Source of the DNA: Candidatus Latescibacterota bacterium
Lineage (GTDB): Bacteria; Latescibacterota; UBA2968; UBA8231
Length of the DNA stretch: 64,000 nt
Reading direction: 5' to 3'
Assembly (NCBI GenBank): GCA_965261395.1
Contig: OZ253462.1
Span: 2,208,001 to 2,272,000, forward strand
A program made the position numbers and the translations under genes. Positions 1 to 64,000 of this stretch are shown here, one piece after another. The notes under the pieces were generated by a model. The model had not been told where the DNA came from and searched no databases. It was given only the letters and a program-made list of their open reading frames with translations. Position 1 is the stretch's first letter. Each line of letters opens with the position of its first letter.

Positions 1-601
1 ACTCCTTGCGACTATCCCATTTGTCTTTTGTTATTGAATGGTCTATTCCTATGCCCATCCAAACATGTAATTGCTTCAACCGTACTATACGACTTTTTAG
101 TCTAATGAAACTAACATACATTCCGGTCTCACTTATTGTGTCTGGGCCTCCGTGTGAGAAGACGTCTATCTTCTGAGTTGGAGTTCTATTAAAAATTTTC
201 TCCCGGCCTAATTCGATAGCAAAGGGATCTCTTCCAATCTCAAGAGACCACCCGCCTATAGGACCGTAACCGTAACTATAGATATAGTCTCCTCTATTAG
301 CGGCGCTCAGAGTTGAGGCTCCACTTTCTATGCTAACGCCTATAAACACTCGGCGCTTCTTCCCTTGGCTGTGGTCTATCGCCTCGGTATTGTCTACCCT
401 TTCTGCCACTGCCTCAATTCCCTTATCGCCCGGTGTACTATCCTGGTGCGCCAATCCTGGGGAAGACGATTCTGCTTTACTAGCAGCCATCATCCCAGTC
501 TGTGTCATCTCGGCGTCTTCATGAGCCGTATCTGTGTGTGCATGGTTTACCATGGAGAGAAGCAAAATCACCGTAGCAAGAAAATCAAAGACGAGGCGCA
601 T
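1..601 (-). CDS. Partial (3' end outside window) secreted or outer-membrane hypothetical protein, lower GC
   Basis: Not in the ORF track because it runs off the edge. Manual translation from ATG at 601 (AGAAGGAG RBS upstream) gives MRLVFDFLATVILLLSMVNHAHTD..., open to base 1. It has a signal-peptide-like N-terminus and later amphipathic strand-like segments. Confidence 0.7.
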   Translation of the reverse strand, partial: MRLVFDFLATVILLLSMVNHAHTDTAHEDAEMTQTGMMAASKAESSSPGLAHQDSTPGDKGIEAVAERVDNTEAIDHSQGKKRRVFIGVSIESGASTLSAANRGDYIYSYGYGPIGGWSLEIGRDPFAIELGREKIFNRTPTQKIDVFSHGGPDTISETGMYVSFIRLKSRIVRLKQLHVWMGIGIDHSITKDKWDSRKE

Positions 602-711
602 AACTCTATCTCCTTCTGATAGCATGGCGTGATAGATCGGGACGATGCGGTCCCGTGTCTTTCTAGTATCACCGATTTTCTCCATAATATCAAATCAACT
701 TTGCACACTAA

Positions 712-731
712 GACTTAGTGCCCAGCCCTAC
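712..731 (-). repeat. REP-like (GTAG-class) hairpin
   Basis: Minus strand reads GTAGGGCTGGGCACTAAGTC and continues TTAGTG, giving a CACTAA/TTAGTG stem. The GTAGGG start is shared with the palindrome at 35164. Confidence 0.4.
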
Positions 732-820
732 ATCCAGTGTACGGCGCGAAGATTGTGAGCAACGAATCATGCCATCGAGTGCGGCCTCCTTTCCCGTATC
801 GCCTTCGACTTCGCTGATAT

Positions 821-838
821 ATATACATTCCACGCCAA
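821..838 (-). promoter_or_regulatory. Degenerate sigma-54 promoter (paralogous copy of 3490-3506)
   Basis: Minus strand TTGGCGTGGAATGTATAT aligns with TTGGCACGGAATGTGCAT. The -12 GC is changed to AT. Confidence 0.5.
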
Positions 839-854
839 CGATCACACTTCGCAC

Positions 855-893
855 AAAAAAGTCCTTCAGGAAGATCCTGAAGGACTAAAAAAA
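855..893 (-). terminator. Intrinsic terminator downstream of the sigma-54 activator gene
   Basis: Perfect 11-bp stem AGTCCTTCAGG-AAGAT-CCTGAAGGACT (860-886) with a T-tract after it on the minus strand. Confidence 0.7.
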
Positions 894-956
894 TAGAAGA
901 AAAAAATGAGATGTATGTTCTACACTTTGTTATCCCATTCGTCGTTACCCGTTATT

Positions 957-974
957 TGCACAATTTTTTGTTCA
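957..974. promoter_or_regulatory. Putative enhancer (UAS) palindrome, single copy
   Basis: TGCACAATTTTTTGTTCA, a 16/18 match to the palindrome repeated at 3629 and 3650. Confidence 0.55.
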
Positions 975-997
975 CCGGTATAACGTTGCATTTACGA

Positions 998-2104
998 CTA
1001 TGGCTTGGGCCGTTGTATCCCATACTTGCCCATCCGATAGCGCAACGTCTGCGCGCTCATACCCAACAAGCGCGCCGCACCCCGATCCCCTGAGACCATC
1101 CCATTCGTCTTCTCAAGCGCCGCAACCATGCGCTGCCTCTCATCCGCTCCCTTAGCCCTCGGCCGCTTCTCCTCTTGGCCCTCAGCTCCCGGTGCAACCG
1201 GCAAAGCCGACGCCGAAGACGACAACGCCAGCCCCACCTCTAACACCTCCGCCATCTCAATGCACTCCCCTTCGCACACAATCACCGCCCGCTGTATCCA
1301 GTGTGCCAACTCCCGCACATTCCCCGGCCAAGCATACCCCTGCAAATGTGCCAGTACCTCGTCGCTCAAACTCGGCTCCGGACGCTGCAACTTCTGAGCA
1401 TGCTGACGCAAAAAATGCGCCGCCAAAAGCGGTATATCCTCCCGTCGATCCCGCAGCGGCGGCACCACCAACGGAAACACATTCAAACGATAGTACAGAT
1501 CCTCCCGGAACGTCCCTTCCCGGACCGCCCGTTGCAAATCGCGGTTAGTCGCCGCAATGATTCGCACATCCACCGGGATCGACGCCTTGCCGCCGAGGCG
1601 CGTCAGACGATCCTCCTCCAAGATATGCAGCAACACCCGCTGCACTTCCAACGGCAAGTCGCCGATCTCATCGAGGAACAGCGTGCCCCCATGCGCCTGT
1701 TCAAAAAAGCCGCTGCGCCGCCCCACCGCGCCGGTGAAGGCACCCCTCTCGTGGCCGAACAGTTCGCTTTCGATCAGCCCAAGAGGTAGCGCACCACAAT
1801 TGACGGCGATGAAGGCTTGCGCGCGACGTGCGCTCTTGTGGTGGAGGGTCTGGGCGAGCACGCCCTTACCCACGCCGGTCTCGCCCAACACCAACACCCT
1901 CGTATTCGCCTTGGCCACCTGCTTCACTTGTTCCAAAAGCCGGGCAATGACCGGACTGTGGCTTAATACCTCCGAAGTTTGTTGCTTGTTTTTCTTATCA
2001 GCAGCCACCCCAACCGCCAAGCTAGTCCCTTCCCCCTCGGGTTGCCACACCCAATGCACCATTCGGCCTAGGCGTCCGTGGACAGCCCGGCCAGCATCGC
2101 CCAA
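998..2104 (-). CDS. Sigma-54-dependent Fis-family activator (bEBP); AAA+ and HTH intact, sensory N-terminus apparently missing
   Basis: Walker A GETGVGKG, ESELFGHERGAFTGA, Walker B LFLDEIG, FREDLYYRLNV, WPGNVREL and a C-terminal HTH. The start codon is uncertain. Confidence 0.9.
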   Translation of the reverse strand: MGDAGRAVHGRLGRMVHWVWQPEGEGTSLAVGVAADKKNKQQTSEVLSHSPVIARLLEQVKQVAKANTRVLVLGETGVGKGVLAQTLHHKSARRAQAFIAVNCGALPLGLIESELFGHERGAFTGAVGRRSGFFEQAHGGTLFLDEIGDLPLEVQRVLLHILEEDRLTRLGGKASIPVDVRIIAATNRDLQRAVREGTFREDLYYRLNVFPLVVPPLRDRREDIPLLAAHFLRQHAQKLQRPEPSLSDEVLAHLQGYAWPGNVRELAHWIQRAVIVCEGECIEMAEVLEVGLALSSSASALPVAPGAEGQEEKRPRAKGADERQRMVAALEKTNGMVSGDRGAARLLGMSAQTLRYRMGKYGIQRPKP

Positions 2105-2161
2105 TCAAGAGGGTGCCCACCCACCGCAGGATGGGCATCAGAGCAATCAGAGTCATACCCA

Positions 2162-3436
2162 TCATGGTCGTCTCCTTATTGAATGGGGCTCATCCGGCCT
2201 GGACGAGGATTCGATGGCCGTAGGCAGCTCAGATCGAGGCCACCGGTACAGCCCCTCGTAGGAGGGGATCCACAGATCACCCCGGCTATCGACGACCGGC
2301 GCACCCATGGCGCGGAACTCCTCATACGGGAACCCAATCCAAACGGCTCCCTCCAACACGCCCAAAGAGCGATCCTCTACCCCTGCATCCTCCGCCACCC
2401 CACAAAACTCATCCCAGCCCACCTCATCGCCCGTGCCAACCCGGTCGTAGCGCTTCCAAATCGCACCCTCCTTGACATACAACCCTTCCCCACAATCCAC
2501 CCACACCCGCCCCTCCCGATCCGCCAAGAGCATCCGGACGGCCAGCCGATACCACGTCCACTGCCGCCCATCAAAGGTCAGCAGCCGCGTCCAAGTCTTT
2601 TCTAGACCCCCCACCTCATCCAAGACTTGCCAAAAATGAGCAAGCGCCCACAGCGTGCCGGAGCGATCCACCGCGAGCTCGGTAACATACAAGTGGTCGA
2701 AGCGATCCTCGCGCTCGTCGATCCCTATATCAGCGAGGTCGTAGGTCCACCAATCCTGCCCGTCAAAGCGAGCCAACAGGTACCCGCCACCACTGCCGGT
2801 ACACCACACCTCCCCGTTGGGAGCCACCGCGTGGCGATACCCTCGCTCCTCAAACTGGTAGCGAGTCCAGCGCCGACCGTCGAACCGCGAAAGCCCGTTC
2901 AAACTCCCCGCCCACACCCGACCCGGCCCATCCACCGCCACCGAGCAGATCAGATCGTCGGCTAGGCCCTCCGCCTCGGTGAAGGTCGTCCAGCGCTGGC
3001 CATCAAAGCGGCTCAGACCCGCATCCGTCGCCACCCACACGTTGCCCGACCCGTCCGCCGCCACGTCCCAAATCTTGCCGGCATAGCTCGTCGCCGCGTG
3101 CCCGCCGGCCTCTGCACGAACCTCCACCTCCACCTCCGGCAGCCAAATGCCCATGCCCGTGCCGGTCACCGTCGAGCCCGGGGCCTCCACCGGCCTAGGC
3201 CGCCCCACCTCCACCACCATCGGCGTCCCGAGCGTGCGCGGCTGCGGGCCGTCCGGCGTGTACAGGGTCACCGGCCGGGTTCCGCGCCCGGCCAGCTCCG
3301 CAGGCCACGGCAACACCATCACCGGCCAGCCGCTCGACAGCCGCACGAGCTTGGGGTGCAACCGAACCGGATCTGCGGCATGGCGTACCCCGATCATGCG
3401 ATCGGCGTCCAATGGTTGCTCCATGAGTGACGTCAT
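2162..3436 (-). CDS. Two-component-regulator-type beta-propeller repeat protein
   Basis: Repeats IWDVAADGSGNVWVATDAGLSRFDG and ICSVAVDGPGRVWAGSLNGLSRFDG. Start moved to ATG 3436 because AAGGAGG lies just upstream and the sigma-54 promoter sits only about 10 nt from the ORF-track start at 3481. Confidence 0.75.
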   Translation of the reverse strand: MTSLMEQPLDADRMIGVRHAADPVRLHPKLVRLSSGWPVMVLPWPAELAGRGTRPVTLYTPDGPQPRTLGTPMVVEVGRPRPVEAPGSTVTGTGMGIWLPEVEVEVRAEAGGHAATSYAGKIWDVAADGSGNVWVATDAGLSRFDGQRWTTFTEAEGLADDLICSVAVDGPGRVWAGSLNGLSRFDGRRWTRYQFEERGYRHAVAPNGEVWCTGSGGGYLLARFDGQDWWTYDLADIGIDEREDRFDHLYVTELAVDRSGTLWALAHFWQVLDEVGGLEKTWTRLLTFDGRQWTWYRLAVRMLLADREGRVWVDCGEGLYVKEGAIWKRYDRVGTGDEVGWDEFCGVAEDAGVEDRSLGVLEGAVWIGFPYEEFRAMGAPVVDSRGDLWIPSYEGLYRWPRSELPTAIESSSRPDEPHSIRRRP

Positions 3437-3489
3437 ATAGTGCGGCCTCCTTGTCCGCATCGGCTTCCACTGCGCTGGCATGACCTATA

Positions 3490-3506
3490 TGCACATTCCG
3501 TGCCAA
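3490..3506 (-). promoter_or_regulatory. Sigma-54 (-24/-12) promoter
   Basis: Minus strand TTGGCACGGAATGTGCA has correct GG-N10-GC spacing and nearly matches the consensus TGGCACG-N4-TTGC. It lies about 55 nt upstream of an RBS-supported ATG. Confidence 0.85.
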
Positions 3507-3522
3507 CGAGCAGACCGCGCAC

Positions 3523-3560
3523 AAAAAAATCCTTCAAGAAGGCCCTAAAGGATTGAAAAA
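3523..3560 (-). terminator. Intrinsic terminator, paralog of 855-893
   Basis: Minus strand AATCCTTTAGG-GCCTT-CTTGAAGGATT followed by a T run. Differences from copy 1 preserve pairing through G-U or compensatory changes. Confidence 0.6.
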
Positions 3561-3628
3561 CATGAACTTTAGAAATATAGGAGGGATAGGTTCTACGCTT
3601 CGCCGCTCAGCCCTTGTTGCTCATCACT

Positions 3629-3667
3629 TGAACAACTTTTTGTTCATATTGAACAACTTTTTGTTCA
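3629..3667. promoter_or_regulatory. Tandem enhancer (UAS) palindromes
   Basis: TGAACAACTTTTTGTTCA occurs at 3629-3646 and 3650-3667 (21-bp period), about 125-160 bp upstream of the sigma-54 promoter. Confidence 0.75.
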
Positions 3668-3705
3668 TCGGGCCAGACTCTTGGCTACCGTGATAACGTT
3701 TGTAT

Positions 3706-5955
3706 TTACGACGACGACTTCGGCCGTTGTATCTCATACTTGCGCATCCGATACCGCAGCGTCTGCGCACTCATGCCCAACAAGCGCGCCGCACCTCGAT
3801 TCCCTGAAACCACCCAATTCGTCTTCTCAAGCGCCGCGATAATCTGCTGCTGCTCATCCTCGCCCTCAGCCCCCTGTTCAACCGGCGACGCAGATGCGGG
3901 CAGCGACAAAGCCAGCTCCGCCGCTCCCGCCGACAGCACATCTATCACCTTAATTCGCTCCCCCTCGCACACAATCACCGCTCGCTGCATCCGATGTGCC
4001 AATTCCCGCACATTCCCCGGCCAAGAGTGCGCCTGCAAATATTCCATAACCCCATCACCCAACGTCGGCACCGGGCGCTGGAACCGTAGGGCATAATGAC
4101 GCACAAAATGCGCCGCCAACATCGGAAGCACTGGAGTATCCGTCTCGGCCACCTGCTCCACCTTTTTCAAGACCCGGGTCACGACCGGATTTTGGCTGAG
4201 TAAACTTGAAATCCGTTGCTCGTCTGGGTCATCGGCGACCACCTGTACCTCCAAGCTAGCCACCTCCGACTCCAACTCATCCTGATCTTGGGTCCGCACC
4301 TCAAAGCGATATTCACCGACCGGCACGCCTCGGTACGACACCTTATCGTCAGGCGTGAGTTCACTCCATTGGGCCGCCGGATCATAGCCGACCAGCTGAT
4401 GACTGTAGCGCATCGGCGTCGCCCCGATTCCGAAACGGATGCCCTGGAAATGAATCGCGATCTCGGCCGTGCTCTCTGGATAGGACACGGCTTGGGACGA
4501 CTCCACAAGACGCCCCTCCACAACCTGACGGATCACAATAGCTGGAGGTGTACCGCGGGGCTGATACGCGACCAGCCCGGACTTCGTCCCAAACCACAGC
4601 CGACCTTGGCTATCGCACAGGATCGCCTCAACCGTATTGATAGGCACGAATTTACCCCGAAGGATGTGGCAGAAGGTTTGGCCATCGTAGTTCAAGATGT
4701 CCCCGCCGTTGGTCCCAATCCACAGCCGCCTCTGCCGGTCCGCCGCTAACGCCAGAATGCCATTGGCCGAAAGCCCACCTTGGTCCCCCGTAAACTGACG
4801 CACCTGCTTGGAGCGGTAGTCCACGGCAAAAAGGCCGTGAGCCGTCCCCACCCACAGCGTACCCTCATGCTCGCACAAGGCGTTCACATAAGAAACCGCT
4901 TCTAACCCGGCTATATCCAACGCCCGGAAATGGCCATCCTTATAAGAATACAACGCTGGCCTTTTTCCATGCGTACCGAACCAGAACACGCCCTCTTCAT
5001 CCTGTAGCAGGACGCGACAAGGATGGGACAACCGCCCCTCAAACGGGATGAAGCGATCTTCTTTGATCCAGCCAAAGCGTCCCTCGGACGTGCAGACGCT
5101 CATGCCCCCTACCCGATCTGGGCACAGCCCCGTGATTTCTTCGTGGCCGCCCTCGGCCACTTGGATCACTTGGGTTTCTTTACCCGTCCCCTTGCAGACC
5201 TGTCCGCTGGGACCACCTCTCCAGATGGCCCCCTTTAGATCCACCACCAGCGCCGAGACCGCCCGACCCTTCTCCACCGGGCGGAGCCGGTCGTCCGCCA
5301 AGCAGGCCAAGCCCCCCGCCGTGCCAATCCAGATCCGGCCTTCCCGGTCTTCTTCTAGACACCGGATCTCGCAGTTGAGAAGGCCATCGGCTTCCGTGTA
5401 GCGCTGGACGCGGACCGGATCGCAAAAAACCAGCCCGCCACCCCAAAGCCCCAACCAGATGTTCCCTTCGCAGTCCTCGTAGGTCAGGCGCGTATCCGCA
5501 AAGGGAAACCCCGGCAAGCCGACCGAGAACGAACGCCAGTCCTGCCCATCGTACACCAGCACCCCCCGGCGAGCTATCCACAGCCAGCCCCGTTGCCGGT
5601 CAGAACCCGCATCGCGCCGTCTGACTGCGGTTGCAAGCCCAAGATGTCGTTGCAGGGCAGGCCGTCTTCGATGGTATATACCTGAAAACTCCGTCCGTCG
5701 TAGGCGGCCAGTCCACCGCCGAGCGTCCCAAAGAGCAACCGCCCATCCGCGTCCTCGGCGATGGCCATTACCGTCCGGTGGGGCAGTCCTTCCGCCAGAC
5801 CAAAGGTATCGAAATGCGTCCCATCGAACCGGCTGACCCCACCATCGGCGGTGGCGATCCAGAGTAGCCCCCAGCGATCTTGGTAGATTGCTTCCACCTG
5901 CATCCCGGCCAGCCCATCATCAACGGTGTACCCATGCCACGAGGCGCGGACTCAC
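3706..5955 (-). pseudogene. Propeller/Y_Y_Y sensor fused to a sigma-54 activator; frameshifted, AAA+ core deleted
   Basis: GTG start at 5955 with GGAGG RBS. Frame changes near 5940 and 5585. The Y_Y_Y domain (YRGVPVGEYRFEVR) is followed by VAETDTPVL joined directly to PMLAAHFV, so Walker A, GAFTGA and Walker B are absent. WPGNVREL and the HTH remain. Confidence 0.85.
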
Positions 5956-6124
5956 GCTACGTCCCTCCAGATTATCGATCACTAGCAATGCGCAATGCGA
6001 TGGCGACGCCTACGATTAGATAGCACATTTGTCAGTTCATCTCAGTGCTCGGCTCAGGTGCGGTTTGGTTTATTTTTGCTTATTTATACAAAACGCCACT
6101 CCGACCCAAAACGCGAGGTAAGAC

Positions 6125-7729
6125 ATGTACGACCTGTTAATCCGCAACGCCCAGCTCCTCGACGGCAGCGGCCAGCCAGCTTTCCGCGGCGACATCGCCA
6201 TCGAGCAGGGCCGCATCGTGGCCATCGGCGACCTTGCTGCGGCCGAAGCGAGTCGCACCATCGACGCCGAGGGCCGCATCGCCTGCCCCGGCTTTATCGA
6301 CATCCACACGCATTCGGACCTGACCATCGCTCTCGACGGCCGCGCGCTCAGTTCCCTAACGCAGGGCATTACGACCCAAGTTATGGGCAACTGCGGAGTA
6401 TCGGCCGCGCCCACCCGCGACTACGAGCCGTACTACGGCCCGCTCGACCCGGCGATGACCCGTGGCTTGGCGTGCGACTGGACCCATTTCGGCGACTATT
6501 TCCAGCGGCTCGAAGCCAATGGATTGGGCACGAATACCGCGACCTTGGTCGGCCACGGCAACGTGCGCGTCGCCGCCATGGGCTACGACGACCGCCCGCC
6601 GACTGCGGCGGAAATGGAGCAGATGAAGGCACTCGTCGCCCGCGCGATGGAAGACGGCGCGATGGGGCTGTCGTCGGGCTTGGCGTACGCGCCCGGCCCG
6701 TATGCGGCGCTGGAAGAACTCATCGAGTTGGGGAAGGTCGTCTCTGAGTACGGCGGCATCTATACCTCGCACATCCGCAACCAGACCGAGTCGATTGCCC
6801 AAGCCGTCGGCGAGGTCATTGCCGTCGGCGAGCAAGCTGCGGTTACAGCCCACGTCTCGCACATGCAGCCTGGTGCGCCGATGATCGGCGCGACCCGCGA
6901 TCTGCTCGCGACCATCGACCAGAAGCGCCGCGAGGGCTGCGACATTAGCTGCGACGCCATTCCCTATACGGTCGGCAGCACCACCCTCAAGTCGCTGTTG
7001 CCCCCTTGGGCCTTGGCCGGTGGTGACGAGGCCCTGCTCCGGCGGCTACAAGACCCAGAGACCCGCGCCAAGATCGAGCAGGACACCATACAGCACGGGG
7101 CCGAGAGCGGCGGCAGCCGCAAGCGCAACTTGGCGCGGAATGGGCAATGGGACAAAATCTGGCTGGGCAGTGCCGAGCAAAACGCTGCCCTAGTCGGCTT
7201 GAGCTTTGCCGAGATCGGTCGGCGGCGCGGTCAGGACCCCCACGACGCGGTCTGCGACATCCTCGTCGAAGAGCGCGCGCGGCCGTGGATGCTGGCCGAG
7301 GACGTGTCTGAGGAGGACTTCCTCAACATCGCCCGCCACCCCACCGGCGGCGTCATCTCCGATGGCTTCTCGCTGGTACCCGAAGGCACTTTGGCCGAGG
7401 GCAAGCACCACCCCCGCTCCTATGGGGCCTTCCCCTACTTCCTGCGCCGCTTCGTCCGCGAGCAAGGCGCGCTGCGCTGGGAAGAGGCCATCCACAAGCT
7501 CACCGGGCACCCCGCCGCCCGCTTCCGCTTGAACGAGCGCGGCCTGTTGCGCGAAGGCTACTGGGCCGACTTGGTGGTCTTCGACCCCGCAGCCATTGGC
7601 GAGTGCGCCGACTTTGCCGACCCCTACCGCTATCCGCAGGGCATCGACTGCGTAATCGTCAATGGACAGATCGCCGTTGAACAAGGAGAAATAGCCGACA
7701 GTCGCGCCGGACAGATCATCCGGGCATGA
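6125..7729 (+). CDS. N-acyl-D-amino-acid deacylase (D-aminoacylase) family amidohydrolase
   Basis: PGFIDIHTHSD, QGITTQVMGNCG, YTSHIRN, HPRSYGAFP, GLLREGYWADLVVFD. Confidence 0.9.
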   Translation: MYDLLIRNAQLLDGSGQPAFRGDIAIEQGRIVAIGDLAAAEASRTIDAEGRIACPGFIDIHTHSDLTIALDGRALSSLTQGITTQVMGNCGVSAAPTRDYEPYYGPLDPAMTRGLACDWTHFGDYFQRLEANGLGTNTATLVGHGNVRVAAMGYDDRPPTAAEMEQMKALVARAMEDGAMGLSSGLAYAPGPYAALEELIELGKVVSEYGGIYTSHIRNQTESIAQAVGEVIAVGEQAAVTAHVSHMQPGAPMIGATRDLLATIDQKRREGCDISCDAIPYTVGSTTLKSLLPPWALAGGDEALLRRLQDPETRAKIEQDTIQHGAESGGSRKRNLARNGQWDKIWLGSAEQNAALVGLSFAEIGRRRGQDPHDAVCDILVEERARPWMLAEDVSEEDFLNIARHPTGGVISDGFSLVPEGTLAEGKHHPRSYGAFPYFLRRFVREQGALRWEEAIHKLTGHPAARFRLNERGLLREGYWADLVVFDPAAIGECADFADPYRYPQGIDCVIVNGQIAVEQGEIADSRAGQIIRA

Positions 7730-9003
7730 GCTATGCCCAACTAACGCGCTTCATGTTGCCCTTGGTGGTGACGGCGCTGGTACAAGAGCTCAGCGGCCAG
7801 TTCCTCAATGGCGGCATGGCGCGGATGCCGAAGGCAGTCGAAACGCTGGCCGCGTTTGGCTTGGCCTTTGGCTTGGCTTTGTTCCTCTCCGGCCCCCTGT
7901 CTCAGGTGCGGCAGCTCGGCTTGGTTCTCGTCGAGCACACCCAAGGCTACCGAGTCTGCTTCCGCTTCGTGTTGGCCGCTGGGCTGCTATTGGCTGGTAT
8001 CTTAGCCAGCTTGGCGCTGACGCCTTTGGGGACTTGGATCATCAACGATTTACACGGGGTCGATCCCGCACTCGGAGAGGCGGTGCGCTTGGCCCTGCTG
8101 TGGCTCGTTCCTTTCCCCGTCCTGCACGGGATGACGCGCTTTTACAGCGGCGAACTCATCCGCGTCCGCCGCACCGACATCCCCGCCTACGCCACCACCA
8201 CCGGAATCGCCCTCAGCATCCTCGCGGTCTTTGCGCTGCTGCCGCTCGGCTTTGTCCGCCAAACCCCCATTCTATTGCCGGTCCTCGCCACGTACACGGG
8301 TGCTCTCACCGAGCTTTGCGTGGTCGCGTGGGGGCGCTGGCGCTTGGTGCACTGGCCCGCGCCAGCCAACGCGCCGGTCCTGACCTACTTCTACGTCCTG
8401 CGCTTCTTCTGGCCCTTGGCACTGATCATGGCCGTGCAGGCTGGCACCCGGCCGCTGATCAACGTGTTCGTCGCCCGCAGCGCCGACGGCACCGAAGCGC
8501 TGGCCGTGCTGACCATCGTCTATGCGCTCGGCCACATCCCCTATGGCTGGCTCAACGAACTGCGCAACCTGCCGACGGCCTTCCGCCAAGAAGGGGATTT
8601 GGCCAAGATCCGCCGCTTCTGCTGGGGCTGTTGTCTGTTTTCCTGTGCGTGGATGTTGGCGCTGTTTTGGACGCCGGCTGTCAATTACATACTCGGCGCT
8701 TGGATCGGCATTGGCCCCGAATTGATCGCCGACTGCAAGACGCCGCTGCTACTCTTTACGGGCTTTCCCTTTGTCGTCAGCCTGCGCAGTTACTTCCACG
8801 GCATCGGCCTGCTCCAGCACCGCACCCAAGCCATGGCCCCGAGTGCTCCGTCGCGCGTAGCGACGGTCTTGCTGATGTTAGCCCTGCTGGCCAATTTCGA
8901 GCTCCACGGTGCGACCTTGGCCGTGGGTGCCTTAGTCAGCGGCCACACTGTGGAGGCCTTGGTCGTCTGGTGGAGCATTGGGCGCGGTCGGCGAGCCTCT
9001 TGA
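7726..9003 (+). CDS. ANKH-family (MATE/MOP-like) multi-pass membrane exporter
   Basis: About 11-12 hydrophobic segments. Motifs RFMLPL, AVETLAAFGLA, FFWPLALIMAVQ..RPLINVFVAR and YALGHIPYGWLNELR match my recollection of vertebrate ANKH. ATGA overlap with the upstream gene. Confidence 0.8.
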   Translation: MSYAQLTRFMLPLVVTALVQELSGQFLNGGMARMPKAVETLAAFGLAFGLALFLSGPLSQVRQLGLVLVEHTQGYRVCFRFVLAAGLLLAGILASLALTPLGTWIINDLHGVDPALGEAVRLALLWLVPFPVLHGMTRFYSGELIRVRRTDIPAYATTTGIALSILAVFALLPLGFVRQTPILLPVLATYTGALTELCVVAWGRWRLVHWPAPANAPVLTYFYVLRFFWPLALIMAVQAGTRPLINVFVARSADGTEALAVLTIVYALGHIPYGWLNELRNLPTAFRQEGDLAKIRRFCWGCCLFSCAWMLALFWTPAVNYILGAWIGIGPELIADCKTPLLLFTGFPFVVSLRSYFHGIGLLQHRTQAMAPSAPSRVATVLLMLALLANFELHGATLAVGALVSGHTVEALVVWWSIGRGRRAS

Positions 9004-9047
9004 CGCAGCTAGGTCTCTGTCCAACGTTCTATGCAGATTTTGCGGGT

Positions 9048-9072
9048 GGGCAACCACAGGGGTTGTCCTTAC
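9048..9072 (-). repeat. REP-like hairpin
   Basis: Minus strand GTAAGGACAACCCCTGTGGTTGCCC: a GTAG-like tetranucleotide plus a GGACAACC/GGTTGCCC stem, intergenic. Confidence 0.5.
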
Positions 9073-9141
9073 CAAATCTCTGTAGTCATGCCCTTACCAA
9101 ATTCCTGATCCAACCACACAACCCGGAAAGGGACGCCATCC

Positions 9142-10776
9142 ATGAACGGCAACCAAGCCATTGCCCACATCCTCAAGGCCGAAGGCGTCGCGTGGCTGTC
9201 GGCTTTTCCCGCCCAGTCGCTGATTGACGAGGCGGCACGCGCTGGTATCCGGCCCATTATCTGCCGCCAGGAGCGGACGGGCGTCAACATGGCCGACGGC
9301 TTTAGCCGCACGACCAATGGCCGCCCCTTTGGCGTCTTTACCATGCAGACCGGGCCGGGGGCTGAAAACGCCCTTGGTGGCGCGGCCCAGGCCTACGCTG
9401 ATTCCATTCCCCTGCTGCTCTTGCCCGGCGGCGCGCCCACGGCCCGCACGCAAGTGCCGCCCAACTTCGACGCGGTGGATAACTATCGCGGCATCACCAA
9501 ATGGGCCGCGAACATCAACCGCGTCGAGCGCATTCCCGAGCTGATGCGCCGCGCCTTTAGCCAACTCGCCCACGGCCGCCCCGGGCCAGTGCTGGTGGAA
9601 ATCCCCAGCGACTTGGCCACCGCCGAATTTCCCGGTGATCTCGACTATCAACCGGTCAAAGCCTACAAGTCGGGGGCCGACCCTGACGTGGTGCGCGAGT
9701 TGGTCGCCGCGCTGGTCAAGGCCGAATGCCCGGTCATCAACGCCGGGCACGGCGTGATGTGGGCCGAAGCCACGGACCAGCTCGTGGCCCTTGCCGAGCT
9801 GCTCAATGTGCCCGTTATGACCACCTTGGCCGGTAAGAGCGCGTTTCCCGAGAACCATGCGCTCGCGCTGGGCACCGGCGGCCACACCGGCACGCTGATG
9901 GTCGATCGCTTCTTGCAAAAGACCGACTTCGTCTTGGGCGTGGGCACCAGCTTTACCATCTCGGTCTTCAATGCTCCCATGCCCGACCGCGCCGTCTTGG
10001 CACAGGTGACCAACTGCGCGGAGGATCTCAACAAGGACTACCGGATCGATTTGGGGGCCATCGGCGATGCGCGGATCGTGCTGGAGCAGATCATCGAGGA
10101 AGTCCGCCGGCAGCTCGGGACCGACGGGCGAGGAGACGGCGGAGTTGCGGCCGAGATCGCAGCCATCCGCGCTGAGTTCAACACCGCATGGGCACCGAGA
10201 TTTCGCTCGGACGAGGTGCCGATAAACCCCTACCGGGTCTTCGCCGAACTCGCTCGCGCCGTGGATGTGCCCAACACCATCATCACCCACGACTCGGGCT
10301 ATCCCCGCGATCAGCTCGTGCCGTTCTGGCGGCCCCAAGTCCCCAGAGGATACATCGGCTGGGGCAAATCGACCCAGCTCGGCTACGGCTTGGGCTTGGC
10401 CTTGGGGGCCAAGTTGGCCGCGCCGGACAAGCAGGTCATCAACGTCATGGGCGATGCGGCTTTTGGCATGGCGGGCCTCGACATTGAGACTGCGGTGCGC
10501 GCAGAAATTCCCATTCTCACGGTGGTGCTCAACAACGGTGTAATGACCCACTACGACCAGCACATGCCCTACGCCAGCGAGCACTGGCAGAGCAACCAAC
10601 TCGGCGGTCACTACGCGCAGGTAGCCGAGGCCCTCGGTGCCCACGCCGAGCGCGTTGAGGCACCCCCGGACTTGGCCCCGGCCATCCAACGCGCACTCGC
10701 GGCCAATCTCGAAGGTCGAGCCGCTCTGTTGGAGGTGATGACCAAGGCGGAAGAAAACGTCGCCAAATTTTGGTAA
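9142..10776 (+). CDS. Thiamine-pyrophosphate-dependent enzyme (acetolactate-synthase-like)
   Basis: RQERTGVNMADG, TGPGAEN, GRPGPVLVEIP and the TPP-binding motif GDAAFGM...VLNNG. Confidence 0.9.
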   Translation: MNGNQAIAHILKAEGVAWLSAFPAQSLIDEAARAGIRPIICRQERTGVNMADGFSRTTNGRPFGVFTMQTGPGAENALGGAAQAYADSIPLLLLPGGAPTARTQVPPNFDAVDNYRGITKWAANINRVERIPELMRRAFSQLAHGRPGPVLVEIPSDLATAEFPGDLDYQPVKAYKSGADPDVVRELVAALVKAECPVINAGHGVMWAEATDQLVALAELLNVPVMTTLAGKSAFPENHALALGTGGHTGTLMVDRFLQKTDFVLGVGTSFTISVFNAPMPDRAVLAQVTNCAEDLNKDYRIDLGAIGDARIVLEQIIEEVRRQLGTDGRGDGGVAAEIAAIRAEFNTAWAPRFRSDEVPINPYRVFAELARAVDVPNTIITHDSGYPRDQLVPFWRPQVPRGYIGWGKSTQLGYGLGLALGAKLAAPDKQVINVMGDAAFGMAGLDIETAVRAEIPILTVVLNNGVMTHYDQHMPYASEHWQSNQLGGHYAQVAEALGAHAERVEAPPDLAPAIQRALAANLEGRAALLEVMTKAEENVAKFW

Positions 10777-10787
10777 AGGAGGAGCAA

Positions 10788-11870
10788 ATGGACCAGTACA
10801 AAGCCGTTCTCATCGGTTGCAGTCGCATGGGCGCTTTCATCGACAACGAAGTCCCGCCCGATATGCGCCCGTACTCCCACGCCGCCGGATACGAGGCTTG
10901 TGAGCGCACGGACCTCGTCGCCTGCTCGGATCTGCGCGTCGATGTAATGGAAAGGGTCGGCGCGCGCTACGGCATCCCCGCGGACAAGCAGTACACCGAC
11001 TACCGCGAAATGCTCGCCCGCGAAAAGCCGGACATCGTCAGCGTCGCCACTCAGCCCGAGCACCGCGCCGAGATCGTCATCGCGGCAACCGAAGCGGGTG
11101 CCCGTGCGATCTACGCGGAAAAGGCGTTCTCGGCTTCGCTGGAGGAAGCCGACCGCATGGTCGAAGCCTGCCAGCGCCACAATGTCGCACTCAACATGGG
11201 CACCAATCGCCGCTTTCACCCCGGCTACGACCAAATGAAGGCCGTCATCGACTCCGGGGAAATCGGCGCGTTGCAAACCCTCATCATCCACCTAACGAGT
11301 TCGCTCTTCAACGGTGCCAGCCACAGCTTTGACCTGCTCCAGCGCCTCAATTCCGACGCCCCCGCTGCTTGGGTGCAAGCGCATTTGCCCAATGGCGATG
11401 AGATTATCGACGGCGATATCCTGCGCGAGGATCCGGTCGGGCACGGCATCATCCAGTTCGCCAACGGCGTCACCGCGTACGCGCTCAATTCGGGTCGGGG
11501 TTTGGAAGTGGAGGCCGTCTGCGAAAAAGGTGTGGTGACGGCACTGGGCAATGATAAAGAGTGGCAGCTACGGGCACCGGTAGCACACGATCACCGGGGC
11601 CGCGATAAATTGGGCTTGGTGGAATTCCCTTCTTTCGAGCACCGGGCTTCGACGCTTTGCTTGGTCGAGGATTTGGTCCACTCACTCGATACGGGCGCTC
11701 CGCCGCGCGGCGGTGCGGAGCTGGCGCGGGCTAATACCGAGCTAATTTTCGCGTTTGTGGAGTCTCACCAGCGCGGCGGTGCTCGCGTAGAGTTGCCGCT
11801 GGCCGGGAGCGCCTATCGGTTGGAGCGGGACCGCGCGCCGAGGCAGCCTAAGTACGAGGCGGACGCTTAG
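10788..11870 (+). CDS. Gfo/Idh/MocA family oxidoreductase
   Basis: IGCSRMG, PDIVSVAT..H and IYAEKA. AGGAGG RBS before ATG 10788. Confidence 0.88.
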   Translation: MDQYKAVLIGCSRMGAFIDNEVPPDMRPYSHAAGYEACERTDLVACSDLRVDVMERVGARYGIPADKQYTDYREMLAREKPDIVSVATQPEHRAEIVIAATEAGARAIYAEKAFSASLEEADRMVEACQRHNVALNMGTNRRFHPGYDQMKAVIDSGEIGALQTLIIHLTSSLFNGASHSFDLLQRLNSDAPAAWVQAHLPNGDEIIDGDILREDPVGHGIIQFANGVTAYALNSGRGLEVEAVCEKGVVTALGNDKEWQLRAPVAHDHRGRDKLGLVEFPSFEHRASTLCLVEDLVHSLDTGAPPRGGAELARANTELIFAFVESHQRGGARVELPLAGSAYRLERDRAPRQPKYEADA

Positions 11871-11899
11871 GTGCAGGGCAGCTAGGTCCGTCCTCAGAA

Positions 11900-12098
11900 C
11901 ATTTAACACGTCCTCGATGGATGCAAAAACCGGAATGTCCAGCCCGTATTCCGCCCACCGCTCCTGATTCTGCTGAATCACTGCGGGATCGGCATCGTAC
12001 ATCCCCACTAGTTCCACCTCGCCCGGCCTTGCCGCCGCCTCCCGCACGTGCATGGCCGCGTGCCTGTGCCAAGCGCCTAGGAATGCAAACTTCAACAT
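11900..12098 (-). pseudogene. N-terminal remnant of a Gfo/Idh/MocA oxidoreductase
   Basis: AAGGAG RBS, then MLKFAFLGAWHRHAAMHVREAAARPGEVELVGMYDAD...VFASIEDVL, after which homology stops and the frame runs antisense into the neighbouring gene. Confidence 0.7.
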
Positions 12099-12112
12099 GC
12101 TCTTGTTTCTCC

Positions 12113-13381
12113 TTACCAAGTACCCACAAATTCGTCCACGCCAAAGCCCTCGGGCATCTCATTGTTAAAGGTGCGCAACGGCCGGGATTCGAAGTTCGGC
12201 GGGTCGGCGGCGGGCCGAAGGCTCGCGTATATGTCGCTGTAATGTTGGTGGACGCGGGCCTCGGCTTGCTGCAATCGCTCGTTGAGCGCGGCCAAGCGGC
12301 TTTGCAGGGCCTCGGCTTCGGCGGCGGTAAAGCGCTGCGCCATATCCTCGGAGTAGGATGCGGGCGGTGAGCCATCGATCAGCGGCTTGCGCTCTTGCAC
12401 GGACATCTGGGCGATCTCCGGCCGGTGCAGAAAGACGACCTTGTTGGCGATCCGGCACAACAGTACCACGCTTACCATGCGGCCGAACTCTCCTCGGTGC
12501 AGCTCGGCCAAGCAAGTGCGGAATTTTGGCTCGTCGCGGGCAATCAGCGTGCGGAAGGTTGCCTCAATCTGGTCCTGCTCCCGATCGTAGCACTCGGCCC
12601 AATGGGCAAAGCGAGCCTTGGTCTCGGGCGAGGCGTGTTGCAGGAAGCCATCGGCGTGATACCAGTCGAGATGGTGGTGATACGAGAAAATCTGGCTGCC
12701 GAAGGAGCGAAAGCCTAGGTGGATGGTGCGGCGCAGCCGGCTGGTGTACTGGCTGCCCCAGTGCATCATCAAGTTGGGATAGACGATCCCGTCGCCGGGC
12801 TGTAGCTCGATGGGGATTCCGCCTTCTAGCGGCACTTTTGGGTCCAGCATGAGCTGCCGCCGCTGCCCTTCGTTGGTGGGTTGCTTGTGACTCTCGGGCA
12901 GGATCCAGAATACGTCGTCTTCGTAGAGCGCGATGTTCCACTGCACATATCCTGGGGCATTGGCCATGAGATCCGCTTGCATGCCGCTGAGTGGTGCCTG
13001 CTCAGCCGAGCTGGCGTCGCGGTGCCAATCCGTGTATCCATAATCGATCAGCCCGCTGCACAGCGCACCAAAGGCAGTAAGGGCCGTCACCGGAGCCTGC
13101 ATGAGCTGGGCGCTGACGCCAAAGGTCGTCTCGCCGAGGCAAAAGTCGATGACATCGGCGGTCTCGGCATCAATCGAATTCATGGTCAGTCGCGGTTGGG
13201 CGCTTTCGTACCAAGCACCGCCGAGCGGGTCGCCGGGTTGGCGTGCGGCCGCCGAGCGCGCCTTTTCACGGTCCACCATCCACTCGATGGCGAGCCGCAT
13301 CGCGTCCAACCGCTCGGGCGGCACGACGTTGCGCAGGATCAGGTAGCCTTCGCCGCGGAATTGTTGCAGATCGACGTGCAT
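12113..13381 (-). CDS. Phytanoyl-CoA dioxygenase (PhyH) family protein with C-terminal extension
   Basis: QFRGEGYLILRNVV, HxD in WHRD, WILPESHK, LQPGDGIVY..MMHWG..RRTI. Confidence 0.85.
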   Translation of the reverse strand: MHVDLQQFRGEGYLILRNVVPPERLDAMRLAIEWMVDREKARSAAARQPGDPLGGAWYESAQPRLTMNSIDAETADVIDFCLGETTFGVSAQLMQAPVTALTAFGALCSGLIDYGYTDWHRDASSAEQAPLSGMQADLMANAPGYVQWNIALYEDDVFWILPESHKQPTNEGQRRQLMLDPKVPLEGGIPIELQPGDGIVYPNLMMHWGSQYTSRLRRTIHLGFRSFGSQIFSYHHHLDWYHADGFLQHASPETKARFAHWAECYDREQDQIEATFRTLIARDEPKFRTCLAELHRGEFGRMVSVVLLCRIANKVVFLHRPEIAQMSVQERKPLIDGSPPASYSEDMAQRFTAAEAEALQSRLAALNERLQQAEARVHQHYSDIYASLRPAADPPNFESRPLRTFNNEMPEGFGVDEFVGTW

Positions 13382-13407
13382 GACGCTCTCCTATCGTTGG
13401 GAGGCCG

Positions 13408-14805
13408 CTAGCTGCGAGCGGCTCGTTCGATCAAAAGCCGATCCTGCTGGCTTTGCCGCACCTGCGCCTCCAAGGCGACCGGGTCCCACTCGGACAATAG
13501 TCGCTCTTGGAGGTCGGCTAAGATGGCCGCGTGGGCTGGATGGTCCGCTAGGTCGTCGAACTCGTTGGGGTCGGCCTCTACGTCGTATAGCTGGGGTGGA
13601 TCCCCCAAGCTGTAGTGGAGCTTGTAGCGGCCGCGCCGCAGCATGGCCGTGGGCCCCGCCACGCCGTGGGCTAGGTATTCGGAAAATGCTTCGTCCTTCC
13701 AGCCCGCGTCTTGCCCTTGTAGCAATCCCAATAGACTATCGCCGTCCAGCGGTCCTGTGCTGGGCGCGTCGGCCACATCGACAATGGTCGCCACCAGATC
13801 CACTAGCGAGACCACTTCGCCGATGTGCTGACCGGCGGGAATCTGCCCAGGATAGACCATTTGCAGCGGCACCTTGGCGGACGCCTCGTACATGCTCGAC
13901 TTCCGCCACATGCCGTGCTCGCCGTTCATTTCTCCGTGATCGCTGAAATTCACGATGAGCGTATTGTCGCGCTGTCCGGTCTCTTCTAAGGCGGCGAGCA
14001 GGCGGCCGATCTTCTCGTCGAGATAGGTAATCAGCCCATAGTAGCCGGCGCGTGCGCAGCGCACCTGTTCTGCGGGGAAATCGACTGCCCCGAACATCGC
14101 CCGCATCCGCTGGTGGACGGGGTGCTGGCTTTCGAGGTGGCCGGGGGGAATTTCCGGCATGTCGATTTGGTCGAGGGGATAGAGATTAAAAAACCGCTCG
14201 GGCACTACGAGCGGAAAATGCGGCGCAATAAATGAGACATTTAGTGCCCAAGGCTGCTCCTTGCGGGCCGGGTCGCGCAGGTAGGCCAACGCCTGCTGTT
14301 CCACCAGATCATCGACTTCGATCTCTTGGGTCGTCCCCGGCCCGGCCTCGGCCACGCCGCCCCAGGGCTTGTCGGCTGGTGGCGTGCCCTTGCTCCAGTC
14401 GGGCGTGCCGCGCGGGATGCCATCTTTGGTCCACAGCTCGGCGTGCAAATCGCGTGCTAGCTGGGCGCGGAAGCCGTGTAGCTGATCGGGGCCGCAAAAG
14501 TGCTGCTTGCCCGACAGCACCACATCGTAGCCAGCGGCGCGCAGCCGATGGGCCCAAGTGACCGCATCCGACGGCAGGGGGCTGGCATTGTCAAAGGCCC
14601 CGATCTGGCCGATGTAGCGGCCGGTCATAAACGACATCCGCGACGGCAGGCAGAGCGGCGAGTTGCAATAGGCGTTGTCAAAGGTCGCACCCTCGGCGGC
14701 CAATTGATCCATAAAGGGCGTCTGCACGAGCGGATGCCCATAGGGGCCGCTGTACATGGGCGCGTGCTCGTCGGTCATAATGAGCAGTATGTTGGGACGA
14801 TTCAC
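13408..14805 (-). CDS. Choline-sulfatase-like sulfatase
   Basis: PNILLIMTDEH, formylglycine motif CLPSR, GKQH, SDHGEMNGEHGMWRK. Confidence 0.9.
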   Translation of the reverse strand: MNRPNILLIMTDEHAPMYSGPYGHPLVQTPFMDQLAAEGATFDNAYCNSPLCLPSRMSFMTGRYIGQIGAFDNASPLPSDAVTWAHRLRAAGYDVVLSGKQHFCGPDQLHGFRAQLARDLHAELWTKDGIPRGTPDWSKGTPPADKPWGGVAEAGPGTTQEIEVDDLVEQQALAYLRDPARKEQPWALNVSFIAPHFPLVVPERFFNLYPLDQIDMPEIPPGHLESQHPVHQRMRAMFGAVDFPAEQVRCARAGYYGLITYLDEKIGRLLAALEETGQRDNTLIVNFSDHGEMNGEHGMWRKSSMYEASAKVPLQMVYPGQIPAGQHIGEVVSLVDLVATIVDVADAPSTGPLDGDSLLGLLQGQDAGWKDEAFSEYLAHGVAGPTAMLRRGRYKLHYSLGDPPQLYDVEADPNEFDDLADHPAHAAILADLQERLLSEWDPVALEAQVRQSQQDRLLIERAARS

Positions 14806-14881
14806 GGGTTGCTCCTAGTTTGTGGGCGTGAAGAATCGCGGGCCAAGATAAGTCAAACAAATCTCGTCAACCAGCCGCCGC

Positions 14882-15310
14882 TCAGCCATCACCCCGCACG
14901 CCCAAGCCGTGGACATAGACTAATTCGCTACCGCAGTAGCCCGTCCACAAGACCAAGCCGCCGATCAGGACGCCGAGGGCGATCCACGCATAGAGCGGCC
15001 ATCCCGCAAGCCGTCCCTTGAGATGCAAGGGCAAGCGCCCGAGGACGGCTCCCAACCCCAATAGCAAGGTCCAAGTAGCGAGGGATTCGTGCGTGGCTAA
15101 CGGCTCAGCGGCCGGCCCATCCCAAGCCTTGTCCGCGGCCGCGTTGCCACTGAGCACGGCGGCCGTCGCCGCGAGTACACCCAACACCAGCAAGCCGTAC
15201 GCTAGATGGTGCCCGGCGCGGCGACCCAGCCACAGTGCGCCTAGATCGCACAGTGGACTCAGCGACAAGAGCGCGACGGGGTAGTGGACGATGAAGGGAT
15301 GCCAATCCAT
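14882..15310 (-). CDS. DUF2231-like membrane protein
   Basis: HPFIVHYPVAL N-terminus, four TM segments, TGYCGSELVYVHGLGV C-terminus. Confidence 0.8.
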   Translation of the reverse strand: MDWHPFIVHYPVALLSLSPLCDLGALWLGRRAGHHLAYGLLVLGVLAATAAVLSGNAAADKAWDGPAAEPLATHESLATWTLLLGLGAVLGRLPLHLKGRLAGWPLYAWIALGVLIGGLVLWTGYCGSELVYVHGLGVRGDG

Positions 15311-15360
15311 ATTGTTAATGAAGCTTGGGAACGCGATACCTCAAACCGGAGCAATGCCCC

Positions 15361-16659
15361 ATGGCCACGGACTTGTGCCAACACATCGCCGACACGCTGC
15401 TAATCGACACGCACGAACATCTGCGCAAGGAGCGCGATTGGGTCGAGAATGGCCCGGACATTTTGCAAGACCTTTTTGGCAACTACGTGCCCGCCGACCT
15501 GATCGCCGCCGGGGCCACTCCCGCAGACTTGCACAAGCTCAACGACGCCTCCGACCCAGACTTTGGCGCGCGCTTTGACGGCATCCGCGCGGCCTTTGCG
15601 GCCATCCGCTTCACCGGCTACGGCGAGGCCGTGCGCATTCTCGCACACGAAGTTTATGGCATGGCCGATTTTAGCGGCGACGAGCTGGACAAGGCGCAAG
15701 AAAAGCTCACTGCTTGGCGTCAACCCGGCGGGCGGCACGAACTGCTCAGCCAGATAGGCCGGCTGGACCACGTGCAGACCGACGACTTCTCTTGGCCCTG
15801 CACGCCCGACGAGTCCGGCGTGGACTTTTTCCTCTACGACTTGTCGTGGGCCGCCTTTTGCAACGGCCAAATTGACGCCGAGGCCATTGAGGGAGAAACC
15901 GGCGTGGCCGTCACCGACTTGGCTAGCCTCAAGCAGGGCATGGAAGCTATCTTCGACCAGCACGGCCCCCATGCCATAGCGGTCAAAGCCCAGCATGCGT
16001 ACAACCGCACACTGCGCTGGGAAGAGCGCGCCGACGCCGACGCCGAGCGCGTGCTCCAACGCCTGCTCCAGGGCACAGAGCTCGACGAGCCGAGCCGGTT
16101 GCTGTTGGGCGACTGGTGCTGGGCGCGGGGCACCGAGTTGGCGATCGAATACGAGCTGCCGTTCAAGATCCACACTGGCTACTACGCTGGCAACGACCGC
16201 ATGCCCGTTGACCGCATCAAAAGCGGCAACCTCTGCCCCTTGCTGGCCCGCTACCTCGATTGCCGCTTTGTACTGATGCACATTGCCTATCCCTATTCCA
16301 ACGAATTGGTCGCGCTGACCAAGCACTACCGCAACGTGTACGCCGACCTCTGCTGGGCGTGGTCCATTGATCCGTACAGCGCGTGCGACTTTGTGCGCCG
16401 CTTTATCCACGCCGCTCCTGCGTCCAAGCTCTTTGCCTTTGGCGGCGATACCGGCTGGCCGACCAGCTCGGTGGCCTACGCGATTCAGGCGCGCCGCTGG
16501 CTCACCCGTGCCCTCCAAGGCGAGATAGACGACGGCCTGCTGACCGAGGCCGAAGCTATAGAACTAGCGACCCGCTTTATGCGCGGCAACCAAGAGGCCT
16601 GTTTCGATTTGGCTGGGACGCGGCAGGCGCTACGCGAGACGGTTTCAGCGGCTGGCTAG
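15361..16659 (+). CDS. Amidohydrolase family protein
   Basis: LIDTHEH, FKIHTG, FVLMHIAYPY, FAFGGD. Confidence 0.85.
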   Translation: MATDLCQHIADTLLIDTHEHLRKERDWVENGPDILQDLFGNYVPADLIAAGATPADLHKLNDASDPDFGARFDGIRAAFAAIRFTGYGEAVRILAHEVYGMADFSGDELDKAQEKLTAWRQPGGRHELLSQIGRLDHVQTDDFSWPCTPDESGVDFFLYDLSWAAFCNGQIDAEAIEGETGVAVTDLASLKQGMEAIFDQHGPHAIAVKAQHAYNRTLRWEERADADAERVLQRLLQGTELDEPSRLLLGDWCWARGTELAIEYELPFKIHTGYYAGNDRMPVDRIKSGNLCPLLARYLDCRFVLMHIAYPYSNELVALTKHYRNVYADLCWAWSIDPYSACDFVRRFIHAAPASKLFAFGGDTGWPTSSVAYAIQARRWLTRALQGEIDDGLLTEAEAIELATRFMRGNQEACFDLAGTRQALRETVSAAG

Positions 16660-16665
16660 GGTTCG

Positions 16666-19472
16666 TTAACGAGGCGGCACTTTATTCATTACCCTCCGCC
16701 TCCTCTTCCGCTTCCCTGTCGCTTCCGCCGCTAGCGGTGCTTGCGACTGCTCGTAAAGCGTAAAGAGATGCTCTACGCGCTCTCGCTCCGAGGCGAAGCG
16801 TGCGCGGCGATAGAGGCCGTCCACAGCGCGGTCGAGGGCTGAGTGCGCTCGACGCAAATCGGGCGGCATCGCGTCTGGGTCGTAGAGATCGGCGAGCGTA
16901 GCGTCAGGATGGTTGGCGCGGGCGGCGAGGACGGCGTCGGCATGGGGAGCGAGGCGTTCTAGGTCTTTCTCGGAAACAAGTGGGAGAGGGAAGGTGTTAT
17001 AGACGACGCCTATGGAATAGCGGTAGTCGCTTTTGAGCCGCCCGCCGAAATGTCGCATCCACGCCATGTGCATAGCCGAGGTGAGTAGGGCGAACGTCGG
17101 CTTGGTTGCATTGACGAGGACGCGGACGAGGTTACTTGGAACGACCGGAGGTTCTAGCCAGCCTATGGGCACATATTCGCGCCGTTCGGAACTCACTTCC
17201 GGGATGACCAAGAACGGGGCATCGGGGATGACGTTGACGTGGTAAAGCGTTGGTGTTTCCGCCAGCTTGCGAGTTGGTGCGCTTTTGCTTTGTCGCCGAA
17301 AGGCGCGTACAGCCCGCACACGCTCGTGTAGGGCCGGTGCCTGCCGCAGCAGGTCGGGCGGTGCCTCGCCGAGCCACAGAATCCAACGCTCGCCACCGTT
17401 GAGGTATTCCCAAGCACCAATGAACGGGCGAACATAAGGCGCAGCCTTTGGGCACTCCGCTAACAACGCATCGCGCTCGTCCGCATCTAAGATGTAATGG
17501 CCGCCATCAATCGGCTTCGACCCAATGATGAGCTTCGCCAGCCCATTGATCGGCTGACTCTCCGTGCCCACGACCAAATGCGGATTGGCCAGCCCGCCGC
17601 CGTCGAACAGATAAGGCGTGATTGCCGCGAAGCTAGCTTCCTCCGGCTCGCCGTTGATGTCGGGATAGGCAAACAGCCGCTTTTCCTTGCGTGCCGTTTC
17701 CCGTTTGTCCAGTCCGATAATCACCACGTGAACATGCGCCTTGCCGCGTGCATCCGAACCCCAAGCAAACGTGGGTGAGCAAAGGCAATGTCGAGGCGGC
17801 AGCGGTTGAACAAGACCGGCCAAAGCTGCGCCACCTGCTCGCCCTGCGTAATGGAATTGGTGGCCACGAACCCAATGCGCGGATTGCCTTTCTGCGCGTA
17901 CTCGCCAGCGCGTATGAACCAAGCTGCCACGTAATCAAGGGTGCCGCCGCTGCCGCCAAGCGCAGCGACCTGTTGTACCTGCTTCCGTTGATCGGAGGAC
18001 TGGAGCTTCGCGCCCACAAATGGCGGATTCCCGAATACATACGAACATTCCGCTGGCGGCAGCAGTTCGGCCCAGTCCATTGTTAGCGCGTCCGCGTTGT
18101 GGATGTGCGGCGACTTCTCAATCGGGATACGCGCATAGGTCTGGCCGAACTCTAAGCTCAGCCGGTTGTTCATAATGTGGTCCATCATCCACAGCGCGGT
18201 CTCGGCGATGCGCGCTGGAAACTCGCTAATCTCGATGCCATAGAACTGATCAACGTTGACTACGGAAAGCAACTCGGCGAATGCAGAAAGCTGGCCGGAT
18301 GGGTGCAACTCGCGCAACACCTCGATCTCAAGCTGCCGCAGCTCGCGGTACGCGATGATGAGGAAGTTTCCGCAGCCGCACGCCGGGTCGAGAAACGTCA
18401 ACTGACCTAGTTTTTGTTGGAAAGTGTATAGATCGGGGATGCGGCGGTTGTCGCGCCGGGTCTTCAGGCGTGCAAACTCGGCCCGCAGGTCGTCTAAAAA
18501 CAGCGGCTCAATCACCTTGCGGATGTTCTGCTCGGTGGTATAGTGGGCACCCTGGGCGCGGCGCTCGGCTGGCTCCATCACCGATTGGAACAGCGCGCCG
18601 AAGATGGCCGGGGAAATCGCGGTCCAGTCGAACAAGCAAGCGTCAATGAGGCTCTGACGCATTTCGGCGTCGAAATCGGGGATGCGAAGCGGTTCGGCGA
18701 ACAACTCGCCATTGACATACGGGAAGCGCGCCAAGTCCTCGTCTAGCTTGGTTTGCCGCCGCTCCTCCGGCGTGTTCAAGACTTGAAACAGTCGCGCTAG
18801 ATAGGGGCCGAGGTCGCTGCCGTCGGGTGAGGTGCGCTCCTCAATGAACTGCAAGAAGATGTCGCGCGGCTCGAAGATGCCGGTGTCGTCGGCAAACAAG
18901 CAAAACACCATGCGCACGAGGAAAAGCTCCAAGTCGTGGCCGTCGTAGCCAGACTCAGCGAGCGCATCGTGCAGGCGAGCAATGCGCTCGGACGCCTCGA
19001 TGTTGACCGGGTCTTGGTCGCGGAATGTGCGCCGCTGCACCCCGATGATGAAGCCGAACTTTTCGACGTACTGCGGCAGGTCGGCGAGGGCAAAGCGCGT
19101 CTCCTCGCGCTCATCTCGGTCGAGCAGTTCAAAGGTCTGAAAGTCGCAGAGCAGTTGGTAGCGGGGGCGGTCGCGCTCAGGCAGTGCATCGAAATAGGTA
19201 CCGGCCTGTTTACGTGCGGCGGTAAGGTCGCGGCCCGCGCTCTTTTGCTCGACCAGCAACACGCCCGGCCAGAACAGGTCAATGAAGCCGTGCGAGTTGT
19301 CCAAACGGCGAACGTGCTCCTCATAGCGCGCAACCGTGCGGCGACGCACGCCGAAGATCTCAAAAAACTCGTTGTAGAAGCTTTGGGTCTCGCCGCTCTC
19401 ATAGGTCGCGTTGGCCCACTCCGAGGCGAATTGGGCGGCGCGGGAGCGGATTTCGTTCCATGAAAGGCGCAT
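16666..19472 (-). pseudogene. MmeI/YeeA-like type IIL restriction-modification enzyme split by one frameshift
   Basis: Nuclease motif FIDLFWPGVLLVEQK, GAHYT, motif I LDPACGCGNF, motif IV GNPPF and a C-terminal TRD (GGRLKSDYRYS, LADLYDP..MP). Frameshift near 17774 where AH-R-TFAW reads cac cc acg. Confidence 0.88.
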
Positions 19473-19546
19473 GGCGATGGGTTCTACGCTGGCTTGCTAC
19501 TGAAATAGTTGCGTCTTTGCGACGAGCGAAGACGGCGAGTTCCCTG

Positions 19547-19663
19547 CTAGGAATGGCGGATACATTGCGAACAGATTATCCACGCTAAGATTCTTCCCGA
19601 CGCCGCTTGCTGTCTATAAAAAAGATACAGTAGCGGTGACGTGTTGCTGATGAACTCAGACAT
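19547..19663 (-). pseudogene. Truncated DUF3368/PIN-domain toxin remnant
   Basis: ATG overlaps the end of the UPF0175 gene and reads MSEFISNTSPLLYL (typical DUF3368 start), then diverges and stops at 38 aa. Confidence 0.7.
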
Positions 19664-19907
19664 GCTTGCGTTCTAGGTCGTTCAACTCCGTCTCAAGTGG
19701 AAAGACCTTGTAGCGATCAAGCGTCAACAGAAATTCTACGCGCGCCATCCCGGCAAGCTCCGCAGCTCGCCCAGACGAAAGACGGCCAAGCTCGTAGAGC
19801 TTGACTGCGGCTAGCATACGGAGTTCACGTGCAAAGGCGCGCTCGTCGGTCTTCGCGGCCAGCAGTACGCTCTCTGGAACATCGATTGCGATTTTCCGCG
19901 TTGCCAT
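19656..19907 (-). CDS. UPF0175 family putative antitoxin
   Basis: AAVKLYELGRLSSGRAAELAGMARVEFL signature. GAGGAG RBS before ATG 19907. Confidence 0.88.
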   Translation of the reverse strand: MATRKIAIDVPESVLLAAKTDERAFARELRMLAAVKLYELGRLSSGRAAELAGMARVEFLLTLDRYKVFPLETELNDLERKHV

Positions 19908-19966
19908 TCTCCTCGCCCTTTTGATCACCTGAGTAGCGAACTATGAGATAGCGTTATAGCAACGCC

Positions 19967-20701
19967 CTATTGAAACAACTGCACCGTCGGCTTGATTACC
20001 AAGAGGGGCACGCAGGCGCGGGGCGGTAGTGAGGCGACGAAGAGCGCGGCTTGGGCCAGCTCTTCAGGTTGCAGCATGGCGGCCCGGCGTTGGGCGCTGA
20101 CGGGTTCGGGCCGCTGGGCCAAAATTGGCGTCTCTACCTCGCCGGGACAGATTGCGCAGGCGCGGATGCCGGACTCGACTTCCTCTTCGTTAATCGAGTT
20201 CGTCAGCGCTACCGCCCCGTGCTTGGAGGCCGAATACGCGGCACCGGCCAGCTTGCTGGCCCGCAGGCCGGCGATGGACGAAATGGTGATGATGAGGCCG
20301 TCGTTTTTTTGCCGCATCCCCGGCAACACCACCCGCGCCATGTTGTACACCCCAGTGAGATTGATGGCAATGGTCTGGTCCCAGTCCTCGGGTGCCACGT
20401 CGCCGACTGCGCGCGGATTGGTGTTGATGCCGGCGTTGTTGACTAGGACATCGACGGCACCCCACTTGGCCTCGACGGTGGACGCTAGGGCCTCGACCGC
20501 GCTGCGGTCGGATACGTCGCAGGCGTGGAGCAGAATCCGGTCGGCATCAAGGCCAGCGGCCGCAGTGGAGAGCGGTTCAGGACGTCGCCCGACAAACGCC
20601 ACCCGCGCTCCTGCGTCGGCAAAACCGCGTGCTATAGCCGCGCCGATCCCAGTGCCCGCGCCGGTTACAACAACAACTTTATCGACGAATTGCCGCATCA
20701 T
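19967..20701 (-). CDS. SDR family oxidoreductase
   Basis: [17 protein letters not shown]. Confidence 0.92.
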
Positions 20702-22167
20702 TCTGCTCCCTTTTTAAGTGCCTGTAAGCGCTGGGCTTCCTCGCGCTGCTTGTAAAACGAGTCGAGGGGAAAGCAGCCCGAAATCATGCCGTTGCGCGGC
20801 GCGGTCGTGCAATCGGAAAACGTGCGGCAGATGACGCGGCGTTGCAGTTGGCCCGTTTGCAGCACGTCGCAGGGCAGGTCGGGATAGGACAGAACCATCC
20901 GCCCTAAGCCGATAAAATCCACCATGCCTGCCCGTACGAGGGCCTGCCCCACGTGCGGCAGGTACTCCTGCAAGTAGGAATAACCCGACCCGACGAACAG
21001 GCTGCGCGGAAAGCGCGCCTTGAGCCGGGCGACCATTTCTACTTGCCGCGCCACTCCGCACAGTGGGTCTTCCGGCGGCAGGTACCCATCGGAAGGGGGA
21101 AAGAGCGCCGGTCGCTGGATGTGCGGATTGTAATAAGGGCTGCCGCAGGACAAGTTGAACAGGTCCACGCCCAAGCTCTCCAACAAGGCGATGAACTGCT
21201 CGGCCTCGCCTAAGTCCATTTGCCGTGGGTCGCCCTGATCGACCCCAAAGCCGTACTCGTAGGGCAGGCAGTTTTGATACGGCTCGGGCACTCCATGCCC
21301 CGGCTTGCCGTCGATACTCGCGTTTGGATCGGGCTGGAAGGGCACCAAGTCGAAGGCGCTCAGCCGCACGCCGATACCGAGGCCGGGTGCTCGGTTGCGG
21401 ATCCCCTCGATGATGCGGCGGACAAAGCGCGTGCGATTGGCAAACGAGCCACCAAAGGGGCCGGGCCGCGTAAACGCGCTGAGGAATTCGTGCCCTAGGT
21501 AGCCGTGGCAATGCTTGATGTCCACGAAGTGATAGCCCAGTTCATGGGCGATTTGCGCACCGGCGACGTAGCGATCGATCAACTCCTCGATATAGGCGTC
21601 CGTCAGGAGCGGATAGTCCGCGTCAAGGCCGAATTTGCGATCCAGAATCGGGTGGTGATAGAGAATGGCCGGCGCGGATTGGTCCTTGCGATAGGGCCGA
21701 CAAAACCGCCCCGAATGCGTCAGTTGCAGGCCGAGGAGCAGATCGTCGGTGGTGCCAAACTGCTCGCGGTGTGCCGACAAGAGGATGTCGCGGAGTTCGG
21801 CCATGCCAGCGCGGTTTTCCTCGCGCGCCATAAGCTGGTTCGGGTTGGCGCGGCCCTCGGGTGCCACGGCGAATGCCTCCCCGCCCCAGATGAGCTTGGC
21901 CCCGCTGCGCCCGAAATTCCGCCAGCGACGGCGCGTCAAGTCGCTCGGCTGGCCGTCTTCAGTCCCATCCCATCCCTCCATCGGCTGAATGGCAAAGCGA
22001 TTGCCGATGCGGATGCCGCCGGGGTACGCGGCTTGGGCCAGCGGGGAAGAGGGTGCGGTTTCGATCTGGTCGTCGCAGGGCAATTCCGCGCCCAAATGGG
22101 CCAAGTGGGCGCGAAAGTCCGCTGCCCGCTTAAAGCTGGAGATGCGCGGATAGCGCGTCTTGGCCAT
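20698..22167 (-). CDS. NADH:flavin oxidoreductase (old yellow enzyme family)
   Basis: [43 protein letters not shown]. True start is MAKTRY at 22167, overlapping the lgt stop. Confidence 0.9.
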
Positions 22168-22919
22168 TAAGAGGCCTCCCGGCGTTGCAGGTACAGCATC
22201 AGCCCCAAACCGAAGGCAATCATGGCGAGGCTGAGGAGCTGGGCTTGGCTCAGGCCCCACAGTACGCGCGGGTTGACCCGAATGAACTCCACCAAGAACC
22301 GCGCTAGTCCGGCGAGGATGAGATAGAAGCTGAACGACAGACCCGGGGGCTTGAAGCGGGTCCGCATCTTCCACAAGAAGGCAGCGATCCCCAAGTGGGC
22401 GAGGGTTTCGTACACGGGAGCGGGATGGACCTTTTCAAGGGTTGGCACCACCCCGTTGGGATAGGCCATGCCCCAGGGAAGATCCGTCGGCACCCCGTAG
22501 TCGCCATCGCCGGCGAGCTGGCAGCCGATCCGCCCGATCCCGTAGCCCACGGCAATTGCAATGCCCAACGAGTCGGCGACTTGGCCCAGCGGCGCACTGT
22601 GGCGGCGAATTTGCCACAGCGTGCCGGCAGTGGCGACGACAAATCCCCCGTACCAAGTCAAGCCGTAGCCAGAAAACAGCAGGTCGAACACCTCATCCCA
22701 GGTCTCAGGCGACGTTTCAAATAGCACAAAGTAGAGCTTGGCTCCGACGATCCCGCCGACCATGCAGGTGGTGACAATCGTCGATCCCAGCTCGTCGTGT
22801 AGCCCTTGGCGCTTGAACTCGCGGTTGAGCACACGCAGGGCCGCCAAGAAACCAAGGGCGACCATGAGGCCAAACGTGCCGATGCTAATGGGGCCGATCT
22901 CGAATAGGTAGGGATACAT
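22167..22919 (-). CDS. lgt: Prolipoprotein diacylglyceryl transferase
   Basis: [52 protein letters not shown]. Confidence 0.9.
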
Positions 22920-22921
22920 AA

Positions 22922-25900
22922 TCAGATGTTTTTGCGGCCCAGCGCCTCGATCTGTCGCTTAAGTGCTGCGGCGATCTCGTAGTAGATCTCATAGGGACTC
23001 AACGCCTCGGCGCGCCCTTTGAAAGAGGTCGTTTCTAGGGGGGGGCCAAAAAGCAGGCGCAAAGGGTGACGCGCTGGTGTGCGCGTCCCCTTGGGCAAGG
23101 CTTCGCGGGTGCCGGCAATGTGCAGGGGCACTACGGGCATGTCCAGCTCGTAGGCCAAAAGCCCCACGCCCGCCTTAAACGGCTGTAGCTGATCGTTGAC
23201 TGAGCGCGTGCCTTCGGGAAAGACCAGCAGCGGGCGGCGCACCCCCATCAATTGCCGCGCCCGCACCAAGCCGGCGGCAAAATCACCGTGGCCGTCGAAG
23301 GGGACGGCGTTGGCAAAGGTGTACAAAAACCAGCGCAGCTCGGAGTCGGCAAGGTAATGCTCGCTGGTTGCGATATTGAGGTGATCTACATGGGAGCGCA
23401 CGGCTGAGTACACGCAAGCACCGTCGAGGTGGCTGGCGTGGTTGGCGGCAATCAGGTAGGGCCGATCTTGTGGCAAGTGCTCTAGGCCACCGGCCCGGAG
23501 GTCGAAAAAGCGGCGGAACAAGGGGCCGCCGGCCTCCCACAGGAATTCTTGCAGCATCTTTTTGCCGGCCTCGCTCTCTGGCTCGGCACTCGGCTCGGCC
23601 TGCAAGATGCCCGACCAGTACGCCGGCGACTGCTCCACCTCCCAGTCCACCCCATCGCTCAAGTGAGCCTCCAGCCGCGCCAAGACGCTGCGGAGCGTGT
23701 CCTGTGGCTGCAAAAGTCCATCGACTTGGACCCCCAGCCGCTGGCCGAGCCACGCGGCGAACTCCACTGCCATCAGCGAATCCAACAAGGTGTCGAGCGG
23801 CGCGTCTATGTGAGCTGCTACCTCCCCAGTGCTCAGACCAGCGAGCAGGCCGATTTGGCACTGGATCGCCCGCTCCCATTGCGGCAGGGCCGTGTCTGGG
23901 CAGTCTTCGCGCTCGATGGCGGTCAACAGGGTTTGGCGGTCTACGGTGCCGTCGTCCAGCCTTGGCAGCGGTTGGGTCCAAAAGTGCAGGCGTTGGATCC
24001 GCTGGTGGCTGGGCAAGGTGCGCGAAATCTCGTATGAGCGCGCTTGGATGGCCTCGCGCAGGGCTTCGACTTCCTCGGAGTCGCGGTTGATTACGGCCAC
24101 GCCGCGCACTTCTTCACCTTCGGTGCGAGCCGAGGGCACGCCGACCACGGTCAGCTCGGCCACGTGCGGCAGTCCGTGGTAGAGCAATTCGATTTCGCGT
24201 GGATAGACGTTGTGGCCTGCTCCATTGACGATCAGGTCTTTGCTCCGCCCCTCGACGAAGAGATAGCCGTCGTCTAGGCGGCCGACATCGCCGGTGTGTA
24301 GCCACCCGTCGCGCAACACCGCTTGGGTCAGTTCTTCTTGGGAAAGGTACCCCTCCATGACGTTGGCACCCCGCACCAACACCTCGCCGACGCCGCGCTC
24401 GTCTGGCTCGGCGATCTGCACTTGCTGCCCAGGCAGCACCTGCCCCACCGACCGGGCTTTGCCCTGCTTAGGCACGTTGACCGCCACGATCGAGGCCGCT
24501 TCGCTCAGGCCATAGCCTTGGCAAATCGCCACGCCGAGACGCTCGTAAGCGTCGAGGAGGTCGTCGGACAGGGTTGCGCCGACGCTGACGACCCGCCTCA
24601 GAGCCGCTAGTGCAGCCGTGGCCTCCGTGGCCTCGGCCCCGAGGCGCTCGACGCGGTCGGCCAAGACGCGCAACAGGCGCGGCGCGGTCAACAGCATGGT
24701 CGTACCCGTATCGTGCAGGGCGCGGAGCATCTCGCGGCTGTTGACGGCCTCTAAATACGTGATGGTGGCCCCGCTGAGCAGCGGCAGCAGCAAGCCGCCC
24801 GTGAATTCGAGGACTTGGTGCAGGGGCAGGGTCGAGAGCATGCGGTCGGATTCGTAGATGCCCAGCACTTCGCCTTGGGCTAGGACGTTGCAGATGAGAT
24901 TGCGATGGCTCAACACCACTCCGCGCGGCTCGATGACCGAGGTAAAGAGGATCGACGCTGTGGCGTCTGGCCCGACCCGCGGCGACTTCCAGCGGCTGGC
25001 TCCGCCGGCTGCGGCCGGCTCGGGAGCGTGCCCGAACGGCAGACCGTCGCGATCTACATTGAAAAAGGCCATCTCCTTGTGGGCAGCTACGCCCTCGGGC
25101 GAGAGCAGGGAAAAGCGCTTTTCCGCCGCAATTAGCGCCCGTGCTTGGACAAAGTCGCACAGTGCCCAGATGTCTTCCTCGCGCGTCTGCGGGTCGATGG
25201 GCACGACCGCTAGCCCGAGCAGGCTGGCCGCCATGTAGGCGATGACCCACTCCGGCCCGTTGTCCCCGCACAGCAGAACCCGCGCATCGGCCGACACGCC
25301 CTGCGCTTGCCAACTGCGCGCCATGCACTCGGCGCGAGTGAGCAACTCGTCGTAGCTGATCCGCGTCCAGCCGGCGCGGCGTTCGATTTGCAAGGCCGTT
25401 CTGGCGGCGTAGCGGCCGCAGGCCCAGCGCAACAGGTCCGGGATCGTGCGGATGCTTTCCTCGATGCGCCAGCGCTGTTCCTCGCCCCCCACTTCGCTCG
25501 GAGCCGCGCTCAACGGCTCGCGGTCGTCGTCGGTTCCGCCCAGTTCGTGGCGCCGCAGGCCGGGCAGGTGGGTCCTTTGATAATATTGATACCAGTCAAT
25601 CCGCCGCACGTCCATGTTGAAGATTCGCTGCTCTTCGGGGGACAGCGACTCGTAGAGGGCCAACATGCGCTTGGTTTCATAGCGGCAGTCGAGGGTCGTG
25701 TACGGGCTGAATAAGTCGGTGAAGTACTGGACGCGCTTGAGTCGCGTCTTAAGCGCGGCCAAGCGGCGTTTTTTCTGGGCCGGTGCCCAGCGCTCGGGCA
25801 GGTACTCGTAGAGCTTTTGCTTTATCTCCAGAGGATAGAGGTACTTCCAGTTGAAGGCGCGCTGGAAGCGGGCCACCGTCGGGAAGGTCCAATCCACTAG

Positions 25901-27124
25901 CTCGGGCCGCGAGCCGTCTTTGTTGAGGAGGGGGTGTTCCTCAAAGTAGCCTTTTACGTACTTGAACATCCGGGTGTTGGGCAGTGGGTTTTCCTCGCTG
26001 GTTGCCGCGTGGAATACCTCCACTTTAGAGGCCGTGGCCTGCGTGGCCGCGGCCAGCACGGTATTGACGACGATGTCCACGGGCACCAAGTCCATGGGCG
26101 CACCGCCTGCGGCCGGGAAGTCCGGGACAATCCCCCGCCCGTAGGCCACGATTAGTGGATCGGTTACTTTGAGGCCGTGGATCCAGCCTGGATGTGGATC
26201 TTCGAGCGCGCCTTCGGTGACGCTGGGCCGCACGATGGCCAGCGGCACTTGGTCGCGGTGCTTGACGAGTAGCTGTTCGCCCATGGCTTTGGTAAAAGTG
26301 TACACGTCATTCCAGCCATGCTGCCGCGCTCGGCGCATCCCCTCCTCGACCAGCTCGCGCTCGATCCAGCGGCGACAGCGGTCGTCAACCAGCTTTTGCA
26401 AGCGGCTGTCAGAAAGTTTGCGGCTATGGCTCTGCTCGACGATCTCGTGGCGGAATGCTTGCTGTTGCTCGGCGCTTTGCGCTTGGGCGCGGATTGCACG
26501 GCAGCGGGCTTGCGCTTGGGCGATCTCTTCTTCGGGGACGAAAGGCTGTGGAGGCGTGTTGCCGTCGATCAGGTGTTGAATAGTGCGATTGATCGGAAGT
26601 GTTTGCTCGGGGATGGTGCCAGTGAGGCGGCCGTTGACGTATGCGGTTGATACGTGTACTAAGACGGGCTTTTTGCGGCCTTCGCGGGCCAGCCGCAAAA
26701 GCTCCTGAGGTGCCAAGGTGTTGAATTGGATCGCCGAGTCGAGCGGTTCGTCAAAGGTGACGCTAGCCGCATTGCCGATGATGAGGTCAACTTCCGCTAG
26801 CAGCTCGTCGCGGGATGCGTCGTCTAGCCCGAGGCCTGGCTGCCGCATGTCGCAGGCGAGGGCGCGCACCTTCTGTCGCACCGCGGCAAAGGCGGCTGGC
26901 TCCTCGCGGCGAAAGCGGTCGAAGACGACTAGCTTGAAAAGCTCGTCTAGCCGCTCCTCTACCGGCAGCGCGGCCCCGCCAGGACTCCGACCGGGCCGCA
27001 ACACGAGGTACAAGCACCGCACGCCGGGCAAATAGCGCAGGATCTTGGCCGTCAGCCCCTGCCCGTAAAACCCGGTGCCGCCGGTCAGCAACACGGTGCG
27101 GTCCTGATAGAATTCTCTGATCAT
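22922..27124 (-). CDS. ElbD-like multidomain lipid enzyme: fatty acyl reductase + AMP-binding domain + ACP + PlsC-type acyltransferase
   Basis: FAR motifs TGGTGFYG, HVSTAYV, YTFTK, IVRPS, DLVPVD; adenylation motifs YGLSE, GWLHTGDVG, GRSKDLI; carrier LDSLMAVE; acyltransferase NHASHLD and FPEGTRS. Start taken as MIREFY at 27124. Confidence 0.9.
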   Translation of the reverse strand: MIREFYQDRTVLLTGGTGFYGQGLTAKILRYLPGVRCLYLVLRPGRSPGGAALPVEERLDELFKLVVFDRFRREEPAAFAAVRQKVRALACDMRQPGLGLDDASRDELLAEVDLIIGNAASVTFDEPLDSAIQFNTLAPQELLRLAREGRKKPVLVHVSTAYVNGRLTGTIPEQTLPINRTIQHLIDGNTPPQPFVPEEEIAQAQARCRAIRAQAQSAEQQQAFRHEIVEQSHSRKLSDSRLQKLVDDRCRRWIERELVEEGMRRARQHGWNDVYTFTKAMGEQLLVKHRDQVPLAIVRPSVTEGALEDPHPGWIHGLKVTDPLIVAYGRGIVPDFPAAGGAPMDLVPVDIVVNTVLAAATQATASKVEVFHAATSEENPLPNTRMFKYVKGYFEEHPLLNKDGSRPELVDWTFPTVARFQRAFNWKYLYPLEIKQKLYEYLPERWAPAQKKRRLAALKTRLKRVQYFTDLFSPYTTLDCRYETKRMLALYESLSPEEQRIFNMDVRRIDWYQYYQRTHLPGLRRHELGGTDDDREPLSAAPSEVGGEEQRWRIEESIRTIPDLLRWACGRYAARTALQIERRAGWTRISYDELLTRAECMARSWQAQGVSADARVLLCGDNGPEWVIAYMAASLLGLAVVPIDPQTREEDIWALCDFVQARALIAAEKRFSLLSPEGVAAHKEMAFFNVDRDGLPFGHAPEPAAAGGASRWKSPRVGPDATASILFTSVIEPRGVVLSHRNLICNVLAQGEVLGIYESDRMLSTLPLHQVLEFTGGLLLPLLSGATITYLEAVNSREMLRALHDTGTTMLLTAPRLLRVLADRVERLGAEATEATAALAALRRVVSVGATLSDDLLDAYERLGVAICQGYGLSEAASIVAVNVPKQGKARSVGQVLPGQQVQIAEPDERGVGEVLVRGANVMEGYLSQEELTQAVLRDGWLHTGDVGRLDDGYLFVEGRSKDLIVNGAGHNVYPREIELLYHGLPHVAELTVVGVPSARTEGEEVRGVAVINRDSEEVEALREAIQARSYEISRTLPSHQRIQRLHFWTQPLPRLDDGTVDRQTLLTAIEREDCPDTALPQWERAIQCQIGLLAGLSTGEVAAHIDAPLDTLLDSLMAVEFAAWLGQRLGVQVDGLLQPQDTLRSVLARLEAHLSDGVDWEVEQSPAYWSGILQAEPSAEPESEAGKKMLQEFLWEAGGPLFRRFFDLRAGGLEHLPQDRPYLIAANHASHLDGACVYSAVRSHVDHLNIATSEHYLADSELRWFLYTFANAVPFDGHGDFAAGLVRARQLMGVRRPLLVFPEGTRSVNDQLQPFKAGVGLLAYELDMPVVPLHIAGTREALPKGTRTPARHPLRLLFGPPLETTSFKGRAEALSPYEIYYEIAAALKRQIEALGRKNI

Positions 27125-27134
27125 GGCGGAAACG

Positions 27135-27182
27135 GAAAAAAGCCCCATCCTGTGCAGCGAGTGGCCCGTCAGGACAGGGCTT
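27135..27182 (-). terminator. Terminator-like hairpin immediately upstream of the ElbD-like start
   Basis: Minus strand AAGCCCTGTCCTG-(17 nt)-CAGGATGGGGCTT-TTTT. The 13-bp stem has two G-U pairs that only form on the minus-strand RNA. Confidence 0.6.
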
Positions 27183-27227
27183 AAAATGCTGTAATATAGA
27201 AGGCGGGGTGCCCTCCCACAAGGAGGC

Positions 27228-27374
27228 TCACTGCGCGGGACGCTTGGGATCGCGGCCCTTGCTATCGCGCCGATTTCGGTCTAGCCCTTGCTTGGTGATA
27301 TAGGGGTGTTCGACCTGTTTTTCCAGTTCGCGGCGCTGGTCGGCCCAATCGATGTCTCGTTTTCGCTTGGCCAT
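27228..27374 (-). CDS. Small basic hypothetical protein (48 aa)
   Basis: Manual translation MAKRKRDIDWADQRRELEKQVEHPYITKQGLDRNRRDSKGRDPKRPAQ, below the ORF-track cutoff. AT-rich leader upstream, hairpins downstream. Confidence 0.6.
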   Translation of the reverse strand: MAKRKRDIDWADQRRELEKQVEHPYITKQGLDRNRRDSKGRDPKRPAQ

Positions 27375-27439
27375 GTTTTGATATTATCTTTGTTATCTAG
27401 GTTAATCTATGCGCAGGACGGGACGGGACAACCCAAGCT

Positions 27440-28345
27440 ATGTCCAAACACTGGGTCTTGATAGCTAATCCAACGGCGGGCAACGCCCGCGCCCGCAGCG
27501 TCGCCGAGCAAGCATCTTTGGCTATACAAGCCGCCGGCCAAGCGGTCGAATTGCGCTACACGCGGGCCAAGGGCCACGGAACCGAACTGGCGCGGCAGGC
27601 CGTGGCCGAGGGCGCTGAGCGGCTCGTGGTCTGCGGCGGTGACGGCACCATCGGCGAGACACTTGCGCCCCTCGCCGGTTCGCACACGGCCTTGGGGCTA
27701 CTGCCCTGTGGCACGTGCAACGACTTGGCCCGCGCCCTCGCCGTGCCGTTGCGCGTAGAAGCGGCCATAGACAATCTGCTCCGTGGCGAGGTGCGCGCCA
27801 TAGACTTGGGGCGGGCTGGCGACCGCTTCTTCGCCACAATTGCCGCCTTTGGCTTTGACGCCGAAGTCAACCGCCGCATGGAAAGCGCCCAAGGGCCTCT
27901 GTCCGGGCGGCCCCGCTATATCTTGGAAGCGTTGCGGCACATCGTTCGCTACCAGCCAATTCGGGTCCGCCTTTGCGGCGATTTCGGGGAGATTGAGCAA
28001 GAGGTGCTGCAAGTATCTACCGCCAATGCGCGGAACTATGGAGGCAATCTGTGCGTTGCCCCAGATGCCGACCTCGGCGATGGCCTCTTCGATGTGGTCG
28101 TCGTCGATGCGGTGCCACGGCGGGCGATCTTATCGCTGATGCTCCGCCTCTTTTGGCAAGCACACGTCCGCCATTCAGCCGTGCGCGTCGAGCGCACGGC
28201 CCGCCTAACGCTGCACACCGACGCGCCGCACCGCGTATATGCGGACGGCGACTATCTAGATCAGACGCCGCTCGTGCTGGAAATTAGCCCGGCGGCTCTG
28301 CGGGTGGTGGTGCCGAGTTCTTGCTCGCAAGGGGTGCGTTGCTGA
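27440..28345 (+). CDS. Diacylglycerol kinase family lipid kinase (YegS/DgkB-like)
   Basis: ANPTAG, CGGDGT, LPCGTCNDLA, GFDA, YGG, ADGD. Confidence 0.9.
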   Translation: MSKHWVLIANPTAGNARARSVAEQASLAIQAAGQAVELRYTRAKGHGTELARQAVAEGAERLVVCGGDGTIGETLAPLAGSHTALGLLPCGTCNDLARALAVPLRVEAAIDNLLRGEVRAIDLGRAGDRFFATIAAFGFDAEVNRRMESAQGPLSGRPRYILEALRHIVRYQPIRVRLCGDFGEIEQEVLQVSTANARNYGGNLCVAPDADLGDGLFDVVVVDAVPRRAILSLMLRLFWQAHVRHSAVRVERTARLTLHTDAPHRVYADGDYLDQTPLVLEISPAALRVVVPSSCSQGVRC

Positions 28346-28395
28346 TATTGCCCAAGGGGCGGCATTTCAATTACGACTTATTACACAACGTTTTT

Positions 28396-29373
28396 ATGGC
28401 TACCCGAGCACAGCAAATACGCCTTGGCATCTTCTTCTTGGTTTCGCTCTCCGTCCTCGCGCTGTTCTTCTTCGTCGTCGCCGGCAGCCATCTCCTGAGC
28501 CAGCGCGATACCTATTACATCGAGTCCAACTCGCCCGTCAGCGGCCTCAACAAAGGCGCGGACGTCAAGTACTTGGGTTTTAGTATTGGCCGAGTCGAGG
28601 ACATTGCGATCGCGCAGGATCATCTCTCTACTTTGGTAATCGAGATTTCGATCGAGAGGCGGCGGGCCGCAAACGCCATCCGCACCGACACGCAAGCGCG
28701 CATGGCCTCGTTGGGGATCACCGGCCTGAAGTTCATCGAGCTTTTCGGCGGCAGCGACGACGCTTCAGTCCTCCCTCCGGGGTCCACCATTGTCGCGGGT
28801 GATACTTTTTTTAGCAGCATGCAAGAGCGTGCCGAAGTGCTCAGCATCAAGGTGGAGCAAACCATCGACAACCTAAACGCGTTGTTCAGCAGCGAAAACC
28901 AGCGCGTCTTCACCGAGACGCTGAACAACGCGGGCAATCTGCTGGCCACGGCCAACGCGCTGGTCGAGGACAACCGCTCCGCATTCGACGAGACCGCGGC
29001 CAATATGGTTGCCACCAGCCGCTCGTTCGCCAAGACCAGCGCGACGTTGGAGACGACGGTCGATTCCCTGCACGCCTTACTCGTGGGCGCGAAGCTGCAA
29101 CAGACGGTTGACGACCTGCAAGTGACGATGCACAAGTTGCGCCAGCAAATGGACGGCCCGGTTCCCTTGCTTATCGCGCGGATGGACACCGTGATGGGCC
29201 ATATTGACCGGACCTTTGTGGGCATCGACCAGACCGTGGGGGCCAGCCGACAGAATCTCCTGCGCGCCATGCGGGAACTGGAGGAAACTTTGCAGAATAT
29301 CCGCGAAACCACCGAACTAATCCGCGAGAATCCCGCGGTACTCATCCGAGGTCGCAGTGGTGGGACCCAATAG
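28396..29373 (+). CDS. MlaD/MCE family protein with long helical C-terminus
   Basis: N-terminal TM, VSGLNKGADVKYLGFSIGRV, GITGLKFIEL, C-terminal ENPAVLIRG. Confidence 0.9.
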   Translation: MATRAQQIRLGIFFLVSLSVLALFFFVVAGSHLLSQRDTYYIESNSPVSGLNKGADVKYLGFSIGRVEDIAIAQDHLSTLVIEISIERRRAANAIRTDTQARMASLGITGLKFIELFGGSDDASVLPPGSTIVAGDTFFSSMQERAEVLSIKVEQTIDNLNALFSSENQRVFTETLNNAGNLLATANALVEDNRSAFDETAANMVATSRSFAKTSATLETTVDSLHALLVGAKLQQTVDDLQVTMHKLRQQMDGPVPLLIARMDTVMGHIDRTFVGIDQTVGASRQNLLRAMRELEETLQNIRETTELIRENPAVLIRGRSGGTQ

Positions 29374-30124
29374 CCGAATTCGCCGCTGCGGTCAGGCCAT
29401 CATCTTGGCCGCCGCTCTATCCGGCTGCGCCCAGTTGCTAGGCGGCGACGCTAAGCTGCTGCAACGGCGCTATTTCAAGTTGGATATCGAACCCTTGCGC
29501 GGTAGCTTGGAAGGTTCCGAGCGTCCGTACCCTTTCCGATTGCAGGTCAAGGGCTTTGAGGCGCCCCGAGCGTATGACCGCACCCACATCATCCACCGCC
29601 GAGACCAGTACGAACTGCAGCTCGACAACCTCCACCACTGGATGGAGCGCCCCGGCGACATGATTACCGACGCGGTCAAGCAGTACTTGCGCCAAGCTGA
29701 CCTCTTTACCTATGTCGGCGGAGATGGCGATTTTTTCGAGCACCGCCCGGATTACGTGCTCGGCGGCTCAGTCAAAGCCATCGAGCGCTTCGACAGCGGC
29801 GACTTGTGGGCAGCCCATCTCGTTATGACGATGGAACTGGTTAGGCAGGACGATGGCAAAGTTATATGGCAGGACGATTTCGACGAGGAGAAACAGGTGT
29901 TTTCCCCGGCCATGATACACACGGTAGCCGCGTTGAGCGGGATTTTGGGCCAGCGGATGAAGAAGGCGATCAGGGAGATTGACTTCAAGTTCAGCAACAA
30001 GCAGCGGCCCATGCCCATCGCGCCCATTGCATCCGACGAGGAAATCGCCCCAGCGGCCCGAGATACAGTGCTGCAAACCGAAGCCGGTCACTACGAACTC
30101 ATACCGGGAAAGCTGGCCCCCTAG
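29357..30124 (+). CDS. ABC-type transport auxiliary lipoprotein (PqiC-like)
   Basis: Lipobox LSGC, YDRTHIIHR, HHWMERP; lies directly after the MCE gene. Confidence 0.8.
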   Translation: MVGPNSRIRRCGQAIILAAALSGCAQLLGGDAKLLQRRYFKLDIEPLRGSLEGSERPYPFRLQVKGFEAPRAYDRTHIIHRRDQYELQLDNLHHWMERPGDMITDAVKQYLRQADLFTYVGGDGDFFEHRPDYVLGGSVKAIERFDSGDLWAAHLVMTMELVRQDDGKVIWQDDFDEEKQVFSPAMIHTVAALSGILGQRMKKAIREIDFKFSNKQRPMPIAPIASDEEIAPAARDTVLQTEAGHYELIPGKLAP

Positions 30125-30132
30125 GACTTGGC

Positions 30133-31638
30133 ATGTACAAGCTACTCTACATCCTGATCGCCCTGCCGTCGCTCGCTGGCCCAGCCCTAGGCGACAGCTA
30201 CACTTGGATCGCCCCACCCGGGCGCGGCCAACTCGAACAGGACCCAACGCTGATTCCCAAGGGCAAGGGCTTTCTCTTCGTGCCGACGATGTCCGGCTCC
30301 CTCAACGAGCCCAGTTTCCTCGTCTTACAGGGCAACAAACCCATCCGCGAAGCCGCCCCCGGCACCGGCGTGTTGCTCTCGCCCGGCAACTACGAATTGC
30401 TGGTCGGCTCGGGCACGGACATTCAGATGACGAGCCGCACCGTGCCGATCCAAGAGGGCATGACGACCCTGGTAAAGCCCTTCTGGGCCGGACTAGTCAT
30501 CAACGTCATGTCCGAGAACCGCACATCGATCAACGAATCCTATGAACTGTACCGGGAATCCTCGCAGGAAAACTACGGCCTCGGTTTTGGTGTCGAGGAG
30601 GAGCGAGGCGAAGCGGTCAAAACTTGGCTCCTGCCTCCAGGCGTTTACTCAGTAGTGCAAGTCGGCGACAACGTATTAACCACCCGCAAGTTTAGCGTCC
30701 GCTTAGAGCCGGGCGAGTTGGTCCAGCGCAACCTAGTAGTGGACACCAGTGACGATACCTTCATCGGCTTCTACCCCCCGGCTCAGCATGGCCTCCTCGC
30801 CCAAGTGGATGGCCCGCGTTGGAAGACCTCCCTTCAGTTAAGCGGCTCGCCCCGGCTGTCCACCTCGCAAAATAAAACCGGCGCAGATCGCTCGGTCCTC
30901 GCGCTCTCCGCTGAGATCTTCGGCAGCAGCATCTATAATACGGACCGCCACTACGCCAATCTGCGGCTGGACTTTGAAGAGGGTTTCACCCGCGAGGAGG
31001 GCGATGACTTCCGCAAGTCCGTCGATGAGTTTGAGGTCCGCGCTACATATATCTACCGGCTTTCCAAGCGAATCGGCCCCTATTTGCGCGGGGTGTTCAA
31101 CACCAAGCTATTCGCCGAGGAGGAACGCTTCGACCAGCCGCAGAGCCTGCTGATCCGCGACGGCAACCAGATCGAAGCCATGGCGGGCATTAGCGAATTT
31201 ACCCTCTCTCCGCCCTTCAGCCCCCTCGAACTGCGCCAAGGCATCGGCATCAACGCCCAGGTTATCAGCAGCTTTCCCCTGAACCTCGACATGCGCGTTG
31301 GTTTTGGGGCGCGTCAAAGCTATTTTACCGATACCTATGACCTAAACTCCTCCGGAACCACCGCCCGCAAGTTGGAGGACCAGACCGCCACCGGCTTGGA
31401 GGCCGTGCTGCTCCTCCGGTCGCGTTTTTCGCGATTCCCCAGCTTGGATTCGGAGTTTGACCTCCTTATCCCGGAGACGGCTACCGACACTTGGGAATTC
31501 ACTTGGGAAAACCGCTTGCGCTTGCCGCTGAGTCGCTTCATCAACATGGTCGTCGTCTTCGACTTCGAGCGCAAGCCGCCGGTCCAGCGGCTGCAATCTG
31601 AACAACAGGTCCTGCTGCGCCTCAACTATTTGCTATGA
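30133..31638 (+). CDS. Putative outer-membrane protein: N-terminal beta-sandwich domains plus C-terminal beta-barrel
   Basis: Signal peptide, alternating-residue strands in the C-terminal half, and an ending QQVLLRLNYLL that resembles a beta-signal. Confidence 0.6.
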   Translation: MYKLLYILIALPSLAGPALGDSYTWIAPPGRGQLEQDPTLIPKGKGFLFVPTMSGSLNEPSFLVLQGNKPIREAAPGTGVLLSPGNYELLVGSGTDIQMTSRTVPIQEGMTTLVKPFWAGLVINVMSENRTSINESYELYRESSQENYGLGFGVEEERGEAVKTWLLPPGVYSVVQVGDNVLTTRKFSVRLEPGELVQRNLVVDTSDDTFIGFYPPAQHGLLAQVDGPRWKTSLQLSGSPRLSTSQNKTGADRSVLALSAEIFGSSIYNTDRHYANLRLDFEEGFTREEGDDFRKSVDEFEVRATYIYRLSKRIGPYLRGVFNTKLFAEEERFDQPQSLLIRDGNQIEAMAGISEFTLSPPFSPLELRQGIGINAQVISSFPLNLDMRVGFGARQSYFTDTYDLNSSGTTARKLEDQTATGLEAVLLLRSRFSRFPSLDSEFDLLIPETATDTWEFTWENRLRLPLSRFINMVVVFDFERKPPVQRLQSEQQVLLRLNYLL

Positions 31639-32729
31639 CGTGGGTGCAGAGCGACGAACAGGGAATCGCGCTCGGGCGCGCGCTTTCGCTACACACTATC
31701 GGCGCGCTCGTTCCCCAAGTCCGCGATCTCATCGCCGAGCATCCGCGCTCCGCGCTCCGCGCTGACTTGCGCCAAGTCGAACACCTCGACACCGCGGGAG
31801 CCGTCTTCCTGCGCGGCTTGCCCGATCTCGCCCGCTCCTTGGACAAGGAACTCCGCCTCGATGGGCTACCCACCCACTTGCAGCCCGTTTTCGACTTTGC
31901 CACGCCCGCGCCGCCGCTTGAGCCGCCCGTGCCGCGCCGCGTCGCTCTTGAACGCCTCGGCGCGTGGGTCCGCGCTTGGGGCGTCCGCGCCGCTGATTTT
32001 CTCTACCTGATGGCCGACCTGAGCGTTTTCTCGGTCCTATCCCTGTTTCGCCGCGATCAGATCCGCCGGGGCAGCTTTGGCGAGCAAGCGTACGCGATTG
32101 GCGCGCAGGCCCTGCAAATCGTCGGACTGGTTCTCTTTCTCGTCGGCGCGGTTTCGGCCCTTCAGTCCGCGGCCCAGCTCCGCCAGTTCGGGGCCGATAT
32201 TTTCGTCGCCAACCTGCTGGGCATTGGCCTGACCCGCGAGTTGGGGCCGCTGATGACCGCGATCATGGTGTCTGGCCGCTCCGGGTCGGCCATTGCCGCC
32301 GAGATCGCCACCATGAAGTTCACCGAGGAATTGGACGCCTTGCAGACTATGGGGATCGACCCGCTGCGCTTTGTGGCCGTGCCCAAGCTGTGGGCCATGA
32401 TTGTCTGCATGCCGCTTTTGACGATCATGGCCGACTTTGTTGGCATCCTCGGCGGCACCTTCATCGGCATGGTGTCGCTGGACATCCCGGCTACTGTGTT
32501 TCTCAACCAAGTCTTCTCGTCGCTCTTCCTCAAGGACTTGCTCACCGGGCTGGTCAAAAGCGCGTCTTTTGCGTGGCTTATCACGATCATCTCGGTTTAC
32601 CACGGCCTCAATTTCAGCGGCGGGGCCGAAGGCGTCGGCCGGGCAACGACCTCGGCGGTCGTGTCGTCGCTGTTCGGCATCATTGTCCTCGACGCTTTTT
32701 GGGGCATTGTCTTTTATTTCAAATGGTGA
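31635..32729 (+). CDS. mlaE: MlaE-family ABC permease with N-terminal STAS (MlaB-like) domain
   Basis: VEHLDTAGAVFL (STAS), RELGPLMTAIMVSGRSGSAIAAEIATMK, GVGRATTSAVV. Confidence 0.9.
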   Translation: MTWVQSDEQGIALGRALSLHTIGALVPQVRDLIAEHPRSALRADLRQVEHLDTAGAVFLRGLPDLARSLDKELRLDGLPTHLQPVFDFATPAPPLEPPVPRRVALERLGAWVRAWGVRAADFLYLMADLSVFSVLSLFRRDQIRRGSFGEQAYAIGAQALQIVGLVLFLVGAVSALQSAAQLRQFGADIFVANLLGIGLTRELGPLMTAIMVSGRSGSAIAAEIATMKFTEELDALQTMGIDPLRFVAVPKLWAMIVCMPLLTIMADFVGILGGTFIGMVSLDIPATVFLNQVFSSLFLKDLLTGLVKSASFAWLITIISVYHGLNFSGGAEGVGRATTSAVVSSLFGIIVLDAFWGIVFYFKW

Positions 32730-33469
32730 CCCACGCCATCGACATCCAAGACCTCTGCGTGTCCTACGGCGAGACGGCCGTCCTGCGCGGGATTGACGCG
32801 CACGTGGATGAGGGGGAAATCGCCGTCGTGCTCGGTGGCAGCGGCTGCGGCAAGAGCACCTTGCTCAAGGCGATCATCGGCTTGGTGCAACCCGCCTCGG
32901 GCCGCGTCGAAATCCTCGGCCAAGACGCGACGGCCCTCGGCGAGGAAGAGCTGGCGGCCCTGCGCAAGCGGTTGGGCGTGATGTTTCAATACGGCGCGCT
33001 GCTCAACTCGTTGACGGTTGAGCAAAACGTCGCCCTGCCCTTGGAAATGCACACGGACCTAGAGCCGGCCCTGATTGGGGAGATCGCGCGCACTCGGCTC
33101 GCCTCGGTGGGCTTAGGGCACGCTTGCGACCGCTATCCAGGCGAGTTGTCGGGCGGGATGCGCAAACGCGCCGCTCTCGCACGGGCCATGGTCATGGACC
33201 CGGAGATTCTCTTCTGCGACGAGCCGGGCGCGGGCCTTGACCCGGTCACCGCCGCCGAAATCGACGCGCTGCTCCTCACGCTCAACCGCGAGCTGGGCAT
33301 CACCCTCGCCATTGTCACCCACGAGTTGCTCAGCATCGAGCGGCTCGACGGCCGTCTAATCATGCTCGACCAAGGTCTCGTAGCATTTACCGGCACGGTT
33401 GCCGAGGCCAAGTGCTCGGAGCATCCGGTCGTCCGCTCTTTCTTTCACCCATCCGATTCGTCCGCATGA
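32723..33469 (+). CDS. mlaF: MlaF-family ABC ATP-binding protein
   Basis: GGSGCGKS, FQYGAL, LSGGMRKR, DEPGAGLDP. Start MVTHAI at 32723. Confidence 0.9.
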   Translation: MVTHAIDIQDLCVSYGETAVLRGIDAHVDEGEIAVVLGGSGCGKSTLLKAIIGLVQPASGRVEILGQDATALGEEELAALRKRLGVMFQYGALLNSLTVEQNVALPLEMHTDLEPALIGEIARTRLASVGLGHACDRYPGELSGGMRKRAALARAMVMDPEILFCDEPGAGLDPVTAAEIDALLLTLNRELGITLAIVTHELLSIERLDGRLIMLDQGLVAFTGTVAEAKCSEHPVVRSFFHPSDSSA

Positions 33470-33942
33470 AAACCATCATCATCGCCGCCCTGAGCGAGAA
33501 CAGGGTCATTGGCCGCGACAATGCCATCCCGTGGCACTGCCCGGCCGACATGCAGCACTTCCGCCGCGTCACTCGGGGCCAAGCGGTCGTGGCTGGCCGC
33601 AAAACCTACGAGACCTTTCAGACGCGTCCCTTGCCCCAGCGCCTCAACTTCGTCCTCACCCGCAATCCGGCTTACGCGGTCGCCGAGGGCGTAGTTGTTT
33701 GCGCGAGCTTGGCCGAGGTTTTGCAGCGCGCCCGTGCCCACGGCAGCGAAAAACTCTTCGTACTCGGGGGTGCCCAAGTCTATGCGCAGGCCCTGCCCTT
33801 GGCCGACGAAATGATTCTGACGCACCTGCCCATCGAAGTCGAAGGCGACGCGTACTTTCCGGCGTGGGACGAAAGCGAATGGGAGGTGTCGAAAAGGCGC
33901 AGCGAAGGCGAGCTGATATTTGCGAACTATCGCCGCCGCTGA
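33466..33942 (+). CDS. folA: Dihydrofolate reductase
   Basis: VIGRDNAIPWH, GRKTYE, RPLPQRLN, GGAQVY, GDAYFP. Confidence 0.93.
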   Translation: MKTIIIAALSENRVIGRDNAIPWHCPADMQHFRRVTRGQAVVAGRKTYETFQTRPLPQRLNFVLTRNPAYAVAEGVVVCASLAEVLQRARAHGSEKLFVLGGAQVYAQALPLADEMILTHLPIEVEGDAYFPAWDESEWEVSKRRSEGELIFANYRRR

Positions 33943-33982
33943 GTTAGAATTTTCACCCCAAACCTCTAAGAGAAGGCAGATC

Positions 33983-35167
33983 ATGTTTCAACAGTTAGCA
34001 ATGGCGCCTGCCGACCCCATTATGGGGCTGAGCGCGGAGTTCAAGAGCAACGCGAATCCAAACAAAATCAACCTCAGCGTTGGCGTCTATCAGGATGCGA
34101 GCGGCCAGACGCCGGTTTTGGCTGCGGTGCAAACGGCGCAGGAGCGCGTCTTGGCCGCGGAAAAGACCAAGAGCTATCTGAGCATTGAGGGCAGCGCGGA
34201 ATACGGTGCTGCCGTGCGGGAGCTAATTTTGGGCGTCGGGCACGAGGCGGCTGAACGCGCCATCACTGTGCAAAGCCCCGGTGGCACCGGAGCCTTGCGT
34301 CTAGCTGGCGATTTCCTCGCTCAGAATCTAGGCGACCGGTCCCTGTGGATAAGCGAGCCGACTTGGGCCAATCACCCCAAAATCTTTGCCTCAGCCGGCC
34401 TACGGGTCGAGACCTATCCCTATTTCGACGCCCGTGCCAACCGCATCGACGCCGACGCCTTGCTCGCCGCACTCGAGCAAATACCCTCCGGCCACGTAGT
34501 GCTGCTGCACGGCTGTTGCCACAACCCCACCGGCTGCGACCCCACCCCAGACACTTGGCGGCAGATCGCTGAGGTCGTCGCCGAGCGCGGCCTGTTGCCC
34601 TTAGTGGATTTTGCCTATCAGGGGTTTGGCGATGGGTTATGCGAGGACGCGATAGGCCTGCGGGCACTCTGCGACACCGGCTGCGAGCTGCTCGTGGCCA
34701 GTTCCTTTTCCAAAAACTTTGGCCTGTACAACGAGCGCGTCGGTGCTCTGACTTTGATCGGCGCGGACGCTGAGGTCGCACTTAGAGCCTTGAGCCACCT
34801 CAAAATCGCCGCGCGCACCAGTTATTCCAATCCCCCGGCCCACGGCGCGGCCATGGTCCGCGAAGTCCTTGGCGACTCAGGGCTGCGCCGCCAGTGGGAA
34901 GGCGAATTGGCGCAGATGAGCGAGCGGATCAATCGCGTGCGCCAACGCCTCGTCGCTCGGCTCAGCGAGCAGGGCGTGGAGCGCGACTTTTCGTTTATCA
35001 AGCGGCAGCGGGGGATGTTCTCTTTCTCGGGCTTGAACGCCGAGCAGGTCGAGGTGCTGCGAGAACAGTACGCGATCTACATCGTAGCGGGAGGGCGCAT
35101 CAACGTCGCCGGCCTGACGGAGGACAACCTCGATTACTTCTGCGCCGCGGTGGCTGCTGTCTTGTAG
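33983..35167 (+). CDS. aspC: Aspartate/aromatic amino acid aminotransferase (AspC/TyrB family)
   Basis: APADPIMG, KINLSVGVY, HGCCHNPTG, DFAYQGF, SFSKNFGLYNERVG, GRINVAG. Confidence 0.93.
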   Translation: MFQQLAMAPADPIMGLSAEFKSNANPNKINLSVGVYQDASGQTPVLAAVQTAQERVLAAEKTKSYLSIEGSAEYGAAVRELILGVGHEAAERAITVQSPGGTGALRLAGDFLAQNLGDRSLWISEPTWANHPKIFASAGLRVETYPYFDARANRIDADALLAALEQIPSGHVVLLHGCCHNPTGCDPTPDTWRQIAEVVAERGLLPLVDFAYQGFGDGLCEDAIGLRALCDTGCELLVASSFSKNFGLYNERVGALTLIGADAEVALRALSHLKIAARTSYSNPPAHGAAMVREVLGDSGLRRQWEGELAQMSERINRVRQRLVARLSEQGVERDFSFIKRQRGMFSFSGLNAEQVEVLREQYAIYIVAGGRINVAGLTEDNLDYFCAAVAAVL

Positions 35168-35191
35168 GGGCGACCGGCCGGTCGCCCCTAC
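35164..35191. repeat. Perfect 28-bp GTAG-class REP palindrome
   Basis: GTAGGGGCGACCGGCCGGTCGCCCCTAC between convergent genes. Confidence 0.85.
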
Positions 35192-36252
35192 TGCACGGAG
35201 AAACTCAGGGCGCGCACCAGTACCGGGGTGCCGGTGAGGATTTCCGCTTGGCTCGACAGGGTGTTGCCGTCGTCGTACACCATGGTCTCTGGCCGGCCTA
35301 GGGAAATGTCATCGTCGCCGCGCAAGACCGCGATGGGTTCGGGGTGCTGGAGAAATTCGATCAGTGCTGCATCGAGCATTTCCAGCCCGGTGAAGCGGTC
35401 GATTTGCCCTTCTCGCACCAGCGTGGCGAACTGCTCGTAAAACGGCGCGGCGTTTTCGGCCAATAGCTGCGGGCCGGCGAGGAAGTACAGGGTATAGACT
35501 TGATCGATTTCGTTGAAGGTGATCCAATTGTTCTCGCCGGGGCCGTATTCCACGATGTCCGAATAGACGAATTGTTCGTCAAATAAGGTTTCTAACGCGC
35601 CGTCAGAACTGCACAGAAAGGCGTGGACTTCGGCGTCTCGGCTTAGCTTGAAGCGCAGTTGCAGTTGGTCGCCTTGCTGCAATTGCACGCCCTCTGCCAG
35701 CTCGACGACCTGGGCGACGCCTCCTTCTTCGCGCTTGGCAATCAGGTGCAAATCTACTTCAATCGGCCCATGGCTCGTGCCGGTTACAAGCTGGCGTGAG
35801 GCGAGCTCATGGCGCACGTCCCGTTCCAAGATGCGGGTGGTGCGAGTTGCCACTAGCTCGCCGCTTTTCCGCTCGACTAAAAACATCCGCACATACATCC
35901 ACGGGGTATCCGCTTCGAGCCGTCCGCCCAACGCGAGTGCGGCGCGCCCCCCTTGCTTTAGGCCCACCAATTCCTCGTTGCGCCACCGCTTCCCGGTCGT
36001 ATCGACCAGCCCCACTGCAACCTCGGCCTTCATCAGCGCGGACAGCAAATAATCGTTGAGTACCTTGGTCTGCTCGGTCTGCACGCCAGCGGGGTCGCGC
36101 AAGCCCAGCCAGTCAACCTCGCCCTCCCGAGCCTCGACGATTGCCACGAGGTCTTGAGCCGCAGTCGCTAGTTGACGGCTTTGCTCGCGCCCGCCGATAA
36201 AGGGCACACAGCCGCCAAGCGAGAGGATGAGCGCAATTACTAGCCCAGCCAT
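35188..36252 (-). CDS. Putative lipoprotein with DUF4384-like domain
   Basis: Lipobox LGGC and LQQGDQLQLRFKLSRDAEVHAF, which is DUF4384-like. Confidence 0.65.
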   Translation of the reverse strand: MAGLVIALILSLGGCVPFIGGREQSRQLATAAQDLVAIVEAREGEVDWLGLRDPAGVQTEQTKVLNDYLLSALMKAEVAVGLVDTTGKRWRNEELVGLKQGGRAALALGGRLEADTPWMYVRMFLVERKSGELVATRTTRILERDVRHELASRQLVTGTSHGPIEVDLHLIAKREEGGVAQVVELAEGVQLQQGDQLQLRFKLSRDAEVHAFLCSSDGALETLFDEQFVYSDIVEYGPGENNWITFNEIDQVYTLYFLAGPQLLAENAAPFYEQFATLVREGQIDRFTGLEMLDAALIEFLQHPEPIAVLRGDDDISLGRPETMVYDDGNTLSSQAEILTGTPVLVRALSFSVQ

Positions 36253-36253
36253 T

Positions 36254-37960
36254 TCACTTTTCCAGCCGCCGCAAAACGGGCAATAGCATATCCTCGGCCA
36301 CGCGCTCCCAACTCATCTGCTGGGCCGCCGCATAGCCTTCGGCAAGCAATCTTTTGCGACCGGATTCGCCCGCAGACAACTGGCTGGCCAAGGCGCTGGC
36401 TACCACTTGGCTTTGCAATGCTTCGGCCTGTGTGCGTTCCCGCACTCCAATCGGTTGGCCGACGCGGTCGGCCTCGTCGATCTGGGTATAGGCTCCCTCG
36501 ATAAAGCTGCCCAACCCCGCCTCGCTGGCTGCCTGGCGCACAAAGCCGCGGCAACCGCACACATCGCTGACCACGCTGATGGTGCCAGAGCTTAAGCACT
36601 CGACTTGGGAGATGCCGAAAGGCTCGTAAATCGACTGCCCGAACTCCACGTCGCTGCCTCGGCGCAAGTCGGCAAACTCCGCATTGGCCGGCAGGAACGC
36701 GCAGCTTTGCTGGTCCCAGCCGAATTGGTTGACGAAAAGCGCCTTGACGGCGCGCGTGCGCGCATTAAAGGCGCGGACTAAAAGGTCGAATTTTAGTTCG
36801 CCGCTGCTGAGGTCGCTCCCCCCCTCGCGGTGAACTAGCGGCCAACCGTAAGCGGCCATGCGCTGGACGGCCTCGGGATCGCGGCGGCCAGTCTCGGTCG
36901 CTAATGCGATAAAAAGCGCCCGTTGCCCCTGCTCCCACAGGTGGTGATCCAAGTGTTCAAGCACCAGCAAATCGCGCCACAACCCTTTGCTCTCGACTAG
37001 GCGCGCGACGTGCGTGAAGACTAGATCTGGGGTCCAACCCAAGAGCGCGGCCCCGCTGGCCTGCACCTTTTCCCGCGCTGCTTCCCGCTCGACAGTAGAC
37101 AGCTCGACGGCTGGCACTCCGTTATATACGAGGTCGATGGGACGAGCGGCGAATTCCGGCCCGAGAAAGCGCAGCTCGTCCTCCACCCAATCGCCGACGG
37201 CGAGGACTGCGTCGAGACGCCAGGCTTGGCTGACGAGGGCGTGTTTGAAATAGCCGTCTTGGGGGCCGAATAGCTCGTCGATGTACTGGCCGTTTGCTCG
37301 CGCTTGGCGCAGCGCATTGTAAAAGGCAATGTCGCGCCCGGGCCGCTCCTCCACCAAGGGCCGCACGGTGGCCACTTCGTGCGCGTAGAACAGGGTCTTA
37401 CACGCCGCATCGCTCATCAGGGCCTTAAAGGCGGTACCTAGCCCCATGAATTCATGCGCCAACAGCAAGAAGGGCGCGTCTCCGACTAGGAAGCACACGG
37501 CCGCGAAGCCCGGCCCGGCCAAGCGCATGTATTGCTCGTATTCCCAGTGCTGTTCGTAGCGGTGCGATTCGAGGCCAAAGTGGAGGAATAGGTCGCGTTT
37601 GAATTCATTCAGTCGCTGAGGCGGGCGGCTTACATCCACTAGCAGAACTTCTGGCGAGGCTTGGTGCCCGTCTTGGGTCAGCAAGCGTCGGCCATAGACC
37701 AATCGCACGCCAAACTCCCGCTCGACCGCACTGAGTCGGTCGGCGACATTGGCGTCGCGGATGCTGCGGCTGGCGTCGTAGAGGATCTCGCCGTCCGGGC
37801 CGAGCGGTTGGGCACTGTCTGGATCGGTTAAGGGGCCGAGCAGGATCGTGCGCTGGCAATGGGCTTGGTAGCTGCGGGCTGTGATCAGACCGCGCAGGAC
37901 CGTGCCGATTCCACCGGCTTGCTGCACGGCTTCGTGCGTGACGTGGACGAGCGTGGCCAT
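36254..37960 (-). CDS. Glycogen-synthase-like (GT3-type) glycosyltransferase
   Basis: VTHEAVQQAGGIGTVL, AHEFMG, YNGV, SIYEPFGISQVEC. Confidence 0.75.
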   Translation of the reverse strand: MATLVHVTHEAVQQAGGIGTVLRGLITARSYQAHCQRTILLGPLTDPDSAQPLGPDGEILYDASRSIRDANVADRLSAVEREFGVRLVYGRRLLTQDGHQASPEVLLVDVSRPPQRLNEFKRDLFLHFGLESHRYEQHWEYEQYMRLAGPGFAAVCFLVGDAPFLLLAHEFMGLGTAFKALMSDAACKTLFYAHEVATVRPLVEERPGRDIAFYNALRQARANGQYIDELFGPQDGYFKHALVSQAWRLDAVLAVGDWVEDELRFLGPEFAARPIDLVYNGVPAVELSTVEREAAREKVQASGAALLGWTPDLVFTHVARLVESKGLWRDLLVLEHLDHHLWEQGQRALFIALATETGRRDPEAVQRMAAYGWPLVHREGGSDLSSGELKFDLLVRAFNARTRAVKALFVNQFGWDQQSCAFLPANAEFADLRRGSDVEFGQSIYEPFGISQVECLSSGTISVVSDVCGCRGFVRQAASEAGLGSFIEGAYTQIDEADRVGQPIGVRERTQAEALQSQVVASALASQLSAGESGRKRLLAEGYAAAQQMSWERVAEDMLLPVLRRLEK

Positions 37961-38071
37961 ACTAAAAAACATAGATCGCCGGGCATTTTCTGTCTAATGT
38001 CAGCAGTGCGACCAGACTTTGCGTACATTTTTCAAACTCTGTGAACCAGCAACTTTCTTTTGGGAAACAAA

Positions 38072-38941
38072 ATGGTCACAAACTGCTCCGCTCCACTGCC
38101 CTCCGCCGCGTATGACCAGCTCATCGACCTAGCCTTGCGAGAAGACCTCGGTGCCGTAGATGTAGAAGCCGATCTGACCGCTGCTTGGACCGTGGCGGGC
38201 GATGCCGAAGCTCGCGCTCGCATCATCGCCCGCCAAACCGGCGTCGTCGCGGGCATCGAGGTTGCCCGCGCGGTCTTTGCTCGTCTCGACGGGAGCATTG
38301 CTGTGTGCGCCGAAGTCGCCGACGGGGACAAGGTCGCAGCAGGCCAGACCCTCGTCCGCTTGCAGGGCCGCGCGCGCGCGCTCTTGGCTGGGGAGCGCAC
38401 TGCGCTCAATTTCTTGCAACAGCTTTCGGGCGTGGCCACCCTGACCCAGTGCTATGTGGAGGCCCTAGCCGGCACGGCCACGCGCATCACCGACACCCGC
38501 AAAACTACCCCAGGCTGGCGGCACTTACAGAAGTGGGCCGTGCGCATGGGCGGCGGCGTCAATCACCGCATGGGCCTGTACGACGCCGTGTTGATCAAGG
38601 AAAACCACGCCGCAGCCGCTGGCGGCGTCAGCGCTGCCATCCGCGAGGCACGGGGCCAAGCAGCGCCGATCTACGTGGAAGCCGAAAATATCGGGGAGGT
38701 CGAGGAGGCTCTTGCGGGCGGCCCGGACCGCATCCTGCTCGACAACATGGACGCACCGACCCTGCGCCGGGCCGTAGCGCTCATCCGCGCCGCCAATCCC
38801 GCCATTGAGATTGAGGCCACCGGCGGTTATACCTTGGCGACCGTGCGCGAGGCTGCGGCCGCCGGTGTGGACCTCGTCTCGATCGGTGCCCTGACGCATT
38901 CGGCACCGGCGTTGGATCTGAGCATGCTTTTTGAGAAATAA
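38072..38941 (+). CDS. nadC: Nicotinate-nucleotide diphosphorylase (carboxylating)
   Basis: GERTALNFLQ, DTRKTTPG, HRMGLYDAVLIKENH, ILLDNM, SIGALTHS. Confidence 0.95.
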   Translation: MVTNCSAPLPSAAYDQLIDLALREDLGAVDVEADLTAAWTVAGDAEARARIIARQTGVVAGIEVARAVFARLDGSIAVCAEVADGDKVAAGQTLVRLQGRARALLAGERTALNFLQQLSGVATLTQCYVEALAGTATRITDTRKTTPGWRHLQKWAVRMGGGVNHRMGLYDAVLIKENHAAAAGGVSAAIREARGQAAPIYVEAENIGEVEEALAGGPDRILLDNMDAPTLRRAVALIRAANPAIEIEATGGYTLATVREAAAAGVDLVSIGALTHSAPALDLSMLFEK

Positions 38942-38972
38942 AAGCGAACTGATACTACATTTTTGCAGAGCG

Positions 38973-39446
38973 CTAATCGTCCCGCCATTTGCAATAGGGA
39001 TTGCGCACGAGATTGGCGTTGTAATAGCGTGGATCGTCCGATACTTCGACGCCGGCCCAAGGCGGTTTCTCCACAGCCTCATCTTGGCTACTCAGCTCGA
39101 CTTCGGCGAGCACCAACCCCTCATTTTCTCCAGAAAACACGTCGATGGACCAAACCCTGCCCGCCCAAGACAAGGTGTAGCGCGTCTTTTCGATATGGGG
39201 CCGCTGGCACAGGGTTGCTAGGATGCTCTCGGCGTCTTGGCGCGGGATTTCGTATTCGTACTCGCGGCGCGCGATGCCGCTAGTTGGCCCCTTGAGCGTG
39301 AGTACCGCTCGCTCGCCTTCAATCCGCACGCGCACCACGCCTTCGTCTTGGATGGGAATATAGCCCTGCCGGAAGGCGACGCCTTCTAACTGGTCGAGGC
39401 AAGAGCGGTCGGCCACGAGATACTTGCGCTCGATTTCCCAGGGCAT
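38973..39446 (-). CDS. CYTH domain protein (triphosphate tunnel metalloenzyme)
   Basis: EIERKYL, VRVRI, LTLKG, EYEYEIP, IEKTRY, AEVEL. Confidence 0.92.
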   Translation of the reverse strand: MPWEIERKYLVADRSCLDQLEGVAFRQGYIPIQDEGVVRVRIEGERAVLTLKGPTSGIARREYEYEIPRQDAESILATLCQRPHIEKTRYTLSWAGRVWSIDVFSGENEGLVLAEVELSSQDEAVEKPPWAGVEVSDDPRYYNANLVRNPYCKWRDD

Positions 39447-39486
39447 CGCTCGTCTCCCCAATTTGTCTCACATACTACCGATATGG

Positions 39487-39816
39487 TCATGGCGTGTGCT
39501 CTTCTACGTGCTTGGCCAAGCCGCGGGCTAAGTCGCCGCGTAAAACGCCGATCACTTGGGCGTCCTCGCGGCCAAAGCTCTGAGTCAGCACTTCCATTAC
39601 CTGTACTTGAAAGACGCGCGTACCTCCGTGCTCCAAGCGAGCCAGTTCGCGCAGCGTCCGCTGGGCAAGGTCGCTGCTGGCAAAGACAAAGGCCAACCCC
39701 TTGGCGCGGCGCACGGCCGACAGGCCGACGACCGTGGCCCCAGAGCGGCAGCCGATCCCCAAAAGCGCGGACAGTTGCGCGGTTGGGTTGAGGCGGGGCA
39801 GTACCTGCTCAGACAA
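39487..39816 (-). CDS. L7Ae/L30e-family (YlxQ-like) RNA-binding protein
   Basis: LLGIGCRSGATVVG..V, FASSDLA, L..SFGR..AQVIGV...LARGL pattern. Confidence 0.65.
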   Translation of the reverse strand: MSEQVLPRLNPTAQLSALLGIGCRSGATVVGLSAVRRAKGLAFVFASSDLAQRTLRELARLEHGGTRVFQVQVMEVLTQSFGREDAQVIGVLRGDLARGLAKHVEEHTP

Positions 39817-40828
39817 AGGCCGGCGTGATGGGGGCTGATCCGCGCGCCGCCGAAATGTTGGCTGCTTCGAGCACGCCGATTACCCGGCCTGCGGATTCGG
39901 GGGTAATGACGAGGTCGGCGCGGCCCTGCAGATGCGCGAAAACGTTTTCGTAGTACGCGTTCCAATTGGACTCGGCGAAGGGCACCTCGGTGCTCATCTG
40001 GCGGCCGTTGATCAGCGTCTTGACGAGGTACTTGCCGCCCACATCCTCGATCATGCCCTGCGTGCCCAGCACTCGCCAGCGCGGCCGCGGACTCATCGAC
40101 AAGTTGGACATGGTCAGGGTGACGGTGCAACCGCTTTGGAAGCGCAACGTGTATTCGGAGTGGTCCTCGTTGTCGTATTTTTTCCACGCGGGATTTTTGA
40201 CTTGATAGCCACTGACTGAGGCGATTTTTTCCGGGACGATATTCAAAATCCAATCCGTAAAATGCGCGCCCCAGTCGTAGATGGCTCCGCCGGAGATTTT
40301 GCGGTTGGAGCGCCACCAAGTCCCCTGCTCGCCGTAGCCGTAAAATCCGGCCTCGATGCGGAAGACGCGGCCGATGATTTGCTCTTTGAGAATTAGATCG
40401 CGCAGCACCACAAAGTCGCCGTCCCAGCGCCGGTTGTGAAACGTCGAGATCAGGGCCTTGTTCTTTTTAGCCGCCGCCTGCATGCGCTTGACTTCGGCGC
40501 TGGTAATGGCGAGGGGCTTCTCGCAGACTACGTGTACCCCAGCGTCGAGGCACTGCACTGCTAGCTTGGCGTGCGTGTTGTGCGGGGTGATGATCGTCAC
40601 TAAGTCCAAGTTCGCGCTCCGCAGCATGGTGCCGACGCGGCCGTAGGTCTTGATGCCGGGGAAGTGCTCTTCGGCTACTTGACGCCGCTCGGGATCCAGT
40701 TCGCAAACAGCGGCCACTTCGACGCCCTCGTTTCTGGCCATGGAGGTCAGGTGCAACTGACCCATATTGAACGCGCCGCCGTAGCCTATGACACCGACGC
40801 GGAAGTGCTCCTGTTTTTTTGCCGCCAC
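39809..40828 (-). CDS. Gfo/Idh/MocA family oxidoreductase
   Basis: GVIGYG, HVVCEKP, FHNRRWD, GGAIYDWGAH. Confidence 0.92.
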   Translation of the reverse strand: MAAKKQEHFRVGVIGYGGAFNMGQLHLTSMARNEGVEVAAVCELDPERRQVAEEHFPGIKTYGRVGTMLRSANLDLVTIITPHNTHAKLAVQCLDAGVHVVCEKPLAITSAEVKRMQAAAKKNKALISTFHNRRWDGDFVVLRDLILKEQIIGRVFRIEAGFYGYGEQGTWWRSNRKISGGAIYDWGAHFTDWILNIVPEKIASVSGYQVKNPAWKKYDNEDHSEYTLRFQSGCTVTLTMSNLSMSPRPRWRVLGTQGMIEDVGGKYLVKTLINGRQMSTEVPFAESNWNAYYENVFAHLQGRADLVITPESAGRVIGVLEAANISAARGSAPITPAFV

Positions 40829-40983
40829 AGTGTGCTCCTCTGTTATCCGTTAAAGGTTTAAGACCGCGAATCTGCAAAATGTCGCTGTGCGAGTCAATGC
40901 GGTTGGTTTGTCCGTGCCCCAGTCTTTTACTATGTTGAACGCAACAAAATTGTCCCTTCCACAATCAAAATCCCATACGACAG

Positions 40984-43900
40984 ATGGAAACAAAACTAAC
41001 GAGAAAAGACCTAGCCTTCATCGGCGGCTGCGTGCTCCTTGCCGCCGTTAGTTTGGCCGTTGGAGTCCACTATTTCTATCGGGCCTTTCCCGAAGCCTCA
41101 ATCGACTTTCGCGTCACCCGCGACGAGGCCAAGGAGCAGGCGGCCGACTTTCTCGCCGCCCGCGGCTTTGACCTCGCCGCCTACCGTCACAGCGCCATTT
41201 TTCGCTACGACAACCAGACCAAAACCTTCCTCGAGCGCGAGCTGGGTCTCGAGGGAGCCACGCAGGTCATCGGCAATCCCGTGCAGTTGTGGCGCTGGAG
41301 CAACCGCTGGGTGCGGGAGTTGGAAAAGGAGGAGTTCCAGGCCACGGTTACAACTTCTGGCGAGCTCGTCAGTTTTAGCCACCTCATTGAGGAAGAAGCG
41401 CCCGGCGCGAGCCTCGCAGAAGCCGAAGCCCGCCGCTTGGCCGCGACCTTTCTCACTGGTGAGCTTGGCCGCGACCTCGCCGCGCTCGACTTCGTAGAGG
41501 CGCAGGCCCAAGAGCGACCCAACCGCATCGACTACACCTTTAGCTGGAAGCTGCGCGACTTCGCCGTTGGCGAGGCCCACTACCGCTTCTACGTGCGCAT
41601 CCAAGGCGACGAGATCGGCGGCTTTGGCGAGTATCTCAAAATCCCCGAAGCTTGGGAGCGCGACTACGCCGAGCTGCGGTCGCGCAACGAGACCACGGGC
41701 TTGGTGGCCGGGACCTTACTCATCCTAACCATACTGGCGATGCTGGTCTCGTTCTTTAGCGGCGTCCGCGCCCGAGACATCCGCTGGAAGACCGCGGCGA
41801 TCTTCGGGGCCATCGCCGCAGTTCTAACCCTGCTGGCCGAACTCAACAACCTGCCGCTGACCTCGTTTAGCTACGACACGACCGATACATACGGGTCCTT
41901 TCTGACGGGGCAATTGCTCAACAGCCTGTTCGCCGCCGCTGCCCAAGGCATCCTCATCTTCTTTCTCACCGCGGCGGCCGAGCCTTTGTACCGACGCTAC
42001 TACGCAAACCAAATCCAGATCGGAGGCCAGTTTACGCCAGCGGGCTTGCGCACCAAGCGCTTTCTCCTCGGCACCATCCTCGGCTTGGCCATGACTCCCG
42101 CCTTTTTGGCCTACCAGGTTCTCTTTTACATCACAGCCGAGCAATTCGGCGCTTGGAGCCCGGCGGACATTCCCTACAGCGCGATGATCAACACGTACAT
42201 CCCTTGGATCATGGTGCTGTTGATCGGCTTTATGCCCGCGGTCTCCGAGGAGTTCATCTCCCGGGCGTTTTCGATTCCTTTTCTCCATAAATACCTCAAG
42301 TCGCGCTGGGCTGCGGTTGTCATCGCGGGCCTTATATGGGGGTTCGCCCATGCCGGCTATCCGCAACAACCCTTTTACATTCGCGGCATTGAGGTGGGCA
42401 TCGGCGGTATTATCGTCGGCTATATTTTTCTTCGCTTCGGGATCCTCGCCCCCCTCGTATGGCACTACACGATCGACGCCCTGTACACGTCCCTAATCCT
42501 CTTCCGCTCGTCCAACAGCTACTTCATCGTCTCAGCGGCCTTGTCCGCGGGCCTGATGCTCCTGCCCTTGGCGGTGGCCCTCGTCCTCTACTTGCGGCAG
42601 CGCCGCTTCGCCGACCCAACGCCTTTGCTCAACAAAAGCGCTGCGCCCGCCGCCCCGGAAGCCGGCGCGGACGAGCCTACAGCGCCACAGCCCGCCGCCC
42701 CGGCCCCCACGTTTGCCTATACCCGGCTGTCTAAGCGGCGCATGGGTTGGGCCGCCGCGGTGGTCGTGGCCTCGCTGGGCCTTTTCGCCCTCGACTACGA
42801 AAAGCCGCTCAACTTTGTCGATGTCCGCCTGACTCAGGCCGAGGCCAAGGCCAAGGCCATTGAGCATCTAGCGGCGGCCGGCGCGGATGCCTCGGCATAC
42901 GAGGTGGTTACCTACTACCAAAACCAACCGGACGCGATGGCGATCCGCTACATCCTAGAGCGCGACTCGGTGGCCGTCGTCAATCGCCTGTACCAAGAAG
43001 ATCTGTCGGCCAGCTTGTGGGTGACACGCTTTTTCCGCTACGGAGAAAAGGAGGAATATCGGGTCGCTGTCCATCCAGAAGACGGCTCCCTCTACAGCAT
43101 AAATCACCTGCTAGCCGAAGAGGCCGAGGGCGCGGACCTCGAAGAGGCACAAGCCCAGGCAATAGCTGTCGATCACCTGCGCTCCTTTGGTCTCGATCCC
43201 GAGCGTTTGGAGCTAAAGGAAGCCTCGTCGGAAAAGCTCCCCAACCGCCGCGATCACCGCTTCGTCTTCGAAGCTGTCGAGGGTGACGCGCGCAACGTCG
43301 ATGAGTTGCGCTATCGGGTGCGGGTCAACGTGGCCGGCGACGAGCCGGTTTCTATCTATCGCTTCCTCAAAGTGCCCGAGGATTGGCAGCGTGAACGCCA
43401 GGAGAGCACCACGCTTAAAACCGCGCTTTCCGGCCTGCTCATCGTCTTGATTGCCGCCGTGGTGCTGCACGGCCTGTGGCTGCTCGTGCGCCGCGTGCGG
43501 AACGAGGGCCTAGCTTGGGCACCGCTGGTCAAAATTTCCGCAGTTGGGGCGGCCTTCTTATTACTCGACTTTCTCAATGGCCTGTCGGTTGTCGAACGCG
43601 CCTACGATACCCGCCTCACGCTGTCGATCTTTACCATCACCCAGATGCTTAGCTTCGTCTTGGGCAGCTTGGGGGTCGGCTTGATGATCCTCGCGGCCCT
43701 CGGCTTGGCCACCAGCCTCTATCCAGACTGGCCGGCGCGTCTGCGGGCTGCGCGGCGCGTGCCCGAATTCCGCGACGCGGTCGTCGGGGTTGCGCTGGTC
43801 CTCGTCGCCAGAGAGACGTGGCAGCACTTGCGCGGCTATGTAGAGAGCCGATTCATTGCCTCCGACCCGAGTCTCGGCTTTGGGCTACCCTCTGGATTGG

Positions 43901-44334
43901 ATCAGTATCTGCCCTTTTGGAATTCCCTGTCCGACGGCGTAATGGGGGCCATCTTCGTCCCGATTATCGCGGGCTTGGTGCTCTACTATAGCCGCGTCGT
44001 GGTAAAAAAGAGGCTCTACGGGGTCTTGGCGGGCTTGGGGGTGGGCTTGATTATGTCCGGTAGCAACGCCGCCCACTTCGACGAGTTCCTCTTTGAGCTG
44101 TTGACGTTTGTCACTAGCGTTGGCTTCGTCGTAGCTGCAATCGTCTTAATCTTGCGGAACAACCTCCTCGCGTACGTGCTATTGGGGTTTGCCTCGGTGC
44201 TCACGGCGGTCAAGGGGCTCGGTGCGCTGTCCGCACCAGCTTATCAGTTACAAGCCGGTATCCTGTTGCTGCTGGCTTTGGTGGTTGTCTTCTGCCTATG
44301 GTGGCGCTTGGGCACCGAGCGCGAGGCGTCCTAA
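40984..44334 (+). CDS. Large CPBP/CAAX-family intramembrane metalloprotease with internal duplication
   Basis: AVSEEFISR, WGFAH, WHYTID; two homologous extracytoplasmic domains. Confidence 0.85.
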   Translation: METKLTRKDLAFIGGCVLLAAVSLAVGVHYFYRAFPEASIDFRVTRDEAKEQAADFLAARGFDLAAYRHSAIFRYDNQTKTFLERELGLEGATQVIGNPVQLWRWSNRWVRELEKEEFQATVTTSGELVSFSHLIEEEAPGASLAEAEARRLAATFLTGELGRDLAALDFVEAQAQERPNRIDYTFSWKLRDFAVGEAHYRFYVRIQGDEIGGFGEYLKIPEAWERDYAELRSRNETTGLVAGTLLILTILAMLVSFFSGVRARDIRWKTAAIFGAIAAVLTLLAELNNLPLTSFSYDTTDTYGSFLTGQLLNSLFAAAAQGILIFFLTAAAEPLYRRYYANQIQIGGQFTPAGLRTKRFLLGTILGLAMTPAFLAYQVLFYITAEQFGAWSPADIPYSAMINTYIPWIMVLLIGFMPAVSEEFISRAFSIPFLHKYLKSRWAAVVIAGLIWGFAHAGYPQQPFYIRGIEVGIGGIIVGYIFLRFGILAPLVWHYTIDALYTSLILFRSSNSYFIVSAALSAGLMLLPLAVALVLYLRQRRFADPTPLLNKSAAPAAPEAGADEPTAPQPAAPAPTFAYTRLSKRRMGWAAAVVVASLGLFALDYEKPLNFVDVRLTQAEAKAKAIEHLAAAGADASAYEVVTYYQNQPDAMAIRYILERDSVAVVNRLYQEDLSASLWVTRFFRYGEKEEYRVAVHPEDGSLYSINHLLAEEAEGADLEEAQAQAIAVDHLRSFGLDPERLELKEASSEKLPNRRDHRFVFEAVEGDARNVDELRYRVRVNVAGDEPVSIYRFLKVPEDWQRERQESTTLKTALSGLLIVLIAAVVLHGLWLLVRRVRNEGLAWAPLVKISAVGAAFLLLDFLNGLSVVERAYDTRLTLSIFTITQMLSFVLGSLGVGLMILAALGLATSLYPDWPARLRAARRVPEFRDAVVGVALVLVARETWQHLRGYVESRFIASDPSLGFGLPSGLDQYLPFWNSLSDGVMGAIFVPIIAGLVLYYSRVVVKKRLYGVLAGLGVGLIMSGSNAAHFDEFLFELLTFVTSVGFVVAAIVLILRNNLLAYVLLGFASVLTAVKGLGALSAPAYQLQAGILLLLALVVVFCLWWRLGTEREAS

Positions 44335-44340
44335 AGCGGG

Positions 44341-45591
44341 ATGATGGAGCTTATTTCGTCCGTCGCCCTGCTGTGGGCATGGTTCGAGCGCCTAGTGGCG
44401 TGGATCCCGCGCTTCCTCCTCGTCGCTACGGCGGCGTACGTCATCCTCTATTTTGCGACGCTGGCCTTGGTCGCTGCGGTGCATCGGCACTGGTGGCGCG
44501 TCGCCTGGTTCCGCCGTCTGCTCTACTGGCAGTTCCCCCTGCCCCTATTAGGCGTGGTGTTCTGCGGCCTGAGCCGCTACCGCGATGTGCCTTGGCTGTG
44601 GACCGTCGGCACGAGCCTGTTCTCGGCCCTCGCTCTTTACCTCGGGGCCTTCTTCATCGCTGCACTGCTGATGACGCCGGTCGTCTTGGGCGTCTCGCTC
44701 TACGACCGTTTGCGACAAGGGGGGACGGAGGAGCCTAGTTCGGTTGAGCGGCGGCGCTTCCTTGGCCGCGGCCTCGCTGTGGTGCCCGCTCTTGGGGCGG
44801 TGGGCGTCAGCCACGGCATCTACACCTCCTATACTGGCACGCGCATGCCTGCGGTGCCGCTCCGCTATCCCGACCTGCCCGCCGAGCTAGAAGGCTTGAA
44901 GATCCTCCATCTCAGCGACCTACACATCGGACCGTACATCCAGCTCGCCGACCTCGAAGCCCTGCTCGCGCGCGCAGCCCAAGCCGCACCGGATCTGGTT
45001 TTGATTACCGGCGATATATGCGACCACAATCCGGATTACTTGGCGACTCTGCGCCTGCTCGAAAGCGTTCCGGCTCGGCTTGGGGCCTATGCCAGCTTGG
45101 GCAACCACGAGTACATGCGCGGCATCCGCCGCATCCGTCGGCACTTCGACCAGACCACAATCCCCTTGCTCGTGAACGAAGGGCTGTCGATGCCGGTGGG
45201 AGCGGCAACTCTCTATCTCGGCGGGGTTGACGACCCGCGCTGGCTGCGCAGCCCGGCGTCCTACGCGCAACTCCGCAACTCAGTGGAAAAGGCCGTAAGC
45301 GCGTCGCCGAGCGATGCCTTCACCGTGCTAATGAGCCATCGCTCGCAAGCCCTCGACTACGCCGCGCCCCTCGGCGGCACCGACCTGATTCTGGCCGGCC
45401 ACACGCACGGCTTCCAGCTAGGCTTGGCCGGTCGCAGCTTTTTTGAGCCGTTTTTTCCCGAGCGCTATATCTGGGGCCACTACGAAAAGGGAACCACCCA
45501 GCTCTACACTACAGCCGGAGTTGGGCACTGGCTGCCCTTCCGCTTCGGCTGCCCGCCCGAGGCCCCGATCATCACCCTGCACCGAGCTTAA
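44341..45591 (+). CDS. Membrane-anchored metallophosphoesterase (YkuE/YaeI-like)
   Basis: SDLH, TGD, GNHE, GHTHG; N-terminal TMs and an internal RRRFL. Confidence 0.9.
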   Translation: MMELISSVALLWAWFERLVAWIPRFLLVATAAYVILYFATLALVAAVHRHWWRVAWFRRLLYWQFPLPLLGVVFCGLSRYRDVPWLWTVGTSLFSALALYLGAFFIAALLMTPVVLGVSLYDRLRQGGTEEPSSVERRRFLGRGLAVVPALGAVGVSHGIYTSYTGTRMPAVPLRYPDLPAELEGLKILHLSDLHIGPYIQLADLEALLARAAQAAPDLVLITGDICDHNPDYLATLRLLESVPARLGAYASLGNHEYMRGIRRIRRHFDQTTIPLLVNEGLSMPVGAATLYLGGVDDPRWLRSPASYAQLRNSVEKAVSASPSDAFTVLMSHRSQALDYAAPLGGTDLILAGHTHGFQLGLAGRSFFEPFFPERYIWGHYEKGTTQLYTTAGVGHWLPFRFGCPPEAPIITLHRA

Positions 45592-45606
45592 AGAAAGGAA
45601 CGTACC

Positions 45607-46305
45607 ATGCGCGTACTCGTAACCGGCGCGGCTGGTCGCGTCGGATCTACCGTAGCCCGCGGCCTGCAAGCGCGTCACGAGGTGCGCGGCCACGACCGCG
45701 TGCCCATGCCCGACCTCGCCGATACAGTCGTCTCCGACCTCGCCGATTTCGACTCTATGTTAGAAGCCACTCGCGGCGTGGACGCCGTCGCCCACATTGG
45801 GGGTCTGCCCGGCGGTAACGAGTGGGAGACCATGCTACAGGGCAACTTCATCGGCACGTACAACGTGTTTGAGGCTGCCCGCCAAAACGGCGTCAAGCGC
45901 GTCGCCTATGCCAGCCGCGCCGGGGTCTTAACCCTCTATCCGCGCAGCATCCGCCGCACGGTCGAGATGACTACCACCCCGGTGGGCATCTACACGGTTA
46001 GCAAGGTCTTCGCCGAGGCTTTGGCCCACTCTTTTGCCCATCAGCACGATATGGAATTTGTCTGCGTGCGCATCGGCAACTTCAACCTCGATCGAGACCA
46101 ACCCGAACATCCACATCATCTCAGCCACGGCGATTGCGTGCGGGTGTTTGAGCAGGCGCTGATCCATCCGGGCGTAAAGTTTGAAATCGTCTTTGGGGTG
46201 TCGGGTAGCAACTGGCCGCTCTACGACGTCGAACACGGCAAAAGGGCGATTGGCTACGAGCCGCAGGATTATTCGGAGGTGCCGGAGGAGGAGTGGGGGA
46301 GGTAG
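45607..46305 (+). CDS. NAD-dependent epimerase/dehydratase (uronate-dehydrogenase-like)
   Basis: TGAAGRVG, GTYNVFEAA, YTVSK, VRIG. Confidence 0.88.
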   Translation: MRVLVTGAAGRVGSTVARGLQARHEVRGHDRVPMPDLADTVVSDLADFDSMLEATRGVDAVAHIGGLPGGNEWETMLQGNFIGTYNVFEAARQNGVKRVAYASRAGVLTLYPRSIRRTVEMTTTPVGIYTVSKVFAEALAHSFAHQHDMEFVCVRIGNFNLDRDQPEHPHHLSHGDCVRVFEQALIHPGVKFEIVFGVSGSNWPLYDVEHGKRAIGYEPQDYSEVPEEEWGR

Positions 46306-46570
46306 GGGCCGTTTAGACTGCCAATGAGACGCCGACGGCTGTAAAGCGCGTTGGATGATTGGGATTGAGACGATGGGGCACTCTTGCTTGACGAGTCTCG
46401 ACATAGGAAGTATTGTGTAACCCAAGTATAAATTACCTAACAGCCATGCTGGACCAGAAGGAGTTTTTCGGGCATATCTGGCCAATTGGTTGGGTATGAG
46501 AGACATGGGCCGAACTTCAATAGTCTCTGTTCTCTCTATGGACTGCTTTTGTGAGGATAAAAATTAAGCG

Positions 46571-48637
46571 ATGGACTACGAAAAGCTTAAAGCACATCAG
46601 ACGGTTTTGCTAGATCTCTATACATCCTTGAGCGAAACCCTTAAAAGAGAGGGTGATGAGGTTGATTCAGACCTAAAGGCGATGCAAGAGAATATTGCAG
46701 CGGAGAAGTTTTTGCTCGCCATCGTTGGGGAAGTAAAGGCAGGGAAATCGACCTTCATCAATGCAATTCTTGGGGAGGCCATGTTGCCTTCTGATGATCT
46801 ACAAGCGACCTCTCAAATAGTTGAAATCTACAAATCTAATAAGATAGAGGTTGGATCTACTTTCGCTAATGGCAGATCGGAAGTCGTTGAGGAAGATAAA
46901 GCAGTTCCATTTCTCAAAGAAATTGCTTCCATCAATGACGATTCTCGCGGTATTCCAATCGTCCAAGTCAGCAGATTCCTGATTGATCATTACAGCGAAG
47001 CAAAGAGAATGGCTGTATTTAAGGAAAAAGAATTGGAGAATTTCTTAAACTCTGATCTTGAAAACATCTATAAATTAGATAAGGAGGAATTTCAAGGAAA
47101 AATCCGCGAATATATCAAGAAAAATATATCATGTGATAAGATTCCCCAAAGAGTTTCCCTCGGTTATCCACATGATTTTTCTGAATTCAAGCATTTCAGA
47201 GTCGTAGATACGCCAGGTATTAATGCGATTGGCGGAATTGAAGATCAAACGAAAGACTTCATTGACGAGGCTGATGCGGTTGTTTATTTGCACGACGCAA
47301 GCCAACTAGAAAGTAAAGCACTTCGCAATGCATTGGAAAAGGAAATCCCTAAAAGGGTTAAAGATCGTCTGATACTTGTCTTGACTCATAGAAGCGAGAA
47401 ATTTTATCCTGGTAGCGATGAACATGAGAAAATATTGAGAGAGGCTAAGAAGCTTTACTCTGAGATTGGATCAGATAACATCTTTTTTGTTGATAGTCTG
47501 ATTGAGCTACATTTGAAAGAGTTCTATGGGAAATCGATGGATGAGATCGATGCTATTCGCAAAGAAGATCCGCAATTACGAAGTTTAACCGCTAGTTGTT
47601 TTGAGGAGGCTGATGGTAATGAATATGTCCTTCTAGACCTATTAGAAGAACAGTCGAATTTCAGAGAAATTCGAGAAAGAATCGAAAGAGACTCAATAGA
47701 TTCTGCTTCTTTTCAAATGAAGAATTTTGCTAGTGCCATGCAAGAAGTGTATGGAGTTATTGAAAAAGAAATTAAAGTACGCATAGCAGACCTGAGAGAG
47801 GATTATAGGGATCCTCAGTTTTTTGCGTCGAAGATACAGAATCAAAAAGATAAAATGGAAAGAATGAAAAGAGATTACAATGAATTTAAAGACAGATTGA
47901 GGGTAGAATTCTCTCCTAGTGATGAGAACAGCAGGTATTCTCAAGAAGTAAATAAAATGATGAAGAGGTTGTCTGACAGGATTAGGAAGAAAATTTTTGA
48001 GCCTAACGACCATAATGACCAGAAAGAAGTAAAAGTCCAGCATTGGGTAAGGACTTTGCACCGCAAATTTGATAATGAAATGGCCAGTTTTGTTGATACA
48101 CTGAATGTAAATTTCCAAAAAGAAATAGAGGTATCGTATAGGAATGTTGGAGTACAAATTGATCACGAAATAAACGTGCCAATGACACCTTTGGACAGTA
48201 TATGGGATACTGTATCCAATGCAGTCGAGGAGAAGACAAATAAGGAATTAGCCGAGGTGGAGAAAAATTTTCGGGATCGTGTAAAATTTGTTTTTTTTCG
48301 TAGATACACTGAAGCTACAGAGGGTAAAAGAGACGAAATAAGGAGTTCTTTTCCAATATACTATTGGGACGAACTACGACCTGAGCTTAGAGAACTCTAC
48401 AAGGGGACAAAGACTAAATTGTCGAAGCAAATCAGTGCGATGATAAATAGCACCTGTGAGGAATATGAGAGTAAACTAGATAGAGAACTTCTAGAGCAAA
48501 AGCAGGATATGAAGAAATTTGAGGAGGATAAAATGAAAAATGAAAAATTAGGAAAAAATATTTTAAGTCTTGAAGAAAAAGAGAAAATAATTAATGATAA
48601 CATTCAAGAATGTATAAGAGTAGGAGGGGAACTGTAA
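46571..48637 (+). CDS. Bacterial dynamin-like GTPase
   Basis: G1 GEVKAGKSTFINAILG, G2 region LPSDDLQAT, G3 VDTPG, atypical G4 THRS, and a long helical/coiled-coil C-terminus. Confidence 0.88.
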   Translation: MDYEKLKAHQTVLLDLYTSLSETLKREGDEVDSDLKAMQENIAAEKFLLAIVGEVKAGKSTFINAILGEAMLPSDDLQATSQIVEIYKSNKIEVGSTFANGRSEVVEEDKAVPFLKEIASINDDSRGIPIVQVSRFLIDHYSEAKRMAVFKEKELENFLNSDLENIYKLDKEEFQGKIREYIKKNISCDKIPQRVSLGYPHDFSEFKHFRVVDTPGINAIGGIEDQTKDFIDEADAVVYLHDASQLESKALRNALEKEIPKRVKDRLILVLTHRSEKFYPGSDEHEKILREAKKLYSEIGSDNIFFVDSLIELHLKEFYGKSMDEIDAIRKEDPQLRSLTASCFEEADGNEYVLLDLLEEQSNFREIRERIERDSIDSASFQMKNFASAMQEVYGVIEKEIKVRIADLREDYRDPQFFASKIQNQKDKMERMKRDYNEFKDRLRVEFSPSDENSRYSQEVNKMMKRLSDRIRKKIFEPNDHNDQKEVKVQHWVRTLHRKFDNEMASFVDTLNVNFQKEIEVSYRNVGVQIDHEINVPMTPLDSIWDTVSNAVEEKTNKELAEVEKNFRDRVKFVFFRRYTEATEGKRDEIRSSFPIYYWDELRPELRELYKGTKTKLSKQISAMINSTCEEYESKLDRELLEQKQDMKKFEEDKMKNEKLGKNILSLEEKEKIINDNIQECIRVGGEL

Positions 48638-48812
48638 TGGAACTACCATGCGTACCCGACTACTGACGTGTGAACTGATCGGACTCTCTGAAAAGTTCAC
48701 ACAGTTCGTCGCCGAGATGAACAGCTTTGTTTTGGATGTCGCTATGCTGATTTGTATTGAGATGATCGGCTGGCCTATATCAGTAAAATAATACCCGTAG
48801 AGGAAAAAGATA

Positions 48813-64000: not shown

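Follow-up and report, generated by a model that had tools for sequence, protein, structure and literature searches.

An ElbD-family fusion with a degenerate adenylation domain, probably the FAR of an AGPS-type ether-lipid route, in Candidatus Latescibacterota

Our main finding is that the ElbD-like gene of this Latescibacterota genome encodes an ElbD-family fusion that has probably lost ATP-dependent acyl activation and would serve mainly as the FAR of a eukaryote-like ether-lipid route, with the adjoining lgt a housekeeping gene. We give this reading a probability of roughly 0.6. Homologues of elbD and agps in Latescibacterota have already been published, and environmental lipid studies count elbD BLAST matches as a self-contained aerobic ether pathway apart from AGPS. 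In the present genome the gene behind such a match seems to provide the FAR for the AGPS route and to have a disabled activation domain. Forms without the catalytic lysine of that domain are also seen outside the family, in 23 of the 32 next-nearest homologues, and elbD screens may therefore miscount pathways.

Locus and gene layout

The window, the whole stretch of DNA that was analysed, is 64,000 nt of Candidatus Latescibacterota bacterium (GCA_965261395.1, contig OZ253462.1, positions 2,208,001 to 2,272,000, forward). The ElbD-like open frame (22922-27148, minus strand, 1408 aa) reaches an ATG at 27148, and a second ATG at 27124, which gives 1400 aa, agrees with the start of relatives. Residue numbers of the protein follow the 1408-aa form. 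The features referred to below are:

22922..27124, minus strand: ElbD-like gene, FAR-A-T-AT, 1400 aa, start taken as ATG 27124
25529..27124, minus strand: FAR domain, residues 9-540, Rossmann GxxGxxG and YxxxK intact
23894..25453, minus strand: adenylation-fold (A) domain, residues 566-1085, A5, A7 and A8 kept, A3 and A10 degenerate
24917..24946, minus strand: degenerate A3 P-loop, residues 735-744, two residues under canonical, without GTTG, Arg replacing Lys
23936..23965, minus strand: degenerate A10 motif, residues 1062-1071, Thr1068 where the catalytic lysine belongs
23654..23881, minus strand: carrier (T/ACP) domain, DSL serine S1124
22949..23533, minus strand: PlsC-type acyltransferase (AT) domain, HX4D (H1237-D1242) and FPEG intact
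22167..22919, minus strand: lgt, prolipoprotein diacylglyceryl transferase, 250 aa, PF01790
20698..22167, minus strand: Old-Yellow-Enzyme-family flavin oxidoreductase (OYE), 489 aa, a neighbour conserved in the family
19967..20701, minus strand: SDR oxidoreductase, 244 aa, distinct from the SDR that follows AGPS
27440..28345, plus strand: YegS/DAGK-family lipid kinase, divergent
28396..33469, plus strand: Mla/Pqi-type transporter cluster (MlaD, PqiC-like lipoprotein, DUF3078 protein, MlaE-STAS, ABC ATPase ORF), which served as synteny control

An earlier note on this DNA had described FAR, adenylation, ACP and acyltransferase domains in a single polypeptide of about 1400 aa, and Pfam, motifs and the structure model all bear this out. 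Pfam matches are NAD_binding_4 (21-363), Sterile (466-534), AMP-binding (574-935) and Acyltransferase (1220-1344). The carrier domain has no Pfam PP-binding match in this protein; PF00550 is matched in more distant relatives, and the domain is a helical bundle in the structure model, with the DSL of S1124 aligning with the myxobacterial DSL. The layout given there is also real by coordinates: lgt begins 2 bp past the stop of the ElbD-like gene, the lgt TAA overlaps the OYE-family ATG, and the OYE-family gene overlaps the start of the SDR by 4 bp. This SDR is a neighbour, at an identity of at least 45%, in genera g1 and g11 only, and a kinase of the YegS/DAGK family also lies near three FAR loci (L112, L121 and L124), all of them outside the family.

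Co-transcription of the ElbD-like gene with lgt is something we infer from spacing alone. A scan of 19400-28500 gave 0 promoters, and 9 terminator-like sites where 8.6 were expected. RNA-library contigs from 4 of the 22 listed runs (X1, X2, X3 and X5; two studies, contigs only) cover the region and are spread over both divergent units, with DNA carry-over possible; one listed contig spans the elbD-like/lgt junction, which is no proof of a single transcript.

The adenylation domain

The degeneracy of this domain had gone unremarked in the earlier note. The P-loop is shorter by two residues in all 46 of 46 close relatives. By a positional count in the alignment, none of the 45 close relatives scored has the A10 lysine and none of the 13 family fusions scored, against 117 of 120 myxobacterial-type proteins that do. 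In relatives its position holds T, A, S, I, V, E or D, and in five family fusions Arg, while a lysine in a non-standard sequence context is seen in the G053 fusion, P0082, P0087, P0145 and one f3 ligase. The available part of PMC8388817 names this lysine as the key catalytic residue for adenylation and describes P-loop mutants whose activity falls by up to 2,000-fold. The loss of these motifs predicts, short of proof, that the domain does not adenylate. It is not simply dead weight, given the purifying selection on it (dN/dS within the genus 0.21-0.22), its confident model (pLDDT 89.7) and its persistence across many genera.

A way to account for such a domain is that it acts as a PtmA2-like half-enzyme which, using no ATP, would exchange the acyl groups of acyl-AMP or acyl-CoA with the T domain and so feed FAR or AT. 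The P-loop and the A10 lysine belong to the first half-reaction, and these are what has gone, while A5, A7, A8 and the T serine remain; the A domain is also under the purifying selection noted above. The model also superposes best on thioester-forming ANL structures (rmsd 3.4 to 3cw9 and 3.6 to 5bsr, most others 10-12), although the conformation chosen by AlphaFold is weak evidence. The accessible text of PMC6594144 supplies the precedent, with half-reactions separated between PtmA1 and PtmA2 and the latter a non-adenylating acyl-CoA ligase. Like PtmA2, the Latescibacterota domain has an ANL fold apparently incapable of the adenylation half-reaction, but it differs from PtmA2 as presented there in sitting inside a multienzyme with a carrier domain and in having no linked adenylating partner. 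In sequence the match to PtmA2 is weak (E 1.8e-21), and the deletion of A-T in many relatives also speaks against such a role. We regard the half-enzyme as unlikely, and it refines our preferred reading instead of replacing it.

An AGPS-type ether route

In sister families FAR, an HX4D acyltransferase, AGPS and an SDR form one operon; in the genome under study they are spread over three loci. Family FARs share one clade (SH-aLRT 98) with the FAR that stands alone in the AGPS operon, myxobacterial ElbD lying far outside, and the ElbD-like gene gives the one strong PF07993 match of the genome. On this tree the family FAR is the orthologue of the FAR heading the FAR-acyltransferase-AGPS-SDR operon. 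The AGPS homologue matches mammalian AGPS (4bby) at E 1.7e-148 with its active-site residues intact, and an SDR with a putative reductase role directly follows it. The HX4D acyltransferase is an unannotated protein of 646 aa whose model fits PlsC/GPAT folds, closest to PlsC; sequence searches of PDB and NCBIfam with its relatives gave no match, and its best ESM Atlas matches, at 0.84-0.85, are to acyltransferase clusters, which we take as a lead only. PlsX, PlsY, PlsB and GpsA were not found in the genome. Separate genes do encode a 227-aa PlsC-like protein and a long-chain acyl-CoA ligase whose P-loop is intact, and those for CdsA, PgsA and PssA are present as well.

The same pattern extends to the class. 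Among 114 class genomes the FAR gene has a match in 113, the HX4D protein in 112 and AGPS in 107, with PlsY and GpsA in 0 and PlsX over the cut-off in 1; in 36 other genomes of the phylum the counts are 3, 2 and 1 for the FAR-gene match, HX4D protein and AGPS, and 29, 29 and 33 for PlsY, GpsA and PlsX. CarF/PEDS1 (PF10520) was matched in 0 of 61 genomes, but the control genomes were likewise without a match, so this count carries no weight for or against plasmalogens. As far as the available parts of PMC9131029 and PMC13012113 describe them, the systems to compare are the eukaryotic peroxisomal route (FAR, GNPAT, AGPS and acyl/alkyl-DHAP reductase), whose counterparts here are FAR, a true AGPS homologue and, as candidates, the HX4D acyltransferase and the SDR, and, second, MXAN_1676-1675-1674 of M. 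xanthus. Relative to both, the Latescibacterota FAR lies in an ElbD-type fusion and not in a FAR-GNPAT (FARAT) fusion, the acyltransferase comes from an unannotated family, and no PlsX/PlsY/GpsA entry of the standard kind was found.

Put together, the preferred reading gives the following route. Acyl thioesters would come from the separate acyl-CoA ligase, whose gene is present, or from fatty-acid synthesis, and the FAR domain, to judge from its intact motifs, would turn them into fatty alcohol. The 646-aa HX4D acyltransferase may form acyl-DHAP, as its modelled fold allows, and AGPS, on strong homology, would exchange the acyl group for the alcohol. The SDR behind AGPS, by its position, would then reduce the ketone. 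Acylation at sn-2 might fall to the C-terminal AT domain or to the 227-aa PlsC-like protein, and the resulting 1-alkyl-2-acyl phosphatidic acid would feed CdsA, PgsA and PssA, whose genes are seen. Synthesis of alkyl-glycerol lipids, which the earlier note had proposed, is probable and is strengthened by the intact-site AGPS, SDR and HX4D acyltransferase.

It is conceivable instead that the lipids are mostly esters made by the HX4D acyltransferase and a reductase, with FAR and AGPS providing a minor ether fraction, or with FAR serving wax esters or some other product. The eukaryotic pathway allows direct reduction of acyl-DHAP to lyso-PA, which would suit this. Of the 5 genomes of genus g15, 4 gave no AGPS match, nor did G043 (99% complete), although FAR and the HX4D protein are present in them, so some lineages retain FAR in the absence of AGPS. 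The available part of PMC9131029 also has the AGPS route as minor in M. xanthus, and that of PMC11868695 has a Pontiella carrying elbD homologues with ethers undetectable. However, the joining of FAR, HX4D protein, AGPS and SDR in one operon in sister families and the retention of AGPS in most of the class argue the other way, and we consider mostly ester lipids improbable. Also counting against the preferred route, glycerol 3-phosphate is another conceivable acceptor for the HX4D protein, and 66 of 111 class genomes have glycerol kinase over the cut-off.

More tentatively, the preferred reading may extend to a class that starts essentially all its glycerophospholipids via acyl-/alkyl-DHAP, in which PG is mainly 1-alkyl-2-acyl, the single Lgt anchors every lipoprotein by an alkyl-acyl-glyceryl group, and the A domain of the fusion is a non-adenylating relay or scaffold lost lineage by lineage. 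If the class is truly without another lipid entry, it would be a candidate source of the monoalkyl glycerol ethers known from reports on sponges, and a convenient system in which to ask whether ether anchors can occur on bacterial lipoproteins.

Relation to ElbD

The domain order, FAR-ACS-ACP-AT in one chain, is that of M. xanthus ElbD, as the earlier note had it, and the homology to Cystobacterineae relatives runs over the full length. Our ElbD references were other Cystobacterineae proteins, M. xanthus ElbD itself being left out of comparisons and trees. The protein is colinear with a Stigmatella ElbD-family protein over 1504 columns at 27% identity, and identities to Cystobacterineae ElbD-family proteins are 26-27% for FAR, 29-32% for A and 33-35% for AT. 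Its likeness to ElbD thus holds for homology and domain order; self-contained chemistry of the ElbD type is unsupported, as the P-loop is shortened and the A10 lysine lost. For M. xanthus ElbD (Lorenzen et al. 2014), the accessible part of PMC9131029 has ACS and ACP activities confirmed in vitro, with such demonstration lacking for FAR and AT. In a phylogeny with ElbD-type proteins, the check suggested in the earlier note, both the FAR and the A domain fall in a clade apart from the myxobacterial group. Compared with elbABCDE, the locus is also without elbB/C/E, in keeping with the earlier remark that the remaining elb genes are not evident: no HAD or other elb gene is found there, elbC and elbE having been judged without their sequences. 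A HAD-IB of 28-31% identity lies elsewhere in the genome, adjoining a CDP-alcohol transferase. By these comparisons the protein is a full-length ElbD homologue, yet a non-standard ElbD.

Relatives of the protein, in a further departure from ElbD, shed A-T-AT. FAR-only genes occur in 16 of 63 family genomes, at least five family lineages having reduced the gene to FAR alone (five changes on the tree), and, g19 aside, all seven sampled genera with FAR-only or trimmed genes carry a separate PlsC-like gene. FAR is the most constrained domain within the genus (dN/dS 0.117, against 0.151 for AT). We rejected a fusion newly formed in the genus, the fusion being family-wide with its nearest outgroups fused, and on tree positions we also rejected the horizontal arrival of a myxobacterial elbD as a replacement.

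A fully working ElbD, able to activate, reduce and transfer acyl chains alone and with the odd motifs as tolerated variants, would fit the colinear homology and the state of the gene in the genus, where all four domains are intact and in frame and the T serine and AT motifs conserved. With both ATP-handling motifs changed, a freely variable lysine position, repeated loss of A-T-AT and no linked elbB-like HAD, we think it very unlikely.

The lgt gene

The GLTWYGG and GRIGC motifs reported in the earlier note are present in lgt, which is the only PF01790 match of the genome; the second, housekeeping copy that the note suggested looking for was found neither by HMM nor by tblastn. Its protein has F/Y/C at the positions of E. 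coli Y26/H103/N146, keeps equivalents of R143 and R239, and scores under the NCBIfam equivalog cut-offs. Variants of Lgt of the H103Y / N146C type are described in the available part of PMC13251419. The Latescibacterota Lgt resembles them in exceeding the PF01790 cut-off and keeping both arginines, and differs from those described in its Phe at the Y26 position, shared by all 15 family Lgt sequences examined. The Y/C variant is also seen in families with an ordinary ester pathway, including LTWYGG/GRIGC in a PlsY/GpsA-bearing genome, while the ether-route families f4 and f2-g26 carry canonical H/N Lgt.

Linkage of lgt to the FAR gene, which the earlier note wished to see checked, is conserved within the family (at 21 of the 23 non-genus loci sampled and, where A-T-AT has been lost, at 9 of 10 FAR-only loci), but no more so than that of OYE (20/21) or Mla (17/19), and outside the family 13 of 13 FAR loci lack it. 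Of the two halves of the refuting condition set in the earlier note, a sole lgt thus holds for this genome, whereas absence of the linkage in relatives does not hold within the family. Adjacency to lgt in itself carries little information. A dedicated operon module in which a variant Lgt puts alkyl-glyceryl groups on chosen lipoproteins, for which the 2-bp spacing, the family-wide adjacency, the three altered E. coli-essential positions and a second, canonical-motif lgt in 4 of the 20 genus genomes that gave a match can be cited, is highly improbable, since lgt is the sole copy here and in the other 16 of those 20, its known motif variant does not follow the distribution of ether genes, and its adjacency is matched by that of OYE and Mla.

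The specialised ether-Lgt of the earlier note is thus unsupported, and this lgt is the ordinary housekeeping Lgt of the genome. In the preferred reading it would be part of a family-level gene block and would use any phosphatidylglycerol made by the cell, so any ether anchor would follow from membrane composition as a by-product, with no special enzyme behind it; ether-anchored lipoproteins could arise by default. The genome has one copy of lspA and the genes for PG synthesis. With control counts taken without residue-frequency normalisation, the lipobox count gave 114 candidate ORFs.

Results and Discussion

From sequence, we give a probability of about 0.6 to the reading that the ElbD-like gene encodes an ElbD-family fusion whose adenylation (A) domain would not adenylate, and which would act as the FAR (fatty acyl-CoA reductase) of an ether-lipid route based on alkyl-DHAP synthase (AGPS). 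The genes that enter this reading lie in the source genome, G000, a single 6.55-Mb contig (C1) that is 95% complete with 8% contamination.

Window 22922-27148, minus strand: ElbD-like gene with FAR (NAD_binding_4 and Sterile), AMP-binding and acyltransferase domains, from the ORF and domain profiles
C1:746985-748922 (locus L128:6986-8926): HX4D protein, a 646-aa unannotated acyltransferase
C1:3211 kb: AGPS homologue and SDR

Relatives of the ElbD-like protein start at the second ATG (27124), which gives 1400 aa. ORFs and domain calls returned the gene order and spacings of the earlier note: lgt begins 2 bp past the ElbD-like stop and overlaps an Old-Yellow-Enzyme-family (OYE) gene by 1 bp. The latter overlaps an SDR gene by 4 bp. 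Divergent to this unit are genes for a lipid kinase and a cluster of Mla/Pqi type.

The adenylation domain

The description of the product as an ElbD-like multienzyme holds for its overall homology, as it can be aligned over its full length with an ElbD-family protein from Stigmatella (27% over 1504 columns; named Cystobacterineae proteins stood in for M. xanthus ElbD), but not for the A domain. While the motifs of the FAR, the carrier (T) serine and the acyltransferase (AT) are intact, the A3 and A10 motifs are degenerate. In 46/46 close relatives the A3 P-loop is 2 residues short with Arg in place of Lys, while in all 45 that were scored (1 unscored) T, A, S, I or V stands where A10 should have its lysine. 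Among the next 43 homologues this position is Lys in 2 and Arg in 5, with 4 unscored; none of the 13 scored fusions from fetched family genomes has the lysine, and 117 of 120 myxobacterial-type proteins keep it. In the available text of the sources, the altered residues are those that handle ATP in ANL enzymes (PMC8388817) and ACS is the ElbD activity demonstrated in vitro (PMC9131029). At another site G000 encodes a separate ligase whose P-loop is intact.

Two results argue against calling the A domain dead, namely purifying dN/dS over 22 genus sequences (A 0.21-0.22, FAR 0.117, T and AT 0.15) and a confident A-T model (pLDDT 89.7) with likeness to thioester-forming ANL structures. A domains that lack the lysine are not confined to the family, as some ElbD-like fusions from elsewhere have them too (proteins P0094-P0103, P0096-P0120; one named Acidobacteriota).

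Retention and phylogeny of the FAR

The FAR is the part of the fusion that is kept. The genome draw covered 151 phylum genomes, 63 of them from the family, and the gene was matched in 62 of these 63, being FAR-only in 16, FAR-A in one and a decayed FAR-A-AT in one. The 10 FAR-only loci fetched are contiguous with their downstream genes (2 on single-contig assemblies), and a FAR tree with 19 family rows needs 5 changes between fused and FAR-only forms. The AT histidine motif is also gone from some fusions (genera g10, g7). A separate 227-aa PlsC-like gene is found in 44/63 family genomes and in every FAR-only genus except g19.

In the three sister families a standalone FAR leads an operon that further encodes an unannotated protein of 650 aa, a FAD oxidase and an SDR; the oxidase is AGPS, with E 2.5e-156 against the mammalian enzyme. 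Phylogeny did not place the gene with myxobacterial ElbD-type proteins: in quick trees, made without an AU test, the family FARs form one clade with these operon FARs (SH-aLRT 98), and the myxobacterial proteins (Cystobacterineae stand-ins) are well removed from it. Since its closest outgroups are fusions, the fused form looks ancestral and the standalone FAR derived. In families f2 and f4 the operon adjoins ndk, yceD, fabH, fabD and fabF, the usual plsX site (L117, L119, L120, L124).

The proposed ether route

The other three operon genes are present in G000, split over two further loci. The G000 AGPS hits 4bby with E 1.7e-148 and retains the HHH motif. In the HX4D protein the His of the HX4D motif is invariant, and the N-terminal part is large and helical; the model (pLDDT 91.5) is closest to PlsC of T. 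maritima (E 2.7e-5), followed by GPATs and PatA. The named ones among its 190 homologues at E<=1e-5 are all Latescibacterota or Gemmatimonadota MAGs, and close relatives of G000 are labelled likewise (Candidatus Latescibacterota or Gemmatimonadota).

Searches of G000 found no PlsY, PlsX, PlsB GPAT_C or GpsA; CdsA, PgsA and PssA are encoded. Counts over the class and the rest of the phylum come from related MAGs and not independent samples: among 114 class genomes the ElbD-like/FAR gene is found in 113 (one only a C-terminal part at a contig edge), the HX4D protein in 112 and AGPS in 107, with PlsY and GpsA in none and PlsX matched in 2, 1 over cut-off. In the other 36 phylum genomes these numbers are 3, 2 and 1, with PlsY and GpsA in 29 each and PlsX in 33. 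The one strong PlsX match of the class (G142:C8:68072-69016) is on its own contig in a 10-contig, 7% contaminated assembly. Counting against the AGPS reading, AGPS was not found in 4/5 genomes of genus g15 nor in G043, G026, G038, G081 and G053, and G057 has both routes.

With PgsA present and no GpsA, GlpK, GlpD or GlpA over cut-off in G000, no gene recognised there accounts for the glycerol 3-phosphate (G3P) that the head group of phosphatidylglycerol (PG) needs; GlpK was matched in only 4/15 other genus genomes. A further result against the AGPS reading is that glycerol kinase is common in the class (over cut-off in 66/111 genomes), so the HX4D protein could take G3P as its acceptor.

Several observations stand beside these. 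G053, from another class (96% complete), carries a full fusion that retains the A10 lysine (L112:6007-14915), with genes for a HAD, a zinc ADH, a LarAH14/15/16 isomerase and a lipid kinase behind it; searches of G053 found none of PlsX, PlsY, GpsA, AGPS or the HX4D protein, and its lipid synthesis may start through this fusion alone. The same HAD-ADH-LarAH-kinase run is behind a split form in L121. In G000 a CDP-alcohol phosphatidyltransferase, one of seven PF01066 matches, adjoins a HAD-IB hydrolase (L132:6180-7480; C1:5843 kb) that is the closest G000 match to the HADs at other families' FAR loci.

Relation to published work

Homologues of elbD in Latescibacterota MAGs are known from the accessible parts of three reports, as standalone genes and alongside agps (bioRxiv 10.64898/2026.06.23.733905), in 50/92 MAGs with agps in 67/92 (PMC11868695), and in PMC9426513; the portion available of PMC13012113 treats FARAT and does not mention Latescibacterota. 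The literature searches, run outside subscription journals, brought up no paper on the degeneration of the A domain, the lack of PlsX/PlsY/GpsA or bacterial lipoproteins with ether anchors, although supplements of the bioRxiv report may bear on the A-domain residues.

The linked lgt

The earlier note proposed that this Lgt might build ether-anchored lipoproteins, altering stability or recognition by TLR2, a vertebrate receptor. A second housekeeping lgt was looked for in G000 and none was found, the window gene being the sole PF01790 match; one lspA is encoded. The gene is single in 16/20 matching genus genomes, the other four having a second copy with the canonical motif.

The linkage was kept within the family, since the FAR gene is followed by lgt in 21/23 non-genus loci (taken from among the 42 non-genus family genomes, one to three per genus). 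However, the OYE gene shares this run in 20/21 assessable loci and the Mla cluster is upstream in 17/19, lgt is at 0/13 FAR loci outside the family, and in one FAR-only genome lgt is gone from this position, with OYE directly after FAR. Neither does the motif track the ether route. Among 37 Lgt sequences compared, families that carry PlsY and GpsA also show the Y-for-H and C-for-N forms, the identical LTWYGG/GRIGC motif once, and ether-route families f4 and f2-g26 have the canonical H/N enzyme. The lgt linkage thus reflects synteny of envelope genes at the family level, and the Lgt is the housekeeping one; a dedicated ether-Lgt is unsupported and very improbable. Lipoproteins could still acquire ether anchors through the composition of PG.

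The part available of PMC13251419 describes both H103Y and N146C as Lgt variants. Besides these changes, the family's Lgt (window 22167-22919) carries Phe where E. coli has Y26, in 15/15 family sequences examined. The second, canonical H/N lgt of some family genomes (L160, L164) groups with those of f4 and f2-g26.

Elsewhere in the window, a 501-aa DUF3078 protein within the Mla/Pqi cluster (30133-31638, plus strand) is conserved in 22 loci. An MmeI-type restriction-modification gene is split into a 583-aa and a 418-aa ORF that overlap (16666-19472, minus strand), accompanied by a small ORF at 19656-19928, and positions 46001-54000 form a low-GC island (41-52% vs about 62% around).
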